Shown: positions 1 to 64,000 of the stretch, one piece after another
Layout: each line of letters begins with the position of its first letter
Numbering within the stretch: position 1 is the stretch's first letter
From: an uncultured Gammaproteobacteria bacterium
Lineage (GTDB): Bacteria > Patescibacteriota > Patescibacteriia > Magasanikbacterales > GWA2-37-8
Reading direction: 5' to 3'
Assembly (NCBI GenBank): GCA_964540825.1
Contig: CAZINT010000003.1
Span: 83,250-147,249, forward strand
Length of the DNA: 64,000 nucleotides
Notes under the pieces: generated by a model
Databases searched by the model: none
The model's input: only the letters and a program-made list of their open reading frames with translations
Told to the model about the DNA's origin: nothing
Program-made: the position numbers and the translations under genes

Positions 1-1493
1 CGCACGTTGGCTTCATCATTTTTAATTTTTTCGAGGGAACCGATAATCGCTTCGAGCGATCCGAGCGTATCAGCTTTAATAACGACATTAAGCACTTTTT
101 TCTGATCTTCTTCGTCTTCGGATTCATTTTTCTGACTAATAACTTGCTTTTCAGCACCCGTCTGCTGAGTGCGTTTACTTTTCATATTTACCAACGTCGC
201 TGTGGCAGCCTGCGCAATATCCAAAATATCACCTACTTGCGGAGCAATCTTGAAACCCAAAATTCTAACCGGCGTGCTGGGCCCCGCTTCAGTAATATTT
301 TCAGTGCGATAATTTTTGAGCGCACGAACTTTGCCGTAAATTTCACCATTCACGACCAGCGGATCATTAATATGGAGCGTACCGGTCTGCACGAGAATCG
401 TTACCACAGCACCTTCACCTTTATCAACACGCGCTTCAATAACAGTTCCGGCAGCCGGGCGATTGGGATTGGCCTTGATAGTATCTTTATATAAATCAGC
501 CACTAAGAGGAGGGCGTCGAGTGTTTTGTCGATATTCAATTTTTGTTTAGCAGAAATTTCGACCATGACCGTGTCGCCGCCCCATTCTTGCGGAATAATG
601 TTGTACTGGCCAAGTGCAGCTCGAACACGTTCCACATCAGCGCCTGGTTTATCGATTTTGTTAATCGCAACGATGAACGGTAATTTAGCCGCTTTGATAA
701 TATTAATCGCTTCCACTGTCTGCGGCTTAATACCGTCGTCAGCAGCAACTACGAGAATTGCAATATCCGCAACTTTGGCACCGCGACTGCGCATAACCGT
801 AAACGCTTCATGACCCGGGGTGTCAATAAACGTGAGCGGAGTTTCTTCTTTAGAAATCGGATTGGTCCAAACAACCTGGTACGCACCAATATGCTGGGTA
901 ATACCGCCCGCTTCACGGCTGGCAACATTAGCACTACGAATAGAATCAAGTAATGTTGTCTTACCGTGGTCAACGTGACCCATGACAACAATAACTGGCG
1001 CACGCGGCGTCGTCATATCGCCAGCGAGCATGGTAGCCAAATTTTCAAGATGCGTATCTACGGCTTCTGCTTCGCCGCCGCCTGCTGCGACGGTAAACCC
1101 AAGTTCTTCGGCCAGGAGAACAGCAGTATCATGATCAATATTTTCATTCTGTGTAGCCAAAATACCATTTTTCATGAGCTCTAAAATAAGCTTGTTGATC
1201 GGCAAACTTAATTTTTCCGCTAATTCTTTTACTGTCAAAACACCTGGAATCGTAACACTCACCCCGCTTTCACGGCGAAGTTCCTTTTCAAGTTCTTTTT
1301 GTTTTTCTTTTTCTTGCCGCTCCCGCTCTTCTAACACAAATTTGATGCGTCGCCATTCACGCTGGATTTGCTGAGCAACACGATCATCAATCTTGACAGC
1401 ACGGGCACCAATATCAAAACCAAACTCCGGTAAAATAGTAAGGAGCTTTTGCGGGTGAATACGCAGCGAGCGCGCAAGTTCGGAAACATTCAT
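1..1493 (-). CDS. infB: translation initiation factor IF-2, N-terminal ~497 codons; the C-terminus runs off the window start
   Basis: Minus-strand translation from cat at 1491-1493 reads [10 protein letters not shown]..., and the G-domain string [17 protein letters not shown] was read directly around 960-1010. The gene is edge-truncated and therefore absent from the ORF track; the plus-strand ORFs at 144-1374 are antisense artefacts. Confidence 0.85.
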
Positions 1494-1563
1494 GAGAGAG
1501 ATCTAAAATGAGTAATTATTGCTTGAGTATAGCGCAGCTACTCCAAAAGGTCAATAAATAGCC

Positions 1564-1592
1564 TTGACAAAACCCTTAAAATACCCTACTAC
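1564..1592 (+). promoter_or_regulatory. candidate sigma70 promoter of high-GC cassette A (TTGACA-17-TACTAC; weak -10)
   Basis: TTGACA at 1564-1569 sits in the same ccTTGACAaaaccc context as the promoter at 2737, but the -10 is poor. The 10-bp perfect palindrome TTCGATCGAA at 1598-1607 lies just downstream. Confidence 0.35.
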
Positions 1593-1639
1593 TAACGTTC
1601 GATCGAAAATCGATCGCCACCAAAAAAAGGAGCAGACCC

Positions 1640-2467
1640 ATGAAGTTTATCCTGCCATTGCTTACCCTCGCCATTCTGGCCGCGGGGTGCACCGAAACAC
1701 CCATCACGCAGGACCGCGGGGAGTGCCAGCTGGACTCCCAGTGCGACGACACGACCACGCAGCTGTGCATCGCACGGCAGTGCGTCGCCTTCTCCACTTG
1801 CGACGCGCCCGGTGACGTCTGCGGGGTCGGGTACGAGTGCAAGGAGAAGGTGGGGTACCTCAAGGGTGCAACGCCCTACCGGTACGTCACCCGTCTGTGC
1901 GTCCCGGCCGGCACCACGATCATGCCGCCCGTGGATCCGGGATCGGGTGACATGTCCAGCGAGATACTGGACATGCGCAGCTCAGGCACGCCCGACCTGC
2001 GGGCAATCCTGCCCGACTGTCCGGCCGGCTCCATCGACGGCACCCCTCTGTGTGGCGGCGTGCTAACCAGCACGACGTGCCAGCCGCGCACTCGCTGCGG
2101 CGATGGTCGTCACGTGAAGAGCAAGGACGACTGCTCGGCCGACGCCAACAACTTCGCGGGCGCCGAAGGGAGCGACGGCTTCTGTACCAACGCAACCGAG
2201 GCGATCATGATCCAGGTCAACCAGGCGATGGGAGGAACCAAACTCCGCATCAACGCCGCCAACACTAGCCCCGATGTACCGATCGACGGCACCGTTCAGG
2301 TCATCAAGGGTATCGGCGCTTATGGTGGACTTGTGACGGTCAGCATCGTCGACAACGGCGGCAACCCGATCCTGAACTCGACCGGCACCTGCTGGAGCGT
2401 GTCCGGAGGGACCCCGAAGAAAGGGCCCATCAGCGACATCGGCGGCGTCGCCGGGTGCAGGAAGTAA
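1640..2467 (+). CDS. Cys-rich secreted protein, probable lipoprotein (high-GC cassette A; paralog of 2933..3880)
   Basis: 275-aa ORF with an AGGAG SD 7 nt upstream and a signal peptide ending in LAAGC (lipobox-like). It has about 18 Cys, including a CGDG-x6-DDC motif, and its C-terminal ~110 aa align with the ORF at 2933. Third codon positions are strongly GC-rich. Confidence 0.6.
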   Translation: MKFILPLLTLAILAAGCTETPITQDRGECQLDSQCDDTTTQLCIARQCVAFSTCDAPGDVCGVGYECKEKVGYLKGATPYRYVTRLCVPAGTTIMPPVDPGSGDMSSEILDMRSSGTPDLRAILPDCPAGSIDGTPLCGGVLTSTTCQPRTRCGDGRHVKSKDDCSADANNFAGAEGSDGFCTNATEAIMIQVNQAMGGTKLRINAANTSPDVPIDGTVQVIKGIGAYGGLVTVSIVDNGGNPILNSTGTCWSVSGGTPKKGPISDIGGVAGCRK

Positions 2468-2469
2468 GC

Positions 2470-2586
2470 AGCCCCCACCCCCCAGCTCTCCCTCGCCTAG
2501 GGAGACAATGGCTTCCGAGCTGAAGCCTGCGGGGAGTGGTACACCATTTGTTCTTTCAGGCACGCTTTCCTCGCGTGCCACTTCCC
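2470..2586 (+). repeat. 3' structured element, copy 1 (three consecutive hairpins; repeated at 3883..3990)
   Basis: Carries ccccagcTCTCCCtcgcctaGGGAGAca, a variable middle hairpin GCTTCcgagctGAAGC, and ggggagtgg...GGCACGCtttcctcGCGTGCCacttccc. The flanks are near-identical to the copy after the paralogous gene. Confidence 0.6.
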
Positions 2587-2736
2587 AAAATATTTTTATT
2601 GGTATTCACTAGAAGTATATTGAGAAGAACTACCAACGCTTTTCACTCAAAAATGAGGCTGTGGTTTACTATAAAAATACCTAAAATAAAAAGCTGCTTA
2701 TATTAGCCAAATTTTTAGAACCACACCGAGATACTC

Positions 2737-2765
2737 TTGACAAAACCCCAAAAATGTGCTAGCAT
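2737..2765 (+). promoter_or_regulatory. sigma70 promoter TTGACA-17-TAGCAT with TGn extended -10 (cassette B)
   Basis: Read directly as TTGACAaaaccccaaaaatgtgcTAGCAT. The spacer is nearly identical to that of the promoter at 13353. Confidence 0.55.
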
Positions 2766-2932
2766 TGTTCGTTCCTGAAGTTAATCAGGAGGTTCTTTAA
2801 TAAAGCGTCTTTGGCACCAAAAAGCCTCTATTTTAGAGAAGTTTTTTAGTGTCAAAGACCAGTACCACTTTATGAGAGGTACCCCTCTCAATTGGATCCA
2901 GGCTTTCTGTCCCGCAACCAAGGAGAACGATC

Positions 2933-3880
2933 ATGACCACGAGCCGCATCCTTGCCCGCCTCGGCATCCCCGTCCTCGCCCTCACCGGCGTCCTCGGCGT
3001 CGCATGCTACCGCACCGACAAGAACTACTGCATGAGCTCGGCCGACTGCGCCGGCATGGGGGGCTACTGCTCCCTCCCCGCCCACAGTTGTCTGTCGCCG
3101 CAGTGCGACGTGAAGAGCAACAAGCTCCTGGCGCGCGACCAGACCAAGATGGGCGAGATCGTCACGACCTACAGCCCCTACAGCTGCAACCCCGGTGACG
3201 TCTGCGACTCGGTGAAGGGCCTCTGCCGGCCGCTCACCTGCGCCGACGGGATGGCCTGCCCCGACGGCTCGACCTGCAACAAGAGCAAGGGGATGTGCGA
3301 GACGATCTTCGTCCCGCCCGCGCCGGACATGGCGCAGGGCGACATGAACATCTCGCCCGACCTCGCGCCGCCCGCCGACATGACCCCGGGCGACCTGGCC
3401 GGCCTCCCGAACTGCCCCGACAAGGCGGTCAACGGCGGCCCGTCCTGCAACACGGACATCAGCGGCACCACCTGCAGGGCGGTCTTCCCGGCCTGCGGCA
3501 AGGGCTTCCGGGTCGCCAAGAAGGCGGACTGCCACACCTCGGCCCCGAATTTCGCGGGGCAGGAGGGCTCCGACGGCTTCTGCCTATCGGCCAACGCCGG
3601 GATCGAGATGCAGGTCGCCACGAAGCTCGGGGCGACCAAGCTCCAGGTGAACTCGGCGGGTGCCCCGGCCTACGAGGACATCGACGCCGGCGGCAAGCCC
3701 CAGCTCTTCGAGAGCGCCGGGGCTTACAACGGCCTGTTCTCACTCTTCCCGGTCGACGGGTCCAACAACCCCATCAACGGGACGGACGGGAACTGCTGGA
3801 TCCTCTCCTCCATCTCCGGCGCCCGGAAGACGCCGTTCACCGACCTCGGCGGCGTCAAGGGCTGCAAGATGGAGCCCTAG
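2933..3880 (+). CDS. Cys-rich secreted protein, probable lipoprotein (high-GC cassette B; paralog of 1640..2467)
   Basis: 315-aa ORF with an AAGGAG SD and a signal peptide ending in GVAC. It is Cys-rich (CGKG-x6-ADC motif) and its C-terminal domain is alignable to paralog A (DC...NFAG.EGSDGFC...GC). It has a 167-nt structured leader. Confidence 0.6.
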   Translation: MTTSRILARLGIPVLALTGVLGVACYRTDKNYCMSSADCAGMGGYCSLPAHSCLSPQCDVKSNKLLARDQTKMGEIVTTYSPYSCNPGDVCDSVKGLCRPLTCADGMACPDGSTCNKSKGMCETIFVPPAPDMAQGDMNISPDLAPPADMTPGDLAGLPNCPDKAVNGGPSCNTDISGTTCRAVFPACGKGFRVAKKADCHTSAPNFAGQEGSDGFCLSANAGIEMQVATKLGATKLQVNSAGAPAYEDIDAGGKPQLFESAGAYNGLFSLFPVDGSNNPINGTDGNCWILSSISGARKTPFTDLGGVKGCKMEP

Positions 3881-3882
3881 TC

Positions 3883-3990
3883 CACCCCAGCTCTCCCCCG
3901 CCTAGGGAGACACTAACCTCTTAAGAGAGGTCTTTGGGGAGTGGTACACATTGTTCTTTCAGGCACGCTTTCCTCGCGTGCCACTTCCCA
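3883..3990 (+). repeat. 3' structured element, copy 2
   Basis: Outer hairpins are the same as copy 1. The middle hairpin is replaced by CCTCTtaagAGAGG, a different sequence that still folds as a hairpin. Confidence 0.6.
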
Positions 3991-4078
3991 CTACTTTTTT
4001 ACCCCTCCCCGGTAGAAACGTGATAGGAAGACATGCTACCAACTCACCAAACTAAGTTTCGGCTAAGCTTAGGTAACG

Positions 4079-4107
4079 TTTGACACCTCACCCTCTGCCT
4101 GATATAC
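4079..4107 (+). promoter_or_regulatory. sigma70 promoter TTGACA-17-TATACT, probably for rny (about 255-nt leader)
   Basis: Read directly as TTGACAcctcaccctctgcctgaTATACT. Confidence 0.5.
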
Positions 4108-4334
4108 TTACCTCAGTAACTTTATTTATCAAGATTTTGAGCGAAAACTCTGGTTAGAAGAAAAGTCCGAAAGTATTCTGCTACTCTACGCATTTCGAAG
4201 CTTATTTATGTCATTTACCCCTCAATTCCTTAGAGACAATCTTCTTTGGAAGGCAGTACTCCCTGCCCGAGTTTTGTAATTGACCGCTAAATCTTTTCTA
4301 ACCTGCGAGGCCGATTTAAATGCCTCTACCGAGT

Positions 4335-4356
4335 AATCCTCAAATCTTTGAGGATT
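4335..4356 (+). promoter_or_regulatory. perfect 10-bp-arm hairpin that sequesters the rny SD
   Basis: AATCCTCAAAtcTTTGAGGATT: the 3' arm contains GAGGA and is followed by a T-rich stretch and then ATG at 4366. Confidence 0.4.
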
Positions 4357-4365
4357 TTTATTTTT

Positions 4366-5898
4366 ATGGTTCTTAAATACCTTATTGCGGGTATCATTAC
4401 CCTCGCCGGTACGGGGCTTGGCCTCTTAGCTGGGTACCTCCTGCGCAAAAAAATTGCCCAGGCGGAAGCGAACTCAATCGAAGCGCGCGCTGACAAACTC
4501 TTAATCGAAGCAAAGAACAAACAACAGGAACTCCTCTTAGAGGGCAAAGAAAAAGCGACCAAAATACTCGACGAAGCCAAGCAAGAAGAAAAACAACTTC
4601 GCCAGGAACTGCGCACGATCCAAGAACGCCTGGAGCGGCGCGAAAACACCTTTGACCAAAAACTGCTTGAATTCCAAGATAAAGAAAAGCAGCTCCAAGA
4701 AAAAATTGAACGCGTCAAACAAATTAAGCAAGAAATTGAAAACCTAAAAGGTGAACAACTCGCTAAACTTGAACAAGTCGCTGCACTTACCCGCGAGGAA
4801 GCCAAAAATGAACTTCTCGCGAAAGTAGAAGAGCAAAGCAAAACAGACCTCATGGGCCGGATTATTAAACTGGAAAAAGAATCATCTGAAGTCTTTGAAG
4901 ACAAGGCTCGCGATATTATTACCGACGCTATCCAGCGCTGCGCTAGTAGCCATGCCGCCGAAACTACGTCGTCGATTGTTCATATTCCCAGCGAAGAAAT
5001 GAAAGGGCGTATTATCGGTAAAGAAGGCCGCAACATCAAAACCATCGAAAAATTAACGGGTTGTGAAATTATTATTGACGACACACCTGAATCGATTATC
5101 GTGTCGGGCTTTTCCCCGATCCGCCGCCAGGTTGCCAAACTCGCCATTGAAAAACTGATTGCCGACGGCCGCATCCAGCCTGCCCGCATTGAAGAGTTTG
5201 TTGAGAAAGCCAAACAAGATTTAGCGCTTGATATTAAAAAAGCCGGTGAAGAAGCGCTCTACAAAATGGGCATTACCGGTATTGACCCCAAACTCGTCAA
5301 CATTGTTGGTCGCCTTAAGTATCGCACCAGTTATGGACAGAACATCATGAACCACTCGACCGAAGTAGGTTATCTCGCTGCCCTCATAGCTGCCGAGCTT
5401 GGACTTGATGAAGCCAAAGCTAAAAAATGCGGCTTCTTCCATGATATTGGAAAATCGGTTGACCAAGAAACCCAAGGCTCACACCCAGAGATCGGCCACA
5501 TGATCCTCAAAAAGTTCAACATGGACGAGGATATCTGCCAGGCAGCACTCACGCACCACAACGACAAACCGTATAATATCTATTCGTCAGTTGCGAAAGC
5601 TGCTGATGCTATCTCGGGCGCTCGTGTTGGTGCCCGCCGCGATACGTACGAACAATATATTACGCGCCTCGAAGACCTCGAAAAAACAGCCGGATCATTC
5701 CCTGGCATCGACAAAGTGTACGCCATTCAGGCCGGTCGCGAAGTACGTGTGTTTGTTCGCCCAAATGAAATTGATGACTACGCTGCGTACCAGCTTGCCA
5801 AAGACATTGCTCACAAGATCGAACAAGAACTTAAATACCCTGGCGAAATTCGTGTTTCACTCATTCGCGAGACGCGCGTTATCGAATACGCTCGCTAA
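4366..5898 (+). CDS. rny: ribonuclease Y
   Basis: N-terminal TM helix, a coiled coil, a KH motif (IGKEGRNIKTIEKLTG) and an HD domain (GFFHDIGK). The ORF-track start at 4348 is a TTG inside the hairpin, so ATG 4366 is preferred. Confidence 0.9.
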   Translation: MVLKYLIAGIITLAGTGLGLLAGYLLRKKIAQAEANSIEARADKLLIEAKNKQQELLLEGKEKATKILDEAKQEEKQLRQELRTIQERLERRENTFDQKLLEFQDKEKQLQEKIERVKQIKQEIENLKGEQLAKLEQVAALTREEAKNELLAKVEEQSKTDLMGRIIKLEKESSEVFEDKARDIITDAIQRCASSHAAETTSSIVHIPSEEMKGRIIGKEGRNIKTIEKLTGCEIIIDDTPESIIVSGFSPIRRQVAKLAIEKLIADGRIQPARIEEFVEKAKQDLALDIKKAGEEALYKMGITGIDPKLVNIVGRLKYRTSYGQNIMNHSTEVGYLAALIAAELGLDEAKAKKCGFFHDIGKSVDQETQGSHPEIGHMILKKFNMDEDICQAALTHHNDKPYNIYSSVAKAADAISGARVGARRDTYEQYITRLEDLEKTAGSFPGIDKVYAIQAGREVRVFVRPNEIDDYAAYQLAKDIAHKIEQELKYPGEIRVSLIRETRVIEYAR

Positions 5899-6022
5899 AA
5901 ATGGGCTGTGGAAAAGTGGACTTGGCTGAGCATAGCCAAAAAAAGACGACCATGATATAGTATCCCTATCATTACTCAGGCCTCAAGGTCACATACTTGA
6001 GTCCCCTAAAAAGAATGGACCT

Positions 6023-6298
6023 ATGAATAAAGCAGAATTAGCCCAAACTTTGGCCGAAAAACTGAACGTTTCCAAACGTGAAACTGAGGATATGCTCAAC
6101 GCTTTCGTTGACACCGTCACTATGACCCTCAAGAAAGGCGAAGAAGTGGTATTAACTGGTTTTGGTGCTTTCAGCGCCAAGCAGCGTGCCGCTCGCACCG
6201 GTGTTAACCCACAAAATCCTTCACAAAAAATCCAGATCCCGGCTGTTATGGTTCCAAAATTTAAAGCCGGTAAAGCCCTCAAAGACGCTCTCAAATAA
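6023..6298 (+). CDS. hup: HU family DNA-binding protein
   Basis: 91 aa with typical HU motifs (GFGAF, arm RTGVNPQNP). Confidence 0.85.
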   Translation: MNKAELAQTLAEKLNVSKRETEDMLNAFVDTVTMTLKKGEEVVLTGFGAFSAKQRAARTGVNPQNPSQKIQIPAVMVPKFKAGKALKDALK

Positions 6299-6310
6299 TC
6301 CGAAACTTAG

Positions 6311-6343
6311 AAAAATCCCCTCGGTTGTCGGGGGGATTTTTTG
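6311..6343 (+). terminator. rho-independent terminator
   Basis: aaaaaTCCCCtcggttgtcGGGGGAtttttt. Confidence 0.6.
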
Positions 6344-6356
6344 TTACCTGAAACTA

Positions 6357-6384
6357 TTGACAAAAACGCATTTCACGCTATGAT
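6357..6384 (+). promoter_or_regulatory. sigma70 promoter TTGACA-16-TATGAT (cassette C)
   Basis: Read directly. Confidence 0.5.
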
Positions 6385-6458
6385 GCGGTTGTCGCTATGC
6401 CAAAGGTTTCAAACTACATCTTTTTGAAACTCATCAAGAACGATACTGGAGGGAAAAA

Positions 6459-7028
6459 ATGAAAACTGACATTACACTGTTAAGCACCATGCTCCGCGAA
6501 TTTGCGCTCATTGCCCTCCGCGAGCGGTGCGAAAACGGTGTCCCAGTCCGGGCCGATACGCCCAACGAGCTCATGTCCGAGTTTGCGGCGGTATGGAGCA
6601 CCCTGGACCATGGGACCTGTGACTACCGGCAGTTCTGCGAAATTTTTCAGGCGGTGGCCGAAGCCAGTCTACGTGACGAAAACCAGTGCGCCGTACTCGC
6701 GCTCACCACTCTCTCGTTCATCACCTACGTCGGTCCCAATCGAGCGCGCACCATACTCCAGGCCATCTACCGAGAAAGCCGTACCGCGAAGGCTGGCTCC
6801 TACAACCAGCTGGTCTTTTACCTCGGCGCGCTGGAAGCGATGAGTCTCGCCGGTTCACCAGTCACGATTCTCGAGTGGGGCGTGGATGAAGCGTACAAGC
6901 AGCTCGGAAACGAAGTCTCGCGTGAAAGCGTCTTCCTGAGCTTGTGGATCCAGGCACTCAGCAATCGAGCAGTAACGCTTTCCGAAGAACCCATGCCGGC
7001 CGACCGCTCCGGCGTACTCGCACTCTAA
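6459..7028 (+). CDS. hypothetical protein (GC-elevated cassette C)
   Basis: 189-aa ORF with a GGAGGG SD 6 nt upstream. The same-region ORF 6502..6843 is in another frame and has no SD. No recognisable motifs. Confidence 0.5.
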   Translation: MKTDITLLSTMLREFALIALRERCENGVPVRADTPNELMSEFAAVWSTLDHGTCDYRQFCEIFQAVAEASLRDENQCAVLALTTLSFITYVGPNRARTILQAIYRESRTAKAGSYNQLVFYLGALEAMSLAGSPVTILEWGVDEAYKQLGNEVSRESVFLSLWIQALSNRAVTLSEEPMPADRSGVLAL

Positions 7029-7172
7029 CAAACGCTGCTTGAGGCAGCTGCCGGTGGCGCCCTGTGCCACCCTGAACCAGTGATGGAAAGTTATTTTCAT
7101 TAGTGGTTCTGGCCAGATTTTTCTGACCACCTTCTTTGCCTTAAGAACAAAATTGAGTATACTGAAACAGCT

Positions 7173-7997
7173 ATGTCCCCCGCTCAATTTCATAAAAAAA
7201 TCTATACCTACGCCGAATCGGCTAATCGAAAACTTCCCTGGCGCAAAACGACTGATCCGTACAAAATTTTAGTTTCGGAAATCATGCTCCAGCAAACCCA
7301 GGCCGAACGCGTCATTCCAAAATACAACAATTTTATAAAGCAATTTCCAACGTTTAAAAAACTAAGCACCGCTCCGCTTAGCGAACTGCTCGCTGCCTGG
7401 CAAGGACTTGGGTACAACCGACGAGCACTCAGCTTACAAAAAACTGCCCTGGAAGTAGTTAGAAAATACAAAGGCAAACTTCCCAGTGACCCCACCCTCC
7501 TTAAAGAACTTCCCGGGATTGGCCCAGCGACTGCAGCGTCGATCGTTGTGTACGCTTTTAACCTGCCTTTTGTTTTTGTCGAAACAAATGTGCGTACGGT
7601 TTTTATTCATTGTTTTTTTGCTGACCGAACTGATGTAACTGATGCTGAATTACTCCCACTGGTTACAAAAATGATGGATAAAAATAATCCGCGCCGGTGG
7701 TACAACGCGCTTATGGATTACGGCGTTATGCTCAAGAAAATTCATAAAAATCCCAGTCGCGCGAGCGCCCACTATACCAAACAAACCACATTTAAAGGCT
7801 CGCGCCGACAAGTGCGCGGGCGCATCGTTAAAATTTTAACGAACAAAAAAAGTATCACGCTTGCTAAGCTCATTCATGAAGTTGACGATCTTCCTCAAGC
7901 CACCTCGGAAGCGCTGAACACACTTATTACTCAACTCGCCAAAGAAGGTTTTTTAAAAAGAAAAAATACAATGATCACTTTAGCTAAAAATATTTAA
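7173..7997 (+). CDS. HhH-GPD superfamily DNA glycosylase, MutY/Nth-like
   Basis: LPWR...DPYKILVSEIMLQQTQ and LPGIGPATAASI read as HhH-GPD motifs. No C-terminal 4-Cys Fe-S motif was seen. TATACT lies 7 nt upstream of the ATG. Confidence 0.7.
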   Translation: MSPAQFHKKIYTYAESANRKLPWRKTTDPYKILVSEIMLQQTQAERVIPKYNNFIKQFPTFKKLSTAPLSELLAAWQGLGYNRRALSLQKTALEVVRKYKGKLPSDPTLLKELPGIGPATAASIVVYAFNLPFVFVETNVRTVFIHCFFADRTDVTDAELLPLVTKMMDKNNPRRWYNALMDYGVMLKKIHKNPSRASAHYTKQTTFKGSRRQVRGRIVKILTNKKSITLAKLIHEVDDLPQATSEALNTLITQLAKEGFLKRKNTMITLAKNI

Positions 7998-8143
7998 ACC
8001 CTTGATTTTTTTAGGGTTTTAGTGTATACAAAATCTATATTTCAAAATTATTCAAGCTGTTTTCACCACGAGTACCGCGCTCGTCACTCTTAGAGTGGTG
8101 AGTATACGCTCTTGGGTAAATTACCCCATGCACGGAGGAAGCG

Positions 8144-8488
8144 ATGGAAAAGCAGTACATTCTGCCGCCCTCAACACCTGCGCCAACGATCCAGCGCACT
8201 GGAGGCATCATCCTGTGCATGACTGGCTGGATCGTGTTCTTGGCGGCCTTTGCCAAATTTATTGGCGTAACCGTCCTCAACCGCCAGAGCGAGCTTGGTC
8301 TGAGTCTTGACCAGCTCAAGGATGGTATGCGGCTCTGTGGCATCGGCCTGGCGTTGGGCTGCCTCGGCACCCCTCTGTGGGTCTTGGCCGAGATTAAGCT
8401 TCGGCGCCGCGCCAAGGAGGAGTCACGGCAGCCCGGGTACATCCCGCCCAACGCAGAGCTTGCTTCCACCCCCACTTCAAGCAGCTAG
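8144..8488 (+). CDS. hypothetical small membrane protein
   Basis: 114 aa with two hydrophobic helices and a GGAGG SD. Confidence 0.4.
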   Translation: MEKQYILPPSTPAPTIQRTGGIILCMTGWIVFLAAFAKFIGVTVLNRQSELGLSLDQLKDGMRLCGIGLALGCLGTPLWVLAEIKLRRRAKEESRQPGYIPPNAELASTPTSSS

Positions 8489-8693
8489 TTTTGCCACTAT
8501 TTCAACCCTGCCAGCCTCGCTGGCTCCCGGCGACGAACAGATACTTTTTGCCACTCGCAAAAACCTGTTCGTCGCCCTCAGCTCTGTAGACGTCTTCACC
8601 AAAGGCAGCCACATACTGAGACAGACAAAAATTGACACAAACCGACGCCTATGATACGCTATTGGCAGTCTGAACTATCTTCTAACCCTCATT

Positions 8694-8912
8694 ATGAAAG
8701 AAAATCTGTATAATATTTTTCAGCTTGTTCTAGCCATTTTACTGATTATCGTGGTCCTCTTGCAGCAAAAAGGTGGCGGTATCGGCAGCGCCTTTGGCGG
8801 CTCCAGCAATGTCTACAGCACCAAACGCGGTATAGACAAAACCCTTCATTATACAACTATCGTTTTAGGCGTTCTATTCTTCGGCTTATCGTTAGCCCGC
8901 CTGATCTTCTAA
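8694..8912 (+). CDS. secG: preprotein translocase subunit SecG
   Basis: 72 aa with LLQQKGGGIGSAFGGSS and two TM helices. Confidence 0.8.
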   Translation: MKENLYNIFQLVLAILLIIVVLLQQKGGGIGSAFGGSSNVYSTKRGIDKTLHYTTIVLGVLFFGLSLARLIF

Positions 8913-8985
8913 ACCAACGCTGACTCACAGCTTGGTAAGTCTTGGGATTCTGATACCAGAAACCCACTATCTAAAGGTTCTTCTC

Positions 8986-10941
8986 ATGAAGCTCGATACT
9001 TTTTTTACGTGGTTTAAAAAAAATAGCCAACGCAAACAAGCCAAGGCTCATTTAGACCACAAATTACTAGGGGCTGTAAATCGCCGTTCCCTCCCCTCGT
9101 TTTCCCAACTCAAGTACGTTGGCCGTTTTTTAGAACCAAAAGAAAAGAAAATTATTGCGATCCTGGGAATAATTTGCGCTGCTGCTGCCCTTGGTCTTGG
9201 GGTCGTATTTTTGTTCACGCACTTTACACCGGTTGCTCGGCAGGGTGGCGACTATAGCGAAGCAATGGTAGGACAGCCTAAATTTATAAATCCCATTTAC
9301 GCCAGTGCAAGCGATATTGACAGCGACCTCAGCGCGCTTACCTACAGCGGCCTGTTTCACTATGTCGGCGGGGAACTTCAGCCTGATCTTGCTGCCTCAT
9401 CGACTTTAAGCCAGGACAAAAAAGTCTATACTATCACCCTTAAGCCAAATATCACCTGGTCAGACGGCGAACCATTCACCGCTGACGATGTTGTCTACAC
9501 CTTTGAAACAATTCAAAATCCCGAAGCCAGCAGCCCGCTCTTGCCCGCTTTCCAAGGAGTACAGATTGAAAAAGTTGACCCCGCTACGGTTCGCTTCACG
9601 CTCAAAGAATCTTTTGCTCCATTTTTAAACAGTCTTACTGTCGGAATTATTCCTGAGCATATTTGGGGAACTATTTCACCGCTCAACCTGAAAGTTACCC
9701 CGCTTAACCTCAAACCGATCGGCACCGGCCCTTGGAAATTCAAAACCCTTATCAAAGACGATTCCGGGACTATTCAGAGCTATGTTTTGTCACCGAACGA
9801 TTTGTATTATGGTAAAAAGCCGTATCTTCAAACCGTTACTTTCAAGTTTTTTGCCGATCCAAATGAAGCAATCAATGCTGTGCAAAACCAATCAGTCTCT
9901 GCAATTAGTTTTGTTCCCAGCAAATCGCAGGACAAACTCAGCAGCAAGAACCTCGTCAGTCATCCGCTTGTTTTACCCCAATATACTGCACTCTTTTTTA
10001 ATCAAGAACGCAGCAACGTCTTGAAAGACGGGGATGTCCGAAAAGCCCTCGCACTCGCTATTAACAAACAAAATATTGTTAACACCGCACTTGATGGAGC
10101 CGGAGAAGTGCTTGACTCCCCGCTACTACCTGGTAGTATTGGCTACTACCCTGATATCAAAAAAGTCGGTTTTGACGTCGACGCGGCCAATGCGCTTCTT
10201 GATAAAAAATGGACACGCATTCAACCTGAAGAATACTTTGCGCTTCGGCGAGCGGCTTTACTTAAAGAAGCCCAGCCTCAAATCGATGCAGCGATCAAAA
10301 GCCCTGCCGAAGGCACCACCGCTTCAAGTACGATCGCTCTTATCGAGCAACAAGTGACTGAAAATGCCCGCGCCGAAATGTCGGCCGACCAAACATTCTA
10401 TCGCAAAGCCAAAGATGGCACACCGCTTACTATTGGCATCACGTTTGTCGAAACGAAAGAATATCAAAAAACAGCTGAACTCTTGGCTAACGACTGGAAA
10501 GCGCTAGGCATTAAAACAACTTTTAACGAAGTGAGCAGCCGCACTATCAGTAAAGACGTATTCAAAAACCGTTCGTTTGATATTCTCCTCTACGGTGAAA
10601 TTATTGGCGGCGACCCTGATCTATTCCCCTTCTGGCATTCTTCACAAACCAGTTACCCCGGCCTCAATCTCGCTCAATTTTCTGACCGCACAGCCGACAA
10701 GCTCCTTGAAGAAGCTCGGGCTACTACCGATACGAGCGCCCGTGACGGCCTCTATAAAAAATTCCAAGATATTTTGGCCGATCAACTGCCGGCAATATTC
10801 CTCTTTACGCCAAATTATAATTTCTTTGTTAACAAAAATATTAAAGGCATAACCGCCAACCGCATTGTCGCTCCCAGCGATCGCTATGCGTCCTTGAGCG
10901 ACTGGTATGTAAAGACAACCTGGAAATGGAAAACTGAATAG
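8986..10941 (+). CDS. ABC transporter substrate-binding protein, family 5 (Opp/Dpp-like)
   Basis: About 650 aa with an N-terminal TM anchor and SBP-5-like sequence throughout. The ORF track starts at 8932, but the ATG at 8986 (MKLDTFF) is the more plausible start; either is possible. Confidence 0.8.
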   Translation: MKLDTFFTWFKKNSQRKQAKAHLDHKLLGAVNRRSLPSFSQLKYVGRFLEPKEKKIIAILGIICAAAALGLGVVFLFTHFTPVARQGGDYSEAMVGQPKFINPIYASASDIDSDLSALTYSGLFHYVGGELQPDLAASSTLSQDKKVYTITLKPNITWSDGEPFTADDVVYTFETIQNPEASSPLLPAFQGVQIEKVDPATVRFTLKESFAPFLNSLTVGIIPEHIWGTISPLNLKVTPLNLKPIGTGPWKFKTLIKDDSGTIQSYVLSPNDLYYGKKPYLQTVTFKFFADPNEAINAVQNQSVSAISFVPSKSQDKLSSKNLVSHPLVLPQYTALFFNQERSNVLKDGDVRKALALAINKQNIVNTALDGAGEVLDSPLLPGSIGYYPDIKKVGFDVDAANALLDKKWTRIQPEEYFALRRAALLKEAQPQIDAAIKSPAEGTTASSTIALIEQQVTENARAEMSADQTFYRKAKDGTPLTIGITFVETKEYQKTAELLANDWKALGIKTTFNEVSSRTISKDVFKNRSFDILLYGEIIGGDPDLFPFWHSSQTSYPGLNLAQFSDRTADKLLEEARATTDTSARDGLYKKFQDILADQLPAIFLFTPNYNFFVNKNIKGITANRIVAPSDRYASLSDWYVKTTWKWKTE

Positions 10942-10951
10942 AATCGGTCTT

Positions 10952-11033
10952 GCGGACGTGGCGGAACTGGTATACGCGTACGTCTCAGAAGCGTATGGAG
11001 CAATCCTTGGGGGTTCGAGTCCCCCCGTCCGCA
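10952..11033 (+). tRNA. tRNA-Leu (anticodon CAG), type II with a long variable arm
   Basis: Acceptor GCGGACG/CGTCCGC, 3-bp D stem, anticodon loop CTCAGAA, T arm GGGGG-TTCGAGT-CCCCC, discriminator A, CCA not encoded. It starts 11 nt after the SBP stop. Confidence 0.7.
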
Positions 11034-11187
11034 CAACACTGAATTAACAATGAACACAGAGCAAGTAACCACTCACTTGTTAGTTGTTTATTGCTCATTG
11101 TTAATTTAAAAGTTTTTCTTCTTAATTTTATTTTTTGAATTACAGAATCTTCATTCTCTAATTTGAGCTAAGCATTACGTCTATCGT

Positions 11188-13203
11188 ATGAACCCAACAC
11201 CACACACCCCGCTCTCCCCGCTTGATCTTGGGAAGCCAGCCCACCAACCACGCCCCCCAGCCAAACCTCGTGCAGCCGGTACGTTTAACCAGCCCAGCCG
11301 CCCGGCTCCACGGCCCTTTGCCCAAAAGCCAGCGCAGGCCCAAACACCGCGCAGCAATTTTGGCGTACCCGCCTACGCTAAAAAGGCGCCGCTAGCACAC
11401 CCAGCACCGACCCCAAAGCCGGTGAGTGCAAAACCTTACCCGCCTACCTTTCAACCACGCAATCGCTTCACGACCCCACAATCACCTAAAACCCCGGTTG
11501 TACCGATGACGTTTAAACCTACAACTATCGGCAGCGGTGCCGGCACGCTGCGCATTATTCCTGTTGGGGGCTGTGAAGAAGTCGGCCGCAACATGACCAT
11601 TTTCGAATATGGCGATGATATTCTTATCCTCGACATGGGCGTACAGTTCCCGGAAGAAGACATGCCGGGCATCGACTATGTTATTCCCAATACTAAATAC
11701 TTAGTCGGTAAAGAAAAAAATATTCGCGGCGTTATTTTTAGCCACGGCCACCTTGACCATATTGGCGCTGCTCCGATTCTCCTTGAGAAACTCGGCAATC
11801 CGCCAATCATTGCCATGCCGCTCACGATCGCGATGATCAAACACCGCCAGGAAGATTACAAAAAAGATACCGGTGCGAAACTGCGCACTATTCCGGTCAA
11901 AACAATTAACGACGTCATTAAGCTCGGCGCCTTTACCGTTAAATTTTTCCAGGTTGAACATTCCATCATGGACTCGATGGGTACGATTCTCGAAACCCCG
12001 GCTGGTACTGCGATTCACGCAGGCGACTGGACTATGGAGCGCGAAGAAGATGGTTCGACCCACATTCGCTACGAACAATTGCAGAATGTAAAACGCCCGA
12101 GCGTTCTCATGCTGGAGAGCCTTGGCTCCATTCGCGAAGGCCGCCACGCTACCCACGAAGAGTTGTACAGCAACTTAAGTGAAATCCTCGAAAACGCTCC
12201 TGGCCGCGTGATTCTGGCTACGTTCTCGTCCATGGTCGAGCGCGTTAAATGGGTGCTCGAAGCCGCTCAAAAACTCAACAAGTTTGTTGCCCTCGCCGGG
12301 TACAGTATGAAAATGAATATCGAAATCGCGCGCGAGCTTGGCTATATCAAAGTCGGCAAAGGCGTGCAGATTGACATTCGAGATATTGGAAAATACCCGG
12401 ACGATAAAGTCGTGCTCGTTTGTACCGGTGCGCAAGGCGAAGAAAACGCTGCGCTCAACCGTATCGCCAGCGGCGAACACAAAGATATCAAATTCCAAAA
12501 GAATGATACGGTTATTTTCTCGTCATCGGTTATTCCCGGCAACGAACGCACGGTCCAGCGCCTTAAAGATAATATTTATCGCCAAGTCGATAACGTTATT
12601 CATGGCGACCTTATGGATGTGCACGTTTCCGGTCACGGCACGCGCCGCGACATTGTCGACATGATCAACCAGGTACGCCCGGACTTTTACGTTCCGGTCT
12701 ACGCCAACCACTTCTTCCTCAAAGAAGCCCGTAATTTAGCCATCAAAAACGGCTACCCGGCTGACCGTATTTTCGTCCCCGACAACGGCACGGTGATGGA
12801 ACTCGCGGCTGGTAAAATTAAAGTACTGCCAAAAAAGATTCCGACTGAATATGTGTTCGTTGATGGGCTCGGCGTTTCTGACTCGCAGCACGTCGTCCTG
12901 CGCGATCGTCAGGTACTGGCCGAAGATGGTATGGTGGTTATTATCGCCACCATCGATACCAAGAGCGGCAAACTCATTCAGAATCCGGATATTATTTCGC
13001 GCGGTTTCGTCTTCCTCAAAGACCACAAAGATTTGATCGAAGATTTGCGCCACCGTGTGAAGAAAATGGTCGTTGAATCTGACCCCTTATCATGGGCCGA
13101 CACCAATACCATTCGCAACAAGATTCGTGATTACGTTGGTCAATTCTTGTTTACCAAAACCGAGAAGCGCCCGATGATTCTTCCGGTCGTAATTGAAGTC
13201 TAA
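11188..13203 (+). CDS. rnj: ribonuclease J (metallo-beta-lactamase / beta-CASP) with a Pro-rich N-terminal extension
   Basis: HGHLDHIGAAP motif and full-length beta-CASP-like sequence. The first ~120 aa are low-complexity and P/A-rich. Confidence 0.9.
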   Translation: MNPTPHTPLSPLDLGKPAHQPRPPAKPRAAGTFNQPSRPAPRPFAQKPAQAQTPRSNFGVPAYAKKAPLAHPAPTPKPVSAKPYPPTFQPRNRFTTPQSPKTPVVPMTFKPTTIGSGAGTLRIIPVGGCEEVGRNMTIFEYGDDILILDMGVQFPEEDMPGIDYVIPNTKYLVGKEKNIRGVIFSHGHLDHIGAAPILLEKLGNPPIIAMPLTIAMIKHRQEDYKKDTGAKLRTIPVKTINDVIKLGAFTVKFFQVEHSIMDSMGTILETPAGTAIHAGDWTMEREEDGSTHIRYEQLQNVKRPSVLMLESLGSIREGRHATHEELYSNLSEILENAPGRVILATFSSMVERVKWVLEAAQKLNKFVALAGYSMKMNIEIARELGYIKVGKGVQIDIRDIGKYPDDKVVLVCTGAQGEENAALNRIASGEHKDIKFQKNDTVIFSSSVIPGNERTVQRLKDNIYRQVDNVIHGDLMDVHVSGHGTRRDIVDMINQVRPDFYVPVYANHFFLKEARNLAIKNGYPADRIFVPDNGTVMELAAGKIKVLPKKIPTEYVFVDGLGVSDSQHVVLRDRQVLAEDGMVVIIATIDTKSGKLIQNPDIISRGFVFLKDHKDLIEDLRHRVKKMVVESDPLSWADTNTIRNKIRDYVGQFLFTKTEKRPMILPVVIEV

Positions 13204-13352
13204 CGGTTTTCCACAAAAAACTTGGCTAAATGAGCCAAGTTTTTTTGTTTTTTGCATATTTTTTCCCCACACGAAAAGCATTGTTGACAGTTCAAAAATA
13301 TGCTATAGTGGCGGCATTGTGCAAAATATTTTTACTGGTACGGACAGCTATC

Positions 13353-13381
13353 TTGACAAAACACCAATTTTGTGCTAGCGT
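13353..13381 (+). promoter_or_regulatory. sigma70 promoter TTGACA-17-TAGCGT with TGn (cassette D)
   Basis: TTGACAaaacaccaattttgtgcTAGCGT, with a spacer near-identical to the promoter at 2737. Confidence 0.55.
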
Positions 13382-13480
13382 TACTATCTGCTCTTTATAT
13401 GTGTCGGGTGTGACAGTTGTAAAATAATTTTTATTTTCCAGCTATCACACTCAACACAAACTTTTTTACTGGAGGCCGTC

Positions 13481-13831
13481 ATGGCAGGTCATCGCTATAC
13501 TCGGGGCTTCCGTTTGAGCGAGCCCCTCATGAACGTGGTGCTCGATGCGCACCACCTCTTGAACGGAACGACTGAGGTGTTTCGCACCCACATGGACCGC
13601 GTTCTTGAAGCGCTGCGGGAAGGCCATCTTCACGAAGTTGATTACTTCGTGAACCAGGCGGTTGACGTGCTCAGCCAGGTTGGCCACGAGCTGTCCGATG
13701 AGCACAAGACAGAGATCGCGAACTTCGCGAACTTGGTTCGTAGCCGCGCCAAGGCCCTCGCTGCCGAGATCGAGAGCGATCTCACTGCCGAGCACCGGCC
13801 CGAACCCCTTTCTTACTACGCCCACGACTGA
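13481..13831 (+). CDS. hypothetical protein (high-GC cassette D)
   Basis: 116 aa with a GGAGG SD 7 nt upstream. The antisense ORF 13466..13894 was rejected because it has no SD or promoter. Confidence 0.5.
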   Translation: MAGHRYTRGFRLSEPLMNVVLDAHHLLNGTTEVFRTHMDRVLEALREGHLHEVDYFVNQAVDVLSQVGHELSDEHKTEIANFANLVRSRAKALAAEIESDLTAEHRPEPLSYYAHD

Positions 13832-13840
13832 CCCGCCCCA

Positions 13841-13920
13841 GGTCACCGGCCGAGCCTCATCAACTCGCCCGGTGACCGTCCTCTCAACTTTCAACAGACT
13901 TAATAGGTCTTTTTTTATTT
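13841..13920 (+). terminator. GC-rich long hairpin followed by an AT-rich intrinsic terminator
   Basis: GGTCACCGG...CCGGTGACC (9-bp stem), then AGACttaataGGTCT followed by a T7 run. Confidence 0.45.
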
Positions 13921-13938
13921 AATAAACAAGGCTCAGGC

Positions 13939-13967
13939 TTGACTTTTTTCCCCAAAAAATATATTAT
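13939..13967 (+). promoter_or_regulatory. sigma70 promoter TTGACT-17-TATTAT for tRNA-Glu
   Basis: Read directly. The palindrome GTTCAAtTTGAAC at 13974-13986 lies between the -10 and the tRNA. Confidence 0.5.
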
Positions 13968-13994
13968 AGTCACGTTCAATTTGAACACGATAAC

Positions 13995-14066
13995 GGCCCC
14001 ATCGTCTATCGGTTAGGACATTGCCCTTTCAAGGCGAAAAGACGGGTTCGACTCCCGTTGGGGCTA
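13995..14066 (+). tRNA. tRNA-Glu (anticodon UUC)
   Basis: Cloverleaf read directly: acceptor GGCCCCA/TGGGGCT (G1-U wobble), anticodon loop CTTTCAA, T arm ACGGG-TTCGACT-CCCGT, CCA not encoded. Confidence 0.8.
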
Positions 14067-14073
14067 CAGAATT

Positions 14074-14103
14074 AAAAACAGCTTGTTTAAGCTGTTTTTA
14101 TTT
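14074..14103 (+). terminator. rho-independent terminator after tRNA-Glu
   Basis: aaaAACAGCTtgtttaAGCTGTTtttattt. Confidence 0.6.
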
Positions 14104-14162
14104 ACATCAATTCGATTTGAATGGTAGACTATTCTTGATCCAATCATCCTTAAAAAACTTCT

Positions 14163-14795
14163 ATGGAACCCCAAGATATCACCCGGCATACCCTGGAGGC
14201 TTATGAAAGAAAGGCGGATAAGAAATTTTTTCCCGCTGCTGAAACTTCGGCACCGGCACACGACTTGGCCACAGAACTTAAATTACGTTTTTTAGAATCA
14301 ACTCGTAAATCACTCTCTTTTTATAGCGGCACCTTTAGCGAGGAAGAAATAAGAGATATTACCCGACAGGAAAAGGATATGCTGAGTATTGAAATATACG
14401 ACAGTCATGATTTAGCACAAAGCCGATTAAGAGATTTTGGCTATTCAAAAGCAGCGGAACAAATCTTACCTGATGAGACATTGCTTGTGATCCATCTGTC
14501 TGAACCGATGAGAGAAAAATTTCCAGAAGAACCAGGGCTTGACCTCTCCCATCAACAAAAGGTGTGGAAAGAAATTTATGAACAAACGATACCGCAACTT
14601 TGGAGATTGCGCGACACCTTTGCGGATCAGTTTGGTGTTCATATTGAACGAATAAACCCTGTGGCCACGCATGATCCAAACAATTATTACTATTTATGGG
14701 TTGTTTCACCGGCTGGACGCAAACCCATAGAGGTATGGAGCGTCTCAGACTCTGAACACGGAGGAAACAATGCTCATTCGCGGACCGCCGAATAA
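14163..14795 (+). CDS. hypothetical protein
   Basis: 210-aa ORF with no SD and no recognisable motifs. Confidence 0.45.
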   Translation: MEPQDITRHTLEAYERKADKKFFPAAETSAPAHDLATELKLRFLESTRKSLSFYSGTFSEEEIRDITRQEKDMLSIEIYDSHDLAQSRLRDFGYSKAAEQILPDETLLVIHLSEPMREKFPEEPGLDLSHQQKVWKEIYEQTIPQLWRLRDTFADQFGVHIERINPVATHDPNNYYYLWVVSPAGRKPIEVWSVSDSEHGGNNAHSRTAE

Positions 14796-14966
14796 AGTAG
14801 GCGGCGCGACAAAGAACGACTCGCACCCCTACCTTAGTTTCTTAAATAGAGACTGAGGCAGGAGTTAAACCGCGAGTTGTTTTTTATTTCACAAATAGAC
14901 CAAAATGCAATTGAATTATTGTTACAATAAAAATATTTTGTTATTCTTATAGAGCTATTTTGTACT

Positions 14967-15812
14967 ATGCAAATAAATTATAACGGACGCAGAGGGGTTC
15001 TAGCCACCATGCATGAAAAAGAAAAAGTTATTGGTCCTGTTTTACAGCAAGAACTTGGTCTGGCTATTTTTGTTCCGGAAAAATTTAATACGGATGTCTT
15101 TGGCACTTTTACCCGCGATATCAAACGAGCCGGAGACCAGCTGGAAGCAGCGCGCGCCAAAGCGATCGCCGCCATGCACGCAACCGGCGCGACTATTGGC
15201 ATTGCCAGCGAAGGCAGTTTTGGCGAACACCCGGCAAGTGCGCTGATACCATACAACACCGAGATAGTTATGTTTATCGACAAAGAACGTGAGCTTGAAG
15301 TGATCGGTCGCCACGCTTCTTCTACAACCAACCTGAATCAACGATACGTTCGATCGTGGGAAGCGGCAGCGGCATTTGCTCGCGAAGTTGATTTTCCTAC
15401 GCACGGCGTTATCGTCCGTAAAAATGAAAAAGATACTCGCTCGATGGTCAAAGGAATCACTGATTGGAATGTGCTCGAAAAAGAAGTAAAAAAATTATTA
15501 TCGAAATTTTTTGTCAGGAAAATCTTTTTAGAAACCGACATGCGAGCGCTCCATAACCCAACACGCATGGAGCATATCAGGCTTGCGGCACTTGATCTCG
15601 CCAAGCGGCTAAAAACACCTTGCCCGAAGTGCAGGAAACCAGGCTTTGGGTACAGTGGCACAAAAGGCGGGCTGCGCTGCGAACTGTGCGGTTCACCAAC
15701 CGACACAACCAGCGCCACACTATTTACCTGCCCGTCATGTGCACATACACAAGAAGAACTCGTGCCCGAACGTGCTGCCCCGGCTATGGAGTGTGCGAAG
15801 TGTAATCCTTGA
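14967..15812 (+). CDS. hypothetical protein with a C-terminal double zinc-ribbon (four CxxC pairs)
   Basis: CPKCRKPGFG...CELCGSP and CPSCAHT...CAKCNP lie in the last ~70 aa. The N-terminal ~200 aa are unrecognised. Confidence 0.5.
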   Translation: MQINYNGRRGVLATMHEKEKVIGPVLQQELGLAIFVPEKFNTDVFGTFTRDIKRAGDQLEAARAKAIAAMHATGATIGIASEGSFGEHPASALIPYNTEIVMFIDKERELEVIGRHASSTTNLNQRYVRSWEAAAAFAREVDFPTHGVIVRKNEKDTRSMVKGITDWNVLEKEVKKLLSKFFVRKIFLETDMRALHNPTRMEHIRLAALDLAKRLKTPCPKCRKPGFGYSGTKGGLRCELCGSPTDTTSATLFTCPSCAHTQEELVPERAAPAMECAKCNP

Positions 15813-15882
15813 AGCAATAGGCCGCTTTAAATAGCAATTTTAATTGTTTTTGTTCAAACAAAAATTATCCACTCCACCTAAT

Positions 15883-15911
15883 TTGACACGAACTTTTACC
15901 AGGTATACTAT
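15883..15911 (+). promoter_or_regulatory. sigma70 promoter TTGACA-17-TACTAT for lexA
   Basis: TTGACAcgaacttttaccaggtaTACTAT. The GTATAT-ga-GTATAT direct repeat at 15914-15927 overlaps the expected TSS. Confidence 0.5.
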
Positions 15912-15936
15912 GTGTATATGAGTATATTTGTGTAAT

Positions 15937-16590
15937 ATGTCTAACATCACACCAAAACAACAAAAAGTCCTTGATGTCCTGCGAACCTATATCGCGCGGC
16001 ATAAACAGGGGCCAACTATTCGAGAACTGCAGGAACAGCTGCAGCGCTCCGGCCTTAAGGCGAGCAGCTCGCGCTCGGTCACCCAATATTTGGACCAGCT
16101 GGGGAGCAACGGCTTTATACGCCGCACCGGGCAGGATCGGGGCATCACCATCGTGGAACGTGCTGCAGCCGATAACTTAGTCCGCATACCCATCCTCGGC
16201 ACGGCCAACGCCGGTCAGCCGGTCGCTTTTGCCGAAACTGATTACCAAGGATACTTGCCGGTATCCAAAAAGCTTATCAAGAATACCGGACAGTCACTGT
16301 TCGCCGTAAAGATTTTTGGAACGAGTATGAACCTCGAAAAAGTCGAAGGTGGAAATTTGGAAAATGGTGACTACGCCATTGTTGATAGCAGCAAAAAAAG
16401 CAAACAAAACAACAAGCCCTTTCTGTTTACCGTCGAAGACTGCGCCACCATCAAATCCCTCCGCCAAGAAGGAGATGAAGTTACCCTACTGCCCAATTCG
16501 AGCGAAGAACACGAACCGATCTATTTACACAAAGATGACAACGTCCAAATTCTAGGACAAGTCGTACGAGTATTTAAGAGAAAAAAATAA
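15937..16590 (+). CDS. lexA: LexA repressor (S24 peptidase)
   Basis: N-terminal winged HTH, Ala-Gly cleavage site (ANAGQP), Ser nucleophile in FGTSM, and Lys in ATIKSLRQEGDEVTLLPNSSE (compare E. coli VTVKRLKKQGNKVELLPENSE). The ORF-track start at 15928 is a TTG. Confidence 0.8.
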   Translation: MSNITPKQQKVLDVLRTYIARHKQGPTIRELQEQLQRSGLKASSSRSVTQYLDQLGSNGFIRRTGQDRGITIVERAAADNLVRIPILGTANAGQPVAFAETDYQGYLPVSKKLIKNTGQSLFAVKIFGTSMNLEKVEGGNLENGDYAIVDSSKKSKQNNKPFLFTVEDCATIKSLRQEGDEVTLLPNSSEEHEPIYLHKDDNVQILGQVVRVFKRKK

Positions 16591-16700
16591 ACGCAGGGTG
16601 CTTTGCCGGCGAACCTGCGTCTATCTGCTAAGAAGATTGGTCTTTCGACCAAGCATCTCTTTTTTTAACCCTAACATATTAATTTTTTAATGTAAAGCAT

Positions 16701-16937
16701 ATGCTACAGCAACCATACATGGTGAAACGGGCTAACGGATGGATGGTACTTGGAAAAGGTACCTCCCAGAATCTCGTTCGAACAAGAGCACAGCACAAAC
16801 GACTACAATCACTCGGAAAATTAGTATCCGCCACAGGGCAAGGTTTGCTGTTCAAGGTTGAAAAGATTGGATTACCGATTCAATTCCGTCTCGCTATGGC
16901 CCAAAGACTTCACAAGCTCGGAAATTTCAATGCTTAA
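16701..16937 (+). CDS. small basic hypothetical protein
   Basis: 78-aa ORF with no SD, flanked by hairpins. Weak. Confidence 0.25.
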   Translation: MLQQPYMVKRANGWMVLGKGTSQNLVRTRAQHKRLQSLGKLVSATGQGLLFKVEKIGLPIQFRLAMAQRLHKLGNFNA

Positions 16938-17188
16938 TATCTTTGTTACGTATTTCTATGCATTATGCGTTTCGCCAATAAAAAAGACGCATGACTGTTT
17001 ACATCACTGCGTCTTTCCTGCGAGTAGGTACTACTCAGCGTGATAATTGGTAGTATAGCAGGTTCTGACTGATTAAACAAATAGACGAAGAGGGATAAAG
17101 ACAATGCTTGTCTTTTTATCAGTAGCATCTTTCAACAGAACAGCCTCCTCTGCACCAGGGGGTTGTTTTTTAAACACCCCCTTTACCA

Positions 17189-17216
17189 TTTGACTTTTTA
17201 AAAAAATATGATAGTA
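17189..17216 (+). promoter_or_regulatory. sigma70 promoter TTGACT-16-TAGTAT (cassette E)
   Basis: Read directly. The 10-bp perfect palindrome TTCCCGGGAA at 17234-17243 lies between the -10 and the SD. Confidence 0.5.
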
Positions 17217-17261
17217 TCAACTGTTTCCTGAATTCCCGGGAAACGTTAACAAGGAGGAACC

Positions 17262-18269
17262 TTGGAACCCAAAGAACAGGCCTTTCAGCTCCATCGGCGT
17301 CTTGATACCGTGCGTGGAGGAAGCGACCCGGAGTCCCGGGCCGACATCTTCCTCAGCGTCCTTGCCTCGGAAAATCTCGCTCTCATCCGGCGACTCCCCG
17401 AGCTCTGCCCGCTGTCGCCGGACGAACAATCCCTCGTGGTCGGCTGGGCTGAACAGGCCGCAGCCAGCGAGGAAGTGAGCCGGCGGGACTTCGTGTTCCA
17501 CCTACTCATCAACTGCGAGATTGAGCCGACGCTCATCCTGACGCTCCTCGAGTCGCACCAGACCTTCAGCAAAAGCGTGCTCAGCCGAATCGAAGCGACG
17601 CTTCTCACGGGAGAAGGCTCGGTCCAAGAGCGGGCTGTGACCCTGCTCAAAGAGAGCGCGGAAGAATTGCTCGGCTCGAGCGATATCAAGAAGCGCGATC
17701 GCGGCAAGCACATGCTCATCACGAGCGCCGGTGCGAGCAGCGACTGGCAGGCGCTCGCCAAGCGCCTTAGCACCAGCGACATCATCGATCTGCGTCAGCA
17801 CGTGCTTGAACGCTTTCTTGATGAATGCCGCGACATGGCGTCGGTGAACCTTTTCGCTGCGAATGTTGCCACGTGGTGTCTCGGGCAGCTGGAACGCTTC
17901 AGAAAGTGCGATCGGCAGGAGGCAACCTGGGCACACTGGGTAGTCACCTGCTACGAACACGTAGGCGATGAAGCAAAGCTCAAGAGCGCGGCGCGAGCGA
18001 TCACCAATCACTTCGGCAGGCAATTGCCGCAGTCGCTGAGCTTCCGCACGAGCAAGTACCTGCCACAGTCCAAACCGGTTAGCCAGACAAACTTTTCGTG
18101 GGAACTGCCACGAAACACTACCGCTTCCGAAAACGAGCCGACGCCCGAGTCGGTTGACGAAGCACTCCGAAACGACTGGGCCATTAGCAAAGACAACGGC
18201 AGGCAAGTCGTTCTGACGAAAACGGGAGAGAACGGCAAGCGTCGTTCCATCACCCTCTACAGGAGCTAA
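17262..18269 (+). CDS. hypothetical protein (high-GC cassette E), TTG start
   Basis: 335 aa with an AAGGAGG SD 4 nt upstream of TTG. The antisense ORFs 17285..17785 and 17502..18206 were rejected as GC-driven artefacts. Confidence 0.5.
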   Translation: MEPKEQAFQLHRRLDTVRGGSDPESRADIFLSVLASENLALIRRLPELCPLSPDEQSLVVGWAEQAAASEEVSRRDFVFHLLINCEIEPTLILTLLESHQTFSKSVLSRIEATLLTGEGSVQERAVTLLKESAEELLGSSDIKKRDRGKHMLITSAGASSDWQALAKRLSTSDIIDLRQHVLERFLDECRDMASVNLFAANVATWCLGQLERFRKCDRQEATWAHWVVTCYEHVGDEAKLKSAARAITNHFGRQLPQSLSFRTSKYLPQSKPVSQTNFSWELPRNTTASENEPTPESVDEALRNDWAISKDNGRQVVLTKTGENGKRRSITLYRS

Positions 18270-18431
18270 ACGGCAAACACAAAAAATCGAACTTTAGTCC
18301 TGATATTTTGAAGACGTAATAAAACGATTTTAAAGTTAGACTTGAGATCGATGACCGAAGAACTCGCTGATTCGTTAATCAGCAATTCCTCAAATTTCTA
18401 AATACGTTTGGAGATTTTGAGAAATTTTACT

Positions 18432-18461
18432 AAAAAGACTCTGCTCGCTGCAGCGTCTTTT
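18432..18461. terminator. bidirectional intrinsic terminator between the convergent genes 17262(+) and 18462(-)
   Basis: aaaaaGACtCTGCtcgctGCAGcGTCtttttt, with an A-run and a T-run on either side. Confidence 0.5.
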
Positions 18462-21056
18462 TTATTCCAGGCTTAACGCACACATCTTCGCCGTTGTTGT
18501 TTTAGAAACAATTCCTGTCCCCCGTTTCAGCCCCCAAGGCTTTAAAATTTCCGCCGCATATTTTTCTTGAAAACGAATAACAGCCCGCTTAGTGGCCACT
18601 CCAAAATACCCGGTGACCAGACCTTCCGGATATATACCAGCCTGTTTTTTCAAAAAAGTTTGCAATTTTGTTATACCACTATTACTTTCCCCGGGCCGCA
18701 GTGTCGCGCTAAATCCGCAGGCAGTAATTATTGGCAAAGGTCTACTCTTTTTTTCCGGCAACGCAGGCACGGGTTGCACCGAAAGATTTTTAACCACAGC
18801 CAACGGAAGTGCTGAATTTACGGGAACAACCGTAGCAGTACCGCCGCTCGCATAATTTCCTCCCCCGCCCCTTGCTGCAGACTCTCCAAACAATCCAAAC
18901 GTGGAAAAATCGGTTGTCGTACAGTTGATAGTTTTGGCAGTAGCGTCTATCGTGCAATTTTCTAAGGCTGACCAGGCATCATCATGATAATGATAGATCC
19001 AGAGCGACGATTCGCTCAGCCCCTCAATATCGCTGTTTGCATAATGAAAAGTGATCTGCACCGGAAGATCAAAAGTATCGACCGTGGTTTCAGCGTTCGC
19101 CAGCGCCTTGAGATCAAACACGCGACTGCCCGCACTTCGCAGCGCAAAGCCGGGCCTCCCTAAATTTTCGAGGACTGTCGTACTGGGGAGAGCCTTAATC
19201 TGGAATATCACTTCAGCATGGCCTGCAGCAAAATGAGCGGGAGCAGAAAGCGCCAGCGTCGCGCTTCCGTCTGTCAGGCTCGCGCTACTCCTGGTCGAAA
19301 TGTCTGCACGCGTACTCGTCGCCGCAGTAATGCTTGCCCCACCGCCACAGCCGGTCGTCGTAAATGTTCCCGGAGTCGAGGTCGCATAATTAACCAAAGC
19401 ATCAGCCGAAATAATTTTATAATTGTATTCCGTACACGGCACAAGACGCGTCAGCATAACCGTATGAGTGCGCGTCACTCCCCCGCCCGTATCAGTTACA
19501 GGTGTAGTTGAGGTGTAGGAAGTATCAAGCGAATATACCACTTGTGAAGAAGCCGCTTCATCAGTAACCCAGTTTACCACCGAAGTACTGCCGCTGGGCG
19601 CTGCATACACCCCGGTAATACTTGGCCCCGTTGTATCAATTAGCGTGCGTGCCGTGCCCGGACTCGATTGATTACCGTTCGCATCGAGCGCAAAAATAGC
19701 ATAGTCATAATTCCCGTCCGGAAGCCCCATATCGACGTAGGTATTGAGGCTTGCGCTCATGGTGGTCGAAACCGTTACAAAGGGTCCATCATTATAACTG
19801 CGCTTGAGGGTGAAGGACTCTGTTGTAGCCGGAACATCCCAGGTCAACACGGCACTCGAACCGCTCCGTTCGGCTGCAAGGATAGGGGCGCTGGGGGGAG
19901 TAGCATCAATTGATACCGTCGAGGTAACCCCCGGGCTGTAATACCCATCGGAAGTTTGATTAAAAAGAGTGTAGTAATAGGTTCCGTCGTCTAAACCAGC
20001 ATCCACAAAGGGGGTAGTAACGAGCGATGAAGTTACCGCGCTGCCGTCAGTTGGACTGGCAGGATACGTAGTCATACTGCGCCGAATAGTGACCCCGCGA
20101 TAGTCGCTATCACCAACCCCGCTTGTCCAGCTAAAAACAGCACTGTTCCCGCTGGGAGCAACCGACACATCGGACAGGGCATTAATCGGAAAAAAAGTAC
20201 TTACGACGCCCGATGTGGTGATCGTAGTAATTCTGCCGGTGGTAGTATTAAAATCCATGCCAGAGAGGTCACCTGACCCAATACTCTGGGTCCACAGTAC
20301 CGAACCATTTCCCGCTGAAACTTTTACGAGAACACCCGAGCCGTCGGCAAAATAGATCGCACTGGAGTCTCCTGACGCAGCCAGGCCTTTACTGCTCATG
20401 TAACTACTGAGCGCCGAGGAGAGCACTACATCAGTAGCCCCAAGATCATAGCGGCGCAAAGATCGCGTAGTTGTAAAATAGACAAGCCTTCCCATCCCGT
20501 CAAAGGTAATGCGTGCAGCTGCTGTTGCAAGTGTGGTAGTGGGAGCGCGGTTAGCTAAATCCGTATCATAGGAAATAAGTGACACGCCCTTATTAAAATA
20601 CAATCGGCCATCAATGCCCAAAGCTATATCACCTGTTCCGGCGGCTATGCCGTGAGTTGCGATAAGATTCGCCGTGGTATCACCAACCGCATATTTATAG
20701 GCCGGACCATTGGCCCCGGCTGAGACCAAAATATATACATTCCCTTGTGACACAACAAAGTCAGCAAAAGCAGGAGTGATTATAGGTGTACTGAATACTG
20801 AATTCGAACTTGTTGATCCATCGGCCGAAATTACCGACATCGTCGTGGTACTGGTGCCAAGTACGTATATTTTCCCACTGCTCGGATCAACCCTAACCTG
20901 ACGAGGAACGCCAATAACACTTATATCAGCGGCAGCACTGAGAATGGAATTAAGCACGGGTGTTGCGCGCGCGGGACGAACGGAAACAAAAAAAGCGCTC
21001 ACAATCGCCAGCACGATTACGTATATAATTTTTGCACTTTTTTGAGCACGATACAT
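18462..21056 (-). CDS. large secreted surface protein with repetitive beta-rich region, Fn3-like repeats and a C-terminal peptidoglycan-binding (PG_binding_1-like) domain
   Basis: Signal peptide MYRAQKSAKIIYVIVLAIVSAFFVSVRPARA, S/T-rich repeats, Fn3-like segments, and C-terminal LQTFLKKQAGIYPEGLVTGYFGVATKRAVIRFQEKY. The ORF-track start at 21089 is a TTG; the ATG at 21054-21056 has TATACT 7 nt upstream. Confidence 0.75.
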   Translation of the reverse strand: MYRAQKSAKIIYVIVLAIVSAFFVSVRPARATPVLNSILSAAADISVIGVPRQVRVDPSSGKIYVLGTSTTTMSVISADGSTSSNSVFSTPIITPAFADFVVSQGNVYILVSAGANGPAYKYAVGDTTANLIATHGIAAGTGDIALGIDGRLYFNKGVSLISYDTDLANRAPTTTLATAAARITFDGMGRLVYFTTTRSLRRYDLGATDVVLSSALSSYMSSKGLAASGDSSAIYFADGSGVLVKVSAGNGSVLWTQSIGSGDLSGMDFNTTTGRITTITTSGVVSTFFPINALSDVSVAPSGNSAVFSWTSGVGDSDYRGVTIRRSMTTYPASPTDGSAVTSSLVTTPFVDAGLDDGTYYYTLFNQTSDGYYSPGVTSTVSIDATPPSAPILAAERSGSSAVLTWDVPATTESFTLKRSYNDGPFVTVSTTMSASLNTYVDMGLPDGNYDYAIFALDANGNQSSPGTARTLIDTTGPSITGVYAAPSGSTSVVNWVTDEAASSQVVYSLDTSYTSTTPVTDTGGGVTRTHTVMLTRLVPCTEYNYKIISADALVNYATSTPGTFTTTGCGGGASITAATSTRADISTRSSASLTDGSATLALSAPAHFAAGHAEVIFQIKALPSTTVLENLGRPGFALRSAGSRVFDLKALANAETTVDTFDLPVQITFHYANSDIEGLSESSLWIYHYHDDAWSALENCTIDATAKTINCTTTDFSTFGLFGESAARGGGGNYASGGTATVVPVNSALPLAVVKNLSVQPVPALPEKKSRPLPIITACGFSATLRPGESNSGITKLQTFLKKQAGIYPEGLVTGYFGVATKRAVIRFQEKYAAEILKPWGLKRGTGIVSKTTTAKMCALSLE

Positions 21057-21191
21057 GGCTATAGTATAGCATATTTTAGAACTGCCCAAATTAAAACAAA
21101 AAATTTATTGCGCTACTAGCATCCGATAATTGCACAATCATAAGGCGTAGTGTATCCTACTGCTTAAGCAATCTATTTGTAGCACATTTCT

Positions 21192-21509
21192 ATGAATCTA
21201 AAACTTTTCAAAACCGCAGCGATTAATGCCACAGTAACTGCAGCCTATATTGTTCTTGTTGCCTCAGCTCTTTTTTACGCTGAAAACATGAACATTAAGG
21301 AACCGAGCGTGCTCATCCCTATTTTCATGCTCATGCTTCTAGTATTCTCTGCGACGCTCACCGGCTCGCTCATGCTTGGGAAACCAATCCTATGGTATAT
21401 AGACGGAAAAAAGAAAGAAGCGCTCTCGCTGCTCAGTTACACTGTCAGCATCTTCTTTGGCATAATGCTTATTGCCCTTTGCATCATGCTGCTTGTTGGC
21501 ACACGTTAA
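21192..21509 (+). CDS. hypothetical membrane protein
   Basis: 105 aa with three hydrophobic helices. Confidence 0.4.
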   Translation: MNLKLFKTAAINATVTAAYIVLVASALFYAENMNIKEPSVLIPIFMLMLLVFSATLTGSLMLGKPILWYIDGKKKEALSLLSYTVSIFFGIMLIALCIMLLVGTR

Positions 21510-21535
21510 TACAGTAACTCATCAAACTCGAATTT

Positions 21536-21766
21536 ATGAAAAAATTTACCTGCCAAGAAATAATGGATAACAAAGGCGGCTGCGCTAGGGAATTTACCGG
21601 CGACGATATGATGACGGTAGTCAGCGCCTGCGGCAAACATGTTGCCGAAACAAAGGATGAAGCACACAAACCAATGCACGAGATGATGGCAACCGCCAAA
21701 AAGGAAGATCAGGCAACGTGGTTTGCATGGTTTCAGAATGAATGGAACAAAAAAGCTGACGAATAG
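21536..21766 (+). CDS. small DUF1059-like protein
   Basis: MKKFTCQEIMDNKGGCAREFTGDD...H...H resembles the DUF1059 signature from memory. No SD. Confidence 0.4.
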   Translation: MKKFTCQEIMDNKGGCAREFTGDDMMTVVSACGKHVAETKDEAHKPMHEMMATAKKEDQATWFAWFQNEWNKKADE

Positions 21767-21926
21767 AATCGGGCCACTGCCCACTTGTTAGGCAAACCCC
21801 ACTGCCGCCAGTACTTAAAAACAGCTCCAGAGGCTGTTTTTTGCTTTAAACAATGAATCTGCCAATTTTTGCCAAACAAAATTCTCGTTCAAATGTGATT
21901 CAAATCAAGCGATTACAGCGTACTAC

Positions 21927-22556
21927 CTATTTTTCTACAATCTGGCACGAAGGCGGAAGCACTATTTTGCTTATTTTCTTAGCACACACTACCCCGATAC
22001 CTGAGCCGGCCAAGCCATACAAAAGATCGCGGACGGTGTCAGCATAAATATCCGCCCTATAAAAACCTTGCAAATGACTATTAAAAATAAGATCACATAC
22101 ATATTCCACGACTTCCCAGCCCACCGCGCACCCCACCACAACCCCAAAAGCAATTCCGAGCGCCGCGTATCGCTGACGCATAAATCTGATGCGTAGAATA
22201 GCGTAGACAATCGCCACACCTAAAAAAGGAACAAAAAAATGGAGTGCCTTATCATATCCAAAATGAGTTGTATACAATTTGTAAAGCCCTAAACTTCCGA
22301 GGGCGTCCCCCGCGACCGCAACCACCAACAAAAACTGCAGCAACTCCGTCGCCTGATTTTTATTAGCAGCATCAGGGGCATTCTCTGAAACCTTAAGACC
22401 CTGCGGTAAAAAATACACCACAGCTACCCATACCAAGATAGATACACCGGTAAAATGGGCATCTTGAATAAAAAGCACCCATGCCGGCGGCGCAATTAAA
22501 AGCGCCATGCCAACAGCTGCCAAAAAAATACTCACCAAAAGATTGAAACGTTTCAT
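21927..22556 (-). CDS. hypothetical polytopic membrane protein
   Basis: 209 aa with 5-6 hydrophobic helices. Confidence 0.5.
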   Translation of the reverse strand: MKRFNLLVSIFLAAVGMALLIAPPAWVLFIQDAHFTGVSILVWVAVVYFLPQGLKVSENAPDAANKNQATELLQFLLVVAVAGDALGSLGLYKLYTTHFGYDKALHFFVPFLGVAIVYAILRIRFMRQRYAALGIAFGVVVGCAVGWEVVEYVCDLIFNSHLQGFYRADIYADTVRDLLYGLAGSGIGVVCAKKISKIVLPPSCQIVEK

Positions 22557-22698
22557 ACTTTCTGTAATAAGCTAAACAGAGCATCACTCAGCAAACCATA
22601 CGCTTAATCATAGTACCTAAGTACCAAAAAATAGTAAACAAATTGTAAAAATAAATATTCCTGATATACTTACTTCACTTATTAATTAATCTCTATCT

Positions 22699-23244
22699 AT
22701 GCGAAAAACAGGCGCGCTCCTCGGCACACTCGCTCTTATACTTATGATGGGGGCAGGCTGCTCCGCCGGATCAGTCACCACCACTGATTCCAATACCACG
22801 TTGGCTCACTACGAAAATAAAACTAACAAATTTGAGCTCGACTACCCCAAAGATTGGGAAAAGAAAGAAGATGTCCCCGATACTGTTGCGGCCTTTGTTT
22901 CACCACAAAAGGTTCAGGATGACTTTGCAGAAAATATTACCGTAACCATTAAAAAAACTGACGCTGACGTACATGATTATGTCGCTTCTGCCGTACGTAA
23001 TGCCCCAAAATCATACGATGACTTTGTGCTTATCGACGACAAGCCAACGACGCTCGGCGGAGCCGAAGCTGAAATGATTACGTATACCTTTACCTACAAC
23101 AGCATCAAGCCCTACACACGAGAAGTATTTGCTGTAAAAAATGGAACCCTCTACGACGTAACCTTTACCGCCAGCCAAGACAGCCCCGAAGATAACTGGG
23201 ACGTTGCCCAAAAAATCTTGGCGTCCTTCAAAATAACTGAATAG
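22699..23244 (+). CDS. hypothetical lipoprotein
   Basis: Signal peptide with lipobox LMMGAGC; 181 aa. Confidence 0.55.
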   Translation: MRKTGALLGTLALILMMGAGCSAGSVTTTDSNTTLAHYENKTNKFELDYPKDWEKKEDVPDTVAAFVSPQKVQDDFAENITVTIKKTDADVHDYVASAVRNAPKSYDDFVLIDDKPTTLGGAEAEMITYTFTYNSIKPYTREVFAVKNGTLYDVTFTASQDSPEDNWDVAQKILASFKITE

Positions 23245-23332
23245 TCCTGGTAGCTTGCAGAACCTAAAAACTCCTCTTTATTCCCCGAGGGGTTTTATTT
23301 TTACCTAAATCTTTTACAAGAAAGTGTAGGCG

Positions 23333-23986
23333 CTAACGCTTCCTCAAGAGAACGAGCGGCGCAACGAGTATGAGAACAAAAAAACCAATACAGCCATAAT
23401 GCACTCGCTGCCAGCGAATAAGTATCGAAAAGGGATTCGTGGTGTTACGACTTTTTGGGAAAGCTCCAGCTTGCTGTTTTTGCTCAAGCAGCACTTCGCT
23501 TTGCGCGACCCGGCCAAGATCAGTATTCGCACGACTGTAATATATTTTTTTATCCGTGGTTATATAGATTCGTGCTGCATCGTACGAACTATAGGGCTTT
23601 CCGTACCAAGTAACATTTTCTACGCTATAGCTGACTGTTCGTGCAGTTGCTGTATCCAGTTTCACAAGCGGTAGCGACCAAGCATTCTCAAGCACCCATG
23701 TACCATTTTCCTCTATTTTAACGCTCGTAAATTCAAAAAAATAGGGAGCATACAAACTTGCCATGACTCCAAAAAGGCTTGCAAGAATGGCGGCATAATA
23801 CACTGTTTCCCGCCGTCCAAAACCAATGATTTTCGGGCGGAGCGCCAAGACAACAAAACCAACCGCGAGCAAGAAAAAAATACCTAAAAAAAGCGTAAAT
23901 ACAACCAGACCAAATCCTGCCCATCCATTATTGCTGATAATAATATTTTCAACCATAGAAAAATAATAATGAGAAAAGTATACCAT
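23333..23986 (-). CDS. hypothetical membrane protein
   Basis: 217 aa with N-terminal and C-terminal TM helices. Confidence 0.45.
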   Translation of the reverse strand: MVYFSHYYFSMVENIIISNNGWAGFGLVVFTLFLGIFFLLAVGFVVLALRPKIIGFGRRETVYYAAILASLFGVMASLYAPYFFEFTSVKIEENGTWVLENAWSLPLVKLDTATARTVSYSVENVTWYGKPYSSYDAARIYITTDKKIYYSRANTDLGRVAQSEVLLEQKQQAGAFPKSRNTTNPFSILIRWQRVHYGCIGFFVLILVAPLVLLRKR

Positions 23987-24046
23987 GCGAACCCTGCGGG
24001 AGCCAGAGCAAGATTCGGGTTTGCAGATGCAGCTATATAGTATATA

Positions 24047-24916
24047 GTGAATGCGCCTACTAACTTACCTATGCCCAACTACGAAATAATCGCCAAAGCT
24101 TTGCGCTTTATTAACGACAAACAACGCGACCAACCCAGCCTCGAAGCTATTGCCGCACATGTTGGTATAAGCCCCTTTCACCTGCAACGCAGCTTTACCG
24201 ACTGGGCCGGAGTAAGCCCTAAAAAATTTTTACAATACCTCAGCCTGGAACGTGCCAAAAGCATTCTTCAAAATCCAAACAATTCAGTCTACGATGCAGC
24301 CAACAAAACCGGACTCTCGGGAACTGGACGACTCCACGATCTGTTTGTAACTATTGAAGGCATGACCCCCGGCGAATACAAAAATGGCGGCAAAAATTTG
24401 ACTATCTATTACAGCTTAAATTCCTGTGCTTTTGGCAACTATCTTGCGGCTGCAACAGAACACGGAATTTGTACGCTCTTTTTTTATGACACCAGCAACC
24501 AGCAAGCAGAAAAAGATTTAGAAATACTCTGGCCTCAGGCGAAGCTCATTAAAAAGAAAATTCCTGTTCACACTCAAATTCAAAAATTTTTTGATCGCAC
24601 CCTTCAAAAAAATGAAAAAATAAAACTGCATCTGCAGGGCACCCCCTTCCAACTCAAAGTGTGGCAAGCTTTGCTGACGATTCCAGAAGGAAGTTTGTGT
24701 TCTTATGGCAGCCTTTCAAACAAAGTCGGCAAACCAGCCGCTCAGCGCGCGGTTGGCACCGCTGTTGGTGACAACCCGGTTGCCTTTCTTATCCCCTGCC
24801 ACCGAGTGATCAAAAGCACCGGCAGTATCGGCAACTACCGATGGCGGCCGGAACGTAAACGCGCCATGATCGGTTGGGAAGGTATGCAAACTGACACCGA
24901 GCAACAAACTTACTAG
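24047..24916 (+). CDS. AraC-type HTH fused to methylated-DNA--protein-cysteine S-methyltransferase (Ada-like, lacking the Ada N-terminal Zn domain)
   Basis: N-terminal AraC HTH region (GISPFHLQRSF...), C-terminal MGMT with active site PCHRV. Confidence 0.8.
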   Translation: MNAPTNLPMPNYEIIAKALRFINDKQRDQPSLEAIAAHVGISPFHLQRSFTDWAGVSPKKFLQYLSLERAKSILQNPNNSVYDAANKTGLSGTGRLHDLFVTIEGMTPGEYKNGGKNLTIYYSLNSCAFGNYLAAATEHGICTLFFYDTSNQQAEKDLEILWPQAKLIKKKIPVHTQIQKFFDRTLQKNEKIKLHLQGTPFQLKVWQALLTIPEGSLCSYGSLSNKVGKPAAQRAVGTAVGDNPVAFLIPCHRVIKSTGSIGNYRWRPERKRAMIGWEGMQTDTEQQTY

Positions 24917-25051
24917 CCCCTGTATTTTCAAGGTAAAAACAACTTCGCACACCAAACACCCGCCTCCCACTTGTATATTTTTAGATATCCTTATATACTA
25001 TGCCCATAATCATTAGTATTCACATACTATTTATTTTTAACCATATACTAT

Positions 25052-25333
25052 ATGGCCGGTATGACTAAGTCTGCCTTGCTCAGTGCATTGGCAGAAAAAA
25101 CAGAACTCAGTAAAAAACAAGTAGCGATGTTCTTCGACGAATTAACCGCTATGGCCTATAAAGAAGTTAAAAAGAATGGCGTTTTCGTTATGCCAGGCTT
25201 TGGTAAAATGGTTAAAATGAAACGCGCAGCCCGTACCGGCCGCAACCCAGCTACCGGCGAAGCGATCAAAATCGCCGCTAAAACTGTTGTTAAATTCCGC
25301 TTAGCCAAAGCTGCTAAGGACGCAGTTCTCTAA
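25052..25333 (+). CDS. hup: HU family DNA-binding protein, second paralog
   Basis: 93 aa; GFGKM and arm RTGRNPATG. Confidence 0.8.
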   Translation: MAGMTKSALLSALAEKTELSKKQVAMFFDELTAMAYKEVKKNGVFVMPGFGKMVKMKRAARTGRNPATGEAIKIAAKTVVKFRLAKAAKDAVL

Positions 25334-25354
25334 ACAAAAATCTTCTACGCAACA

Positions 25355-25388
25355 AAAACCTGCCTCAAAAGCAGGTTTTTTTGTTTTC
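25355..25388 (+). terminator. rho-independent terminator
   Basis: aaaaaCCTGCctcaaaaGCAGGttttttt. Confidence 0.6.
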
Positions 25389-25438
25389 AGCTCTTTTTAC
25401 CAAGCATCCTCAAATTTCTTTTAAAGAATAAAATACCA

Positions 25439-25467
25439 TTGACAGATCGGCCTTTTTATGCTTTGAT
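25439..25467 (+). promoter_or_regulatory. candidate sigma70 promoter TTGACA-17-TTTGAT (cassette F)
   Basis: The -35 coincides with the TTG 'start' of ORF-track entry 25439, so that start is probably spurious. Confidence 0.4.
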
Positions 25468-25543
25468 CATGTGTCTGCTTTGGCAAAGAAACCAAACAGA
25501 TACAAGCCTTCTCAACGCTACGAACGAAGTAGGTACAGCGTCA

Positions 25544-26608
25544 ATGTGTCAGTTACCGCTTCTTGAGTGCTATGGAAAATACCCAGGGCACCTCGTTGTG
25601 CCGCCAGAAACAAAATTTGGCTTTATCGGAGGAGATTGCTGGCGCCGCCTCTGCGCCACCCCTGTGTACAGCAGCATGCGTGATATGTCGCGGATGCACG
25701 AAGCAGCTAACGCGGTTGCCAGTGCAACCAACGGTGTCCCGCTCAGCATTCTGACCGTAGGCACCGGCGACGCACAACAGGAAGAGCGGTTCATCCGCTC
25801 GCTCGCCACCCGAAGCCCGATCGAGCGCATCTTGCCCCACGGCATCGATATGGCAGAAAAAATGCGCGGACTTGAACGGCTTCGCACAATTCCGGCACAG
25901 TTCACGCCGCTCGCGGTGGGAGGGAACTTCGACGACAACATCGTCCAGCGCTCGCCCTACGAAACGCCCTGGCATCCGCGCATCGAAGAAGCGTCGAATA
26001 ACCTGACCCTCAGCTTCGGCAACACCTTTGGCAACTTACGCCCCGCCAACCTTGCGCACGTGCTCGAGAAAATCCGGCTGGCCCAACAGGTGTACGCCTG
26101 GGACGAACCGAACAAACCCGGGCACCTCCTTATTGAGTGGACGGCACCCTACACGGGCGACCGTCGCCCTGGCATGACGCAGCTCGATCGGACCACAGAA
26201 ATCGGTGCTATCGAATACGAGTGGTACGAGCGGTCGGCCAGACACTTCTTCGGATTGAATAGCCATCATACAGTAAAGATCAGCTTCGAAACCTTCGGGC
26301 CTTACCCTGACGGCGGCTACGAAATTATCGGGCTGGCCAGCCCGATGGAACACCCTCAGCCGCACGAGAAAGTTATCGTGGCACACTTCCTGCGCTACAG
26401 CCCCGAAGCCATGGTGACAATGGCCCGACTCGCCGGTTTCGTTCCGGTCAACAACGCTCTTTTTCAGAACGGTCCGTCGACCATCATGATCTTTCAGACC
26501 GTTAACGCCGCCACTGCCGGGGACTCCAGCGATATCAAGTCGTCGCTGGGGCCCCGGGCCCCCATAAGCCGCCTTACCAAGCGTAAGGAATCTTCAGGGG
26601 CAGCCTAA
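25544..26608 (+). CDS. EgtD-like (Methyltransf_33-like) SAM-dependent methyltransferase, tentative (high-GC cassette F)
   Basis: ILTVGTGDA glycine motif and LSFGNTFGNLRP resemble the EgtD signature FLGSTIGNL. The start at 25544 is the first ATG downstream of the promoter and is uncertain. Confidence 0.45.
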   Translation: MCQLPLLECYGKYPGHLVVPPETKFGFIGGDCWRRLCATPVYSSMRDMSRMHEAANAVASATNGVPLSILTVGTGDAQQEERFIRSLATRSPIERILPHGIDMAEKMRGLERLRTIPAQFTPLAVGGNFDDNIVQRSPYETPWHPRIEEASNNLTLSFGNTFGNLRPANLAHVLEKIRLAQQVYAWDEPNKPGHLLIEWTAPYTGDRRPGMTQLDRTTEIGAIEYEWYERSARHFFGLNSHHTVKISFETFGPYPDGGYEIIGLASPMEHPQPHEKVIVAHFLRYSPEAMVTMARLAGFVPVNNALFQNGPSTIMIFQTVNAATAGDSSDIKSSLGPRAPISRLTKRKESSGAA

Positions 26609-26670
26609 ACGTTAATTTTCTACCTTGCATTTTTAAAGTAGATATGATTTTCTCCTGTAGGGAGGGATAC

Positions 26671-26934
26671 ATGCTCTATACACCACTTCGAATTGTGCTG
26701 GCCATCATCCTTGGCACAGCCGCCACGATCTACTACTTTTTCTGGGCTATCCGCAAGACCGATGGACCAGATGCCACGCTGACGCTGGCGTGGCTACGTC
26801 ACCAAAATTTTTCACTGCTCCTCGAACCCACGTGGTGGTGGCACAACTACGACTTTCTGCTTACCGCCCTCGCTATGGGCGCAACAGTAGCCATGCTCAT
26901 TCTTCGGGACCTTAACGTGGTTCCACCATCCTGA
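26671..26934 (+). CDS. small hypothetical membrane protein
   Basis: GGAGGG SD 4 nt upstream of ATG 26671; two TM helices. Confidence 0.45.
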   Translation: MLYTPLRIVLAIILGTAATIYYFFWAIRKTDGPDATLTLAWLRHQNFSLLLEPTWWWHNYDFLLTALAMGATVAMLILRDLNVVPPS

Positions 26935-27030
26935 ACAGCGCCGGCGTTACCCCTGAGGGTCGCCGGCGTCCTGCTTTGTACTATCAAAAAGATGTTGACA
27001 GATATATAAGAACATGCTAATATATTTATA

Positions 27031-27333
27031 TTGTATTCAAGCCCTATGACTGATCTCTGCGCAGAAATAAATCGATTTGGCAAAGGCATCGGTAACGCCA
27101 CTCGCTACCGAATTCTTGAAATACTTCTGGGTGGTCGTAAATCCGTCAATGAACTCGTGAAAATTACGGGGCTATCACAGCCGCTGGTATCGCAACATCT
27201 CAAGCAGCTCAAAAACTGCAACCTCGTTGTGGATGAACGTCGCGGCCAAGAAATCTGGTACGCTGTAAACGCCGAGTACACGCTCAAACTCCTCAAAAAA
27301 CTAGTCCACAATATTCAAAAAAATAAGAAATAA
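27031..27333 (+). CDS. ArsR/SmtB family transcriptional regulator
   Basis: RYRILEILLGGRKSVNELVKITGLSQPLVSQHLKQL winged HTH. Confidence 0.8.
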   Translation: MYSSPMTDLCAEINRFGKGIGNATRYRILEILLGGRKSVNELVKITGLSQPLVSQHLKQLKNCNLVVDERRGQEIWYAVNAEYTLKLLKKLVHNIQKNKK

Positions 27334-27353
27334 TTTATTAACACACAAAACCT

Positions 27354-27992
27354 ATGCACGCTGATGAAATTATTAAAGCCCTCAACTGGCGCTATGCCGT
27401 ACAAATTTTTGATCCCAGCAAAAAAGTAAGCGATCAGGATCTAACGACAATTCTTGAAAGCGGACGCTTGGCTCCAAGCATGCTTGGGCTTGAACCCTGG
27501 AAGTTTATTGTTGTCACTAACCCGGAAGTACGCGCCAAACTCAAGGAAGCAAGCTATGGACAACCTAAGGTAACCGACGCCAGCCACCTTATTGTTATCG
27601 CCTACCGCACTGACTACGCCGCAATCGGCCGTGATCGTGTTCAGAACGTCGCTGCTGTTCAGAATCAGTCCGTTGAATCACTGTCCGGACTCACCGGCAT
27701 GATTGAAGGGTCCATTGCCGCCCAAACACAAAGTGGCAACGTGGACAGCTGGATCCGGGCGCAAAGCTTCATTCCACTTGGAATGATGGTCGAAACCGCC
27801 GCGCTTCTTGGAGTTGATGGCGGTCCTATGGGCGGATTTAGTCCGCATGTGGTTGATGAAATTCTGGGACTTAAGGCTCAGAATTTACATGCTACCAGTA
27901 TGCTGGCTCTAGGCTACCGCGGCATTGACCCGGCGGCCGCCAGACCCAAAGTACGCCGCGCATTTGAAACGGTTGTCGAATATATTAAATAA
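27354..27992 (+). CDS. nitroreductase family protein
   Basis: Nitroreductase fold motifs (RYAVQIFDP, LAPSMLGLEPWKFIVV). Confidence 0.8.
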   Translation: MHADEIIKALNWRYAVQIFDPSKKVSDQDLTTILESGRLAPSMLGLEPWKFIVVTNPEVRAKLKEASYGQPKVTDASHLIVIAYRTDYAAIGRDRVQNVAAVQNQSVESLSGLTGMIEGSIAAQTQSGNVDSWIRAQSFIPLGMMVETAALLGVDGGPMGGFSPHVVDEILGLKAQNLHATSMLALGYRGIDPAAARPKVRRAFETVVEYIK

Positions 27993-27996
27993 TATA

Positions 27997-28030
27997 AAGG
28001 CCTTCTCGCTTGAGAAGGCCTTTTTTATTT
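27997..28030 (+). terminator. rho-independent terminator
   Basis: aaaGGCCTTCTCgcttGAGAAGGCCttttttattt. Confidence 0.6.
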
Positions 28031-28120
28031 CGAACCTGCCTTCGACCCCTACCGCTTGACAGACATTTGTAGTTAGTATATACTTGATATATCAACTATT
28101 AATCAAGTAAAGCTCCACGT

Positions 28121-28546
28121 ATGCACCAGACAACACCGACCACCACACTTTTCTTACAGCTTGCCAAAGCAAGCGCCATGCTCACCCGCCGCTTCGACGC
28201 TGGCCTCGGGGGCCTGAGCCTGAATGAGTTTATTATCCTCTACTACCTCAGCCTTGCGCCCGACACCCAACTGCGCCGCACTGACCTCGCTGATAAAGTA
28301 GGGCTTACGGCTTCTGGCATCACCCGCCTTTTGCTGCCGATGGAAAAAATCGGCCTCGTAAAGCGCGAAACCGACAAAACCGACGCCCGGGTCAGCTTCG
28401 TGCGCCTGGCTTCCGGCGGTAAACACAAACTGGCCGATGCTATCGAACGCATCAACGAGCACGGCGAGGAAATTCTTGGGAACGTTCCCCAAAAAAAGCT
28501 GACTGAATTCAGCGCGCTCCTCTGTGCCATCACTAAAAACATCTAA
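28121..28546 (+). CDS. MarR family transcriptional regulator
   Basis: 141 aa with a MarR-type wHTH (LSLNEFIILYYLSL...RTDLADKVGLTASGITRLL). Confidence 0.8.
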   Translation: MHQTTPTTTLFLQLAKASAMLTRRFDAGLGGLSLNEFIILYYLSLAPDTQLRRTDLADKVGLTASGITRLLLPMEKIGLVKRETDKTDARVSFVRLASGGKHKLADAIERINEHGEEILGNVPQKKLTEFSALLCAITKNI

Positions 28547-28550
28547 CCGT

Positions 28551-29396
28551 ATGAACACAAAAAAGATTGCCCAAGTTTTCACCAGCCGCCCCACCATTGA
28601 GGGGGCTGGCGTAAAACTCCACCGCGGCTTTGCCAACGCCGAACTCCCCCGCTTCGATCCTTTTCTCCTGTTCGATGATTTCAGTTCGCCAAACCCGGCC
28701 GACTATTTGTCCGGTTTCCCCATGCACCCGCACCGCGGCATTGAAACGGTTACGTATATCTTAGACGGCGATGTTCGTCATCGCGACTCGATTGGTAACA
28801 GCGGTGTCATTGGCAAAGGCGACCTGCAGTGGATGAGCTCAGGCCGCGGGATCATTCACGAAGAAATGCCCGAGGGTACCGGCGGCATCAAGGGCTTCCA
28901 GCTCTGGATAAACATTCCTCAAAAAGACAAAATGTCCGCGCCGCGCTACCAGGAAATCAGCAATAAAATTATTCCGGTTATTTCACTCTCCGACCACGCG
29001 GTTGCTCGCGTGATTGCCGGGAATATTGGAAATGTTATTGGACCAGTGCAGGACGTTATAGCAAACCCAGTCTATCTCGATATCACGCTTGAACGGGGTG
29101 CCACACTCGACTTCCCTACCCCGGACGGATTCACGACATTCATCTACATTTTTGATGGAGCACTCGATACCCGAGAAAAAGAAAGTGTTGAACACAAAAA
29201 AGGCAGTATCATTTTATTTGAGCGTGCAGGTGAACTGGTTTCGGTTCGCGCTGGCGCAACAGACGCCCGATTCCTCCTGGTGTCAGGCAAACCACTGAAC
29301 GAACCGATCGCTTGGTATGGACCAATTGTGATGAATACCGAAGACGAAATTAAACAGGCATTTGAAGATCTGCGAACCGGAGCATTTATCAAATAA
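28551..29396 (+). CDS. pirin family protein
   Basis: HPHRGIETVTYILDGDVRHRDSIGN cupin motif. ATG 28551 is preferred over the ORF-track 28524, which overlaps marR. Confidence 0.8.
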   Translation: MNTKKIAQVFTSRPTIEGAGVKLHRGFANAELPRFDPFLLFDDFSSPNPADYLSGFPMHPHRGIETVTYILDGDVRHRDSIGNSGVIGKGDLQWMSSGRGIIHEEMPEGTGGIKGFQLWINIPQKDKMSAPRYQEISNKIIPVISLSDHAVARVIAGNIGNVIGPVQDVIANPVYLDITLERGATLDFPTPDGFTTFIYIFDGALDTREKESVEHKKGSIILFERAGELVSVRAGATDARFLLVSGKPLNEPIAWYGPIVMNTEDEIKQAFEDLRTGAFIK

Positions 29397-29404
29397 CTGC
29401 TCAT

Positions 29405-29434
29405 TAAAAAACCTTTGTACTCAAAGGTTTTTTA
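29405..29434 (+). terminator. rho-independent terminator
   Basis: aaaaaACCTTTGtactCAAAGGTttttt. Confidence 0.6.
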
Positions 29435-29501
29435 CTTTTCTTATGTACCAAGCGATTGTCAAAAATGATTTGCTCGTGTATCGTGGAAAGATACATTATT
29501 C

Positions 29502-30551
29502 GTGTCTAATAAATTTATGAAAAAATCTTTTCTTCTTTTGGCACTGTTCGCCTTACTAAGTCTTCCATTCCAAACTCAAGCGGCCACCTGGAAAGCGCCA
29601 ACGCCCGACGGCTACACCCAAATCACCTGGGCCAAAGCAAACGGCATCAGCACATTTATGAAAGCGCCGGAAGGAAGCGGACACATTGATTTTCTGACCT
29701 TCATCTACTTGCCCTACAACCAAATTAAATTAATTGCTTCCTCTACTCCCAGACTCGATTGGGGCCAAGGCAAGACTCCTTTTGATACCAATGCCGACGT
29801 GCACAACTGGTCATTCGCCAAAACTGTTGCCGAAAAAACAAAACAAGCCACACCTACTGCACAGTTCGTGTGGAATGTTCCTTTCTTTAACTACACCATT
29901 CCCTCGTCCGACCTCAGTCTCGGTCTTAAATCAACTGACGCCACCAGCACCTACATTACAAGCGGCAGTCGCCCCGAAAATGATGTAGCCCAAGATCGCA
30001 AAATGCTCCTCATTGATAATAAAACCAATACGGCCGAAATTAGTGATTTTGATGCAGCACGTTTTGTCAGTTACGGCGACCAGGCAGTCGAAGGATTTGC
30101 CGCAACTGAAACCTGGAAAGGAACCGACACCGATGTTGCCCGCCTCTTTGTCGGCGTGCGCCCCGGCGGTAAAGAATTAGTTGTTTACTGCAGCCAAGGC
30201 GCCTCGCCCAACGAAGCGATCACTGCGCTTAATGCCGCTGGAGTTCCAACTGAAAATCAGTTGCAGGCAGATGGCGGTAGCAGTGCCACCTGCGGATATA
30301 ATTTAGCGGGACAATATTTTGTAGAACCGGGCCGCACGCTCACACATCTGATGGGCGCATTCCCCTTCATCGCTCGCGGCACAGTTACTACTGATAATCT
30401 TAACGTCCGCAAAGGCCCCGGCACTGCCTTCGCTGCCGTTCGCAAACTTAAAAAGGGCGCGGTGGTTACCGCTGTTGAAGAAAAGAATGGTTGGTACCGC
30501 ATCAGTGACAGTCAGGAATGGATAACTAAACAATACTTCAAGGCCCAATAA
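29502..30551 (+). CDS. secreted hypothetical protein with a C-terminal bacterial SH3-like domain
   Basis: Signal peptide ...PFQTQA; the last ~60 aa (NLNVRKGPGTAFAAVRKLKKGAVVTAVEEKNGWYRI) are SH3b-like. Confidence 0.6.
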   Translation: MSNKFMKKSFLLLALFALLSLPFQTQAATWKAPTPDGYTQITWAKANGISTFMKAPEGSGHIDFLTFIYLPYNQIKLIASSTPRLDWGQGKTPFDTNADVHNWSFAKTVAEKTKQATPTAQFVWNVPFFNYTIPSSDLSLGLKSTDATSTYITSGSRPENDVAQDRKMLLIDNKTNTAEISDFDAARFVSYGDQAVEGFAATETWKGTDTDVARLFVGVRPGGKELVVYCSQGASPNEAITALNAAGVPTENQLQADGGSSATCGYNLAGQYFVEPGRTLTHLMGAFPFIARGTVTTDNLNVRKGPGTAFAAVRKLKKGAVVTAVEEKNGWYRISDSQEWITKQYFKAQ

Positions 30552-30565
30552 AAACAATCGTCTTA

Positions 30566-30596
30566 AAAACACCTTCTTACTGAAGGTGTTTTTTTA
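30566..30596 (+). terminator. rho-independent terminator
   Basis: aaaaACACCTTCttacTGAAGGTGTttttttt. Confidence 0.6.
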
Positions 30597-30628
30597 TAAC
30601 AAGTATAATCGATATGCCCTTATATCTA

Positions 30629-30657
30629 TTGACAAAAACTTGTTTTTATACTATAGT
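30629..30657 (+). promoter_or_regulatory. sigma70 promoter TTGACA-17-TATAGT (cassette G)
   Basis: Read directly. Confidence 0.55.
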
Positions 30658-30730
30658 GAATTATTGATTTTTGAGTATTTTATTTTACTTCCACAGAATA
30701 AAATACTGAGGAATTTTACAGAGGTAGATA

Positions 30731-31090
30731 ATGGAAAAACTAGGTGCCCGCCCGCATCTTCGGCTGTGCCCTTCACCTGCGGAAGGTGGATCAGAGCCAC
30801 CTCGCGAACCCTCACTTGAGGTAATCGAACCGAGCTTACCACCAGGAGTGCCGCAAACCCCCTTAACCCCTCAAGAGCATTCGACGCTCATGATCATCGG
30901 CCTCAGTCTGCGGGTACGAGCATGTCTTGCCATCATACACGCAGAGATAAATCGGCCGGAGGTTACCGTTTATCCCGGAACTTCGGCTGACGAGATACAG
31001 TCTGTTATCGATCTCATGGCCGAGTACGGTTGGAAAGGAACCTACTATAGCGATAAAAAAGATATTCTCTATATCTGTAGGGTCCGCTGA
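30731..31090 (+). CDS. hypothetical protein (high-GC cassette G)
   Basis: 119 aa with a GAGGT SD. Followed by a nested GC-rich hairpin GGCAGACGcCTCCACcctGTGGAGacCCGTCTGCC at 31099-31135. Confidence 0.4.
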   Translation: MEKLGARPHLRLCPSPAEGGSEPPREPSLEVIEPSLPPGVPQTPLTPQEHSTLMIIGLSLRVRACLAIIHAEINRPEVTVYPGTSADEIQSVIDLMAEYGWKGTYYSDKKDILYICRVR

Positions 31091-31225
31091 AATTCCCCCT
31101 GGCAGACGCCTCCACCCTGTGGAGACCCGTCTGCCGCCCCCAACTATTTTCTTTCTTGATTAGAGAAAATTGAGGCGGCCAATATCCACTTGCTCTTTTT
31201 TTCAAAAGAGTTACAGTACCTCTCT

Positions 31226-31483
31226 ATGAAAGAAATTACGCTCTATACCACAACCTATTGTCCCTACTGCCACCGGGCTAAGCAATTGCTCAATCAGCTT
31301 GCTTTAGAATACAAAGAAATAAATCTTTCAAATAACGATAAACTTCGTGAAGAGCTTACCGAAAAATACAGCTGGTACACCGTACCCATGATCACGATTG
31401 GAGACGAATTTATTGGCGGGTTTGATGATTTACATAAGTTACACCAGCAAGGAAGACTGATCGACAAGCTACATGGTGAATAA
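31226..31483 (+). CDS. glutaredoxin (GrxC/NrdH-like)
   Basis: MKEITLYTTTYCPYCHRAK...VPMITIGDEFIGGFDDL. Confidence 0.75.
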   Translation: MKEITLYTTTYCPYCHRAKQLLNQLALEYKEINLSNNDKLREELTEKYSWYTVPMITIGDEFIGGFDDLHKLHQQGRLIDKLHGE

Positions 31484-31497
31484 AAAATAAATTGCTT

Positions 31498-31531
31498 AAA
31501 ATCCGTAAACGCTACGGATTTTTTTATTTTT
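31498..31531 (+). terminator. rho-independent terminator
   Basis: aaaATCCGTAaacgcTACGGATttttttattttt. Confidence 0.6.
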
Positions 31532-31538
31532 AAAAAAC

Positions 31539-31567
31539 TTGTCAAAAAAACTTCAAGCAGGTAGTAT
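31539..31567 (+). promoter_or_regulatory. sigma70 promoter TTGTCA-17-TAGTAT (cassette H)
   Basis: Read directly. Confidence 0.5.
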
Positions 31568-31615
31568 GGCCCCACCTCTAAACGCGCCCCCGTAAGGCGT
31601 ATAAGGAGCAGTCAC

Positions 31616-32503
31616 ATGACCCAGCGTCGCCACCTCGCCACACCCCAACCGAACCTGTTTACCGTCCGCGTGAAACGGATCGCGGCTAACATCAAGCGCT
31701 GGCTTGCCAGGCACGGTGTCACCGCGCCCGTCACAACAGCGATCACGCTCGGGAGCGGTCTCGGCGGCTACGGCTCCGACCACCCCTCGGCTATCACGAT
31801 CCCGTATGCGAAGGTCGGCCTGCCAAAGTGCGGCATGGTCGGGCACGCCGGAGTCCTCCGCTTCATGCAGGTCGGCAAGCACGGCATCCTCATCTTCGAC
31901 GGACGTGCGCACGGGTACGAAGGCTATCCGATCGAGTCCGTGGTCATGGCCGTGCGCGCTGCGGCGTTCGCGGGCGCCACGACGCAGGTCATCACCTGCG
32001 CGTCGGGCGGCATCAACCCCAACTACGTTGCCGGCCAGCTGGTGGTCATCAAAGACCACCTGAACCTGATGGGCCGGAACCCCCTCACGGGCAGGAACGA
32101 TCAGAAGCATGGACCGCGCTTCCCCGACATGACGCAAGCGTACGATCCGGAACTCCGCACCCTCGCCGGCAACGCCGGAAAGGCCATCGGTCTCACCCTC
32201 GCCGAGGGTGTTTACGCGGCGCTCAGCGGCCCCAACTACGAGACTCCGGCCGAGGTCCGCATGCTCAGCATCCTCGGCGCTGACATGGTGGGCATGTCCA
32301 CCGTGCCCGAGGTGCTCGCGCTGCGTCACCTCAGCGTCCGCGTCCTTGGCATATCGTGCATCGCCAACAAGGCCGCGAGCACCAACCAAGAGCCGCTCAG
32401 CCACGACGAAGTGGTCGCGGCCGGACGCAACGCCGCACCCCGCTTCAAGATGCTCCTCGACGGTATCGTCGAATCGCTCCCCCTCCCCGAAACCACGGCC
32501 TAA
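31616..32503 (+). CDS. purine nucleoside phosphorylase (PNP/MTAP family)
   Basis: GPNYETPAE and GADMVGMSTVPEV are hallmark PNP-I/MTAP motifs. AAGGAG SD. Strongly GC-rich relative to its neighbours. Confidence 0.8.
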   Translation: MTQRRHLATPQPNLFTVRVKRIAANIKRWLARHGVTAPVTTAITLGSGLGGYGSDHPSAITIPYAKVGLPKCGMVGHAGVLRFMQVGKHGILIFDGRAHGYEGYPIESVVMAVRAAAFAGATTQVITCASGGINPNYVAGQLVVIKDHLNLMGRNPLTGRNDQKHGPRFPDMTQAYDPELRTLAGNAGKAIGLTLAEGVYAALSGPNYETPAEVRMLSILGADMVGMSTVPEVLALRHLSVRVLGISCIANKAASTNQEPLSHDEVVAAGRNAAPRFKMLLDGIVESLPLPETTA

Positions 32504-32540
32504 ACGGCCGAACCGTTCTTAGAGTAACGCAAGGGTAGAC

Positions 32541-32613
32541 GGGCGAGTCAGCAAGATCGCCCTACTACCATATTTCGCAGCATTTCTGCTACGAAGTATG
32601 GTGGCGATCTTGC
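32541..32613 (+). promoter_or_regulatory. nested, mutually exclusive long hairpins 3' of the PNP gene
   Basis: GGGCGAgtcagcaagATCGCCC overlaps GCAAGATCGCC...ACCATATTTCG-GCAGcatttCTGC-CGAAGTATGGT...GGCGATCTTGC. Confidence 0.4.
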
Positions 32614-32628
32614 CTATATATACTTTTT

Positions 32629-32656
32629 AAAAAATCCCTATGCCGGGGATTTTTTT
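32629..32656 (+). terminator. rho-independent terminator
   Basis: aaaaaATCCCtatgccgGGGATtttttt. Confidence 0.55.
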
Positions 32657-32734
32657 AATTTACACAGTAACCTGTAACATTTACCCCTTCTCGGGTATTA
32701 TCTTTATAGACGGATTAATCCTCTAGTACATTTT

Positions 32735-33268
32735 ATGACTCTTAGCGAAGAAACAGCTTTGGTTAAACGTGCCAAAAGCGGCAACAAAGAAGCCCTGGGA
32801 CTTCTTTTTGAATCACTGACCCCAAAACTCTACGGGTATCTTTTAAACACGCTAAAAGATAGACCGCTTGCCGAAGATATCGTGCAACAAACCTGGATCA
32901 AAGCGACGACCGCCTTGCCACGTTTTGAACTGCGCAGCATCCCCTTTGGCGCCTGGCTCTTTGCGATTGCCAAAAATGAATGCCGGCAACACTGGCGCAA
33001 ACACACTCCCGATTCGCTGGAACACATACCAGAAAGTGAACACGCCGTCACCACTACCGAACAACAAACTATCGAACACCATATTCTTATCGATCAACTC
33101 CTCGCCAAACTCTCACCCGAAGATCAAGAAATTTTACGCCTCAGGTATATTGCGGATTTGTCGTTTGAAGCTATTGCCGCTGTAGCAACTATTTCCTCAC
33201 TCACTGCCCGCGTCCGTTTGCACCGCGCGCTCAAACGCGCTCGAATTATTTTACAAAATACTAAGTAG
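32735..33268 (+). CDS. RNA polymerase sigma-70 factor, ECF subfamily
   Basis: 177 aa with sigma region 2 and region 4 features (IVQQTWIKA..., EILRLRYIADLSFEAIA). Confidence 0.8.
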   Translation: MTLSEETALVKRAKSGNKEALGLLFESLTPKLYGYLLNTLKDRPLAEDIVQQTWIKATTALPRFELRSIPFGAWLFAIAKNECRQHWRKHTPDSLEHIPESEHAVTTTEQQTIEHHILIDQLLAKLSPEDQEILRLRYIADLSFEAIAAVATISSLTARVRLHRALKRARIILQNTK

Positions 33269-33275
33269 CCCGTGT

Positions 33276-34475
33276 ATGCAATTTACTCCTTCCGAATTCA
33301 AAAATGCCCTCACCGCGTGGGGCAAAGACCAACGCATTCCTTTTCCCCAAAGCGAAGCACTTAAAAAAACTATTCTTACACTACAACCGGAACAACCGAC
33401 CACTCGTTATTTCAAACGCGGGTGGCTGGCCGGTTTTGCTCTTGCGAGCATTGCCGTTCTGATCCTTTTCGTCAACCACACTTCCCGCCCGGAATACAGC
33501 TCGAGTACAGTAAGCCTGCACCAGAAAGCCGGAATAGCTAGCGATTCGGCCGCCAATAAACTAAGTGACAGGGCCGCTGAAGATTTGGGTATGGAATATG
33601 CCGAACCTACCGGTCTTGATTCGGCCGCACTACCCGATGAAATAAAAACAGCTCCACCCCTCTTTCAAGATACCGCCGAAATTTCTGCGCGCGATACACG
33701 TGAATACCTTAAAACAGATTATTCAGCAGGGGTTGAAACACGCGCGGTCACCAAACTCACGCTTCAGTTAGAAACACTTGTTCGCGGACATGGCGGACGC
33801 ATCGATAGCTTTTCATCCAACAGTCGGTACGGTTCCCTCACTTTTGTCTTGCCAAAAAAATCATTAGAAGCGTTTCGGAGCGAACTTGTCGGCCTCGTAC
33901 CCGAGCGTTTTTTGAATGAAACAATTCAAGCTCAAAATCTTCTGCCGCAAAAAAATGATCTTGACGACGAGCAGGCGAGCAGTGAAGCAGAACTCAAGCG
34001 TGCCCAAGATGCCGAGACTGCCCTTATTAAAACGCATACTCAAACAGTTACCAACTTGCAGGCACAAATAAACACGCACATCAAAAGTATTCAAGCACTT
34101 TCACGGGCCACAGCCCCTACCCCCGAAGAAGCGACGCGCATTGCAGCCAGTATCACCGCCCACAATCAAAGTATCGCTTATCTGCGCCGCCAATTGACCG
34201 AAGAAAACGCCAGCTTTGCACGTAAGCAGACTGACAGCGAAGAAACAATTACCTACCTGCAAAGCGAACTTGCTTCACTTAAAAAACAAAACACTCAGCT
34301 GATTGATTCAGCGGAAACAATTCAGGGCTCTATCTCTATTTCGCGGATAACCTTTGGCGAATTTCTTGAAGCCTACCTTCCTTATTTCCGAGAAATTCTT
34401 TTCGTTATCGGAGTCCTGGGCGCTGGCCTCTACTGGCGCTTTGGGCGCACTCGCCGGCTACAGCTCCCGAGCTAA
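33276..34475 (+). CDS. membrane protein with extracytoplasmic coiled-coil; candidate anti-sigma factor (DUF4349-like)
   Basis: Immediately downstream of the ECF sigma (7-nt gap). One TM near residue 60 and a C-terminal TM. Anti-sigma function inferred from position only. Confidence 0.45.
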   Translation: MQFTPSEFKNALTAWGKDQRIPFPQSEALKKTILTLQPEQPTTRYFKRGWLAGFALASIAVLILFVNHTSRPEYSSSTVSLHQKAGIASDSAANKLSDRAAEDLGMEYAEPTGLDSAALPDEIKTAPPLFQDTAEISARDTREYLKTDYSAGVETRAVTKLTLQLETLVRGHGGRIDSFSSNSRYGSLTFVLPKKSLEAFRSELVGLVPERFLNETIQAQNLLPQKNDLDDEQASSEAELKRAQDAETALIKTHTQTVTNLQAQINTHIKSIQALSRATAPTPEEATRIAASITAHNQSIAYLRRQLTEENASFARKQTDSEETITYLQSELASLKKQNTQLIDSAETIQGSISISRITFGEFLEAYLPYFREILFVIGVLGAGLYWRFGRTRRLQLPS

Positions 34476-34505
34476 CAGCTCTGTCTGCCCCCCGCCCCTC
34501 TTGCC

Positions 34506-35066
34506 ATGCAAGGAAAGCAGCGGTACACTCAGAGCATCTCATGTAGCTCTATGCCCAAAAATATCGTCATCGTTGTACTCATTATTTTTACCGGAATCAG
34601 TGGATTTTATTTTTGGAAATCGCGCAGACTAATTCCAGCACCTCGCCCTGAAGTACTTTTGCCCTCACTCTTGCCAGCAGGATGGGACACCAACCTTACG
34701 CCCGAGCAGTACAGAATTTTACGCGACAAAGATACTGAGCGGCCATTCACGAGCCCCCTCCTCCACGAAAAACGTCCGGGCACCTATGTGACCGCGGACT
34801 GCGGCGAACCCGTATTCCGTTCCGAACAAAAATACGACTCCGGCACCGGCTGGCCAAGCTTTTGGGCTCCAATCAGCGAAGATGCCGTGGTGCTCGAAGC
34901 GGACTATCAACTTCTTCTGCCACGCACTGAAGTACTATCTAAATGCGGCGGACACCTCGGGCATGTGTTTGATGACGGTCCAGCACCAACCGGTAAACGA
35001 TACTGCATGAACGGCCTCGCCCTCCGATTTATTCCCGACGAGGCGCCAACTTCGACTTCGCCCTAA
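34506..35066 (+). CDS. msrB: peptide-methionine (R)-S-oxide reductase MsrB with an N-terminal hydrophobic anchor
   Basis: GTGWPSF, RYCMNGLALRF and Cys pairs of SelR. N-terminal IVIVVLIIFTGISGFYFW helix. The alternative start at 34548 is possible. Confidence 0.8.
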   Translation: MQGKQRYTQSISCSSMPKNIVIVVLIIFTGISGFYFWKSRRLIPAPRPEVLLPSLLPAGWDTNLTPEQYRILRDKDTERPFTSPLLHEKRPGTYVTADCGEPVFRSEQKYDSGTGWPSFWAPISEDAVVLEADYQLLLPRTEVLSKCGGHLGHVFDDGPAPTGKRYCMNGLALRFIPDEAPTSTSP

Positions 35067-35076
35067 CACTCGTTAC

Positions 35077-35289
35077 ATGCCAGAAATAATCAAAAATTCA
35101 GTTAATCAACTCCGTCTGAAGGCAGCTGTTACCCAAGAAGATTTTGCGGCCGCGATTGGCGTAACCCGTCAGACGGTGAGTGCGATTGAGAAAGGAAACT
35201 ATACCCCTTCAGTTTTACTCGCTTTAAAAATTGCCCGCTTTTTTAAAAAAAGAGTTGAGGATATTTTTTCTATTACCTATGAAAAATAA
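35077..35289 (+). CDS. XRE family HTH transcriptional regulator
   Basis: 70 aa with LRLKAAVTQEDFAAAIGVTRQTVSAIEKG. Confidence 0.7.
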   Translation: MPEIIKNSVNQLRLKAAVTQEDFAAAIGVTRQTVSAIEKGNYTPSVLLALKIARFFKKRVEDIFSITYEK

Positions 35290-35650
35290 TTCCCTTGTTA
35301 CAGAGCTTGCTTTGTCTGCCCTGCTCATCACCATCGCTGCTTGTTTTTTTACGCCACTCCAAACTATCTGGATGCCAAGCATGGTACACAGTTTTTTTCT
35401 TATCGGACTAGCATTGGTTTTTTGTGTTTTTGCTGTTTTCGTCTGGAAAGAACGCGCCCTGGACGAACGAGAAGAGCAGCAGCGCCTCATGACGGGACGA
35501 ATTGGTTTTTTGGCGGGAGCGGGCCTGCTGGTTGCCGGTATTATCATCCAAACATTGCGTCACGAACTCGATACCTGGCTTATCATCACACTCTCCGGCA
35601 TGGTTCTCGCGAAACTCATTACCCGCCTTTCGATGGGACTTCGCGGCTAG
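35279..35650 (+). CDS. small membrane protein partnered with the XRE regulator
   Basis: ATG 35279 overlaps the XRE stop by 11 nt; four hydrophobic helices. Confidence 0.45.
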   Translation: MKNNSLVTELALSALLITIAACFFTPLQTIWMPSMVHSFFLIGLALVFCVFAVFVWKERALDEREEQQRLMTGRIGFLAGAGLLVAGIIIQTLRHELDTWLIITLSGMVLAKLITRLSMGLRG

Positions 35651-35740
35651 ATTAAACTTATCCACATGATAATGTAAAGTTAACTTTACATTGTTTTTTT
35701 TCGTTATATACTATAGCTATTATTAACTAATTTTTTCGCT

Positions 35741-36367
35741 ATGCGGAACAAATTCTTTCTACTCATACTTGCTGGTGCCGGGCTTATGCTGGCTGGCGCA
35801 GGCTGTGAAAAGGCTGCTATGACCACAAACACCCCCTCAAACTCAGCTGCAATGCATGGCGAATCCATGCCAAAAACGGATGGTGCGATGATGGATCACG
35901 ATGACGCGATGACAGACCGCCAAGACACCATGATGAAAGATGATGCCAGTGCCGATGCAATGAAAAAGGACGACGCGATGATGAAAGACAAAGCCGCCGG
36001 AGACACCATGATGAAAGATGACAAAAAAGAAGGCGCCATGATGGACGACAAAAAAAGTGCCGGCACCTACGAAGACTACGCCGCCAGTAAACTGGCCTGG
36101 GCCAAAGACGGCAAAGTAATTCTCTTTTTCAAAGCCTCGTGGTGCCCAACATGTCAGGCAGTTGATAAAGATATTCTTGCCCATCTTGGAAATATCCCCG
36201 GCAAAACATACATTTTGAAAGTCGACTACGACACGTCAGCCGAACTCAAGAAAAAATACGGCGTTACTTACCAACACACCTTTGTTCAAGTAGACACAAA
36301 CGGAACGATGATCAAAAAATGGAGCGGAAGCCCAACGCTGGCCGCTTTGACTGCTGAAATTAAATAA
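35741..36367 (+). CDS. thioredoxin-like lipoprotein with a Met/Asp/Lys-rich repetitive linker
   Basis: Lipobox LAGAGC, four DAMMKD-like repeats, and a C-terminal thioredoxin fold with WCPTC. Confidence 0.7.
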   Translation: MRNKFFLLILAGAGLMLAGAGCEKAAMTTNTPSNSAAMHGESMPKTDGAMMDHDDAMTDRQDTMMKDDASADAMKKDDAMMKDKAAGDTMMKDDKKEGAMMDDKKSAGTYEDYAASKLAWAKDGKVILFFKASWCPTCQAVDKDILAHLGNIPGKTYILKVDYDTSAELKKKYGVTYQHTFVQVDTNGTMIKKWSGSPTLAALTAEIK

Positions 36368-36368
36368 C

Positions 36369-38114
36369 ATGCTACTCTTACTTCTTTCATTCACAGCTGG
36401 AGTTCTGACTGTTCTGGCGCCCTGTACCTTGCCGCTCCTGCCGATTATTATCGGCGGGTCGGCGGGCGGGACTTCCAAGCGAAGCCCGTATATTATTACT
36501 TTAGCGCTTGCCGGCGGGATTGTACTGTTTACGCTGCTTCTTAAATTCAGCACGCTGTTTATCAATATTCCCCAAAACGTCTGGAGTATTATTTCTGGCT
36601 CGATTATTATCATCCTGGGCATTACAAATGTCTTTCCTGTTCTCTGGGAAAAAATCAACATAGGGCTTGGCCTCGGCAGCCGATCGAGTCAGCTGCTTTC
36701 GGAGTCTGCCGCTCACAAAAACCGCTGGGGCGACATACTCATCGGCCTCTCGCTCGGCCCGGTTTTCTCGAGCTGTTCACCGACCTACTTCTTGATCTTG
36801 GCTACTGTCCTGCCGCGCAGCTTGGCTGTCGGCACATTGTATCTTGTCGCTTACGCGCTTGGGCTCGCACTCATTCTTCTCTTGGTTAGCATCTTGGGAC
36901 GGCGCTTTACTGCTCGTGCTGCTTGGGCTACTGATCCAAAAGGCTGGTTTAAACGCGGACTTGGGGTAGTGTTTATTATTATCGGCTTAGTTATCTTTAC
37001 GGGTACGGACAAAAAAATCCAAACGTATCTGGTACAAAACAACTATTACCCCGGCGGATCACTTGAACAAAGCCTGATTGAACGCTTTAACAATACTTCC
37101 CTCGAGCCGCAAGCAGACACAGCTTCAGCAACAACCATGCCTACGGATATGACCAAAAATTTTCCGCGCTACCGCGAAATTACTAATCCTGCCGGTTACG
37201 TCAATACACCGCCGGTCAAACTGGCCGATTTGATCGGTAAAAAAGTCATCCTCGTTGATTTCATGACCTACAGCTGCATCAACTGCATCCGAACGTTTCC
37301 CTATCTCAATGCTTGGTACGATAAATATAAAGATGATGGGCTCGAAATCGTTGGCATCCACACGCCGGAATTTGCCTTTGAACACAAACAAGCCAATGTG
37401 GAAAAAGCACTTGCTGAATTTGGCATTAAATTTCCTGTTGTTCTTGATAATGACTATGGTACCTGGAACGCCTATGGCAATAATTATTGGCCACGCAAAT
37501 ACCTGATTGATATCGATGGCTATATTGTCTACGATCACATTGGCGAAGGCAACTACGACGAAACCGAAGCAAAAATCCAAGAACTGTTGCAAGAAAAAAT
37601 GCTGCGCGACCACGCAACAACAACACTCGAAACCTCATTGGTTACTATTCCAGCTCGCACCCCAAACCGTGTAGCTAGCCCGGAAACATATTTCGGCGCT
37701 GATCGTAACCGAAACTTTGCCAACGGTGACGCAGGTAAGCTTGGAACCCAGACCATTACCGGAAATGTAACCGGCAAACTCAACGACCTCAACCTCCTTG
37801 GTACCTGGAATTTTAACCGGGAATACACCGAAGCGTCTGCCGGCGCCACCATCAGCTATCGCTATAGCGCAGCCCACGTCTTTTTTGTTGGCAGTGCTAC
37901 CAAAGCCGTACGCGTAGAAGTGCTTGAAGACGGCAAACCACTACCTCAAGATGCGGCCGGAAAAGATATCGAATACATTAATGGAAAAAGTTACGTAACC
38001 GTACAGGAAGACCGACTTTATGAACTTGTCAAAAACCTCGGCAGCGAAGAGCATACCCTGGAACTTAAAATTGAAGGTGGGGGTTTGAAAGCGTATACAT
38101 TTACGTTTGGCTAA
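36369..38114 (+). CDS. DipZ-like protein: CcdA/DsbD-type transmembrane electron-transfer domain fused to a redoxin/thioredoxin-like domain and a C-terminal beta domain
   Basis: N-terminal APCTLPLLP and a second-half Cys pair in TM helices (CcdA-like), a periplasmic Trx-like YSCINC domain, and a start 1 nt after the upstream stop (translational coupling). Confidence 0.75.
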   Translation: MLLLLLSFTAGVLTVLAPCTLPLLPIIIGGSAGGTSKRSPYIITLALAGGIVLFTLLLKFSTLFINIPQNVWSIISGSIIIILGITNVFPVLWEKINIGLGLGSRSSQLLSESAAHKNRWGDILIGLSLGPVFSSCSPTYFLILATVLPRSLAVGTLYLVAYALGLALILLLVSILGRRFTARAAWATDPKGWFKRGLGVVFIIIGLVIFTGTDKKIQTYLVQNNYYPGGSLEQSLIERFNNTSLEPQADTASATTMPTDMTKNFPRYREITNPAGYVNTPPVKLADLIGKKVILVDFMTYSCINCIRTFPYLNAWYDKYKDDGLEIVGIHTPEFAFEHKQANVEKALAEFGIKFPVVLDNDYGTWNAYGNNYWPRKYLIDIDGYIVYDHIGEGNYDETEAKIQELLQEKMLRDHATTTLETSLVTIPARTPNRVASPETYFGADRNRNFANGDAGKLGTQTITGNVTGKLNDLNLLGTWNFNREYTEASAGATISYRYSAAHVFFVGSATKAVRVEVLEDGKPLPQDAAGKDIEYINGKSYVTVQEDRLYELVKNLGSEEHTLELKIEGGGLKAYTFTFG

Positions 38115-38145
38115 ACCCCATTAAATTAAAACTTTGTGTAAAAAA

Positions 38146-38180
38146 TAAAAATTCGCTGAACAGCGAATTTTTATTTTTAA
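38146..38180. terminator. bidirectional rho-independent terminator
   Basis: aaaaATTCGCTGaaCAGCGAATttttatttttaa, between the convergent genes. Confidence 0.6.
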
Positions 38181-38265
38181 AATGCATGCAAGGTGAGCCT
38201 TAGTCTAAAGCTATTCTTGGATGCGCCGAACGGTCGAGTGACCGTTCGGGTGGTGGGGCGTTTAC

Positions 38266-38598
38266 TCAGCGGCCCGGGAACACAAGTCCCGACCGGTAGT
38301 CCTTGTACTCGATCTGGGTGCAGACCATACCATCTTCCCGGTACTTGCGGATCTCACACTTCTTCACCGCAGGAGCGGGTGAAGGGAAGCTCGGCTTGGT
38401 CGCGAAGAGTCCTGGAAGGTGGACGCCGTCGCAGATAATATGGTACTTGCCGTACCAATCCTCCTGCTGCGGTTTCTGCGGCTGAGACACGGTGGACGCA
38501 CCAGGCACCAAGCCCAAACGCTGAACCGTGCTCGGCTGCACAGAACCACAGCCTGCCAGAGAACTCATCACAAACAACCCGATTAGTGCCCGCTTCAT
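38266..38598 (-). CDS. hypothetical lipoprotein (high-GC cassette I)
   Basis: Lipobox SLAGC; 110 aa. Followed on its 3' side by the perfect hairpin CCGAACGGTCgagtGACCGTTCGG (38226-38249). Confidence 0.45.
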   Translation of the reverse strand: MKRALIGLFVMSSLAGCGSVQPSTVQRLGLVPGASTVSQPQKPQQEDWYGKYHIICDGVHLPGLFATKPSFPSPAPAVKKCEIRKYREDGMVCTQIEYKDYRSGLVFPGR

Positions 38599-38770
38599 GC
38601 TTCCATCCTCTCAAAAAAGAGCCCATCACGTACGTGCAACGCTCGTGTTTTGACACGTCGCACAATTCTCTAGAACAGATTTTGACCGTACTCCAAAAAT
38701 TGTTTTTTGTCAATTCTTCAAAGAGTCTATACCTATTTTTCGCTATACTCATCATGTCATAGTCATAATC

Positions 38771-38799
38771 TTGACGAATTAATTGTTTTTAAGTACTAT
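38771..38799 (+). promoter_or_regulatory. sigma70 promoter TTGACG-17-TACTAT for tRNA-Met
   Basis: Read directly. Confidence 0.5.
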
Positions 38800-38821
38800 A
38801 GGCTTTGTTTTAAGCCCTCAT

Positions 38822-38898
38822 GTCAGGGTAGCTCAGCTGGTTAGAGCACGGGATTCATAACCCCGAGGTCGGCGGTTCGATCCCGCCTCCTGACACCA
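38822..38898 (+). tRNA. tRNA-Met (anticodon CAU), CCA encoded
   Basis: Acceptor GTCAGGG/TCCTGAC, D arm GCTC-AGCTGGTTA-GAGC, anticodon loop TTCATAA, T arm GGCGG-TTCGATC-CCGCC, 3' ACCA. Initiator, elongator or Ile-lysidine identity is not resolved. Confidence 0.85.
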
Positions 38899-38910
38899 CC
38901 ACAGTACTAA

Positions 38911-38965
38911 GCAGAATAGGCAGAATAAGTACTAAGCAACCGATAACTTACTCTGCCTATTCTGC
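38911..38965 (+). repeat. 20-bp-stem hairpin (19 of 20 paired) abutting the tsaD start
   Basis: GCAGAATAGGCAGAATAAGT, a 15-nt loop, then ACTTACTCTGCCTATTCTGC. The direct repeat GTACTAAGCA at 38904-38913 and 38929-38938 flanks it. Confidence 0.5.
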
Positions 38966-38979
38966 TTAATCTGCTTACC

Positions 38980-40008
38980 ATGCTTGTACTCGGCATTGAA
39001 TCATCTTGCGACGACACTTCGGTTGCCCTGCTCGACTCTTCTAGCCAGGGTCATTTTATTATTGCTGAAAAAACTTTTTCACAGATTGAAATCCACCAAA
39101 AATATGGTGGCGTCGTTCCCGAAATTGCCGGCCGTATGCATGCCGAAAAAATTGCGCCAATTATTGAAGAAGTTCTCAAAGGCCAAGACAAGCCGGATAT
39201 AATTGCTGTAACTGCCGGCCCAGGCCTTATCACCGGACTCATTGTCGCGGTCGAAGCCGCTCGCACGCTCGGGTATGCCTGGAATATTCCAATTGTTGCC
39301 ACCAATCATATTAGTGGCCACGTGCATTCGGTCGAAATTCAAAACGAAAAAACTACTACTCCTGCCCCGATCGCCTTTCCCGCACTCGCGCTCATTGTGA
39401 GCGGTGGCCACACTGAACTTATTCTGATGCAAAGCCATACGGAATGTACAATTCTTGGACGCACCAAAGACGATGCTGCTGGAGAATGTTTTGATAAAGT
39501 CGCGAGCCTCTTAGGCTTTGCCTACCCGGGCGGCCCGCACATTTCTCGCGAAGCAGTGAACGGAAACCCAAACGCAATTGAGTTCCCCCGCCCGATGATT
39601 CATGACAAGAGTTATGATTTTAGTTTTTCAGGGCTGAAGACTGCGGCCCTGTACTGGCTCCGTGACAACATAGTAGGAGAAAAAGTTTCTCAAACAGATT
39701 TTTGTGCCAGTTTCGAACAAGCGATCATTGATGTACTGGTAACCAAAACAATGCGTGCTGCCACTGAGCACAAACCAAAGAGTATTATTCTCGGCGGCGG
39801 TGTTTCGGCTAACAAAAAATTACGCGAAGCGCTGACAAACGCTGTGCAGACAGATTTTCCAGAAACAACTATGCACCTTCCCCCACCCGGGTATTCCATG
39901 GATAACGGCGCTATGATTGCCGTGGCCGGGTATTACCAAGCCTTAAACAAAAACTTCACTAACTGGACAGAACTGAGTGCCAATCCGAATTGGCGAATTG
40001 ACCGCTAG
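38980..40008 (+). CDS. tsaD: tRNA N6-adenosine threonylcarbamoyltransferase TsaD (Kae1/Gcp family)
   Basis: MLVLGIESSCDDTSVAL and NHISGHV motifs; 342 aa. Confidence 0.9.
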   Translation: MLVLGIESSCDDTSVALLDSSSQGHFIIAEKTFSQIEIHQKYGGVVPEIAGRMHAEKIAPIIEEVLKGQDKPDIIAVTAGPGLITGLIVAVEAARTLGYAWNIPIVATNHISGHVHSVEIQNEKTTTPAPIAFPALALIVSGGHTELILMQSHTECTILGRTKDDAAGECFDKVASLLGFAYPGGPHISREAVNGNPNAIEFPRPMIHDKSYDFSFSGLKTAALYWLRDNIVGEKVSQTDFCASFEQAIIDVLVTKTMRAATEHKPKSIILGGGVSANKKLREALTNAVQTDFPETTMHLPPPGYSMDNGAMIAVAGYYQALNKNFTNWTELSANPNWRIDR

Positions 40009-40046
40009 CCATTTCTTGTATTTTTAGCCTAATTAAGCCCTTTATC

Positions 40047-40075
40047 TTTACAAAAGGGCTTTTTTGTGCTATTAT
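40047..40075 (+). promoter_or_regulatory. promoter-like module TTTACA-17-TATTAT with TGn (cassette J), embedded in a hairpin AAGCCCTTT/AAAGGGCTT
   Basis: ctttatctTTACAaaagggcttttttgtgcTATTAT is about 85% identical to the module at 41457. Confidence 0.45.
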
Positions 40076-40155
40076 TTTCTGTTTATCCGTGGGTCTTTCT
40101 CTCTGCCTGCGGAAAACCTGTTCATTAACAAAAGAGAGAGACAAGGATCGCGAAC

Positions 40156-41277
40156 ATGCCGAATGGAAAAACCGATCTGCTCGCTCCGGGTGAACTGGGT
40201 GCTGTCATCGTGACAGCGCTCGGTTTCAAGAACAATCGCTCCGCAGCCGATTACCTCAAGAGTACGGAATACCAGCAGCGTTTCTCGGCGGCGTCAGACG
40301 CCTACCAGCCGATCGACTTTGGCGGCGGTACCTACGTACCGCTTTCACCCAAAAACAAAGGACCACTCGATCTCACCGGCCTCATGGAAGAGACTCGTGG
40401 CGACCAGGAGCGACCCACCTGGATCCCGCTCTTCAAAGCTGGCACGCCGAAGCCTGTCGGAGCCTACAACGTCGCTCTCGTCTGTGACGGAGCGGCGCGG
40501 TTCTACAGCCGCATCGGCGCCAACACCCGTGTGAAAGGGTGGATGTACCGCATCATCTCGGGAGAGCGCGACTGCTACGCCGTGTGGGCGCGAACCGACG
40601 GACAGCCGCTCCGCGGGGCCATGGGCAACTCGGTAGATTCGAAGCGCTTCTACGCGACGCAGTCTGCCCGCGGCCTCATCTACGCCCGCGAGGCACTCTT
40701 CGACCACGTCGGCACGATGGTGGGCTACGCCACCACCACGACGCAGATCGAGGTCCGCGTGCGCGACCAGGACCCCAAACTCTGCGACAACCTGCAGGTC
40801 TTCCGCAAGACGAGCGTCAGCTACAGCTACGACCGCGAGAAGCATGATCCGCCCCGGCTGAACGACTTCGGCCAGGTTTGGCACCCCCTCATCGAGCGTG
40901 CCTACAAATGTTTCGAGCTGTACTGCATGCCCCTGCCGGAGGAGCTACAACACCGACAGCTCTTCTTCATAGAGCAGCTCGCCAAGAGCAAGGCTGACCA
41001 GCGGACATACCCCAACTTCGACAGCAAGATCGGGAAGCTCGACTGGCAGCTAGCGCTCGACAAGGTCGACGAGCCCTGGCAGCTCAGCGTCGTGATCCGG
41101 CGTTACTGCAACAGCCGCTTCGACAGCTCCCCCTGCTGCAATGACACCACCTCCAGTCGCTGGACCAAGATGCTTAGCCAGTACGTCTGCTCCACCGAGC
41201 GTCGCACCAAGCTTCAGGAGATGGTGAACAGCTACTGCTCGGTCGTCGATAGCATGTGGAACTACAGCGGCGACTAA
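40156..41277 (+). CDS. hypothetical protein (high-GC cassette J)
   Basis: 373 aa with an AAGGA SD. GC-rich third positions. The antisense ORFs 40345..40884 and 41050..41307 were rejected. Confidence 0.5.
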   Translation: MPNGKTDLLAPGELGAVIVTALGFKNNRSAADYLKSTEYQQRFSAASDAYQPIDFGGGTYVPLSPKNKGPLDLTGLMEETRGDQERPTWIPLFKAGTPKPVGAYNVALVCDGAARFYSRIGANTRVKGWMYRIISGERDCYAVWARTDGQPLRGAMGNSVDSKRFYATQSARGLIYAREALFDHVGTMVGYATTTTQIEVRVRDQDPKLCDNLQVFRKTSVSYSYDREKHDPPRLNDFGQVWHPLIERAYKCFELYCMPLPEELQHRQLFFIEQLAKSKADQRTYPNFDSKIGKLDWQLALDKVDEPWQLSVVIRRYCNSRFDSSPCCNDTTSSRWTKMLSQYVCSTERRTKLQEMVNSYCSVVDSMWNYSGD

Positions 41278-41317
41278 CCCGCGCTCCACTAACGGTTGGT
41301 CTAACAACCAATCACCA

Positions 41318-41430
41318 CCTCTTCCAAACCCTGGGGGAGCGCACTACAGTTTTTCTAAAAATATTAGAACCACTGTAGTCTCCCCCAGATTATAAAAATA
41401 ACTCCTTTTTAGGGAGTTGTTTTTTATATA
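41318..41430 (+). repeat. 3' module copy 1: 17-bp interrupted stem CTGGGGGAG-cgc-ACTACAGT...ACTGTAGT-CTCCCCCAG plus terminator AACTCCtttttaGGGAGTT-T6
   Basis: Near-identical to 42166..42275. Confidence 0.6.
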
Positions 41431-41456
41431 CAAAAGCAACACCCGCCACCTTTATC

Positions 41457-41485
41457 TTGACAAAAGGGTTCTTTTGTGCTATACT
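41457..41485 (+). promoter_or_regulatory. sigma70 promoter TTGACA-17-TATACT with TGn (cassette K)
   Basis: ctttatcTTGACAaaagggttcttttgtgcTATACT. Confidence 0.5.
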
Positions 41486-41576
41486 CACTTGTTGTTTTGA
41501 TAGCTTTTTGTCTGCATAAATAGTGCGTATTATAAAGCTTCTCAAACTGAAGCTCACAATTGATTGGAGGACAGAG

Positions 41577-42149
41577 ATGAGTCGTCTATCCCAGAAGGCA
41601 CGTCAGCACCGCGCGAACCTTCGCGACCTCAGCGATCGTATCGCCGAAGATAATGAGGTGGACCACCGAGAAGCCGACAACACCCTCGAGGACGATGACT
41701 TCGACGACGCACCCCACCCCTTCGACAGAGCAAAGGAGCTCGTCGATTGGACTGGCCGCAAGCGGTCCGGCGACATGAAGGGCATCTCCTTCTGCGGATA
41801 CTCCACGCGAGTAATCGCCTTCGAGCTGAACCACCAGGATCGGCTCACCGAGATCGCCGAGGAGAACTACCCGGCCTCCGCCGACGAGGACCCGGATGTG
41901 CACCGCTACTACGCAGAGCATCAGCGCCAGATCGACCGAGAGCTCGACTGGCTCTGGGCCAAGCGGGGAGAGTACCGGGCGCAGGGCGCACACGAAGTCT
42001 GGGTGTACCTCAACGGCAAGAACATCGAGGACCACCCGTACCGGTCGTGGGTCCCTCGCATGCCCGGTCTCCCGGCCCAGGAAGACTCCGACTTCGACCG
42101 CCACTACCACCCGTGGGGCGGCAACCTCTACTCCTTCAGCTACGTCTAG
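41577..42149 (+). CDS. acidic hypothetical protein (high-GC cassette K)
   Basis: 190 aa from ATG 41577, with a GGAGG SD 7 nt upstream. The ORF-track start at 41523 is further upstream. The antisense ORF 41586..42281 was rejected. Confidence 0.5.
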   Translation: MSRLSQKARQHRANLRDLSDRIAEDNEVDHREADNTLEDDDFDDAPHPFDRAKELVDWTGRKRSGDMKGISFCGYSTRVIAFELNHQDRLTEIAEENYPASADEDPDVHRYYAEHQRQIDRELDWLWAKRGEYRAQGAHEVWVYLNGKNIEDHPYRSWVPRMPGLPAQEDSDFDRHYHPWGGNLYSFSYV

Positions 42150-42165
42150 CACTAGCCGAAGACCA

Positions 42166-42275
42166 TCCTCTTCCACCCTGGGGGAGCCGACTACAGTTTT
42201 TCTAAAAAATATTAGAGCCACTGTAGTCTCCCCCAGATTATAAAAACAACTCCTTTTTAGGGAGTTGTTTTTATG
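42166..42275 (+). repeat. 3' module copy 2; its terminal hairpin overlaps the last codons of dnaE on the opposite strand
   Basis: CTGGGGGAG-ccg-ACTACAGT...ACTGTAGT-CTCCCCCAG then AACTCCtttttaGGGAGTTgttttt. The dnaE stop lies at 42257-42259, inside this hairpin. Confidence 0.6.
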
Positions 42276-45200
42276 TACCAAATCTTTTCCAGCGCTTCGG
42301 TAAATTCAGATGAAGTACTAATTGTAAACGATGTTTTTATTTTCTTATCACCAACCTTCAGGAAAACCAATTTTTCTCCCGGGAACTCCGCAAAAATCTT
42401 TTTAAGTTCCGCCGCTTTCATCCCCGCTTCTTCTGGGGAAAGCTTTATTTCTACGGTGCCGTCACCCAGGTCAACCACGCGATCCGCACGGTCGCGCTCG
42501 ATTGCAGCACGGTTAGGCACGTGACTTTTTACCGATTTCTCACCATGATTCATGGCCATTTGCATGGCCATGGCCCGTACATTTTCGGGCGTCAATTCAT
42601 ACGCTTTTTCTACAAACAATTTATCGTCCCCTTCTTCATCACTCGTCTTACCCACCACGCAAACAAGCCTACCTTCGACCCACACATCTTTGGTTGTTTC
42701 ATATGTTTTAGGAAAAACCAACAGCTCCAAACTCGCACTGATATCTTGGATCGTTACGAACATCATCGGCTTACCCCCGCGCGTAATTTTTTTCTTGGTA
42801 CTATCAATGACACCGCCCACAATCAGCCAGGTGCTGCGCGACTGACCGCCCAGGTCTTTAATCGGCGTCAGGCAGTTACTCATAATTTCCTGGTAGCGGG
42901 TAAACGGATGCGCTGTTACATACAGGCCCAGCAGCTCTTTTTCCCAAGTAAGCTTTTCAGCTTCGGTTGCGAGTGGTGCCGGGTCCAATTTTACTTTACT
43001 GACGATATCAATCTTTGAACCAGAGAAAAGCGAATGCTGTTTAGAACTATTTGCTTCCTGCGTCTGTTTCGCAAAAGAAAGAATATTATCAATGTTCTTG
43101 AGAATTAAATTACGATCAAACCCCAAACAATCCATGGCTCCACACTTTGCCAAACTTTCGACGGATTTTTTGTTTAAGTCTTTATCTTTAACGCGCGTCA
43201 AAAATTCTTCCAAAGTTTTGAAAGGGCCGTTTGCTTCGCGCTCTTTATAGATAACTTCGGCAATGTGTTCACCCACGTTTTTAATACCTGAAAAACCAAA
43301 ACGAATATGCGGCTCACTCCCGTCATCAGGCGTAATCATGGCAAAGTTTTTGTGGCTCGCGTTAATGTCGGGGGGCAATACCTTCACGCCCATGCGCGCG
43401 CACTCGTGAATGACTTCCGGAACTTTTTCAATATCCCCGCTTTCTGCAATTAAAATAGCGGTCATGTACTGAATCGGAAAATTGGCTTTCAAATACGCAG
43501 TTTGGTACGCGACAACCGCGTAACTAGCGGCATGCGCTTTGTTAAACCCGTACGCTGCGAACGGCTCAATCAATTCCCAGAGGCGGTGAATCTTTACTTC
43601 CGGCACTTTCCCGATTTCTTTACAGCCTTTAAAAAACTTTTCTTTTTGTTTTTCCATTTCTTCGGGAATTTTCTTACCCATCGCTTTACGGAATTTATCC
43701 GCCTCTTCCCAATTGTACCCGCCCAAATTAATAGCCGTCAGGAGCACGTCGTCTTGATACACAATAAGGCCGAGCGACTGATCCAAATAATCTTTCATGC
43801 GCGGATCAAGGTATTCAATCAGCTCAGGATGATTTTTGCGCTTGATATATTCCGGAATTGATTCCATTGGGCCAGGGCGGAAGAGCGCTACCATAGCCAT
43901 GATATCAAAGATACTGGCTGGTTTCAGTTCTTTCAGGTAACGCGTCATGCCCGAACCCGACAATTGAAACACACCCACGGTTTCACCGCGCGCGAGCATG
44001 TCGTAGGTTTTCTGATCATCCCACGGAAGGGTGTAGATATTAATTTTCTGCCCCGTTGTTTTGGCAATAATTTCAATGGCGTGCCCCAGAATGGAAAGGT
44101 TGCGAATACCCAAGAAGTCCATTTTGAGTACTCCGGCGGCTTCAACCGCATGCATTTCGTACTGCGTGGTGATTTTTTCACCGCCCGTTTCATATTGAAT
44201 CGGCGTAAAGTCAGTTAAGGGGGTCGGCGAAATAACCACGCCGGCCGCATGCATCGACGAGTGACGCGCACAGCCTTCAACTTTACGCGCCAAGTCAAGC
44301 AGGCGTTTCGCCTGGCCATTTTTGGTGTACAGTTCCTTGAGATCAGGCTCAAGATCAAGCGCTTTGTCGATTGTCATCTGAAAGCCCTGTGCCCCAAACG
44401 GAATAAGTTTTGATACTTGGTCGCAAAAAGAATATGAATACCCTAGGGCACGCCCCACATCGCGCACTGCTCCGCGAGCGGCCATGGTTCCAAACGTAAT
44501 AATCTGCGCTACTTTGTCGGCACCGTATTTATCCGTAACATATTTAATCATCTCGTCGCGGCGGTCGTCAGCGAAGTCAGTATCAATATCCGGCGGGCTC
44601 GGGCGGAACGGGTTGAGGAAACGCTCGAACGGCAATTTAAAATACAATGGGTTTACCGTCGTAATACCAAGCGCATACGAAACAATTGAACCAGCGCCCG
44701 ATCCACGCGTGGTTTCGACGATGTCATTGCGCCGAGCAAAATCGACATAATCAGCCACGGTCAAAAAGTACGGTGAATAACCTTTTTTAGAAATAATATC
44801 AAGCTCATAATCAACACGCTTGCGCACATCTTCCGTCACCTCAGTCAACGCCGGCAGCTTTTCATACACCTGATTACGCAAATGCGTATCGAATGTTTCG
44901 CCGGGCGGAATTTCGATCGCCGCAAAATGCCATTTATTGAGTTCCAGTTTAAAATTAACGCGCTCGGCAATTTTAACTGTGTTGGCTATTGCTTCGGGCA
45001 AATGTTTAAACCGGGCCGCAATATCGTCCGCGCTTGCGAGCGAATAATCAACGGCGCTCATGGAAATACGATTCGGTTCTTCCATACTGAGGCCGTCCCG
45101 AATACAGGTCAAAATATCCTGCGCTTCGGCATCTTCTTCGTGTAGATAATGCGCATCGCGCGTTACTACCAAGGGAATTCCTGTTTCTTTACTCAGTTTA

Positions 45201-45778
45201 ACGAGTTCACTGTTAACTTCAAATTGCCCTTCTTGGTTCGCCAGATCGACAATTTCCAAATAATAATTTTCCGGGCCAAAAATCGCTTGGTATTCCAAGG
45301 CTACTTTTTTGGCTTTCTCAAAATTCTTTTCTTTAAATAAAATACGCGGCACTTCGCCTTCCATACAGCCTGACAAGGCCACGATGCCTTCGTGATATTT
45401 TTCGAGCAGCTCACGGTCAACACGGGGTTTGCCTAAATGAAAGCCTTCCAAGTGACTATCTGACACTAGCTTCATCATGTTGCGGTACCCGTCGTAGTTG
45501 AGCGCCAAGAGGACCAGATGATACACACGAGCATCATTGGTCTTTTTATCAAACCGACTACCCGGGGCAACATACACTTCCACCCCAATAATCGGTTTTA
45601 TCTCTTGCTTAAGACATTCTTCATAAAACTCGATCGCCCCATACATGTTGGCGTGATCAGTTAGGGCGAGCGTCGTAAAGCCTAATTTTTTGGCACCCTT
45701 AACCAGCTCATCGATTTTAGGCAGAGCGTCCAGGAGCGAATAATGGCTATGGGTGTGGAGGTGAACAAAATTCGACAT
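42257..45778 (-). CDS. dnaE: DNA polymerase III subunit alpha
   Basis: MSNFVHLHTHSHYSLLDA PHP domain and full-length DnaE-like sequence. ATG at 45776-45778 is preferred over the upstream ORF-track start. Confidence 0.9.
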   Translation of the reverse strand: MSNFVHLHTHSHYSLLDALPKIDELVKGAKKLGFTTLALTDHANMYGAIEFYEECLKQEIKPIIGVEVYVAPGSRFDKKTNDARVYHLVLLALNYDGYRNMMKLVSDSHLEGFHLGKPRVDRELLEKYHEGIVALSGCMEGEVPRILFKEKNFEKAKKVALEYQAIFGPENYYLEIVDLANQEGQFEVNSELVKLSKETGIPLVVTRDAHYLHEEDAEAQDILTCIRDGLSMEEPNRISMSAVDYSLASADDIAARFKHLPEAIANTVKIAERVNFKLELNKWHFAAIEIPPGETFDTHLRNQVYEKLPALTEVTEDVRKRVDYELDIISKKGYSPYFLTVADYVDFARRNDIVETTRGSGAGSIVSYALGITTVNPLYFKLPFERFLNPFRPSPPDIDTDFADDRRDEMIKYVTDKYGADKVAQIITFGTMAARGAVRDVGRALGYSYSFCDQVSKLIPFGAQGFQMTIDKALDLEPDLKELYTKNGQAKRLLDLARKVEGCARHSSMHAAGVVISPTPLTDFTPIQYETGGEKITTQYEMHAVEAAGVLKMDFLGIRNLSILGHAIEIIAKTTGQKINIYTLPWDDQKTYDMLARGETVGVFQLSGSGMTRYLKELKPASIFDIMAMVALFRPGPMESIPEYIKRKNHPELIEYLDPRMKDYLDQSLGLIVYQDDVLLTAINLGGYNWEEADKFRKAMGKKIPEEMEKQKEKFFKGCKEIGKVPEVKIHRLWELIEPFAAYGFNKAHAASYAVVAYQTAYLKANFPIQYMTAILIAESGDIEKVPEVIHECARMGVKVLPPDINASHKNFAMITPDDGSEPHIRFGFSGIKNVGEHIAEVIYKEREANGPFKTLEEFLTRVKDKDLNKKSVESLAKCGAMDCLGFDRNLILKNIDNILSFAKQTQEANSSKQHSLFSGSKIDIVSKVKLDPAPLATEAEKLTWEKELLGLYVTAHPFTRYQEIMSNCLTPIKDLGGQSRSTWLIVGGVIDSTKKKITRGGKPMMFVTIQDISASLELLVFPKTYETTKDVWVEGRLVCVVGKTSDEEGDDKLFVEKAYELTPENVRAMAMQMAMNHGEKSVKSHVPNRAAIERDRADRVVDLGDGTVEIKLSPEEAGMKAAELKKIFAEFPGEKLVFLKVGDKKIKTSFTISTSSEFTEALEKIWYIKTTP

Positions 45779-45889
45779 AAACAACCGAAAAAGCAAAATT
45801 TTTAACAGTCCTTCAGCTAGAATACTCTACCCTTATAAACTTAAAAAAGCAACCCCGACCAAGGTCGAGATTGCTGATGAAAACCAAGC

Positions 45890-46276
45890 TTATTTTTTAA
45901 TCTTTTTAGTCATCCGGTGCATCTTGTCGGCTGTCGCACGTACTGCCCTATCTACTGCTTCTTTGGCGCTTTCGTCAAACTTTTCACTGGCATCATCGAC
46001 CCATTCTTTGGTTTTTTTACGAACCACTTTTTGCACGAGTCCGCCAACGCCACCGCTAATCATACCCGCGATGCCTGAGAGCTGTTCCACGCGGCCACGA
46101 ATATAATCAATGGCTTCGGTTAATTTTTCTAATTTGGAACGCACTTCGCCAACAATCTCGCTGGCATTTTTGAGAATGCGCATGACATAGTAGAGCATCC
46201 AGCAAAAAAAAGCTGTGCCGACCAAAAGACAAAAGGCCAAAACCCAATAAAGAATGTCTTTAGAAGTATCAAACAT
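45890..46276 (-). CDS. hypothetical membrane protein with an N-terminal TM and coiled-coil (DUF948-like)
   Basis: 128 aa. Confidence 0.45.
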   Translation of the reverse strand: MFDTSKDILYWVLAFCLLVGTAFFCWMLYYVMRILKNASEIVGEVRSKLEKLTEAIDYIRGRVEQLSGIAGMISGGVGGLVQKVVRKKTKEWVDDASEKFDESAKEAVDRAVRATADKMHRMTKKIKK

Positions 46277-46344
46277 ACACGAACAACTTAAGAGTAACGT
46301 ACAAAGTAGCTGCTACTATACCACAAAGCCTCTCAAGAACAAAA

Positions 46345-48810
46345 CTATTTTCTAATTTCTGCTTGAAACTTTTTTTGGAGCAGTTCGACAATCTTTTTTT
46401 CTGCTGCATCTACTTCGGTGCTGATAAGTGTTCGATCGGGATGAGCGTAGGTAATATGATACGCCATACTCTTCGCTCCTTCAGGTAAGGAGCCGCCCAT
46501 AAAAACATCAAACAGATCGACGCGGGTTACCAGGGGGTCAACTGCAGCGAGCGCTGACACAATTGTTTCGTGTGAAAGTGATTTTGAAACAACGAAGGCC
46601 AAATCGCGCTGCACTTCGGGGTAGACTGCAACAGGCACGTACGTGGAGAATTGCTCCTCTCCCAGAGACTGGAGCAGAGAAAAATTAAGCGAACATACAC
46701 CCACCCGACCGAGCCCAATCTTTTCGCTGACTGCCGGGTGGAGTTCGTAGACCTGCCCGACTACCTGATTTTCATGGACAAGATTAAGCGAACGAGCCGG
46801 GTGTTGCCAAGCGGCAAGCGAACCAGTCTCGGGCGCAACGCTTTTTAAAATAATTCCGGTATGACTTAAAAATAATTCGCTAATACGCTTAGCTTCCCAA
46901 AAAGGCGTGCGATCCTTTTTTTCTGCATACACGCAGGTAACCCATGTATCTTGCCGCGGCAACAGTTCATCACTCTTAGCTTCGCTCCGGAGTCCCGCTT
47001 CGTCAGCGCGAAAAACCAAGCCAATTTCAAAAAGTGCGAGTCGGTCACGGTCGGCACTATTTTTTTCCAAAACTTCGAGAAGGTTTGGCAACAGTGACCG
47101 CCGAATATACGGCCGTTCTTTGGAGATAGGATTATCGAGTTCAAGGTAAAGCTTAGGATCATCTCCTACTTTAGTTATCTGCGCTTCGCTCACAAATGAG
47201 TAGGTGTAGATTTCCGTATACTTAAGATTTTCTACGAGCATGCTTCGCACAACGTTCTCCAGTTTTTTTAAGGGGCTCACGACAACCGGCGCAATTGGAA
47301 AATCAGGCAGGCTGGCCGGCACATTTTCATAACCATATAAACGAAGCACTTCTTCAACTACATCTTCAGGAGTGGTAATATCTTTACCCGAACGCCAGGT
47401 TGGCACCGTAAGCACCAGCATATTTTTCTTGGTCTTAACGCCGAAGCCTAAACGAGCCAACGTTTGTTCGATAAACTTTGCCGGGATCAGTGCGCCAATT
47501 TTTTGTTCAAAAAATGAAAGCGGCATTTCAATCGACTGTGGTTTTCGAACCGAGCCGTAGTGATCAACGACGCTGCTTGCAACGTGCGCCTTCGGGTGGA
47601 GTTCAAGCAGTAACGCAACCACGCGTTCAAGCGCAAGCGAACACACATTAGGATCAAGATTTTTTTCAAAACGCATCGATGCATCCGAGCGAAGTGCATA
47701 GTGCCCCGAGGCACTGCGGATAAGGCCGGGTGCAAAGGTGGCAGACTCAATAATGACAGTCGTCGTTGCGTCCGAAATTCCACTTTCCCGTCCGCCCATA
47801 ACTCCGGCAAGCGCCAGCACTGAATCGGTATCCGCAATAACCAGACTGTTTTTATCAAGTACACGCTCGACACCATCCAGCGTAACAACTCTTTCACCAT
47901 CAGCAGCACGGCGCACAGTAATATGTTTAGTGTTTTTTATTTTGTGATTTTTATCAAGCGCAGCAGCATCAAAAGCATGGAGCGGCTGGCCCAAATCAAA
48001 CATGACGTAGTTTGTAGCATCGACAATGGTATTGATCGGCCGAACGCCCACCGCCTTAAGAGCGTTTTGGAGCCAAGCCGGTGATGCCGTTGGCGACACA
48101 CCATCGATTGCCACCGCAGAATACCGCGGACAGTCGATTTTATTTTCAACAGTTACTTTGAGCGTAATTCCTTTGCCCGGTTTTATTTTTTCACTCGGAT
48201 ATTTAGCCACCTCGCGATTAAACAAAACCGCTACTTCGCGTGCCAGGCCATAATGCCCCCAGAGGTCCGGGCGATGCGAGAGCGATTTATTATCGATTTC
48301 AAACAAAACATCATTAAGCCCCAGTGCCTCGGCAAGCGGCGTACCTGGCTTCGATTGCAGGCTGGCAAGATCAACCACTTCGCGTTCCTCTTTTTTAGGA
48401 AAACGTTCCGCGAGACCGATTTCGTCGGCCGCGCAAATCATACCAAACGATTCAACCCCGCGAATAGTCGCTTTTTCCATAACAATCGGCTCACCTTCAC
48501 CGTGCCAGCGTACTTTGGCGCCGAGCTTAGCAACGGCGACCAGCATACCCTCGGCAACATTACTACCACCACAGACAATCACCACTTCTTCGTTACCGAC
48601 ATTAACCCGGCAGACTTTGAGCTTATCGGCATTCGCATGTTTTTCAACTGTTTTAATTTTACCAACCACAATACCAGCGAGGCTCTCGCCCGGTTTCACG
48701 ATATTCTCTACTTCAACTGTGGCCGCTTTTAATTTTGCCGCTACTTCTTCGGGCAAAATCGAGTCTGGCAAGGTAACGTATTTTTTGAGCCAATTAAATG
48801 AGATAAGCAT
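46345..48810 (-). CDS. pheT: phenylalanine--tRNA ligase beta subunit
   Basis: 821 aa with N-terminal tRNA-binding, B3/B4 and B5 regions, immediately downstream of pheS. Confidence 0.9.
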   Translation of the reverse strand: MLISFNWLKKYVTLPDSILPEEVAAKLKAATVEVENIVKPGESLAGIVVGKIKTVEKHANADKLKVCRVNVGNEEVVIVCGGSNVAEGMLVAVAKLGAKVRWHGEGEPIVMEKATIRGVESFGMICAADEIGLAERFPKKEEREVVDLASLQSKPGTPLAEALGLNDVLFEIDNKSLSHRPDLWGHYGLAREVAVLFNREVAKYPSEKIKPGKGITLKVTVENKIDCPRYSAVAIDGVSPTASPAWLQNALKAVGVRPINTIVDATNYVMFDLGQPLHAFDAAALDKNHKIKNTKHITVRRAADGERVVTLDGVERVLDKNSLVIADTDSVLALAGVMGGRESGISDATTTVIIESATFAPGLIRSASGHYALRSDASMRFEKNLDPNVCSLALERVVALLLELHPKAHVASSVVDHYGSVRKPQSIEMPLSFFEQKIGALIPAKFIEQTLARLGFGVKTKKNMLVLTVPTWRSGKDITTPEDVVEEVLRLYGYENVPASLPDFPIAPVVVSPLKKLENVVRSMLVENLKYTEIYTYSFVSEAQITKVGDDPKLYLELDNPISKERPYIRRSLLPNLLEVLEKNSADRDRLALFEIGLVFRADEAGLRSEAKSDELLPRQDTWVTCVYAEKKDRTPFWEAKRISELFLSHTGIILKSVAPETGSLAAWQHPARSLNLVHENQVVGQVYELHPAVSEKIGLGRVGVCSLNFSLLQSLGEEQFSTYVPVAVYPEVQRDLAFVVSKSLSHETIVSALAAVDPLVTRVDLFDVFMGGSLPEGAKSMAYHITYAHPDRTLISTEVDAAEKKIVELLQKKFQAEIRK

Positions 48811-48811
48811 A

Positions 48812-49846
48812 CTAAAATTGTTCTAAAAACCGTAAATCCCCGCTTTCAAGCAGCCGCACATCATCAATGCCATACTTCAGCATCGCAAGGCGTGTAAGCC
48901 CAAAACCAAACGCAAAACCCTGGTAGACATTCGGATCAATATCCCCGGCCTTAAGCACGTTCGGGTGCACCATACCGGCCCCCAAAACTTCCAGCCAGCC
49001 AGTTTGCTTGCAAAGACGGCACCCTGCACCCTTACAGAGGTAGCAGGTGACTTCGCCGTTTACACCGGGTTCCACAAACGGATAAAATTTCGGCCTTAAA
49101 CGCACTTTGGTTTCCGGTCCATATAAATGTTTCGCCGTTGCTTCAAGCACGCCTTTCAAATGTGCAAACGTAATATTTTTATCAAGCACCAGTCCTTCGA
49201 GCTGATAAAACGTATGTTCATGGCGCACATCAGTTGATTCATTGCGGAAACATTTGCCCGGCACAATCGCCCGAATCGGCGCGCCGTATTTTTGCATCGC
49301 GCGCACCTGGACTGACGACGTGTGCGTACGCATCACCCAGTCTGGATGATTCTTAATATAAAATGTATCCTGCATATCACGCGCCGGGTGGTCAGCAGGA
49401 ATATTTACGGCCGTAAAATTATAGTATTCGCTTTCAAGTTCCGGCCCATCAAGCACCATAAACCCCATGGACGTAAAAAAATCTTCGAGGTCGCGCTGAA
49501 TAATCGTATTTGGATGCAGGTGACCTGAAGCTTGTACCGGGAGAGCTGGCTGCGAAATATCGATTGCTTCTTTTTGGAGCAGCGTTCCCCACTCTTGCAT
49601 TTTTAAGGCATTTTTTTTCTGCTCAAAGGCTTGCTCAATAATTGTTTTAACATCATTTGCAAGCGCACCCGCTGTTTTCCGCGCGTCGCCTTCCAGGTCT
49701 TTTAAACCTTTTAATAGATTCGTCAGTTTACCATTCTTGCGACTTAAAAAAGTATTCTCGAATACCTCAAGGGCGGCTACGCCCTGCACTTGCTGAAGCT
49801 GCCCCAGCGCCTCGGCCTTAAGTTCTGAGAGTTGTTCTGCTAGCAT
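48812..49846 (-). CDS. pheS: phenylalanine--tRNA ligase alpha subunit
   Basis: Class II aaRS motifs (FRNE..., GAGMVHPNVL). Confidence 0.9.
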   Translation of the reverse strand: MLAEQLSELKAEALGQLQQVQGVAALEVFENTFLSRKNGKLTNLLKGLKDLEGDARKTAGALANDVKTIIEQAFEQKKNALKMQEWGTLLQKEAIDISQPALPVQASGHLHPNTIIQRDLEDFFTSMGFMVLDGPELESEYYNFTAVNIPADHPARDMQDTFYIKNHPDWVMRTHTSSVQVRAMQKYGAPIRAIVPGKCFRNESTDVRHEHTFYQLEGLVLDKNITFAHLKGVLEATAKHLYGPETKVRLRPKFYPFVEPGVNGEVTCYLCKGAGCRLCKQTGWLEVLGAGMVHPNVLKAGDIDPNVYQGFAFGFGLTRLAMLKYGIDDVRLLESGDLRFLEQF

Positions 49847-49853
49847 ATAAAAC

Positions 49854-51068
49854 TTAAAAAATTCTTCCTAAAGCTGATCTAATCGCACCGCTAAAACTTC
49901 CTAGATCTTTCACCGTAATAACCACAACCAACAGCATCAGAAGAACAAAACCAACCGTATGCGCAATTCCTTCATACTTAATTGCTTTTCCTTTTTTACT
50001 TATAGCTCCAATAACCACAAACAGCAATCGTCCGCCATCGAGGGCCGGAATCGGCAGAATATTAAGTACCGCCAAGTTAAGCGATAATATTGCTGTAAAT
50101 TGCAGGAGATAGATGAAGCCGAGACGGGCTACTTTGCCAGTCATCACTGCCACCCCGACCGGACCGGAAACTTGATCACCCACATGACTGCCTGGAGTAA
50201 ACAATCCTTTAACCAGCGCCCCAAAACCAAATAAAATTTGTTTGAAATAAGACCCGGTTTCTTTGGCGCCTTCATACAGTGCCCGGTACCAAGGGTAGCG
50301 AATCGTACCTATTTCGGCAATCGCAATTCCAAGTCCGCCCTTACCGGTATCTTCGTAGACAATGGGTTGAATTTCTTTAGTGAGTATTTCTGCACCGCGC
50401 TTAATCTGAACCGTAATTTTTTGTGTACGACGCGCATCAATATACGCTTGGAGTTCGGCGAGACGTGGATTCTGCACCGCGTCGAGCGCAACTACCTGGT
50501 CGCCCGGCATAACACCTGCTTGCGCTGCCGGTTTTCCGGCCAGCACATCGACAACCTCAATGTGGCGATTAATCACCCGGCTTACATCAGCCATACCATC
50601 GGTTGGCTGTGGCGTACCAATCATAAGGCCGATACTGAGGAGTACCCAAGCCACCAAAATATTCATCAGGACTCCAGCAGTCAGTACCAACGCTCTTTGC
50701 CAAACTTTTTTGCTGGCAAAGCTGTCTGAATCGTGCCCACCTTCCGCCTCGCCATTTTCGCCTTTAATCTTTACAAAGCCGCCCAGGGGGATTATATTAA
50801 AGGAATACAGCGTTCCAGCACTAACCGCAGCGTCGGGAGTAAGCTGAGGGTTTTTACTGCCCCAAACCACACGCCACGAACGCGAGCGTGTTCCGTCTGT
50901 ATGGGTACGTGTTAAGCGCTGAATACCAACTACACGCGGCGGAAAGCCAAAACCAAATTCCTCGACCGCCATACCGCTCTTACGGGCAGTAATAAAGTGA
51001 CCAAATTCGTGTGAGATAACAAGAACACTGAGGACGGCGAGAAAAATAAGGAGTGTAATCATAGACAA
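49854..51068 (-). CDS. rseP: RIP metalloprotease RseP (site-2 protease, M50)
   Basis: HEFGHFITA zinc motif, a PDZ-like middle region, and a C-terminal LDGGRL motif. Confidence 0.85.
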   Translation of the reverse strand: MSMITLLIFLAVLSVLVISHEFGHFITARKSGMAVEEFGFGFPPRVVGIQRLTRTHTDGTRSRSWRVVWGSKNPQLTPDAAVSAGTLYSFNIIPLGGFVKIKGENGEAEGGHDSDSFASKKVWQRALVLTAGVLMNILVAWVLLSIGLMIGTPQPTDGMADVSRVINRHIEVVDVLAGKPAAQAGVMPGDQVVALDAVQNPRLAELQAYIDARRTQKITVQIKRGAEILTKEIQPIVYEDTGKGGLGIAIAEIGTIRYPWYRALYEGAKETGSYFKQILFGFGALVKGLFTPGSHVGDQVSGPVGVAVMTGKVARLGFIYLLQFTAILSLNLAVLNILPIPALDGGRLLFVVIGAISKKGKAIKYEGIAHTVGFVLLMLLVVVITVKDLGSFSGAIRSALGRIF

Positions 51069-51106
51069 AATTTTTTCTTAATTTAACCCTTAATCTATCA
51101 GAAAAT

Positions 51107-51673
51107 ATGCCCGTACTATATATCATCCTTGCTGTAGTGGCAATAGCAGCGATTTGGATTATCAGCGTCTACAACGGCCTCATTACCAGCAAAAACCGTG
51201 TTGACGAAGCCGTAAGTGATATCGATGTACAACTCAAGCGTCGCTACGACCTCATTCCAAACCTCGTAGAAACCGTCAAAGGCTACATGACCCATGAACG
51301 CGAGACACTGGTCAAACTGACCGAAGCCCGCACCAGCGCCATGACCGCACACAATGACCCTAACGCCACCTTGCAGCAAAAAGAAGCGGCTGAAAATCAG
51401 CTCAGCGGCACCCTTAAGACATTATTTGCAGTTACTGAAAACTACCCGGAACTCAAAGCGAGCCAAAACTTCCTCCAGCTCCAGGATGAAATTTCAGATA
51501 CTGAAAACAAAATCATGGCTTCAAGACGCTTCTACAACAGCAATGTTCGCGACTTCAATACCAAAATTCAGGTCTTCCCTACCAACCTGATTGCCAACTC
51601 ACTTAAATTCACTAAATACGAATTTTTCCAGGCAGCTGAAGGCGAACGCCAGAATGTAAAGGTACAGTTCTAA
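51107..51673 (+). CDS. lemA: LemA family protein
   Basis: N-terminal TM and conserved LemA sequence (ISVYNGLI...DEAVSDIDVQLKRRYDLIPNLV). Confidence 0.8.
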   Translation: MPVLYIILAVVAIAAIWIISVYNGLITSKNRVDEAVSDIDVQLKRRYDLIPNLVETVKGYMTHERETLVKLTEARTSAMTAHNDPNATLQQKEAAENQLSGTLKTLFAVTENYPELKASQNFLQLQDEISDTENKIMASRRFYNSNVRDFNTKIQVFPTNLIANSLKFTKYEFFQAAEGERQNVKVQF

Positions 51674-51676
51674 GGT

Positions 51677-52567
51677 ATGTATAACGATATAGCGAGCAAC
51701 AAACGCAATTCAGTATTCCTGGTCATGATTGTCATTGCACTTATTATTGCTATTGGCTATGTTTTCGATCGTGCAACCGGCGACACAACATACTCGGGCG
51801 TTTGGCTCGCCATAATTATTTCGCTAGTCTCAACACTCATTTCATATTTTCAGGGTGATAAAATTGCACTCTTTACGAGCGGCGCCAAACCACTGGCCCC
51901 TGATGACAATCCGTACGTATACCGAATTGTCGAAAATTTATCGATCGCGAGCGGCACCCCGATACCAAAGATTTATATCATGGAAGAAAGCGCCATCAAC
52001 GCGTTTGCAACGGGCCGTAAGCCCGAACTAGCCTCAATCGCTATCACGCGCGGAGCAATTGAAAAATTAGAAAACGAAGAACTGGAAGGTGTCATTGCGC
52101 ACGAATTGTCGCATGTTAAAAATTATGACGTGCGTTTTATGACACTGGTTGCAGTCTTAGTCGGCGCGCTCATTCTTCTCTCGGACATATTCTTACGTTC
52201 ACGCTTTTTCTTCGGCGGACGAAGGAGCAGCGATCGTGACAATGGCGGGGCGGGAATATTTATGATCGCCGGTATTGTGCTTGCAATACTTTCACCCATC
52301 CTCGCCAATCTCATTAAACTCGCTATTTCACGTCGCCGCGAGTATTTGGCCGATGCGTCGGGCGCTCTACTTACCCGCTACCCTGAAGGCCTGGCGAGGG
52401 CTCTTGAAAAGATTGGTCAGGAAAATTTGCCAATGCAGCGAGCCAGCAAAGCCACGGCACACTTGTTTTTATCTAACCCCTTCGGTAGCAGCAAACTGCA
52501 ATCATTGTTTTCAACACACCCGTCAATTGAAGATCGCGTTAAAAAGTTACGTGGCATGGGGGCATAA
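51677..52567 (+). CDS. htpX: zinc metalloprotease HtpX (M48)
   Basis: IAHELSHVKNYD HExxH motif and four TM helices. The LemA-HtpX pairing is common. Confidence 0.85.
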   Translation: MYNDIASNKRNSVFLVMIVIALIIAIGYVFDRATGDTTYSGVWLAIIISLVSTLISYFQGDKIALFTSGAKPLAPDDNPYVYRIVENLSIASGTPIPKIYIMEESAINAFATGRKPELASIAITRGAIEKLENEELEGVIAHELSHVKNYDVRFMTLVAVLVGALILLSDIFLRSRFFFGGRRSSDRDNGGAGIFMIAGIVLAILSPILANLIKLAISRRREYLADASGALLTRYPEGLARALEKIGQENLPMQRASKATAHLFLSNPFGSSKLQSLFSTHPSIEDRVKKLRGMGA

Positions 52568-52576
52568 TATTTTTCT

Positions 52577-52924
52577 ATGACAGAAATATACTCAGGCGAT
52601 CCCTACCGTAGCGAAGCCCTGTCAATGCAAGAGCGAATTGCCCGCACCGGAAAAATCGGCATCGAGCTTACCTCGACAAAAGTTGGCGAAAAGGTGCCGC
52701 TTCTTGAAGCGGCATTGACGATTGGAACTAAACCACAAGACATCATGCTCTACACTCGCGGCGGCGCTTTCACGTATGCGGGCGTCGTTGACCCTAAGGA
52801 ATGGACCAGCGATGAATCAAGATGTTGGAAATGGGCGGCTGATTATAACGTGTTTCCAGCTACCAGACCCCCGGAAATTATTATTAGCTCAAACTACACC
52901 GTGCGGGATCCGCTAGATGTGTAA
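52577..52924 (+). CDS. hypothetical protein
   Basis: 115 aa, no recognisable motifs. Confidence 0.4.
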   Translation: MTEIYSGDPYRSEALSMQERIARTGKIGIELTSTKVGEKVPLLEAALTIGTKPQDIMLYTRGGAFTYAGVVDPKEWTSDESRCWKWAADYNVFPATRPPEIIISSNYTVRDPLDV

Positions 52925-52989
52925 GGGTCTTAAAAAAACCAACAAACAATGGAGCTTAAAATTAAGAAGCCCGCAATTACTAAGCACGT

Positions 52990-53502
52990 ATGCTTGATAT
53001 TTTACCCGTTGATCAACGTGAAGGCAGGGGTAGCTGCGGCGCAGCGTGCCTCAAAACCATACTCGCCTATCACGGTGTTACCACTACCGAAGCCAAGCTC
53101 ACCAAACTGCTTGGCACCACTGCCGCCAATGGTACAAGGGGTGAAGCATTGGTCAGCGTAGCAAAAAAATTTGGTCTGCAGAGTTTCATCAAAGACAATT
53201 CCGAACTTAGTGATCTTAAAAAATATTTGGACAAAAAAATTCCCATTATTGTTGCCTGGTTTAGCGGGACAGATACACACTACTCAGTAGTAGTTGGAAT
53301 AGATGCAGAAAATATTTACTTGCAAGACCCAGAACTAGGACACTTGCGCGCCATGCACCACGTCTGGTTTAAACGAGTTTGGTTCGATTTTTGGGGGCCG
53401 TTCATGAAAAAAACAAGCGACCTCATTTTACGACGGATGATCGTAATTATACCGCCGGCAAATTTCGGCGATACCAGATCCACACAATCCAAAAAACAAT
53501 AA
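52990..53502 (+). CDS. standalone peptidase C39-like domain protein
   Basis: Q9...GSCGAACLKTIL (Gln/Cys), HYSVVVGID (His), LQDP (Asp). No signal peptide and no SD. Confidence 0.6.
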   Translation: MLDILPVDQREGRGSCGAACLKTILAYHGVTTTEAKLTKLLGTTAANGTRGEALVSVAKKFGLQSFIKDNSELSDLKKYLDKKIPIIVAWFSGTDTHYSVVVGIDAENIYLQDPELGHLRAMHHVWFKRVWFDFWGPFMKKTSDLILRRMIVIIPPANFGDTRSTQSKKQ

Positions 53503-53821
53503 AAATTCCAAACGGCAGCCACGCAATAGCAGGACTGCCGTTTATAATTGCGAGGACAATGCCAACAAGCGCGGCTGACGACCAAATAATCTTGAGATTC
53601 AACAGCGCCCGGTAGCTTTCGAGGCCAGCATTTTTCATGACGAGCGACGTGGTACCGATGGCAAAAAAGGCCGCGCCAACCATACGCGGCGCGAGCGAGT
53701 CACCCATGGTAAGACCGAACACGCTGAATACTGCTGCAGGAAAAAAAATAAGCGGCAGCGAGAAAATGAGATCGACAATAAAATGAATGACAAACCAAAT
53801 TCGCAGACTTCTTGAAATCAT
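53447..53821 (-). CDS. hypothetical membrane protein
   Basis: 124 aa with four hydrophobic helices. Overlaps the 3' end of the C39-like gene by 56 nt, so one of the two ends may be wrong. Confidence 0.35.
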   Translation of the reverse strand: MISRSLRIWFVIHFIVDLIFSLPLIFFPAAVFSVFGLTMGDSLAPRMVGAAFFAIGTTSLVMKNAGLESYRALLNLKIIWSSAALVGIVLAIINGSPAIAWLPFGIFIVFWIVWIWYRRNLPAV

Positions 53822-53829
53822 ATGGATAT

Positions 53830-54585
53830 TTAAGCTGCTTTTTGATCTGTCTGACCACCTCCTTCGCTCTCAATCTCAATCAATTTTTTTCGATACTGAT
53901 CAGTATCTTTTCCGAAGCGATTGTCAAAATCTTTAAGCATTAATACTTTTTGCTCGTAGGTTAAATTTTGTAACTGGGTGTCTAGAAATACATTGCTTTC
54001 TGCTCGCGCTTTCTTCACCGACACTGTCTGACCAGCCGCGCGATTAGCCGAATGAACCGGTAATTTTTTAGCCAATTTAGGATCTGTTGCTCCAGTGAAA
54101 ATAATTTCTGGAGTTGGCGGGGGTACTTTCACAGCCTTTCTAGCTTGCGGTGCAGGGTTTAGTTTTTCAACCGGTTTGCTAGAAGCCTCAGAATTATCAT
54201 CAAACAATTCCATTTCTGGCCCTAATTCAAGCAAGGAAGGATCTTTTTTAGTTACAACTTTTGGGTTAATCTTGGTCGGTTCGAACGGTAAAAGTGGATC
54301 ATACGTATCTAACATAGTGTTTGAAACCTCCCGTCGCTCAGCGTCTGGTTCATTACGATATTCAGCTGCATAATACTTCATTTTCTCAATTTCTTGAGGC
54401 GTAAATTCCATTTTGTTATCCTTTCCTGGAAAACCTAATAATTTGGCGAGAATCTCTTGACCAACTTCGCTCATAATTCCAACTTCTCGTAAATAATTAA
54501 GAGCATCTTCTTTGTCTTGTCGTGAAACACTCTCATGTTCAGCTTCGGATTTCATAATTAACGAGCGGTCTGGTGAGAACTCCAT
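53830..54585 (-). CDS. charged hypothetical protein
   Basis: 251 aa, K/E-rich. Confidence 0.45.
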   Translation of the reverse strand: MEFSPDRSLIMKSEAEHESVSRQDKEDALNYLREVGIMSEVGQEILAKLLGFPGKDNKMEFTPQEIEKMKYYAAEYRNEPDAERREVSNTMLDTYDPLLPFEPTKINPKVVTKKDPSLLELGPEMELFDDNSEASSKPVEKLNPAPQARKAVKVPPPTPEIIFTGATDPKLAKKLPVHSANRAAGQTVSVKKARAESNVFLDTQLQNLTYEQKVLMLKDFDNRFGKDTDQYRKKLIEIESEGGGQTDQKAA

Positions 54586-54679
54586 ACAAATATATTTAAA
54601 ATAAAATTAAATAACATTACTTATGAACTTCCATAGACCTCAGCCTGACAGACAGGCGATTCGGGTATACTGTGTGGAA

Positions 54680-56056
54680 TTAATTCTTGATTATTTCTTT
54701 TAATTCAGCGACTTTATTCATCATTACCGCCCGATCTTTTGCTTCCACATTCAACCGCAAAACCGGCTCCGTATTACTGGCCCGGACTCCAAACCAGCCC
54801 CAGTCAAATGTCATCATCAGGCCATCAAGGCGAATAATTTCTTTTGCTTCAGGACTATATTTTTCTTCCAATTTTTGGAGCACACTATCTTTATCACCTA
54901 CTTCAAAATTTATTTCTCCGGAATGAAAATATTTTTTAAGTGACTGTGCAAGCTCGCTTAATTTTTTATTTTCACGCGAGAGCATTTGGAGCACGTAGAG
55001 TAAACTTAGATCTGAAGATTCTAGATTGTGTACGTCACCGTAGTACAGATGCTGCGATAATTCACTGGCGAACACTGCACCAGTATCACGCATTGCTTTT
55101 TTAATATTCGCGTGACCTACCTGGCACATTTCGGTCGTCGCCCCACTCTTCTCCCAAACTTCGGAAACAATCATACTCGAACGTAAATCATACATCAGAA
55201 GGCTACCGGGATGAGCACGAAGCACCTCAAGACCAAGAAGTGCGCCTACAAAAGATGCATCAACCACAGCACCTGTTTCGTCTACGAGGCCTATGCGGTC
55301 ACAATCGCCATCAAGCGCAAAACCGAAATCGGCGCCGGTAGCAACCACTTTTTCTTGGAGCGTTTTCAAGGTGTCTGTTTTAAGCGGATTCGCTTCGTGA
55401 TTTGGGAAGGTGCCATCCGGTTCAAGGAACAAATATTCAACCGTCATAGGCAATTTTGCCAGCCAATCCGGGAACGTTGCTTTGCCCATACCGTTTCCCG
55501 CGTCAACGACAATTTTAAAAGGTTTAAGCGTACTCGGGTTAACTAATTCAAAAATCTTGGCTTCGTAATCGGGCAAAACATTTTTTTGCATCGTAGTCCC
55601 CTGTTTTTGAGCGGGATTAAATACATTCAGCCGCACCGCTTCTTTAATAAAATCCATACCGTTTTTGCCGCCAACCGGCAAACCGTTCCCCATAGTGAGC
55701 TTAAAACCATTGTATTCGGCTGGATTATGGCTGGCCGTTACCATAATTCCTCCGGCATGTTCCGAGTAATGGGCGCAGGCAAAATTGAAAAGTGGCGTGG
55801 AAGCCAAGCCAATTTCGACCACATCAACGCCTTCGTCGGTAATACCGCGAATGACTGCGGGGGTAAAGCGGTCACCGCTCGGGCGCATATCTCGCCCGAC
55901 CACCAGTGATTTCCCGTCTAAAGGGATATTTTGAGCGCGTAAAAACAAAACAAACGCCCGGCCGATACCGTAAGCGATTTCTTCTGACAATTGGCCATCC
56001 ACTAAACCACGGATATCGTAGGCTTTAAAGATAGATTCTGGGAACTGCATAGGCAA
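54680..56056 (-). CDS. phosphoglucomutase/phosphomannomutase family protein
   Basis: GIMVTASHNPAEYNGFK active-site Ser loop; 458 aa. Confidence 0.85.
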   Translation of the reverse strand: MPMQFPESIFKAYDIRGLVDGQLSEEIAYGIGRAFVLFLRAQNIPLDGKSLVVGRDMRPSGDRFTPAVIRGITDEGVDVVEIGLASTPLFNFACAHYSEHAGGIMVTASHNPAEYNGFKLTMGNGLPVGGKNGMDFIKEAVRLNVFNPAQKQGTTMQKNVLPDYEAKIFELVNPSTLKPFKIVVDAGNGMGKATFPDWLAKLPMTVEYLFLEPDGTFPNHEANPLKTDTLKTLQEKVVATGADFGFALDGDCDRIGLVDETGAVVDASFVGALLGLEVLRAHPGSLLMYDLRSSMIVSEVWEKSGATTEMCQVGHANIKKAMRDTGAVFASELSQHLYYGDVHNLESSDLSLLYVLQMLSRENKKLSELAQSLKKYFHSGEINFEVGDKDSVLQKLEEKYSPEAKEIIRLDGLMMTFDWGWFGVRASNTEPVLRLNVEAKDRAVMMNKVAELKEIIKN

Positions 56057-56118
56057 AAATTTGCTTTGACGAAAGGGTATATACAGTATATACTAGCCCT
56101 ACTTAAAAGTCTATAAAT

Positions 56119-58641
56119 ATGAATGTTTTAGAGCGTTTTTCTACTCATGTGCGTCAGGTTCTGGCAAAAAGTATTCAGCTCGCTGCCGAACTCAAACATA
56201 AAGAGGTTGAACCGATCCATCTGTTTTTTTCGTTAGCCGGTCAAAAGGGCTCGGTTGGGGCAGAAATTATTAATCGCTTTAAACTCGACCCCAAAAGTCT
56301 TGAGTATTATTTGTTCAATTTACCCGTTGTCAAAGCCCGACCCGTCCGGCGCGCCCCTGCTGCCGCACTTGTTATGACGCCACTCTCGGCCGAGGCTCAG
56401 CGCGCAGTTGAAAAAGCCATGCTCATTGCCGAGCAAAACCGCCACAACTACGTCGGGACCGAACATTTGTTAGCCGGGCTCCTGGCGCTTCACAACTCCC
56501 TGCTTGAGGATATTTTTAAAATGAACGCTATTACGCTCGCTGACCTCAACAAGCAGCTTGACACCGTGCTCGCTAACGCCACCCAGTTCCCCCGCATCAA
56601 CGACGTAAGCGAGGTCGTGGAACAAATTCAAGATACTTTAGGTGAAAACCAGCATCCTCCGCATATGGGCGAACATCATAATCACACTGCTCCAAAAAAT
56701 AACAAAAAAACCGAAGCGGCTTTGGATTTTTTTGCGACCGAACTAACCAGTAGCGAGACAGAAAGCACACTTGACCCGGTTGTCGGCCGCGCTGGTGAAA
56801 TCGAACGCCTTATTCAGATTTTGTGCCGACGCAGCAAAAATAATCCAGTGCTTCTGGGTGAACCTGGTGTTGGTAAAACGGCTATTGTCGAAGGACTGGC
56901 TAAACGAATTGTTGCCGGTGACGTTCCCGATCTCCTCCTTAACAAAAAAATCTACGCCCTCGACCTAGGACTCCTGATTGCTGGCACGATTTATCGCGGC
57001 GAGTTTGAGGGGCGGCTCCGCCAAGTGATTGAAGAAGTCACCGAAAACCCTGATATCATTTTATTTATTGACGAAATTCACAATATTGTCGGTGCCGGAT
57101 CAAACCAAGGCACCATGGATGCCGGCAATATTCTCAAGCCCGCCTTGTCGCGCGGACAAATTCATTGTATTGGCGCTACAACGCCGCAAGAATTTAAAAA
57201 ACATATTGAAAACGACCCCGCGCTCGAACGCCGTTTTCAATCTATCTATGTCGAGGAACCAAGTCTGGCAGACACAGTAACGATTCTCAAAGGCATTAGA
57301 GAAAACTACGAACATTTTCACCATATTGCAATTACCGATGAAGCAATTGAAATGGCCGTACGCTTGGCTGACCGGTATATCAGTAACAAATTTTTGCCTG
57401 ACAAAGCGATTGATCTTATCGACGAAGCAGCGGCAGCTAAACGCCTAGCGCAAAAGGTGGCGCCGTGGCAAAACAAACTTGCCAAATTAAAACAAAAACT
57501 TGAAAAAACGATTCAGGCCAAAGAAACCGCTGCCCAAAACGATCATTTTGAAGAAGCAGTAAAACTGAAAGAGGAGGAAGAAAAAATTCGCACAGCAGTT
57601 AAACAAGCCGAAAAAATAGCCGGCAGCAAAAAACCCAAAATTTTAGCCAGCATTACTGACCAAGATATTTTGGCGCAAATCGCCCGCATCACCCACACCG
57701 CACCAACTGAACTTATTCTTGAGGACACCGGAAACTTACAGCTGATTGAGCAAAAATTGCGCTCCGCGATTGTTGGCCAAAGCGAGGCCATTACTACGGT
57801 GGCTGCTCAGGTACGCCAGGCACTTATGGGACTCTCGCACCCTGACCGCCCACTTGCGTCGTTCTTGTTTGTCGGCGAATCGGGTGTCGGTAAAACCGAA
57901 CTGGCGAAGACGCTCGCGAAAACCCTCTACCCCGGACGTGACGCCCTTATTCGCCTGAACATGAGCGAATTTAATGAAAGTTTCGGAGTATCAAAATTAC
58001 TCGGCTCCCCGGCCGGATATGTTGGCTACAAAGAAAGCAATCAGTTTACTGATAAAATAAAACAAAACCCGCACTGCGTGCTTTTATTTGATGAAATTGA
58101 CAAAGCGCATAAAGACGTTACCAAGCTTCTCTTACAAATGCTTGAAGATGGCGAGATAACCGACTCGACGGGCAAGAAAATTTCTTTAAAACATGCTATA
58201 CTAATCATGACTACCACGCTTGGAGCCGAAGATGTTAAAAAAGGACTTCTCGGGTTTGGCGGCAACACTACTTCGGCAACAACTCAGCAAGCGCAGCTGG
58301 TTGAAAAGCTCAAAGACTATTTCTCGGCTGAGATTATCAATCGAATCGACAGTATTTGCTTCTTTAATCCGCTGACACAGCTTGATTTAGTGACTATTGC
58401 CGAGCTCGAACTGAACCGCCTGAATGATCGGCTTAAAATACACCACACCAAACTCAGCTCACCGACTCCGGTACTGGAGTGGCTTATCGAGCATCAAAGC
58501 AAGGCGAGTCAAAATGCTCGGGAAGTCCGCCGCACTGTTAGGACGCAGGTCGAAAAATTAATCGCTGAAATCCTCTTAACCAAAAAAATTAACGCCCAGT
58601 ACGAACTGACTGTTACTGATGAGCAGCTTGAACTTCGCTAA
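56119..58641 (+). CDS. clpC: ATP-dependent Clp protease ATP-binding subunit, ClpC-like
   Basis: Clp_N repeats, two AAA+ modules ([15 protein letters not shown]; [15 protein letters not shown]), and a UVR-like linker ([16 protein letters not shown]). Confidence 0.85.
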
Positions 58642-58697
58642 TACCGGTGTAGTCGCGGGCGGCTACAACTCACACTACTCAGGTTTAAATATTCTGT

Positions 58698-59630
58698 ATG
58701 CCCCCGGCTCGGCCAGTCTCAAACAATTCAGCAGTCCGAAAATTTGGACAGGCCCTCAGCCTGGCAGCAGCTCTTGGCGGCAGTGCGCCAGCAGCCCAGC
58801 CACAGCGCACACTCAGCGAGACAGAACAAATGAGTGCGGCGAACGAACTTGGAAATTCTCTGGCCGTAGCGCGAGGCAGCGGCCTTGGGGCAGCGCCAAC
58901 CTCGGACGAAAATTACCAACCCCCTGCCGGCACTAATTTTGAAGCAACCGAAACTAGCAAACCAGGTGAAAAACAATCTTTAACGAAAAGATTATTTGGC
59001 GTCACGAGTGCAAAAGCAAACTATAGCCGCTCTAGCCGGAACGATTATCAAACTCCTGATCGCTCTAAATCCACCCCTACTACAGAGGGCACACCTGAAT
59101 CAAACACCTATGACCAGCTCATGGCCGAACAAAATCGCAGCCGCGCGCTTATAAAAGCTGAACAACAGTCCGAAAAATCTGACGATACACTGCGCAATCA
59201 AATTACCGGCGGTAATCTTTTACATATTATTAAACGGGTCTTGCCCAATTTTGACAGCTTGCTTGGCGGCATCGAAAAAGCGCCTGCCGAAAAACGCCTC
59301 CCTTTGCTGGAAAATCTTAAAAGCGCTCTTCGCGCGGCTGAAACAGGCGCTGGTTTTATTGACGGATGCTCAACGTGGCTAGAAATTTTTTCCCTCAGTA
59401 TTCCTACGATTGTCGTTCCCTTTTTGCTACCCTTCCTATTCTTACCCTGGGTGATTCTCTATATGTCTTTTGGAAGAATTTTAGGCGGAACACTGTCGGT
59501 CGGTGTTCATAAAATCACTCAAATTGTTGACGCGATGATTGCGGAAACCAAAAAACAAATTGCCAAAAAACAAAAGAAAAGAAATCTATTACTGCGCCTC
59601 ATGCAAATGCAACGCCGCCAATCCGCTTAA
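58698..59630 (+). CDS. hypothetical protein with a low-complexity N-terminus and a C-terminal TM segment
   Basis: The start is uncertain; several in-frame ATGs. Confidence 0.35.
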   Translation: MPPARPVSNNSAVRKFGQALSLAAALGGSAPAAQPQRTLSETEQMSAANELGNSLAVARGSGLGAAPTSDENYQPPAGTNFEATETSKPGEKQSLTKRLFGVTSAKANYSRSSRNDYQTPDRSKSTPTTEGTPESNTYDQLMAEQNRSRALIKAEQQSEKSDDTLRNQITGGNLLHIIKRVLPNFDSLLGGIEKAPAEKRLPLLENLKSALRAAETGAGFIDGCSTWLEIFSLSIPTIVVPFLLPFLFLPWVILYMSFGRILGGTLSVGVHKITQIVDAMIAETKKQIAKKQKKRNLLLRLMQMQRRQSA

Positions 59631-59657
59631 TAAACTATTGTATTTAGTCTTACCTCT

Positions 59658-60890
59658 ATGTCGCCTCTTCTTAAGAGAATTCTCCTTATCGCACTCCTCG
59701 TTGTAGTCGCGCTCGGAATTGGTTTTGGCCTCTATTACTTGTTTAACCGAACCGGTTCGCTGGCTGGTGTTAGCCCAACACCAGCGCCAGGGGGCGCGCA
59801 GCTGCCCGGATCAGGCGAACGACCAACAACGACTCCCGGGGGAATAACTCCCGGCGCAGGCACAGGAACGACCCTTCCTGCTTCGGGCGTCACACCGGCC
59901 ACGCCTTCACCCAGCTTCTACCAGCCAAAGCCGGTTGAAAAAGTAAGCAATGATTTTGCCATCTTTCCTTCGCTGAGTACAGCCGGCGACGTGCGCTATC
60001 ACAACGCGAGCGATGGAAGATTTTATCAAATTCAGCCTGACGGCCAAATAAAAACGCTTTCTGATCAACAGTTTTATAATGTTCAAAACGTTACCTGGGC
60101 CAAGACAGCCGACAAGGCCGTGCTGGAATACCCCGATGGCTCAAAAATTATTTATAATTTTGACACCAAAAAACAAACATCACTCCCCAAGCACTGGGAA
60201 GACTTTTCCTTCTCTCCTGACGGCAATCAACTGGCCGCCAAAAGCATGGGCCTTTCACCTGAAAATCGCTGGCTCGTGACCACCAAGGATGACGGCAGCG
60301 GCACAACACTTATTGAGCCACTTGGCGATAACGGCGATGCTGTTCAGGTCGCCTGGTCACCAAGCCGCCAGACAGTCGCCTTTGCTCAAACCGGCCAAGC
60401 GCTCGGCCTCGATCGCCGCGAAGTCCTGTTGGTTGGTTTACAGGGTGAAAATTTTAAATCAACGGTTGTGGAAGGGCTCGACTTTTTGCCAGCCTGGTCA
60501 CCAACCGGCAAAAAACTACTCTACAGCGTTGACAGTGCGCGCAGTGATTTCAAGCCTGAACTCTGGATCGTAAATGCCTACGGCGACGAAATTGGCACCA
60601 ACCGCCAATCACTCAGTATCAACACCTGGGCAGACAAATGTTCCTTTGGAGACGATGATACCCTGTTTTGTGCCGTGCCTCGCAACTTACCGCAGGGGGC
60701 CGGCATGTCACGCGATGTCGCCAAAGATTCTTATGACGATCTGTACAAGATAGACCTGAAAACCGGCGCCAAGGTGCCAGTACCACTTGGCGACGATTAC
60801 CACATCAACAATATTTCTTTTGATAAATCCACTAATAAAGTATACTTTACTGACCAAGATCAAACGGGAATTTTTGAGGCAAAATTATAA
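59658..60890 (+). CDS. membrane-anchored protein with a P/G/T-rich linker and a TolB-like (PD40) beta-propeller
   Basis: N-terminal TM, a linker, then a WD/PD40-like repeat region. Confidence 0.55.
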   Translation: MSPLLKRILLIALLVVVALGIGFGLYYLFNRTGSLAGVSPTPAPGGAQLPGSGERPTTTPGGITPGAGTGTTLPASGVTPATPSPSFYQPKPVEKVSNDFAIFPSLSTAGDVRYHNASDGRFYQIQPDGQIKTLSDQQFYNVQNVTWAKTADKAVLEYPDGSKIIYNFDTKKQTSLPKHWEDFSFSPDGNQLAAKSMGLSPENRWLVTTKDDGSGTTLIEPLGDNGDAVQVAWSPSRQTVAFAQTGQALGLDRREVLLVGLQGENFKSTVVEGLDFLPAWSPTGKKLLYSVDSARSDFKPELWIVNAYGDEIGTNRQSLSINTWADKCSFGDDDTLFCAVPRNLPQGAGMSRDVAKDSYDDLYKIDLKTGAKVPVPLGDDYHINNISFDKSTNKVYFTDQDQTGIFEAKL

Positions 60891-60898
60891 TCTACCGT

Positions 60899-61555
60899 AT
60901 GTCGCATACTAAAAAATTCTTTCTTGTTCTTCTGGCCCTTATTTTGGGCACCCTGCTCCTCCTTGGCAAACAAATTAGCCGCGCGTTTACTATTACCACA
61001 GCACCGACCAACCAACCGCTGATTAGCCCGCTTACCACCGATATTCCAAGCGACAGCACGGATCCGATTTTTGGTAACCCGGGAGCCGCGCTTAGCATCG
61101 TTGAGTTTACTGACATTGGCTGCGCAGAGTGCCAGCGAGTTCACCATATTCTTACGACTTTCATCGCCGCTCACCCCAAAGATGCCCGCCTCATCTGGAA
61201 AGATGCACCGAATCGAAGTATTTTTTTGAAAGAAAATATTCCAGCGCATGTGGCTGCTTTTTGTGCCGAACAGCAAAATAAATTTTGGGAATATACTGAC
61301 GCAGTCATGGCTGACAAAAAATATACTTCTACCAAGAATCTTATAGAGCAAGCCAGCAAGCTTGCATTGGACATTCCCGTCTTTGAAGCCTGTCTCAAAG
61401 ACCCGGCTTCGACAGCACGAATAACCAGCGCTCGGATTCTGGCCCAGCAGCTCGGCATTACAACTGCACCAGTATTGTTCGTTAACAACCGGCGCATCAC
61501 CCTCACCAAAGACATCGATCTTACAGAGCTGCTTGAAGCCTTTATTGCCCTATAA
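60899..61555 (+). CDS. DsbA-like thiol:disulfide oxidoreductase, membrane-anchored
   Basis: N-terminal TM and a thioredoxin fold with CAEC. Confidence 0.6.
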   Translation: MSHTKKFFLVLLALILGTLLLLGKQISRAFTITTAPTNQPLISPLTTDIPSDSTDPIFGNPGAALSIVEFTDIGCAECQRVHHILTTFIAAHPKDARLIWKDAPNRSIFLKENIPAHVAAFCAEQQNKFWEYTDAVMADKKYTSTKNLIEQASKLALDIPVFEACLKDPASTARITSARILAQQLGITTAPVLFVNNRRITLTKDIDLTELLEAFIAL

Positions 61556-61564
61556 TTTTTACGT

Positions 61565-62722
61565 ATGTACTCGCCTCGCCTTCCACTTGGTCAAAAAATA
61601 TTTCTGCTTTTTACATTCAGCATTCTTTGTTTGGCGGCCACCCCGGCGCACGCCATAACAACAAGCACGGGCGAAACAGTCGACAATGGATATAGCAACA
61701 TCGCCAAACAGCTTAAACCGCCTCAACCTGCTATCCATATTCCTGGTCTTGTTTTTAGCGACGTTTCTCCAACCCTCGATGAAGATGGTAATGTTTCGGT
61801 GCCATTCCTCGGCGAATACATCGGCGCGGTGTACAAGTTTGCCATGATTGCAGCCAGTGTCGTTGCCGTTATCATGATTATTGTTCAAGGTTTTCAGGTA
61901 GTGATGTCGGGCGGCGGCGAAGAACAAGTTGCCGCTTACAAAAATATTGGACGCATTGTTATCGGACTCTGTCTGGTCTGGGGATCATATTTTATTTTAT
62001 ATACCGTCAACCCCGAGCTTGTTAATTTTAAGACCTTAAAAATTAAGTATATTCCACCTCAAGTGATTAAGGTAGACGCAGCTGACGAACCGCCAACTGA
62101 TGGGCCCGCAACACCGACGACAGGCACCGGGAATGTTCCCTATTTTGCTCAATGGGAAGGGCCGTGGGCGAAACGAAAACCGGGCGACGAACTTAATCCG
62201 CCATGGCCGCTCGCAGACAGCCAAGCCGGACGAACAGACTGCAGCACAATTCAGCAGCGCGGCTGCGGCCCTACCAGCCTTGCCATGGTTTTAGCTTACT
62301 ATGGGCAAAGTGTTACTCCGCTTGATACCGCAAAATGGGGTCTTGGCTGCACCGGCGCCTGGCAGCCAAGCCAAACACTCGGAAAAAATAGTGCCAATTT
62401 TGAAGCAAAATGGCCCGGGCTTACTGCTAAAACAGTTAAAGCTGAACAAATTTTACCTTTACTTACGAACGGTAAACCGCTGGTGTATAATTGTGCACCC
62501 TGCCAAGGCCTGAATAAGGATGGAAAACCGGCCAAGGAATATTCCGGACATTATGTGGTACTTACTAAACTGCAGCAGCGCGATACCCAAGGCTTAGCAA
62601 ATGATCAAATCATTGTTGAAGTTAACGACCCCGGAGCAAACCCAACTAAACGCATTATGACCATGACCATGCAGCAAGTACTTGATCATTACCGGACAGC
62701 CGTGTACGTTGATAAAAAATAA
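61565..62722 (+). CDS. fusion protein: signal peptide plus two-helix VirB2/TrbC-like pilin segment, a P/T-rich linker and a C-terminal C39-like peptidase domain
   Basis: Signal peptide ...ATPAHA, the helices YKFAMIAASVVAVIMIIVQGFQVV and IGRIVIGLCLVWGSYFILYTV, and C39-like Gln/Cys (QQRGCGPTSLAMVLAYYG), His (SGHYVVLT) and Asp (VNDPG). Confidence 0.5.
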   Translation: MYSPRLPLGQKIFLLFTFSILCLAATPAHAITTSTGETVDNGYSNIAKQLKPPQPAIHIPGLVFSDVSPTLDEDGNVSVPFLGEYIGAVYKFAMIAASVVAVIMIIVQGFQVVMSGGGEEQVAAYKNIGRIVIGLCLVWGSYFILYTVNPELVNFKTLKIKYIPPQVIKVDAADEPPTDGPATPTTGTGNVPYFAQWEGPWAKRKPGDELNPPWPLADSQAGRTDCSTIQQRGCGPTSLAMVLAYYGQSVTPLDTAKWGLGCTGAWQPSQTLGKNSANFEAKWPGLTAKTVKAEQILPLLTNGKPLVYNCAPCQGLNKDGKPAKEYSGHYVVLTKLQQRDTQGLANDQIIVEVNDPGANPTKRIMTMTMQQVLDHYRTAVYVDKK

Positions 62723-62723
62723 C

Positions 62724-64000
62724 ATGCCCTCTAAATACGAAACAATTTTTACCTGCAGCAACTGCGGCGCTCAATTCCAAAAATGGATTGGGCGCTGTTT
62801 AGAGTGTGGAAAATGGGGAACGGTTGAAAAAGCCCAAATATCAAATGCCAAATTACAAAACGATGAAGTGATTTTACCCACGAAGACCGTGAAACTGAGC
62901 GAGGTAGGAGGTAAAAATTTTAAACGAATTGCTACAGGCATCTCGGAACTTGATCGCGTGCTCGGCGGCGGGATCGTACCGGGGAGTCTTATTCTTCTTG
63001 GCGGCGAACCGGGTATTGGTAAATCAACACTTTCGCTCCAACTCGCCGCAGTCCTTCCCAACACGTTCTATTTTTCAGCCGAAGAATCTGCCGAGCAAAT
63101 TAAAATGCACGCTGATCGCCTCGGTATTACAGCGCCGACACTTCAACTCGCCAACGAACCGGAAGTCGAAAAAATAATTGCCACGCTTACCCCAACCAAA
63201 AAAGAAGCGCCCATGCCACTCCCCGGACTCGTGATTATCGACTCCATTCAAACGCTCTACTCAAACGATGTTGAAGGCGAACCGGGAAATATCAATCAAA
63301 TCCGCGCTTGCACCGTCAAACTCATGGAGCTGGCCAAAACGAGCGGCATTCCCATTGTCATTATTGGCCACGTCACTAAAGAAGGAACTGTTGCGGGACC
63401 GAAGACACTGGAGCATTTGGTTGATACTGTTTTATACCTCGAGGGCGATCAACACCATCTGTACCGAATACTTCGCACGGTCAAAAATCGTTTTGGAGCG
63501 ACCGACGAAGTGGGTATTTTTCAAATGGAAGAAAAGGGGCTTATGGAAGTTAAAAATGCTTCAGCCTATTTTATGTCTGAACGCGGAGAAGATTTGCCGG
63601 GAACTATTCTCACCTGTCTGATCGAAGGCACGCGCCCTATCATCGTTGAAATTCAAGCACTCGTAAACAAAACTGCGTTTGGCTACCCAACGCGTAAATC
63701 GAGCGGTTTTGATTTAAACCGCCTCTATGTTTTGATCGCTGTACTCCAAAAACGAGCAGGACTGCACCTGGAACAATATGACGTGCACATCAATGTGGTT
63801 GGCGGACTCACCGCTGACGAACCGGCGGCTGACCTCGCTGTCGCTATGGCCATTGCCAGCGCCTACAAAGACAAACCGCTCGGGCACGACCTCGTCGCGT
63901 TTGGCGAAGTAGGCCTTGGCGGCGAAGTGCGCTCAATCCCCCAGCTAGAAAAGCGCATTCGCGAAGCTGAGCAGCTCGGACTCAAACGGGCCATAACCAA
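62724..64000 (+). CDS. radA: DNA repair protein RadA/Sms; the C-terminus runs off the window end
   Basis: Translated by hand from ATG 62724: MPSKYETIFTCSNCGAQFQKWIGRCLECGKWG zinc ribbon and Walker A GGEPGIGKSTL. The gene is edge-truncated and therefore not in the ORF track. Confidence 0.85.
   Translation, partial: MPSKYETIFTCSNCGAQFQKWIGRCLECGKWGTVEKAQISNAKLQNDEVILPTKTVKLSEVGGKNFKRIATGISELDRVLGGGIVPGSLILLGGEPGIGKSTLSLQLAAVLPNTFYFSAEESAEQIKMHADRLGITAPTLQLANEPEVEKIIATLTPTKKEAPMPLPGLVIIDSIQTLYSNDVEGEPGNINQIRACTVKLMELAKTSGIPIVIIGHVTKEGTVAGPKTLEHLVDTVLYLEGDQHHLYRILRTVKNRFGATDEVGIFQMEEKGLMEVKNASAYFMSERGEDLPGTILTCLIEGTRPIIVEIQALVNKTAFGYPTRKSSGFDLNRLYVLIAVLQKRAGLHLEQYDVHINVVGGLTADEPAADLAVAMAIASAYKDKPLGHDLVAFGEVGLGGEVRSIPQLEKRIREAEQLGLKRAIT

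Follow-up and report, generated by a model that had tools for sequence, protein, structure and literature searches.

Integron cassettes are mostly promoterless and they are expressed from a common Pc promoter. The pdif modules of Acinetobacter plasmids are bounded by short palindromic recombination sites, and flexible genomic islets are hypervariable slots between conserved flanks that are swapped by homologous recombination. Homology-facilitated illegitimate recombination was reportedly described by de Vries and Wackernagel in 2002. Regarding RNAs, the small RNAs derived from 3'UTRs typically consist of a hairpin plus a terminator, about 100 nt in all.

The locus studied here lies between tsaD and dnaE in a window of 64 kb (by window we mean the whole stretch of DNA analysed). 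It holds two genes, cargo 1 and cargo 2, each of them preceded by a copy of a promoter module (P) and followed by a copy of a hairpin/terminator module (T). The initial annotation read these modular units with exchangeable cargo as the signature of a cassette system. Compared with the closest described systems, the locus has the following likenesses and differences:

i) Integron attC cassettes. As in integrons, unrelated ORFs are placed head to tail, each with an imperfect hairpin behind it in which one arm has unpaired bases. However, only one locus with two copies is involved here, the locus-specific flanks are duplicated and the promoter module is duplicated too, which is not an outcome of attC recombination.

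ii) pdif (XerC/D) modules of Acinetobacter plasmids. Discrete modules, varied cargo and short palindromic bounds are common to both. Nevertheless, the window showed neither a Xer recombinase nor a recognisable 11-6-11 site, and the T copies are in direct orientation, chromosomal and at a single locus.

iii) Tandem or segmental duplication, unequal crossing-over and illegitimate recombination. The locus has direct repeats in the same orientation that bracket an insert, and a novel junction with a short filler, while the relatives have a single copy. The likeness to homology-facilitated illegitimate recombination is that one side is anchored by homology and the other one is joined illegitimately. 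The difference from tandem or segmental duplication is that the interior of one copy is a wholly different gene, and neither intermediate was observed.

iv) Replacement-type flexible genomic islets. A fixed position between core genes, varying content, better-conserved flanks and mosaic similarity are found in both, but the arms here are tiny non-coding signals of 34 and about 100 nt, and three lineages were sampled.

v) 3' stem-loop stabilisers (REP, the 'positive retroregulator' of B. thuringiensis cry1Aa) and 3'UTR sRNAs. In these cases, as here, a long stable hairpin separates the stop codon of a strongly promoted gene from its intrinsic terminator, and the paired positions are conserved. 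T differs from REP in being single per genome, and from exonuclease-blocking stabilisers in that its invariance reaches the loops and the bulge, which is not needed for simple blocking.

vi) Bidirectional terminators of convergent genes. The cargo gene and dnaE share an A-run, a GC stem and a T-run. However, in two of the three lineages the last dnaE codons run through the stem into the loop.

Anatomy of the locus

The relatives used for comparison belong to two related lineages and come from four JGI samples (L002-L005) and a GTDB genome (L006). The order in the window is tsaD, P1-5'UTR1-cargo 1-T1, a filler of 12 nt, P2-5'UTR2-cargo 2-T2 and dnaE. The features are as follows:

38980-40008, + strand: tsaD, upstream core gene, convergent with dnaE (ORF; Pfam TsaD on an identical Logan contig)
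40035-40075, + strand: P1, in which the tsaD intrinsic terminator and the cargo promoter are combined; of this, 40039-40072 is repeated
40087-40112, + strand: 5'UTR hairpin of cargo 1 (CCGTGGG / CCTGCGG)
40156-41277, + strand: cargo 1, 373 aa, GC3 0.81, unnamed family, missing at the locus of the relatives
41311-41436, + strand: T1, with a 3'UTR remnant (41311-41325), hairpin (41331-41388), terminator (41392-41425) and dnaE-like end (41426-41436)
41437-41448, no strand: filler at the novel T1/P2 junction, unique 12 nt
41449-41485, + strand: P2, truncated copy of P without the left arm of the tsaD terminator; no hairpin forms
41486-41576, + strand: 5'UTR of cargo 2, with orthologues in L006 (89% identity) and L002 (77%)
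41577-42149, + strand: cargo 2, 190 aa, acidic, pI 5.07, GC3 0.83, resident fast-evolving gene of the slot
42166-42276, + strand: T2, with hairpin (42178-42236) and bidirectional terminator (42240-42274) common to dnaE
42257-45796, - strand: dnaE, with its last six codons (YIKTTP, 42260-42277) and its stop (42257-42259) inside the T2 terminator

The stretch from the end of cargo 1 through T1 and P2 to cargo 2 is 100% identical in contigs of two further sequencing runs and therefore the arrangement, the same in three runs, is not an assembly artefact.

The promoter and hairpin/terminator modules

The paired 5' and 3' modules of the initial annotation are real. The P copies (40039-40072 and 41449-41482) span 34 nt and are 91% identical (31/34), and about 100 nt of T are 93% identical; the T copies (41328-41424 and 42175-42272) align in two blocks, one of 34 nt with 94% identity and another of 75 nt with 93%. 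There are exactly two copies of P and two of T in the 64-kb window, where shuffled sequences give a mean of 0.00-0.05.

Both P copies scan as sigma-70 promoters with a TG extension, P1 as TTTACA-17-TATTAT (10/12 matches; -35 at 40047-40052, -10 at 40070-40075) and P2 as TTGACA-17-TATACT (11/12; -35 at 41457-41462, -10 at 41480-41485), so that each predicted promoter has both hexamers within the 16-18 nt spacing of this class. The -35 of P1 lies inside the loop of the tsaD terminator, whose stem AAGCCCTTT / AAAGGGCTT (40035-40061) is followed by a T-run. This hairpin also forms in L002 and L006, and upstream of P1 the window is orthologous to the relatives' tsaD flank. P2 retains the orthologous 5'UTR, but its start falls within the tsaD-terminator stem. 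Between L002 and L006 there are no differences in the 41 nt of P.

Folding of T gives a 17-bp stem that has a bulge of 3 nt and is topped by an apical stem of 6 bp, in agreement with the interrupted 17-bp stem of the initial annotation. Then comes a second hairpin, preceded by an A-run and followed by a T-run; the z-scores of the two T folds are -8.9 and -10.6. The second hairpin, ATAAAAAyAACTCC-loop-GGAGTTGTTTTT, folds on both strands and was flagged by a terminator scan. With a GC stem and a U-run on each strand, it is a predicted bidirectional intrinsic terminator.

The T hairpin is extremely conserved. None of its 58 positions is substituted between L002 and L006, loops and bulge included, although the synonymous sites of these lineages are saturated (dS of dnaE and tsaD about 1.0-1.1). 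Among the four T copies, all the differences are at unpaired or wobble-compatible positions, and the terminator stem of L002 has a compensatory change from A-T to G-C. We considered that T might be a functional RNA gene (a 3'UTR-derived sRNA or a protein-binding RNA), where the hairpin-terminator would be the conserved product, the upstream ORFs would be largely carriers and the duplication would be kept for its second RNA copy. The conservation just described is what this reading expects, as are the anatomy of a hairpin and terminator of about 100 nt and an upstream ORF that evolves fast (dN/dS of cargo 2 about 0.5). However, searches against Rfam 15 found no family at or above the gathering threshold at the locus (the best sub-threshold matches there resembled terminators and reached 35 bits where 54 were needed, and only tRNAs passed in the window), and cargo 2 is a real protein gene because it keeps an open frame, has codon periodicity (GC1/2/3 of 0.67/0.39/0.83) and shows conserved residues along its full length. 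We regard the RNA gene as quite unlikely; moreover, it concerns the function of T and not the origin of the repeats, and it is compatible with the local duplication proposed below.

The edges of the T copies carry marks of the locus itself. T1 holds ATCACCACCTCTTCC, which is identical at 15/15 positions to the 3'UTR of L002 and is a remnant of the ancestral 3'UTR. In addition, T1 probably carries about 12 nt of the 3'-end of dnaE, as around 10 of the 12 nt past its T-run match that end, a stretch so short and AT-rich that chance might also produce it. T1 is closer than T2 to the T of L002, both in the hairpin and in the left flank.

The two cargo genes

The two cargos are unrelated, as the initial annotation had claimed. 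A six-frame comparison found no similarity between them and the profile-profile comparison with hhalign gave a probability of 0.2%. Neither cargo had any match in the Pfam, PHROGs, PADLOC and PDB sequence searches, and the GC3 of both is near 0.8 versus 0.47 in core genes.

The cargo-1 family has 94 homologues, mostly full length, in a full HMMER scan. A word-indexed protein search had returned cargo 1 as an orphan, which was an artefact of sensitivity, and the same index queried again with the family alignment gave only 3 proteins. The predicted structure of cargo 1 is confident (pLDDT 91.7) and no solved structure matches its fold. Homologues were found elsewhere, in surroundings that lack P, T and cargo 2. 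In four unrelated contigs they have the same stem-loop as cargo 1 and then AAGGAGAG upstream, and the 5'UTR hairpin of the family, with a pyrimidine-rich loop like an anti-SD, shows compensatory changes in 6 of its 11 predicted pairs. Judged from these alignments, the predicted hairpin at 40087-40112 travels with the cargo-1 family. Cargo 1 would be an acquired gene of foreign origin that brought its own 5'UTR hairpin along; searches of plasmid and phage DNA gave no match.

Cargo 2 is, as first described, an acidic protein of 190 aa. Its family was found only at the tsaD/dnaE locus, in a word-indexed protein search of limited sensitivity. A conserved pair of the toxin/immunity type was ruled out, since each family is found without the other one.

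Could the cargos be cryptic paralogues, a single gene duplicated in tandem and diverged past recognition? The window does hold a second tandem pair, with units at 1563-2598 and 2736-4001 and genes at 1640-2467 and 2933-3880, whose proteins are 40% identical and whose 3' modules are about 90% identical (92% in the last 51 nt). Nevertheless, the comparisons of the cargos given above, their lengths of 373 and 190 aa and the different distribution of the two families effectively refute cryptic paralogy, to which we give practically no credence.

Distribution in relatives and genome collections

In L002-L005 and in L006 the locus has a single unit, in the order tsaD, P, 5'UTR2, cargo-2 homologue, T and dnaE. 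The tsaD of the window is 86% identical in amino acids to those of L002 and L006. With nhmmer profiles of P and T (window and 86 loci) and with a covariance model of T (938 kb), copies were found only at the tsaD/dnaE junction. The exact hairpin pattern had one match in 185,579 species genomes, at the tsaD/dnaE junction of L006, in a scan that required exact matches of the stem arms and that diverged copies escape. L006 is the one relative whose whole assembly was scanned, and T occurs once in it. Scans of viral contigs for T and P found nothing. A scan of metagenome DNA left T unmatched, but the known relative L002 was missed as well; this collection evidently lacks the samples with L002, and its negative result carries no information. 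A close tsaD fragment, L093, stops short of the locus. Searches of the window and of 90 loci gave no second instance of the T1/P2 filler.

In 24 related loci the gap between tsaD and dnaE is anything between 0 and 3.5 kb long and its genes vary; tsaD/dnaE is a general insertion point.

The initial annotation had named modules occurring only here as the result that would speak for a simple local duplication. In the sequences covered, which for the source genome are the 64 kb of the window, this is the result obtained, with copies of P and T only at tsaD/dnaE, in the window and in two related lineages.

Signs of site-specific recombination

If the units were site-specific cassettes, whether integron-like, Xer/pdif-like or HUH-type, recombination would take place at the T hairpin, and whole modules of promoter, cargo and terminator would be cut out and inserted there. 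The bulge in one arm of the hairpin recalls the extrahelical bases of attC sites, the hairpin is invariant including its loops, as the recognition site of a protein would be, and the cargos are unrelated. However, no integrase, Xer recombinase or transposase domain was found within about 10 kb or in the 38 window ORFs scanned; specifically, Phage_integrase is missing from the Pfam domains annotated in the roughly 10 kb to either side and from the 30 larger window ORFs searched with Pfam. The flanks are annotated as TsaD, DNA pol III alpha, PheS/T, M50 peptidase, LemA, thioredoxins, SelR and HTH proteins. The RYYYAAC/GTTRRRY core sites are missing as well, with no GTTRRRY at or beside the stem base (CTGGGGGAG / CTCCCCCAG). 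The lack of attC-like core sites and of an integrase had already been pointed out from the sequence.

Furthermore, each unit has its own promoter and T is single in L006. The copied segments include the 3'UTR remnant, the dnaE-like end and a truncated tsaD terminator, which an event at the hairpin would not duplicate, and integration at T does not produce a duplication of P. The single-copy state of the relatives disfavours site-specific cassettes and, with all this, we consider them very improbable.

Other mobile or variable elements were also rejected:

i) Integron cassette array. Both intI and the R''/R' core sites are missing, and each unit has a near-consensus sigma-70 promoter.

ii) MITE, REP or BIME. 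The two T copies in 64 kb are at one locus, with the single exact match among the species genomes. The insert of 1410 bp is bounded by the 34-nt P repeat and has no TIRs, and its boundaries fall within the terminator stem and within dnaE-like sequence.

iii) Target of a diversity-generating retroelement. No further long direct repeats were found in the window, and there was no RT domain in the scanned ORFs.

iv) Xer/pdif. Apart from the lack of a recombinase in the scanned ORFs, the cumulative GC skew runs monotonically through the locus, which is therefore not a terminus dif site.

The claim of a cassette system is thus unsupported, given the single unit in relatives, the rarity of the hairpin, the locus-specific copy boundaries and the lack of a nearby recombinase. 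What stands of the modular units is that one frame has been reused for a different gene.

Overlap with dnaE

The terminator hairpin of T2 does contain the end of dnaE, as had been noticed: the stop codon (TAA, minus strand, 42257-42259) falls within its loop and the last five codons within its right arm and T-run. The protein ends in EKIW* in L002, EKIWYIKTTP* in the window and EKIWHIKTTP* in L006, while the ends of more distant relatives are other and variable. After EKIW there is TAA in L002 versus TAC in the window, where six more codons lead to the TAA of the terminator loop. The initial annotation proposed either that dnaE had adapted to an ancient module or that the module had been inserted into dnaE. 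Neither is needed: TAA versus TAC suffices, and on this codon alignment the overlap is a by-product of a single-base difference that extended the frame by six codons into the terminator.

Origin of the repeated frame

We think it probable that the P/T frame of one resident gene was copied locally around a second, unrelated acquired gene. The ancestral state in the genus-level clade would be one self-contained transcription unit between the convergent tsaD and dnaE, made of a strong sigma-70 promoter in the tsaD terminator, a 5'UTR, the GC3-rich acidic cargo 2 and T. In the lineage of the window, the unrelated cargo 1, with the 5'UTR hairpin specific to its family, would have been placed upstream of cargo 2 and bracketed by copies of P and T derived from the tsaD/dnaE locus itself. 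The repeats would come from one unequal or illegitimate recombination at the locus, by one of two routes: a) the unit was duplicated in tandem and the interior of one copy was then replaced, or b) two slot alleles with different genes were merged. Neither requires a mobile mechanism of promoter-cargo-terminator cassettes. The order of events is our inference.

As in a tandem duplication, the direct repeats are in the same order and orientation, the junction is novel and the relatives have a single copy. The interiors are not homologous, since cargos and 5'UTRs are unrelated, and therefore an extra replacement event or a merger of alleles is required. The second tandem pair of the window, described with the cargos, indicates that whole units of promoter, gene and 3' module do duplicate in it. 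On the other hand, tandem duplication with a precise replacement of the interior needs two events, and a slot with only cargo 1, as expected for the merger of alleles, was found in no genome. The copies differ by 7-9% while the orthologues are nearly identical, which is at odds with a simple duplication of very recent date and requires relaxed constraint after the duplication.

A different reading is that a hypervariable slot has P and T as its conserved arms, within which related strains recombine to exchange the gene in between, and that the two units are an unequal recombinant of a cargo-1 and a cargo-2 allele. This would be cassette-like but would run on general homologous recombination, without a dedicated recombinase. 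The complete conservation of P and of the T hairpin between L002 and L006 agrees with it, and so does the mosaic similarity of the unit: in its tsaD-P spacer and 5'UTR the window resembles L006 most (89%, against 67-77% for L002), whereas the coding body of cargo 2 is nearer to L002 (70-81% nt identity versus 44-57% to L006). The dS of cargo 2 between the window and L002, 0.60, is below that of core genes (0.97-1.08), and the greater closeness of T1 to the T of L002 points in the same direction. However, this comes from three lineages only, none of them known with cargo 1 in the slot; the incongruence may result from an acceleration of cargo 2 in L006 alone together with selection at synonymous sites; and function (tsaD terminator, promoter and 3' hairpin) explains the conservation of P and T equally well. 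We therefore consider allelic exchange unlikely, and local duplication remains our preferred account.

Following local duplication, each cargo would be transcribed from its own copy of P. The 3'UTR hairpin probably protects or processes the transcript, a role that we infer, and the bidirectional terminator would shield dnaE against convergent transcription.

Implications

The candidate for a new cassette system is replaced by a documented ordinary process, the duplication of expression signals at an insertion hotspot. The locus would be a snapshot of a newly acquired gene that obtains a promoter and a terminator of host type by copying those of the neighbouring unit.

A bolder possibility, to which we give a low probability, is that P (34 nt) and T (about 100 nt) are a dedicated frame of a hypervariable slot, where the T hairpin is recognised by an RNA- or DNA-binding factor, cargos are swapped or stacked and their high GC3 is actively maintained. 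If this were true, a recognition element would explain the lack of changes in the T hairpin at saturated synonymous divergence, the frame would supply ready-made expression signals to newly acquired genes, and the GC3 of the cargos would be maintained rather than being the fading trace of a foreign origin.

For work on bacteria with small genomes, three subjects may be worth following up: the cargo-1 family, with around 94 representatives, a confident predicted fold without a solved match and a conserved 5'UTR hairpin; the 58-nt 3'UTR hairpin, which is under extreme sequence constraint; and a class of islands that consist of one gene of very high GC3, with their own promoter each and mostly a structured 3'UTR.

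Two units between tsaD and dnaE

Two promoter-gene-terminator units lie between tsaD and dnaE, in the order P1, 5'UTR, cargo 1, T1, filler, P2, 5'UTR, cargo 2 and T2, where P is the promoter module and T the hairpin-terminator module.

38980-40008, + strand, tsaD ORF
40156-41277, + strand, cargo 1 ORF, 373 aa
41577-42149, + strand, cargo 2 ORF, 190 aa
42257-45796, - strand, dnaE ORF

The initial annotation had described near-identical modules around unrelated cargos, and both observations held. The repeat comparison within the window gave a 34-nt upstream repeat (40039-40072 and 41449-41482, 91% identical) and a downstream repeat of about 100 nt (41328-41424 and 42175-42272, 93-94% identical). 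P and T each occur exactly twice in the 64 kb, against a shuffle mean of 0.00-0.05. A six-frame comparison of the two units showed no similarity between the cargos, and the profile-profile comparison of their families gave a probability of 0.2%. The junction from the end of cargo 1 through T1 and P2 to cargo 2 was found at 100% identity in contigs of two further sequencing runs, which rules out an assembly artefact as its source, and the whole region is also present on a third independent contig.

Judging from their coding sequence, both cargos are real genes with strong codon periodicity. The GC1/GC2/GC3 values are 0.58/0.45/0.81 for cargo 1 and 0.67/0.39/0.83 for cargo 2; the GC3 of tsaD, dnaE and pheT is 0.45-0.50.

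Related lineages and the insertion point

The loci L002-L005, from four JGI samples, and L006, from a GTDB genome, represent two related lineages and share synteny with the window (86% protein identity for tsaD). Their order is tsaD, P, 5'UTR, a cargo-2 homologue, T and dnaE, without cargo 1. The L006 record (CAZECR010000030.1) is titled 'uncultured Gammaproteobacteria bacterium', a label that looks wrong. The syntenic window encodes RNase Y, RNase J and LexA.

A wider search for the modules, as the initial annotation had proposed, gave matches at the tsaD/dnaE junction only. Profile HMMs of P and T found copies nowhere else in the window and the loci collected by then, in 938 kb the covariance model of T recovered the four known copies and no other, and neither module was found in 80 more distant dnaE loci (identity <=76%). 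The scan of 185,579 species-representative genomes for the exact pattern of the hairpin arms gave one match, L006; therefore T is single-copy in L006, the sole relative scanned as a whole assembly.

The convergent tsaD/dnaE adjacency itself is widely conserved, with a gap of 0-3.5 kb (0 in L013 and 3534 in L026, for example) which holds different genes in different relatives. Among the further dnaE loci, L007-L086, these are PRPP synthetase-like genes, Fpg-like genes and small unknowns, and the gap gene of L011 encodes 160 aa with a GC3 of 0.82 in a 44% GC genome. Because both gap size and gene content vary, the junction is a general insertion point. The dnaE relatives are small-genome bacteria known from metagenomes of groundwater, sludge and lakes, and one of these loci is on a 963-kb contig. 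Taken with the gene content of the window, this suggests a monoderm-type bacterium with a small genome, probably one of the Patescibacteria. Gene transfer into small-genome, Patescibacteria-type genomes has been described (PMC12455944).

Boundaries of the modules

Both P copies scan as near-consensus sigma-70 promoters with a 17-nt spacer and a TG extension. Actually, P combines two signals: in P1 and in both L002 and L006, AAGCCCTTT, 9 nt and AAAGGGCTT followed by a T-run make up the predicted intrinsic terminator of tsaD, so that the cargo promoter has its -35 hexamer in the terminator loop and the T-run within its spacer. P2 starts within the left arm of this stem and the hairpin is no longer formed, which makes P2 a truncated copy of an element specific to this locus. 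Alignment to the relatives identified the sequence 5' of P1 as the orthologous tsaD flank and that 3' of P2 as the orthologous 5'UTR. The 34-nt repeat resembles other promoters in the window more weakly (for instance 13345-13378, 71%), a likeness at the level of the promoter consensus; since the non-consensus spacer is common to both copies, the repeat is a true duplicate.

T is a 3'UTR hairpin and terminator common to the cargo gene and dnaE. T1 and T2 share the same predicted fold (z = -8.9 and -10.6), a 17-bp stem with a 3-nt bulge and a 6-bp apical stem, followed by a second hairpin flanked by an A-run on its 5' side and a T-run on its 3' side, a predicted bidirectional terminator. T1 keeps ATCACCACCTCTTCC, identical at 15/15 positions to the 3'UTR of the L002 cargo-2 gene. 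Furthermore, its likeness to T2, L002 and L006 apparently runs about 12 nt past the T-run (about 10/12 matches, one gap), a stretch which in those three consists of dnaE codons, and then ends in a unique 12-nt filler ahead of P2. These P and T boundaries indicate that the copy was made from this very locus and not from a free-standing mobile module.

Conservation of the hairpin and the end of dnaE

The 58-nt hairpin of T was located in four copies:

41331-41388, window, T1
42178-42236, window, T2
10624-10682, L002
1230-1288, L006

L002 and L006 show 0/58 differences in the hairpin and 0/41 in P; T1 differs at 1 hairpin position and T2 at 3. Synonymous divergence is saturated among the three lineages (tsaD/dnaE dS 0.97-1.10, third-position identity 0.59-0.65). 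All the differences among the four copies fall at unpaired or wobble-compatible positions, and the L002 terminator stem carries a compensatory A-T to G-C change. On this pattern of substitution, the hairpin is evidently conserved by purifying selection on its structure, and probably on its sequence too, because the loops and the bulge are also invariant between orthologues. The hairpin may stabilise the mRNA or serve as a processing site, give rise to a 3'UTR-derived RNA, or bind a protein. Where the genome has two units, changes have accumulated in both copies of each module, which points to a constraint relaxed after the duplication.

The dnaE stop does lie within the second terminator hairpin, in its loop, for which the initial annotation had offered ancient adaptation of dnaE or an insertion into its 3'-end. 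The dnaE 3'-ends were compared with those of relatives. The L002 protein ends in EKIW followed by TAA, just outside the terminator stem. The codon after EKIW is TAC in the window and CAT in L006, and the frame continues as YIKTTP and HIKTTP, respectively, crossing the right arm and ending at a stop within the loop; more distant relatives end otherwise, and variably. Thus, a one-base difference in the stop codon explains the overlap in place of either proposal.

The cargo genes

Regarding cargo 1, a word-indexed search had left it as an orphan, a status overturned by the full HMMER scan of 1.84 billion representatives, which found 94 homologues (25-41% identity, mostly full length). Searches of Pfam, PHROG, PADLOC and PDB sequences gave no family match. 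Structure prediction, which the initial annotation had proposed, gave an AlphaFold model (40-sequence alignment; pLDDT 91.7, pTM 0.88) in which the predicted N-terminal domain contains a long antiparallel sheet and the C-terminal domain is helical. Four other contigs, L087-L090, carry homologues in unrelated contexts where P, T and any cargo-2 relative are all absent. A 5'UTR hairpin is common to the window and these contigs:

40087-40112, window
~195-220, L087, genome of ~63-70% GC
~5940-5965 in L088 and ~455-480 in L089, homologues adjoining rnpA-yidD and Band_7 genes
~3525-3555, L090, homologue adjoining proS

Its loop, CUUGYUCUCC, is anti-Shine-Dalgarno-like (window sequence UCUUUCUCUCUG), and the Shine-Dalgarno sequence AAGGAGAG follows about 25 nt 3' of the hairpin. 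Compensatory changes affect 6/11 predicted pairs, Rfam gave no match, and we regard the hairpin as a candidate translational control element. Since the window and these contigs have this leader in common, the segment 40076-41310, which covers the leader, the gene and 33 nt of its 3'UTR, behaves like a single imported piece, set between a P copy and a T copy.

Cargo 2 is acidic, as initially annotated (pI 5.07; 4.5-5.2 in its homologues). The public annotation starts it at a GTG at 41523 (208 aa); the ATG at 41577 (190 aa) is supported by the conserved N-terminus MSRLSQKA, GGAGGA 6 nt upstream and the orthologues. Homologues, with 61% and 44% identity, were found only at the same locus in the two related lineages:

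41577-42149, window
9992-10582, L002
506-1192, L006

The dN of cargo 2 is 0.31-0.74 vs 0.02-0.06 in core genes, with dN/dS about 0.5-0.65. The window spacer and leader are nearest to L006 (89% identity), whereas the coding body is nearest to L002 (70-81% nucleotide identity vs 44-57% to L006), and the window-L002 dS of 0.60 is below that of core genes (~1.0). This mosaic hints at recombination within the frame; an acceleration specific to L006 is the alternative explanation of the pattern. The GC3 of the family is 0.78-0.84 in all three lineages, and by a rough estimate simple decay towards the core value of ~0.47 should have gone lower at this divergence.

GC3-rich islands and a second tandem pair

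Both cargos belong to a class of GC3-rich single-gene islands in the window (GC 0.59-0.69, GC3 0.70-0.97 vs a core GC3 of ~0.45-0.50), each with its own consensus-like promoter:

1640-2467 and 2933-3880, island pair
13482-13832, island
17262-18269, island
25553-26608, Methyltransf_33 match
31616-32503, purine nucleoside phosphorylase family homologue
38266-38598, - strand, island

CTTGACAAAA occurs 4 times, always 5' of such an island. Five of the six other island 3'UTRs folded are structured ahead of a terminator or terminal hairpin. That of the phosphorylase island (32551-32655) has a predicted 26-bp hairpin with a 5-nt bulge and a bidirectional terminator (z = -7.6), a T-like architecture in unrelated sequence which the T covariance model matches weakly (16 bits, E 0.37). 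These islands are lineage-specific. L002 is without the phosphorylase island; in turn, a GC-rich lipoprotein gene particular to its lineage (14375-14877), under a TTGACA promoter of its own, separates dnaE from the next gene, where the window has only a 94-nt gap (45797-45889).

The first two islands sit in a further tandem pair of units (1563-2598 and 2736-4001), each made of promoter, gene and 3' module. Their proteins are paralogous Cys-rich predicted lipoproteins with 40% identity. Between the 3' modules, identity is 78% in the first 65 nt and 92% in the last 51 nt, with an internal hairpin swapped for a different, still-pairing sequence. Thus, whole-unit tandem duplication does occur in this genome.

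Origin of the two units

A single unequal join, leading from about 12 nt beyond T into the tsaD terminator, would give the order observed in the window. The partners could be sister copies, in which case a tandem duplication would have been followed by replacement of the first copy's interior, or two alleles of the slot, one with cargo 1 and the other with cargo 2; no allele with cargo 1 only was found.

The initial annotation had seen in the two units the signature of a cassette system, while remarking that attC-like core sites and an integrase were missing. The remark was correct: neither the recorded annotation of the surrounding ~10 kb nor the window ORFs that were compared with Pfam include an integrase, a transposase or a reverse transcriptase, and the T hairpin has no attC-type core sites. 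The cassette system was not borne out, given the single unit in relatives, the locus-specific copy boundaries, the confinement of the modules to the tsaD/dnaE junction and the lack of a recorded recombinase. Moreover, integration at a hairpin would not duplicate P, unlike what is found here. The data are best explained if the expression frame of the resident unit was duplicated locally, at this conserved insertion point, and now surrounds an acquired gene.

Three features deserve a further look: the ultra-conserved hairpin of T, the unnamed protein family of cargo 1 together with its leader hairpin, and the class of GC3-rich islands.

What the first reader, a model, noticed from the sequence alone, without database searches (positions are those of the whole stretch)
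59658..62722. VirB2/TrbC-like two-helix pilin segment fused to a C39-like papain-fold peptidase, next to DsbA-like and TolB-like envelope proteins
The protein at 61565..62722 starts with a signal peptide and two long hydrophobic helices separated by a short polar loop, which is the topology of T4SS pilins. A P/T-rich linker leads to a C-terminal domain with the Gln-Cys-His-Asp arrangement of C39-like peptidases (QQRGCGPTSL..., SGHYVVLT, VNDPG). Upstream and same-strand are a membrane-anchored DsbA-like oxidoreductase (CAEC) and a TM-anchored TolB-like beta-propeller. A second, standalone C39-like domain lies at 52990..53502. A pilin-anchored cysteine peptidase could act on the cell surface or on a partner cell. 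I know of no characterised precedent for this fusion.
Basis: partly seen in the sequence, partly recalled or inferred. Interest (0 to 1): 0.55.

Follow-up and report, generated by a model that had tools for sequence, protein, structure and literature searches.

The report
Pilin-anchored T4SS-type cell-wall peptidase
An uncultured ultra-small bacterium (Patescibacteria) encodes a membrane protein that joins a secretion-system pilin-like anchor to an intact cysteine peptidase that most likely cuts cell wall; the design is widespread but I found no paper describing it, and it may help explain how these bacteria breach cell walls.

Summary
ORF 61565..62722 (385 aa) has a signal peptide, a two-helix hairpin, a P/T-rich linker and a Peptidase_C39_2 domain. 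Cys234, His329, Asp355 and Gln196 are conserved in 140-148 of 148 relatives.

The hairpin belongs to Pfam PF18895 (T4SS_pilin, the VirB2-like pilins of Patescibacteria). This protein scores below the Pfam threshold, but its family does not.

The fusion is common: 148 of the 200 proteins I fetched have both modules.

At the same chromosomal slot (clpC - membrane protein - PD40 propeller - DsbA - [pilin-X] - radA), relatives carry NlpC/P60, SLT or an unknown domain instead of C39. Other pilin-module proteins carry Amidase_2, VanY or GDSL domains.

Three independent links point to type IV secretion, although no T4SS gene lies in the window:
- Pilin-module genes follow virB4 in 40 of 46 metagenomic loci.
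- Homologues of the neighbouring propeller abut them in 16 of the 17 virB4 loci that carry one.
- C39_2 homologues sit next to VirB4 in 15 of 24 loci, mostly Firmicutes.

Best reading: a VirB1-like cell-wall peptidase carried on a VirB2-like anchor. It is a new variant of known kinds, and the enzymology is untested.

The parts
61565..62722 (+). Whole gene: pilin-module / C39_2 peptidase fusion, 385 aa (identical to P0001)
   Evidence: ORF; exact match in the public collection; Pfam C39_2 50.5 bits and T4SS_pilin 19.9 bits
61565..61654 (+). Signal peptide, aa 1-30, ending AHA|IT
   Evidence: Hydropathy and sequence; helix 8-23 in the model. The cleavage site is inferred from the AXA motif.
61706..62059 (+). 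PF18895-type (VirB2-like) hairpin module, aa 48-165. Elements in order: IPGL strand, helix 81-114, SGGG turn, helix 119-148, NPEL motif, KIKY strand.
   Evidence: Family-level Pfam hits; profile search; AF2 of the module at pLDDT 86.6; conserved P53, Y90, G109, G117, N149, P150
62051..62131 (+). P/T-rich linker, aa 163-189
   Evidence: Sequence; lower-confidence stretch of the model (pLDDT 65 for aa 151-170)
62132..62719 (+). Peptidase_C39_2 domain, aa 190-385. Conserved codons: Q196 (62150-62152), C234 (62264-62266), H329 (62549-62551), D355 (62627-62629). Conserved Cys: 226, 262, 310, 313.
62054..62741 (+). Replaceable cassette. Nucleotide colinearity with close relative L051 stops at 62053 (aa 163) and resumes at 62742 (radA). 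L051 carries an unrelated C-terminal domain here.
60899..61555 (+). TM-anchored DsbA-like thiol-disulfide oxidoreductase (CAEC), 9 nt upstream of the fusion gene
   Evidence: Pfam Thioredoxin_4 53.3 bits and DSBA 35.8 bits; TM 3-28 and Cys75/78; conserved position in 15 relatives
59658..60890 (+). TM-anchored PD40-repeat beta-propeller. Its homologues abut pilin-module genes downstream of virB4 in other Patescibacteria.
58698..59630 (+). 310-aa protein with a C-terminal hydrophobic segment (aa 226-262); no family match. First gene of the four-gene insert between clpC and radA.
   Evidence: A gene of similar size occupies this position in relatives, but sequence similarity is detectable in only a few.
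56119..58641 (+). ClpC-type AAA+ ATPase, upstream flank of the cassette; a promoter-like site lies at 56066-56094
   Evidence: Pfam for orthologues
62724..64000 (+). radA/sms (runs off the window), starting one base after the fusion gene's stop codon

Best explanation
The gene encodes an extracytoplasmic, membrane-tethered cysteine peptidase of a Magasanikbacteria-like Patescibacterium. It most likely works as the cell-wall-cutting accessory (a VirB1 analogue) of that organism's type IV secretion apparatus.

Proposed steps:
1. The signal peptide is removed.
2. The VirB2-like hairpin (PF18895) sits in the membrane with both ends outside and the SGGG turn inside.
3. The P/T-rich linker holds the C39_2 domain outside the membrane.
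4. The neighbouring membrane-anchored DsbA oxidises the domain's conserved cysteines.
5. The Cys234/His329/Asp355 triad, with Gln196, cleaves a peptide or amide bond of peptidoglycan. This opens the wall locally, either in the cell's own wall or in that of the attached host.
6. The hairpin directs the enzyme to the T4SS pilin pool.

Shown: the architecture, the intact and conserved catalytic residues, the family membership of both modules, the synteny, the domain swapping, and the genomic association of each module (and of the propeller neighbour) with virB4 in other genomes.

Inferred: the topology, disulfide formation by DsbA, peptidoglycan as the substrate, and dependence on a T4SS in this organism.
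For: Architecture and active site.

Pilin module:
- 11 of 20 family members and 19 of 28 paralogues match PF18895 (best E 4e-9 and 1.8e-25).
- The module profile finds standalone PF18895 proteins at E 1e-33.
- In 80 metagenomic virB4 loci, a pilin-module ORF starts within 3 kb downstream on the same strand in 40 of the 46 with enough flank.
- 59 of 79 such ORFs are 250 aa or longer, so they carry extra C-terminal domains.
- 55 of 79 have the same NPxL-type motif.

Cell-wall substrate:
- The same hairpin is fused to SLT (5), Amidase_2 (4), VanY/M15 (1), NlpC/P60 (1) and GDSL (1) in other proteins.
- A 3D domain is weakly matched in another.
- The orthologous slot holds pilin-NlpC/P60 in L050, and pilin-SLT beside pilin-C39 in L049.
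- Peptidase_C39_2 is catalogued as a catalytic domain of Gram-positive phage lysins (PMC8223927).
- A phage 'morphogenesis protein 1 hydrolase' is a fold match.

T4SS link of the C39 domain:
- A VirB4-like ATPase lies within 4 kb on the same strand in 15 of 24 loci chosen only by C39 similarity.
- In Paenibacillus L036 the two genes abut.
- L039 has VirB4, then an SLT+C39_2 protein, then a homologue of the window's propeller two genes further on.
- L029 (Saccharibacteria) has VirB4 followed directly by a pilin-C39_2 fusion.
- Annotated plasmids place 'C39 family peptidase' beside 'PrgI family protein' and 'VirD4-like conjugal transfer protein'.

T4SS link of the cassette: propeller homologues lie 1-2.8 kb downstream of virB4 in 17 loci. 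They lie within 0-97 nt of a pilin-module ORF in 16 of these. The propeller profile hits nothing else in about 830 kb of control loci except L039.

Extracytoplasmic location and DsbA: conserved Cys226, 262, 310 and 313. DsbA sits beside pilin-module genes in 15 syntenic loci and in L007 and L008.

Literature: Patescibacteria T4SS resemble monoderm conjugation systems, carry PF18895 pilins and mostly lack a recognisable VirB1 (PMC12102498). In Southlakia the T4SS cluster, with its pilin array and lysozyme/cysteine-proteinase and M15B genes, is essential (PMC10633639).
Against: - No T4SS gene lies in the 64 kb window, nor within about 10 kb beyond recG in the 74%-identical relative. In all 16 related species the cassette sits between clpC and radA.
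- None of the 80 metagenomic virB4 loci contains a C39_2 domain, even with a broadened profile. Single-sequence searches for the other hydrolase domains also found none there. L029 is therefore the only case seen of a pilin-C39 fusion next to virB4.
- The four non-Patescibacterial C39 homologues most similar to this one (L025-L027, L032) have no VirB4 nearby.
- I found no report that any C39_2 domain has been shown to cleave peptidoglycan. The best solved-structure matches are peptide-processing C39 domains.
- The protein's own PF18895 score is below the cut-off, and the hairpin fold search was unspecific.
Confidence: 0.55

Rival explanations
1. Housekeeping autolysin. The hairpin is only a membrane anchor of pilin ancestry. 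The enzyme, with the propeller and DsbA, remodels the cell's own wall during growth or division and works independently of any T4SS.
For: - The position between clpC and radA is invariant, among housekeeping genes, in 16 species.
- The genes are tightly packed in one direction with no plus-strand terminator-like site between 56725 and 63703.
- No T4SS gene is nearby.
- Some proteins carry 2-4 tandem hairpins in one chain, which look like anchors rather than polymerising pilins.
Against: - Propeller homologues and pilin-module genes are neighbours of virB4 elsewhere.
- C39_2 homologues abut VirB4 in Firmicutes and in L029, L039 and L048.
- Recent replacement of the catalytic domain between close relatives is unusual for a core autolysin.
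Confidence: 0.22
2. Pilus-borne enzyme. The hairpin polymerises with other PF18895 pilins into a T4SS pilus, as a minor or tip subunit. The peptidase is thereby displayed away from the cell and cuts the wall of the host bacterium. The swappable C-terminal domain adapts the organism to different hosts.
For: - PF18895 homology and virB4-adjacent arrays of pilin-module proteins with large ectodomains.
- A precise cassette swap at aa 163 between genomes about 77-83% identical in the flanks.
- No immunity-like gene follows the enzyme.
- Pilin arrays are essential for epibiotic growth in Southlakia (PMC10633639).
- By analogy with F and T pilins, both pilin termini face outward (established knowledge), so a C-terminal fusion is topologically allowed.
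Against: - A 22 kDa domain on every subunit would not fit a VirB2-type helical lattice (inference).
- No pilus has been shown for any Patescibacterial T4SS in the papers read.
- The fold search of the hairpin did not recover solved conjugative pilins.
- No T4SS genes are nearby.
Confidence: 0.15
3. Processing protease. Like classical C39 domains, it cleaves a leader or tail from secreted peptides or proteins, for example the variable C-terminal tails of PF18895 pilins, rather than peptidoglycan.
For: - The best structural and sequence matches among solved proteins are double-glycine leader peptidases (PCAT1, LahT).
- 13 of 20 family members also match Peptidase_C39.
- A second, standalone C39 lies in the window.
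- PF18895 proteins share a conserved NPxL motif followed by variable tails.
Against: - The domain is interchangeable with SLT, NlpC/P60, Amidase_2 and VanY domains, which are not proteases of proteins.
- No ABC transporter is nearby; I did not search for double-glycine precursor genes.
- L039 fuses C39_2 to SLT, as the VirB1-like hydrolases of Gram-positive T4SS fuse a peptidase to a glycosidase.
Confidence: 0.08

Closest known systems
PF18895 T4SS_pilin: VirB2-like pilins of Patescibacterial type IV secretion systems (Wang et al. 2023, PMC10633639; Quinonero-Coronel et al. 2025, PMC12102498)
   Same: Signal peptide plus a two-helix hairpin with a GG turn. The sequence family is shared at the profile level. 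Relatives with the same NPxL motif lie directly downstream of virB4.
   Different: The described pilins are about 120-190 aa and sit in arrays next to virB4. This protein is 385 aa, carries an enzyme, lies far from any virB4, and scores below the Pfam cut-off on its own.
VirB1-like cell-wall hydrolases of Gram-positive conjugative T4SS (PrgK of pCF10, CwlT of ICEBs1, TraG of pIP501, TcpG of pCW3; established knowledge, partly cited in PMC12102498)
   Same: Membrane-anchored, extracytoplasmic, and built on a papain-fold cysteine peptidase module. The L039 homologue has the SLT + peptidase two-domain plan next to VirB4.
   Different: Those use CHAP or NlpC/P60 rather than C39_2, have a plain TM anchor rather than a pilin hairpin, and are encoded inside the T4SS operon. 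Hydrolysis is demonstrated for them and not for this protein.
'C39 family peptidase' genes beside VirB4/PrgI and VirD4-like genes on Firmicute plasmids and integrated elements (e.g. Vescimonas fastidiosa pMM35_02, Paenibacillus L036)
   Same: Homologous C39_2 domain (26-31% identity) with the same AGCGPTSLAM and GHF/Y-V-L motifs.
   Different: They have a single N-terminal hydrophobic segment, and no PF18895 hairpin is detectable in those loci. They are annotated only by family name and appear uncharacterised.
C39 peptidase domains of bacteriocin exporters (PCAT1, ComA, LahT)
   Same: Papain-like fold and a Cys-His-Asp triad in the same order. These are the best solved-structure matches.
   Different: Those are cytoplasmic N-terminal domains of ABC transporters that cut double-glycine leaders. 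This domain is predicted to be extracytoplasmic, has conserved cysteines, has no transporter, and scores below the PF03412 cut-off (15.8 versus 22 bits).
Polymorphic toxin / effector systems (conserved N-terminal delivery module, variable C-terminal enzyme)
   Same: There is a sharp recombination boundary after a conserved N-terminal module. The C-terminal repertoire (peptidases, amidases, glycosidases, a GDSL esterase) resembles envelope-targeting effectors.
   Different: No adjacent immunity gene is present; radA follows after one base. The locus is fixed in the chromosome among housekeeping genes.

Membership tests
Peptidase_C39_2 (PF13529, papain-like clan) | Profile match above the curated cut-off | tested here: met
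   50.5 bits versus 24; aa 190-347 cover profile positions 2-141 of 143. 20 of 20 family members match.
Peptidase_C39_2 (PF13529, papain-like clan) | Catalytic Cys, His and Asp (plus an oxyanion Gln) present and conserved | tested here: met
   C234 148/148, H329 145/148, D355 140/148, Q196 143/148. They align with 3ERV and 6MPZ.
Peptidase_C39_2 (PF13529, papain-like clan) | Papain-like C39 fold | tested here: met
   AF2 domain pLDDT >90. Foldseek against the PDB: PCAT1 C39 domain, probability 1.0, E 2.6e-4.
Peptidase_C39_2 (PF13529, papain-like clan) | Hydrolytic activity | not testable with these tools
   Needs enzyme assays.
Bacteriocin-processing C39 (PF03412) of ABC exporters | Profile match above the cut-off and fusion to, or adjacency with, an ABC transporter | tested here: not met
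   15.8 bits versus 22. No ABC exporter is in the neighbourhood.
PF18895 T4SS_pilin / VirB2-like pilin | Profile match above the curated cut-off | tested here: inconclusive
   This protein scores 19.9 bits versus 26.6, E 7.9e-4. Its family: 11 of 20 match at E<=0.01, best 4e-9. Paralogue P0022 scores 39.5 bits. The module profile retrieves PF18895 proteins at E 1e-33.
PF18895 T4SS_pilin / VirB2-like pilin | Signal peptide followed by two hydrophobic helices joined by a short turn | tested here: met
PF18895 T4SS_pilin / VirB2-like pilin | Small protein consisting essentially of the hairpin | tested here: not met
   385 aa with a 196-aa enzyme domain. However, 59 of 79 virB4-adjacent pilin-module ORFs are also 250 aa or longer.
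PF18895 T4SS_pilin / VirB2-like pilin | Encoded with virB4 and other T4SS genes | tested here: not met
   None in the window or the nearby flank of a relative. The feature is met for related modules: 40 of 46 virB4 loci, and L029.
PF18895 T4SS_pilin / VirB2-like pilin | Structural similarity to solved conjugative pilins | tested here: inconclusive
PF18895 T4SS_pilin / VirB2-like pilin | Polymerises into a pilus | not testable with these tools
   Needs microscopy or biochemistry.
VirB1-like T4SS cell-wall hydrolase | Peptidoglycan-degrading domain with a membrane anchor | tested here: inconclusive
   The anchor is present. C39_2 is exchangeable with SLT, NlpC/P60 and Amidase_2 on the same hairpin and is fused to SLT in L039. 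Activity on peptidoglycan is unproven.
VirB1-like T4SS cell-wall hydrolase | Encoded in a T4SS gene cluster | tested here: not met
   Not met for this gene. Met for C39_2 homologues in 15 of 24 loci and on annotated plasmids.
TolB (neighbour 59658..60890) | Equivalog-level match to TolB | tested here: not met
   TIGR02800 scores 23.1 bits versus 343. Only the PD40 repeat is above its cut-off (34.7 versus 20.9).
DsbA-like oxidoreductase (neighbour 60899..61555) | Thioredoxin fold profile above cut-off, with a CxxC motif and an export or anchor signal | tested here: met
   Thioredoxin_4 53.3 bits and DSBA 35.8 bits. CAEC at 75-78 and TM 3-28.
Polymorphic toxin system | Variable C-terminal domain with a cognate immunity gene immediately downstream | tested here: not met
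   The variable domain is present, but radA follows after one base and no small variable gene is present.

The most novel reading that the evidence does not exclude
PF18895 hairpins may be a general T4SS-recognised carrier module in Patescibacteria. The module would take interchangeable ectodomains (peptidases, amidases, transglycosylases, cysteine-rich adhesin-like domains) out of the membrane and onto a pilus-like structure. On this reading the protein is a pilus-borne, swappable 'warhead' that an epibiotic cell uses to cut the wall of its host. The transmembrane PD40 propeller and DsbA would be dedicated assembly partners.
Probability: 0.15. Interest if true: 0.85.

Novelty: new variant of a known kind. 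Interest (0 to 1): 0.6.

Why it matters
The T4SS of Patescibacteria is essential for epibiotic growth in the one species tested. What it transports, and how it crosses cell walls, is unknown (PMC10633639, PMC12857230). The published survey found VirB2-like pilins widely but few VirB1-like hydrolases, and left open which enzymes fill that role (PMC12102498).

These results give concrete candidates for the missing wall-breaching function. Pilin modules are physically fused to wall hydrolases, and a propeller partner sits beside pilin genes at virB4 loci. The results also offer a possible handle on host range, because the catalytic domain is swapped between close relatives.

The results further suggest that the 'C39 family peptidase' genes next to VirB4 on Firmicute plasmids and integrated elements are the cell-wall hydrolases of those conjugation systems. 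That role is not reflected in their annotation.

All of this is testable with a purified domain and muropeptide analysis.

Tried and rejected
- Foldseek of the hairpin model against the PDB gave only generic helical hairpins and cannot decide pilin homology.
- I tried to walk along the chromosome to find virB4. The 215 kb NCBI contig of this organism could not be read; only 8.6 kb and 3.1 kb Logan contigs were available. The closest relative showed LytR, Der, Pth, DprA and TopA beyond recG, and no VirB4.
- The paper's statement that ABY1 T4SS loci often include recG and radA could therefore be neither confirmed nor excluded for this genome.
- A nine-sequence VirB4 alignment was too divergent for the metagenome scan. 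A three-sequence one worked.
- C39_2, SLT, Amidase_2, NlpC/P60, VanY and 3D domains were not found in the 80 virB4 loci with local profiles or phmmer.
- The C-terminal domain of P0014, which occupies the C39 slot in L051, has no Pfam, NCBIfam or PDB sequence match.
- PHROGs gave nothing for the C39_2 domain.
- The 343-aa PD40 protein of L039 is not significantly similar to the window propeller. A different L039 ORF (2725-4017) is.
- ORFs between virB4 and the propeller in other loci are secreted ~350-aa proteins unlike the window's 310-aa protein. The 310-aa protein has no detectable relatives at virB4 loci.
- The context of the diderm C39 homologues L026 and L027 was uninformative: a methyltransferase and an NtrC-type regulator.
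- I considered a polymorphic-toxin reading and set it aside for lack of an immunity gene.

Full report
**1. What is there**

They are separated by 27, 8 and 9 nt. radA starts one base after the last stop codon. A promoter-like site lies just upstream of clpC (56066-56094), and no plus-strand terminator-like site lies between 56725 and 63703. Both scans are at background frequency, so this is only consistent with co-transcription.

The target protein (61565..62722, 385 aa) has the following parts:
- a hydrophobic leader ending AHA|IT;
- two long hydrophobic helices joined by SGGG;
- a P/T-rich linker (aa 163-189);
- a C-terminal domain.

AlphaFold2 on a 20-sequence alignment gives mean pLDDT 79. 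It models helices 81-114 and 119-148, two short strands (76-79 and 158-161) on either side of them, and a C-terminal domain at pLDDT >90.

**2. The peptidase domain**

- Pfam Peptidase_C39_2 matches at 50.5 bits, above the 24-bit cut-off, over nearly the whole profile.
- A family profile aligns GCGPTSLAM, GHYVVLT and VNDP with the Cys, His and Asp motifs of 3ERV (a putative C39-like peptidase) and of the LahT double-glycine protease 6MPZ.
- Foldseek places the C39 domain of PCAT1 first, with probability 1.0.
- Over 148 fusion relatives the counts are Cys234 148, His329 145, Asp355 140 and Gln196 143.
- Cys262 (125/148), Cys226 (81), and the pair Cys310/Cys313 (71/72) are also conserved. This fits an exported, disulfide-bonded domain and the adjacent membrane-anchored DsbA (CAEC). 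That fit is an inference.

**3. The N-terminal module**

On its own the protein scores 19.9 bits against PF18895 T4SS_pilin, below the 26.6-bit cut-off (E 7.9e-4), with only a trace of TrbC.

At family level the assignment is firm:
- 11 of 20 orthologues match PF18895, best E 4e-9.
- 19 of 28 paralogous proteins match, best E 1.8e-25.
- A profile of the 114-aa module retrieves short, standalone PF18895-annotated proteins at E down to 1.3e-33.
- These proteins share non-membrane motifs as well: IPGL, GEYI, SGG and LYTINPxLV.
- The profile hits no other ORF of the window.
- Weak matches to TrbC, DUF6112 and the Mycoplasma 'Mbov_0395 pilin-like conjugal transfer protein' recur.

A fold search with a confident model of the module alone (pLDDT 86.6) returned only generic helical hairpins, so it decides nothing.

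With a cleaved or uncleaved leader followed by two spans, the C-terminal domain must lie outside the membrane. This is the topology established for F and T pilins (own knowledge).

**4. How common, and in what organism**

A full scan of 1.84 billion representative proteins with the family profile gave 1,091 hits at E<=1e-30. Of the 200 proteins I fetched, 148 have the pilin module followed by the C39 module, always in that order.

Record titles of relatives read Candidatus Magasanikiibacteriota, Magasanikbacteria, Uhrbacteria or 'Patescibacteria group'. The 'uncultured Gammaproteobacteria' titles of the closest MAGs are probably placeholders. From my own knowledge, GTDB places these groups in class ABY1.

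**5. Synteny and domain swapping**

In all 16 species-level loci with the fusion, the order is the same: PGM(-) | clpC - small membrane protein - PD40 propeller - DsbA - [pilin-X] - radA | recG(-). This holds even when the C39 domain is only about 30% identical.

The clpC-radA adjacency recalls the Bacillus ctsR-clpC-radA operon (own knowledge), so the four genes look like an insertion.

The occupant of the slot varies:
- L050 has pilin-NlpC/P60.
- L049 has pilin-SLT in the DsbA position, next to pilin-C39.
- L019, L022 and L024 have two pilin-X genes in tandem.
- L051 comes from a genome whose flanks are 77-83% identical at the nucleotide level. Colinearity stops at window position 62053 (aa 163, the end of the module) and resumes at 62742 (radA). 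In between lies an unrelated 240-aa domain with no family match.

More widely, the same hairpin carries SLT (5), Amidase_2 (4), VanY/Peptidase_M15_4 (1), NlpC/P60 (1), GDSL (1) and a weak 3D domain. All of these are enzymes that act on the cell wall or its modifications.

Peptidase_C39_2 itself is listed among the catalytic domains of lysins of Gram-positive phages (PMC8223927; PMC13284279). A phage 'morphogenesis protein 1 hydrolase' is a fold match. Peptidoglycan is therefore the most likely substrate. No assay supports this yet.

**6. Links to type IV secretion**

The window contains no T4SS gene. Every ORF of 500 aa or more, and most of those of 150 aa or more, are housekeeping or unrelated. 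The closest relative has none within about 10 kb beyond recG. Three independent lines nevertheless tie the parts to T4SS.

(a) *The C39_2 domain.*
- Among 24 loci outside this lineage that were retrieved only by similarity to the C39 domain, 15 have a VirB4-like ATPase within 4 kb on the same strand, often abutting.
- In Paenibacillus L036 a TM-C39_2 protein (81 bits) abuts a PF19044/AAA_10 ATPase.
- On Vescimonas plasmid pMM35_02 a 'C39 family peptidase' precedes a 942-aa 'PrgI family protein' and lies a few genes upstream of a 'VirD4-like conjugal transfer protein'.
- In L039 a VirB4 fragment is followed by an SLT+C39_2 protein. This is the glycosidase-plus-cysteine-peptidase plan of PrgK, CwlT and TraG (own knowledge for those proteins).

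(b) *The fusion itself.* In L029, a Saccharibacterium, a VirB4-like gene (PF19044, 97.8 bits) is followed directly by a 548-aa pilin-C39_2 fusion. A 312-aa ORF and another pilin-X gene come next.

(c) *The hairpin and the propeller.* I retrieved 80 metagenomic loci with a Patescibacterial VirB4 query.
- 40 of the 46 with at least 3 kb downstream have a pilin-module ORF starting within 3 kb on the same strand.
- 59 of 79 such ORFs are 250 aa or longer, up to 1,551 aa, with cysteine-rich ectodomains.
- 55 of 79 have the NPxL-type motif.
- A profile of the window's propeller family hits 17 of these loci, best E 1.3e-33, at 1-2.8 kb downstream of virB4. In 16 of them the hit lies within 0-97 nt of a pilin-module ORF.
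- In about 830 kb of other loci, the propeller profile hits only the cassette orthologues and one ORF of L039, the VirB4 - SLT+C39_2 locus.

**7. What speaks against the T4SS link**

- None of the 80 virB4 loci has a C39_2 domain.
- None has the other hydrolase domains at the sensitivity I had.
- The four most similar non-Patescibacterial C39 homologues (L025-L027, L032, from diderms) have no VirB4 nearby, and the two contexts I examined (L026, L027) were uninformative.
- No PF18895-like hairpin occurs in the Firmicute loci.
- DsbA and the 310-aa protein have no detectable counterparts at virB4 loci.
- Proteins with two to four tandem hairpins exist. These are hard to fit to a simple polymerising pilin.

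**8. Literature**

- PF18895 pilins, often in arrays near virB4, are described for Patescibacteria. The same survey found few VirB1 homologues, left open which hydrolases replace them, and noted that ABY1 T4SS loci often include recG and radA (PMC12102498).
- In Southlakia epibionticum the T4SS cluster is essential. It includes six PF18895 pilins, a lysozyme/cysteine-proteinase protein and an M15B-like protein (PMC10633639; PMC12857230).
- I found no paper that mentions a pilin-hydrolase fusion, or C39 peptidases as T4SS components. The searchable library does not cover most subscription journals.

**9. Conclusion**

The best-supported reading is a VirB1-like cell-wall peptidase mounted on a VirB2-like hairpin. 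It belongs to a T4SS-derived envelope cassette (propeller, DsbA, pilin-X) that in this lineage has settled between clpC and radA. My confidence is about 0.55.

The rivals are:
- a T4SS-independent autolysin with a pilin-derived anchor (0.22);
- a pilus-displayed, host-directed enzyme (0.15);
- a protein-processing C39 protease (0.08).

The protein is a new variant of known kinds rather than a new kind. Both modules belong to known families, but the literature available to me has not recorded three things: their fusion, its modular exchange with wall hydrolases, and the propeller partnership.

Noticed in passing
window 52990..53502 (+): Standalone 170-aa Peptidase_C39 domain (PF03412 65 bits; also matches C39_2 and C70). 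It has no signal peptide or TM segment and no ABC transporter nearby. It follows LemA (51107..), an M48/HtpX peptidase (51677..) and a 115-aa ORF. The LemA-M48-...-C39 order recurs in L004.
   Followed up: partly
window 2001..4000, ORF 2933..3880 (+): A GC-rich island (0.61 versus about 0.47 elsewhere) encodes a 315-aa cysteine-rich protein with a lipoprotein-like leader and no Pfam match. It may be foreign DNA. A second GC-rich stretch at 40001..42000 (0.57) covers a 373-aa ORF (40156..41277) with no match.
   Followed up: no
L036 7692-10358; L055 (Vescimonas plasmid pMM35_02) 8128-12363; L056 (C. botulinum p12/29): In Firmicutes, 'C39 family peptidase' genes sit directly beside VirB4/PrgI-type ATPases of conjugative T4SS clusters. 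They probably serve as the cell-wall hydrolase of those systems, which their annotation does not say.
   Followed up: partly
L039 3-4017: Compact locus: a VirB4 fragment, an SLT+C39_2 two-domain protein (405 aa), a PD40 protein (343 aa), then a 430-aa homologue of the window's propeller (E 6e-11).
   Followed up: partly
L082 11773-19109, and similar loci L075, L079, L084, L088: Directly downstream of virB4 lie arrays of three or four pilin-module proteins of 400-1,170 aa (L086 has a single one of 1,551 aa). Each has an N-terminal NPxL-type hairpin and a large cysteine-rich ectodomain of unknown fold.
   Followed up: partly
P0154, P0167, P0169, P0181, P0050 (proteins): Single polypeptides contain two to four tandem PF18895 hairpins.
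   Followed up: no
L123, L117, L118, L125, L114, L124, L126 (ORF between virB4 and the propeller): A conserved secreted protein of about 350 aa with the motif DSYTPPFYKGK lies between virB4 and the propeller. It has no counterpart in the window cassette.
   Followed up: no
window 35741..38114 (+): A thioredoxin-domain protein is followed by a DsbD_TM-Redoxin-Thioredoxin_10 fusion (581 aa). This is a second extracytoplasmic redox module in the same window.
   Followed up: no
window 18462..21089 (-): An 875-aa protein carries a purple-acid-phosphatase N-terminal-type domain and a PG_binding_1 domain. 29502..30551 encodes an SH3_3-domain protein. Both are likely wall-associated.
   Followed up: no
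L007 6723-13092: DsbA is followed by several pilin-module ORFs: a 134-aa pilin next to a 99-aa C39_2 fragment (probably a frameshifted fusion, in an assembly with many split genes) and a pilin-Amidase_2 fusion.
   Followed up: partly
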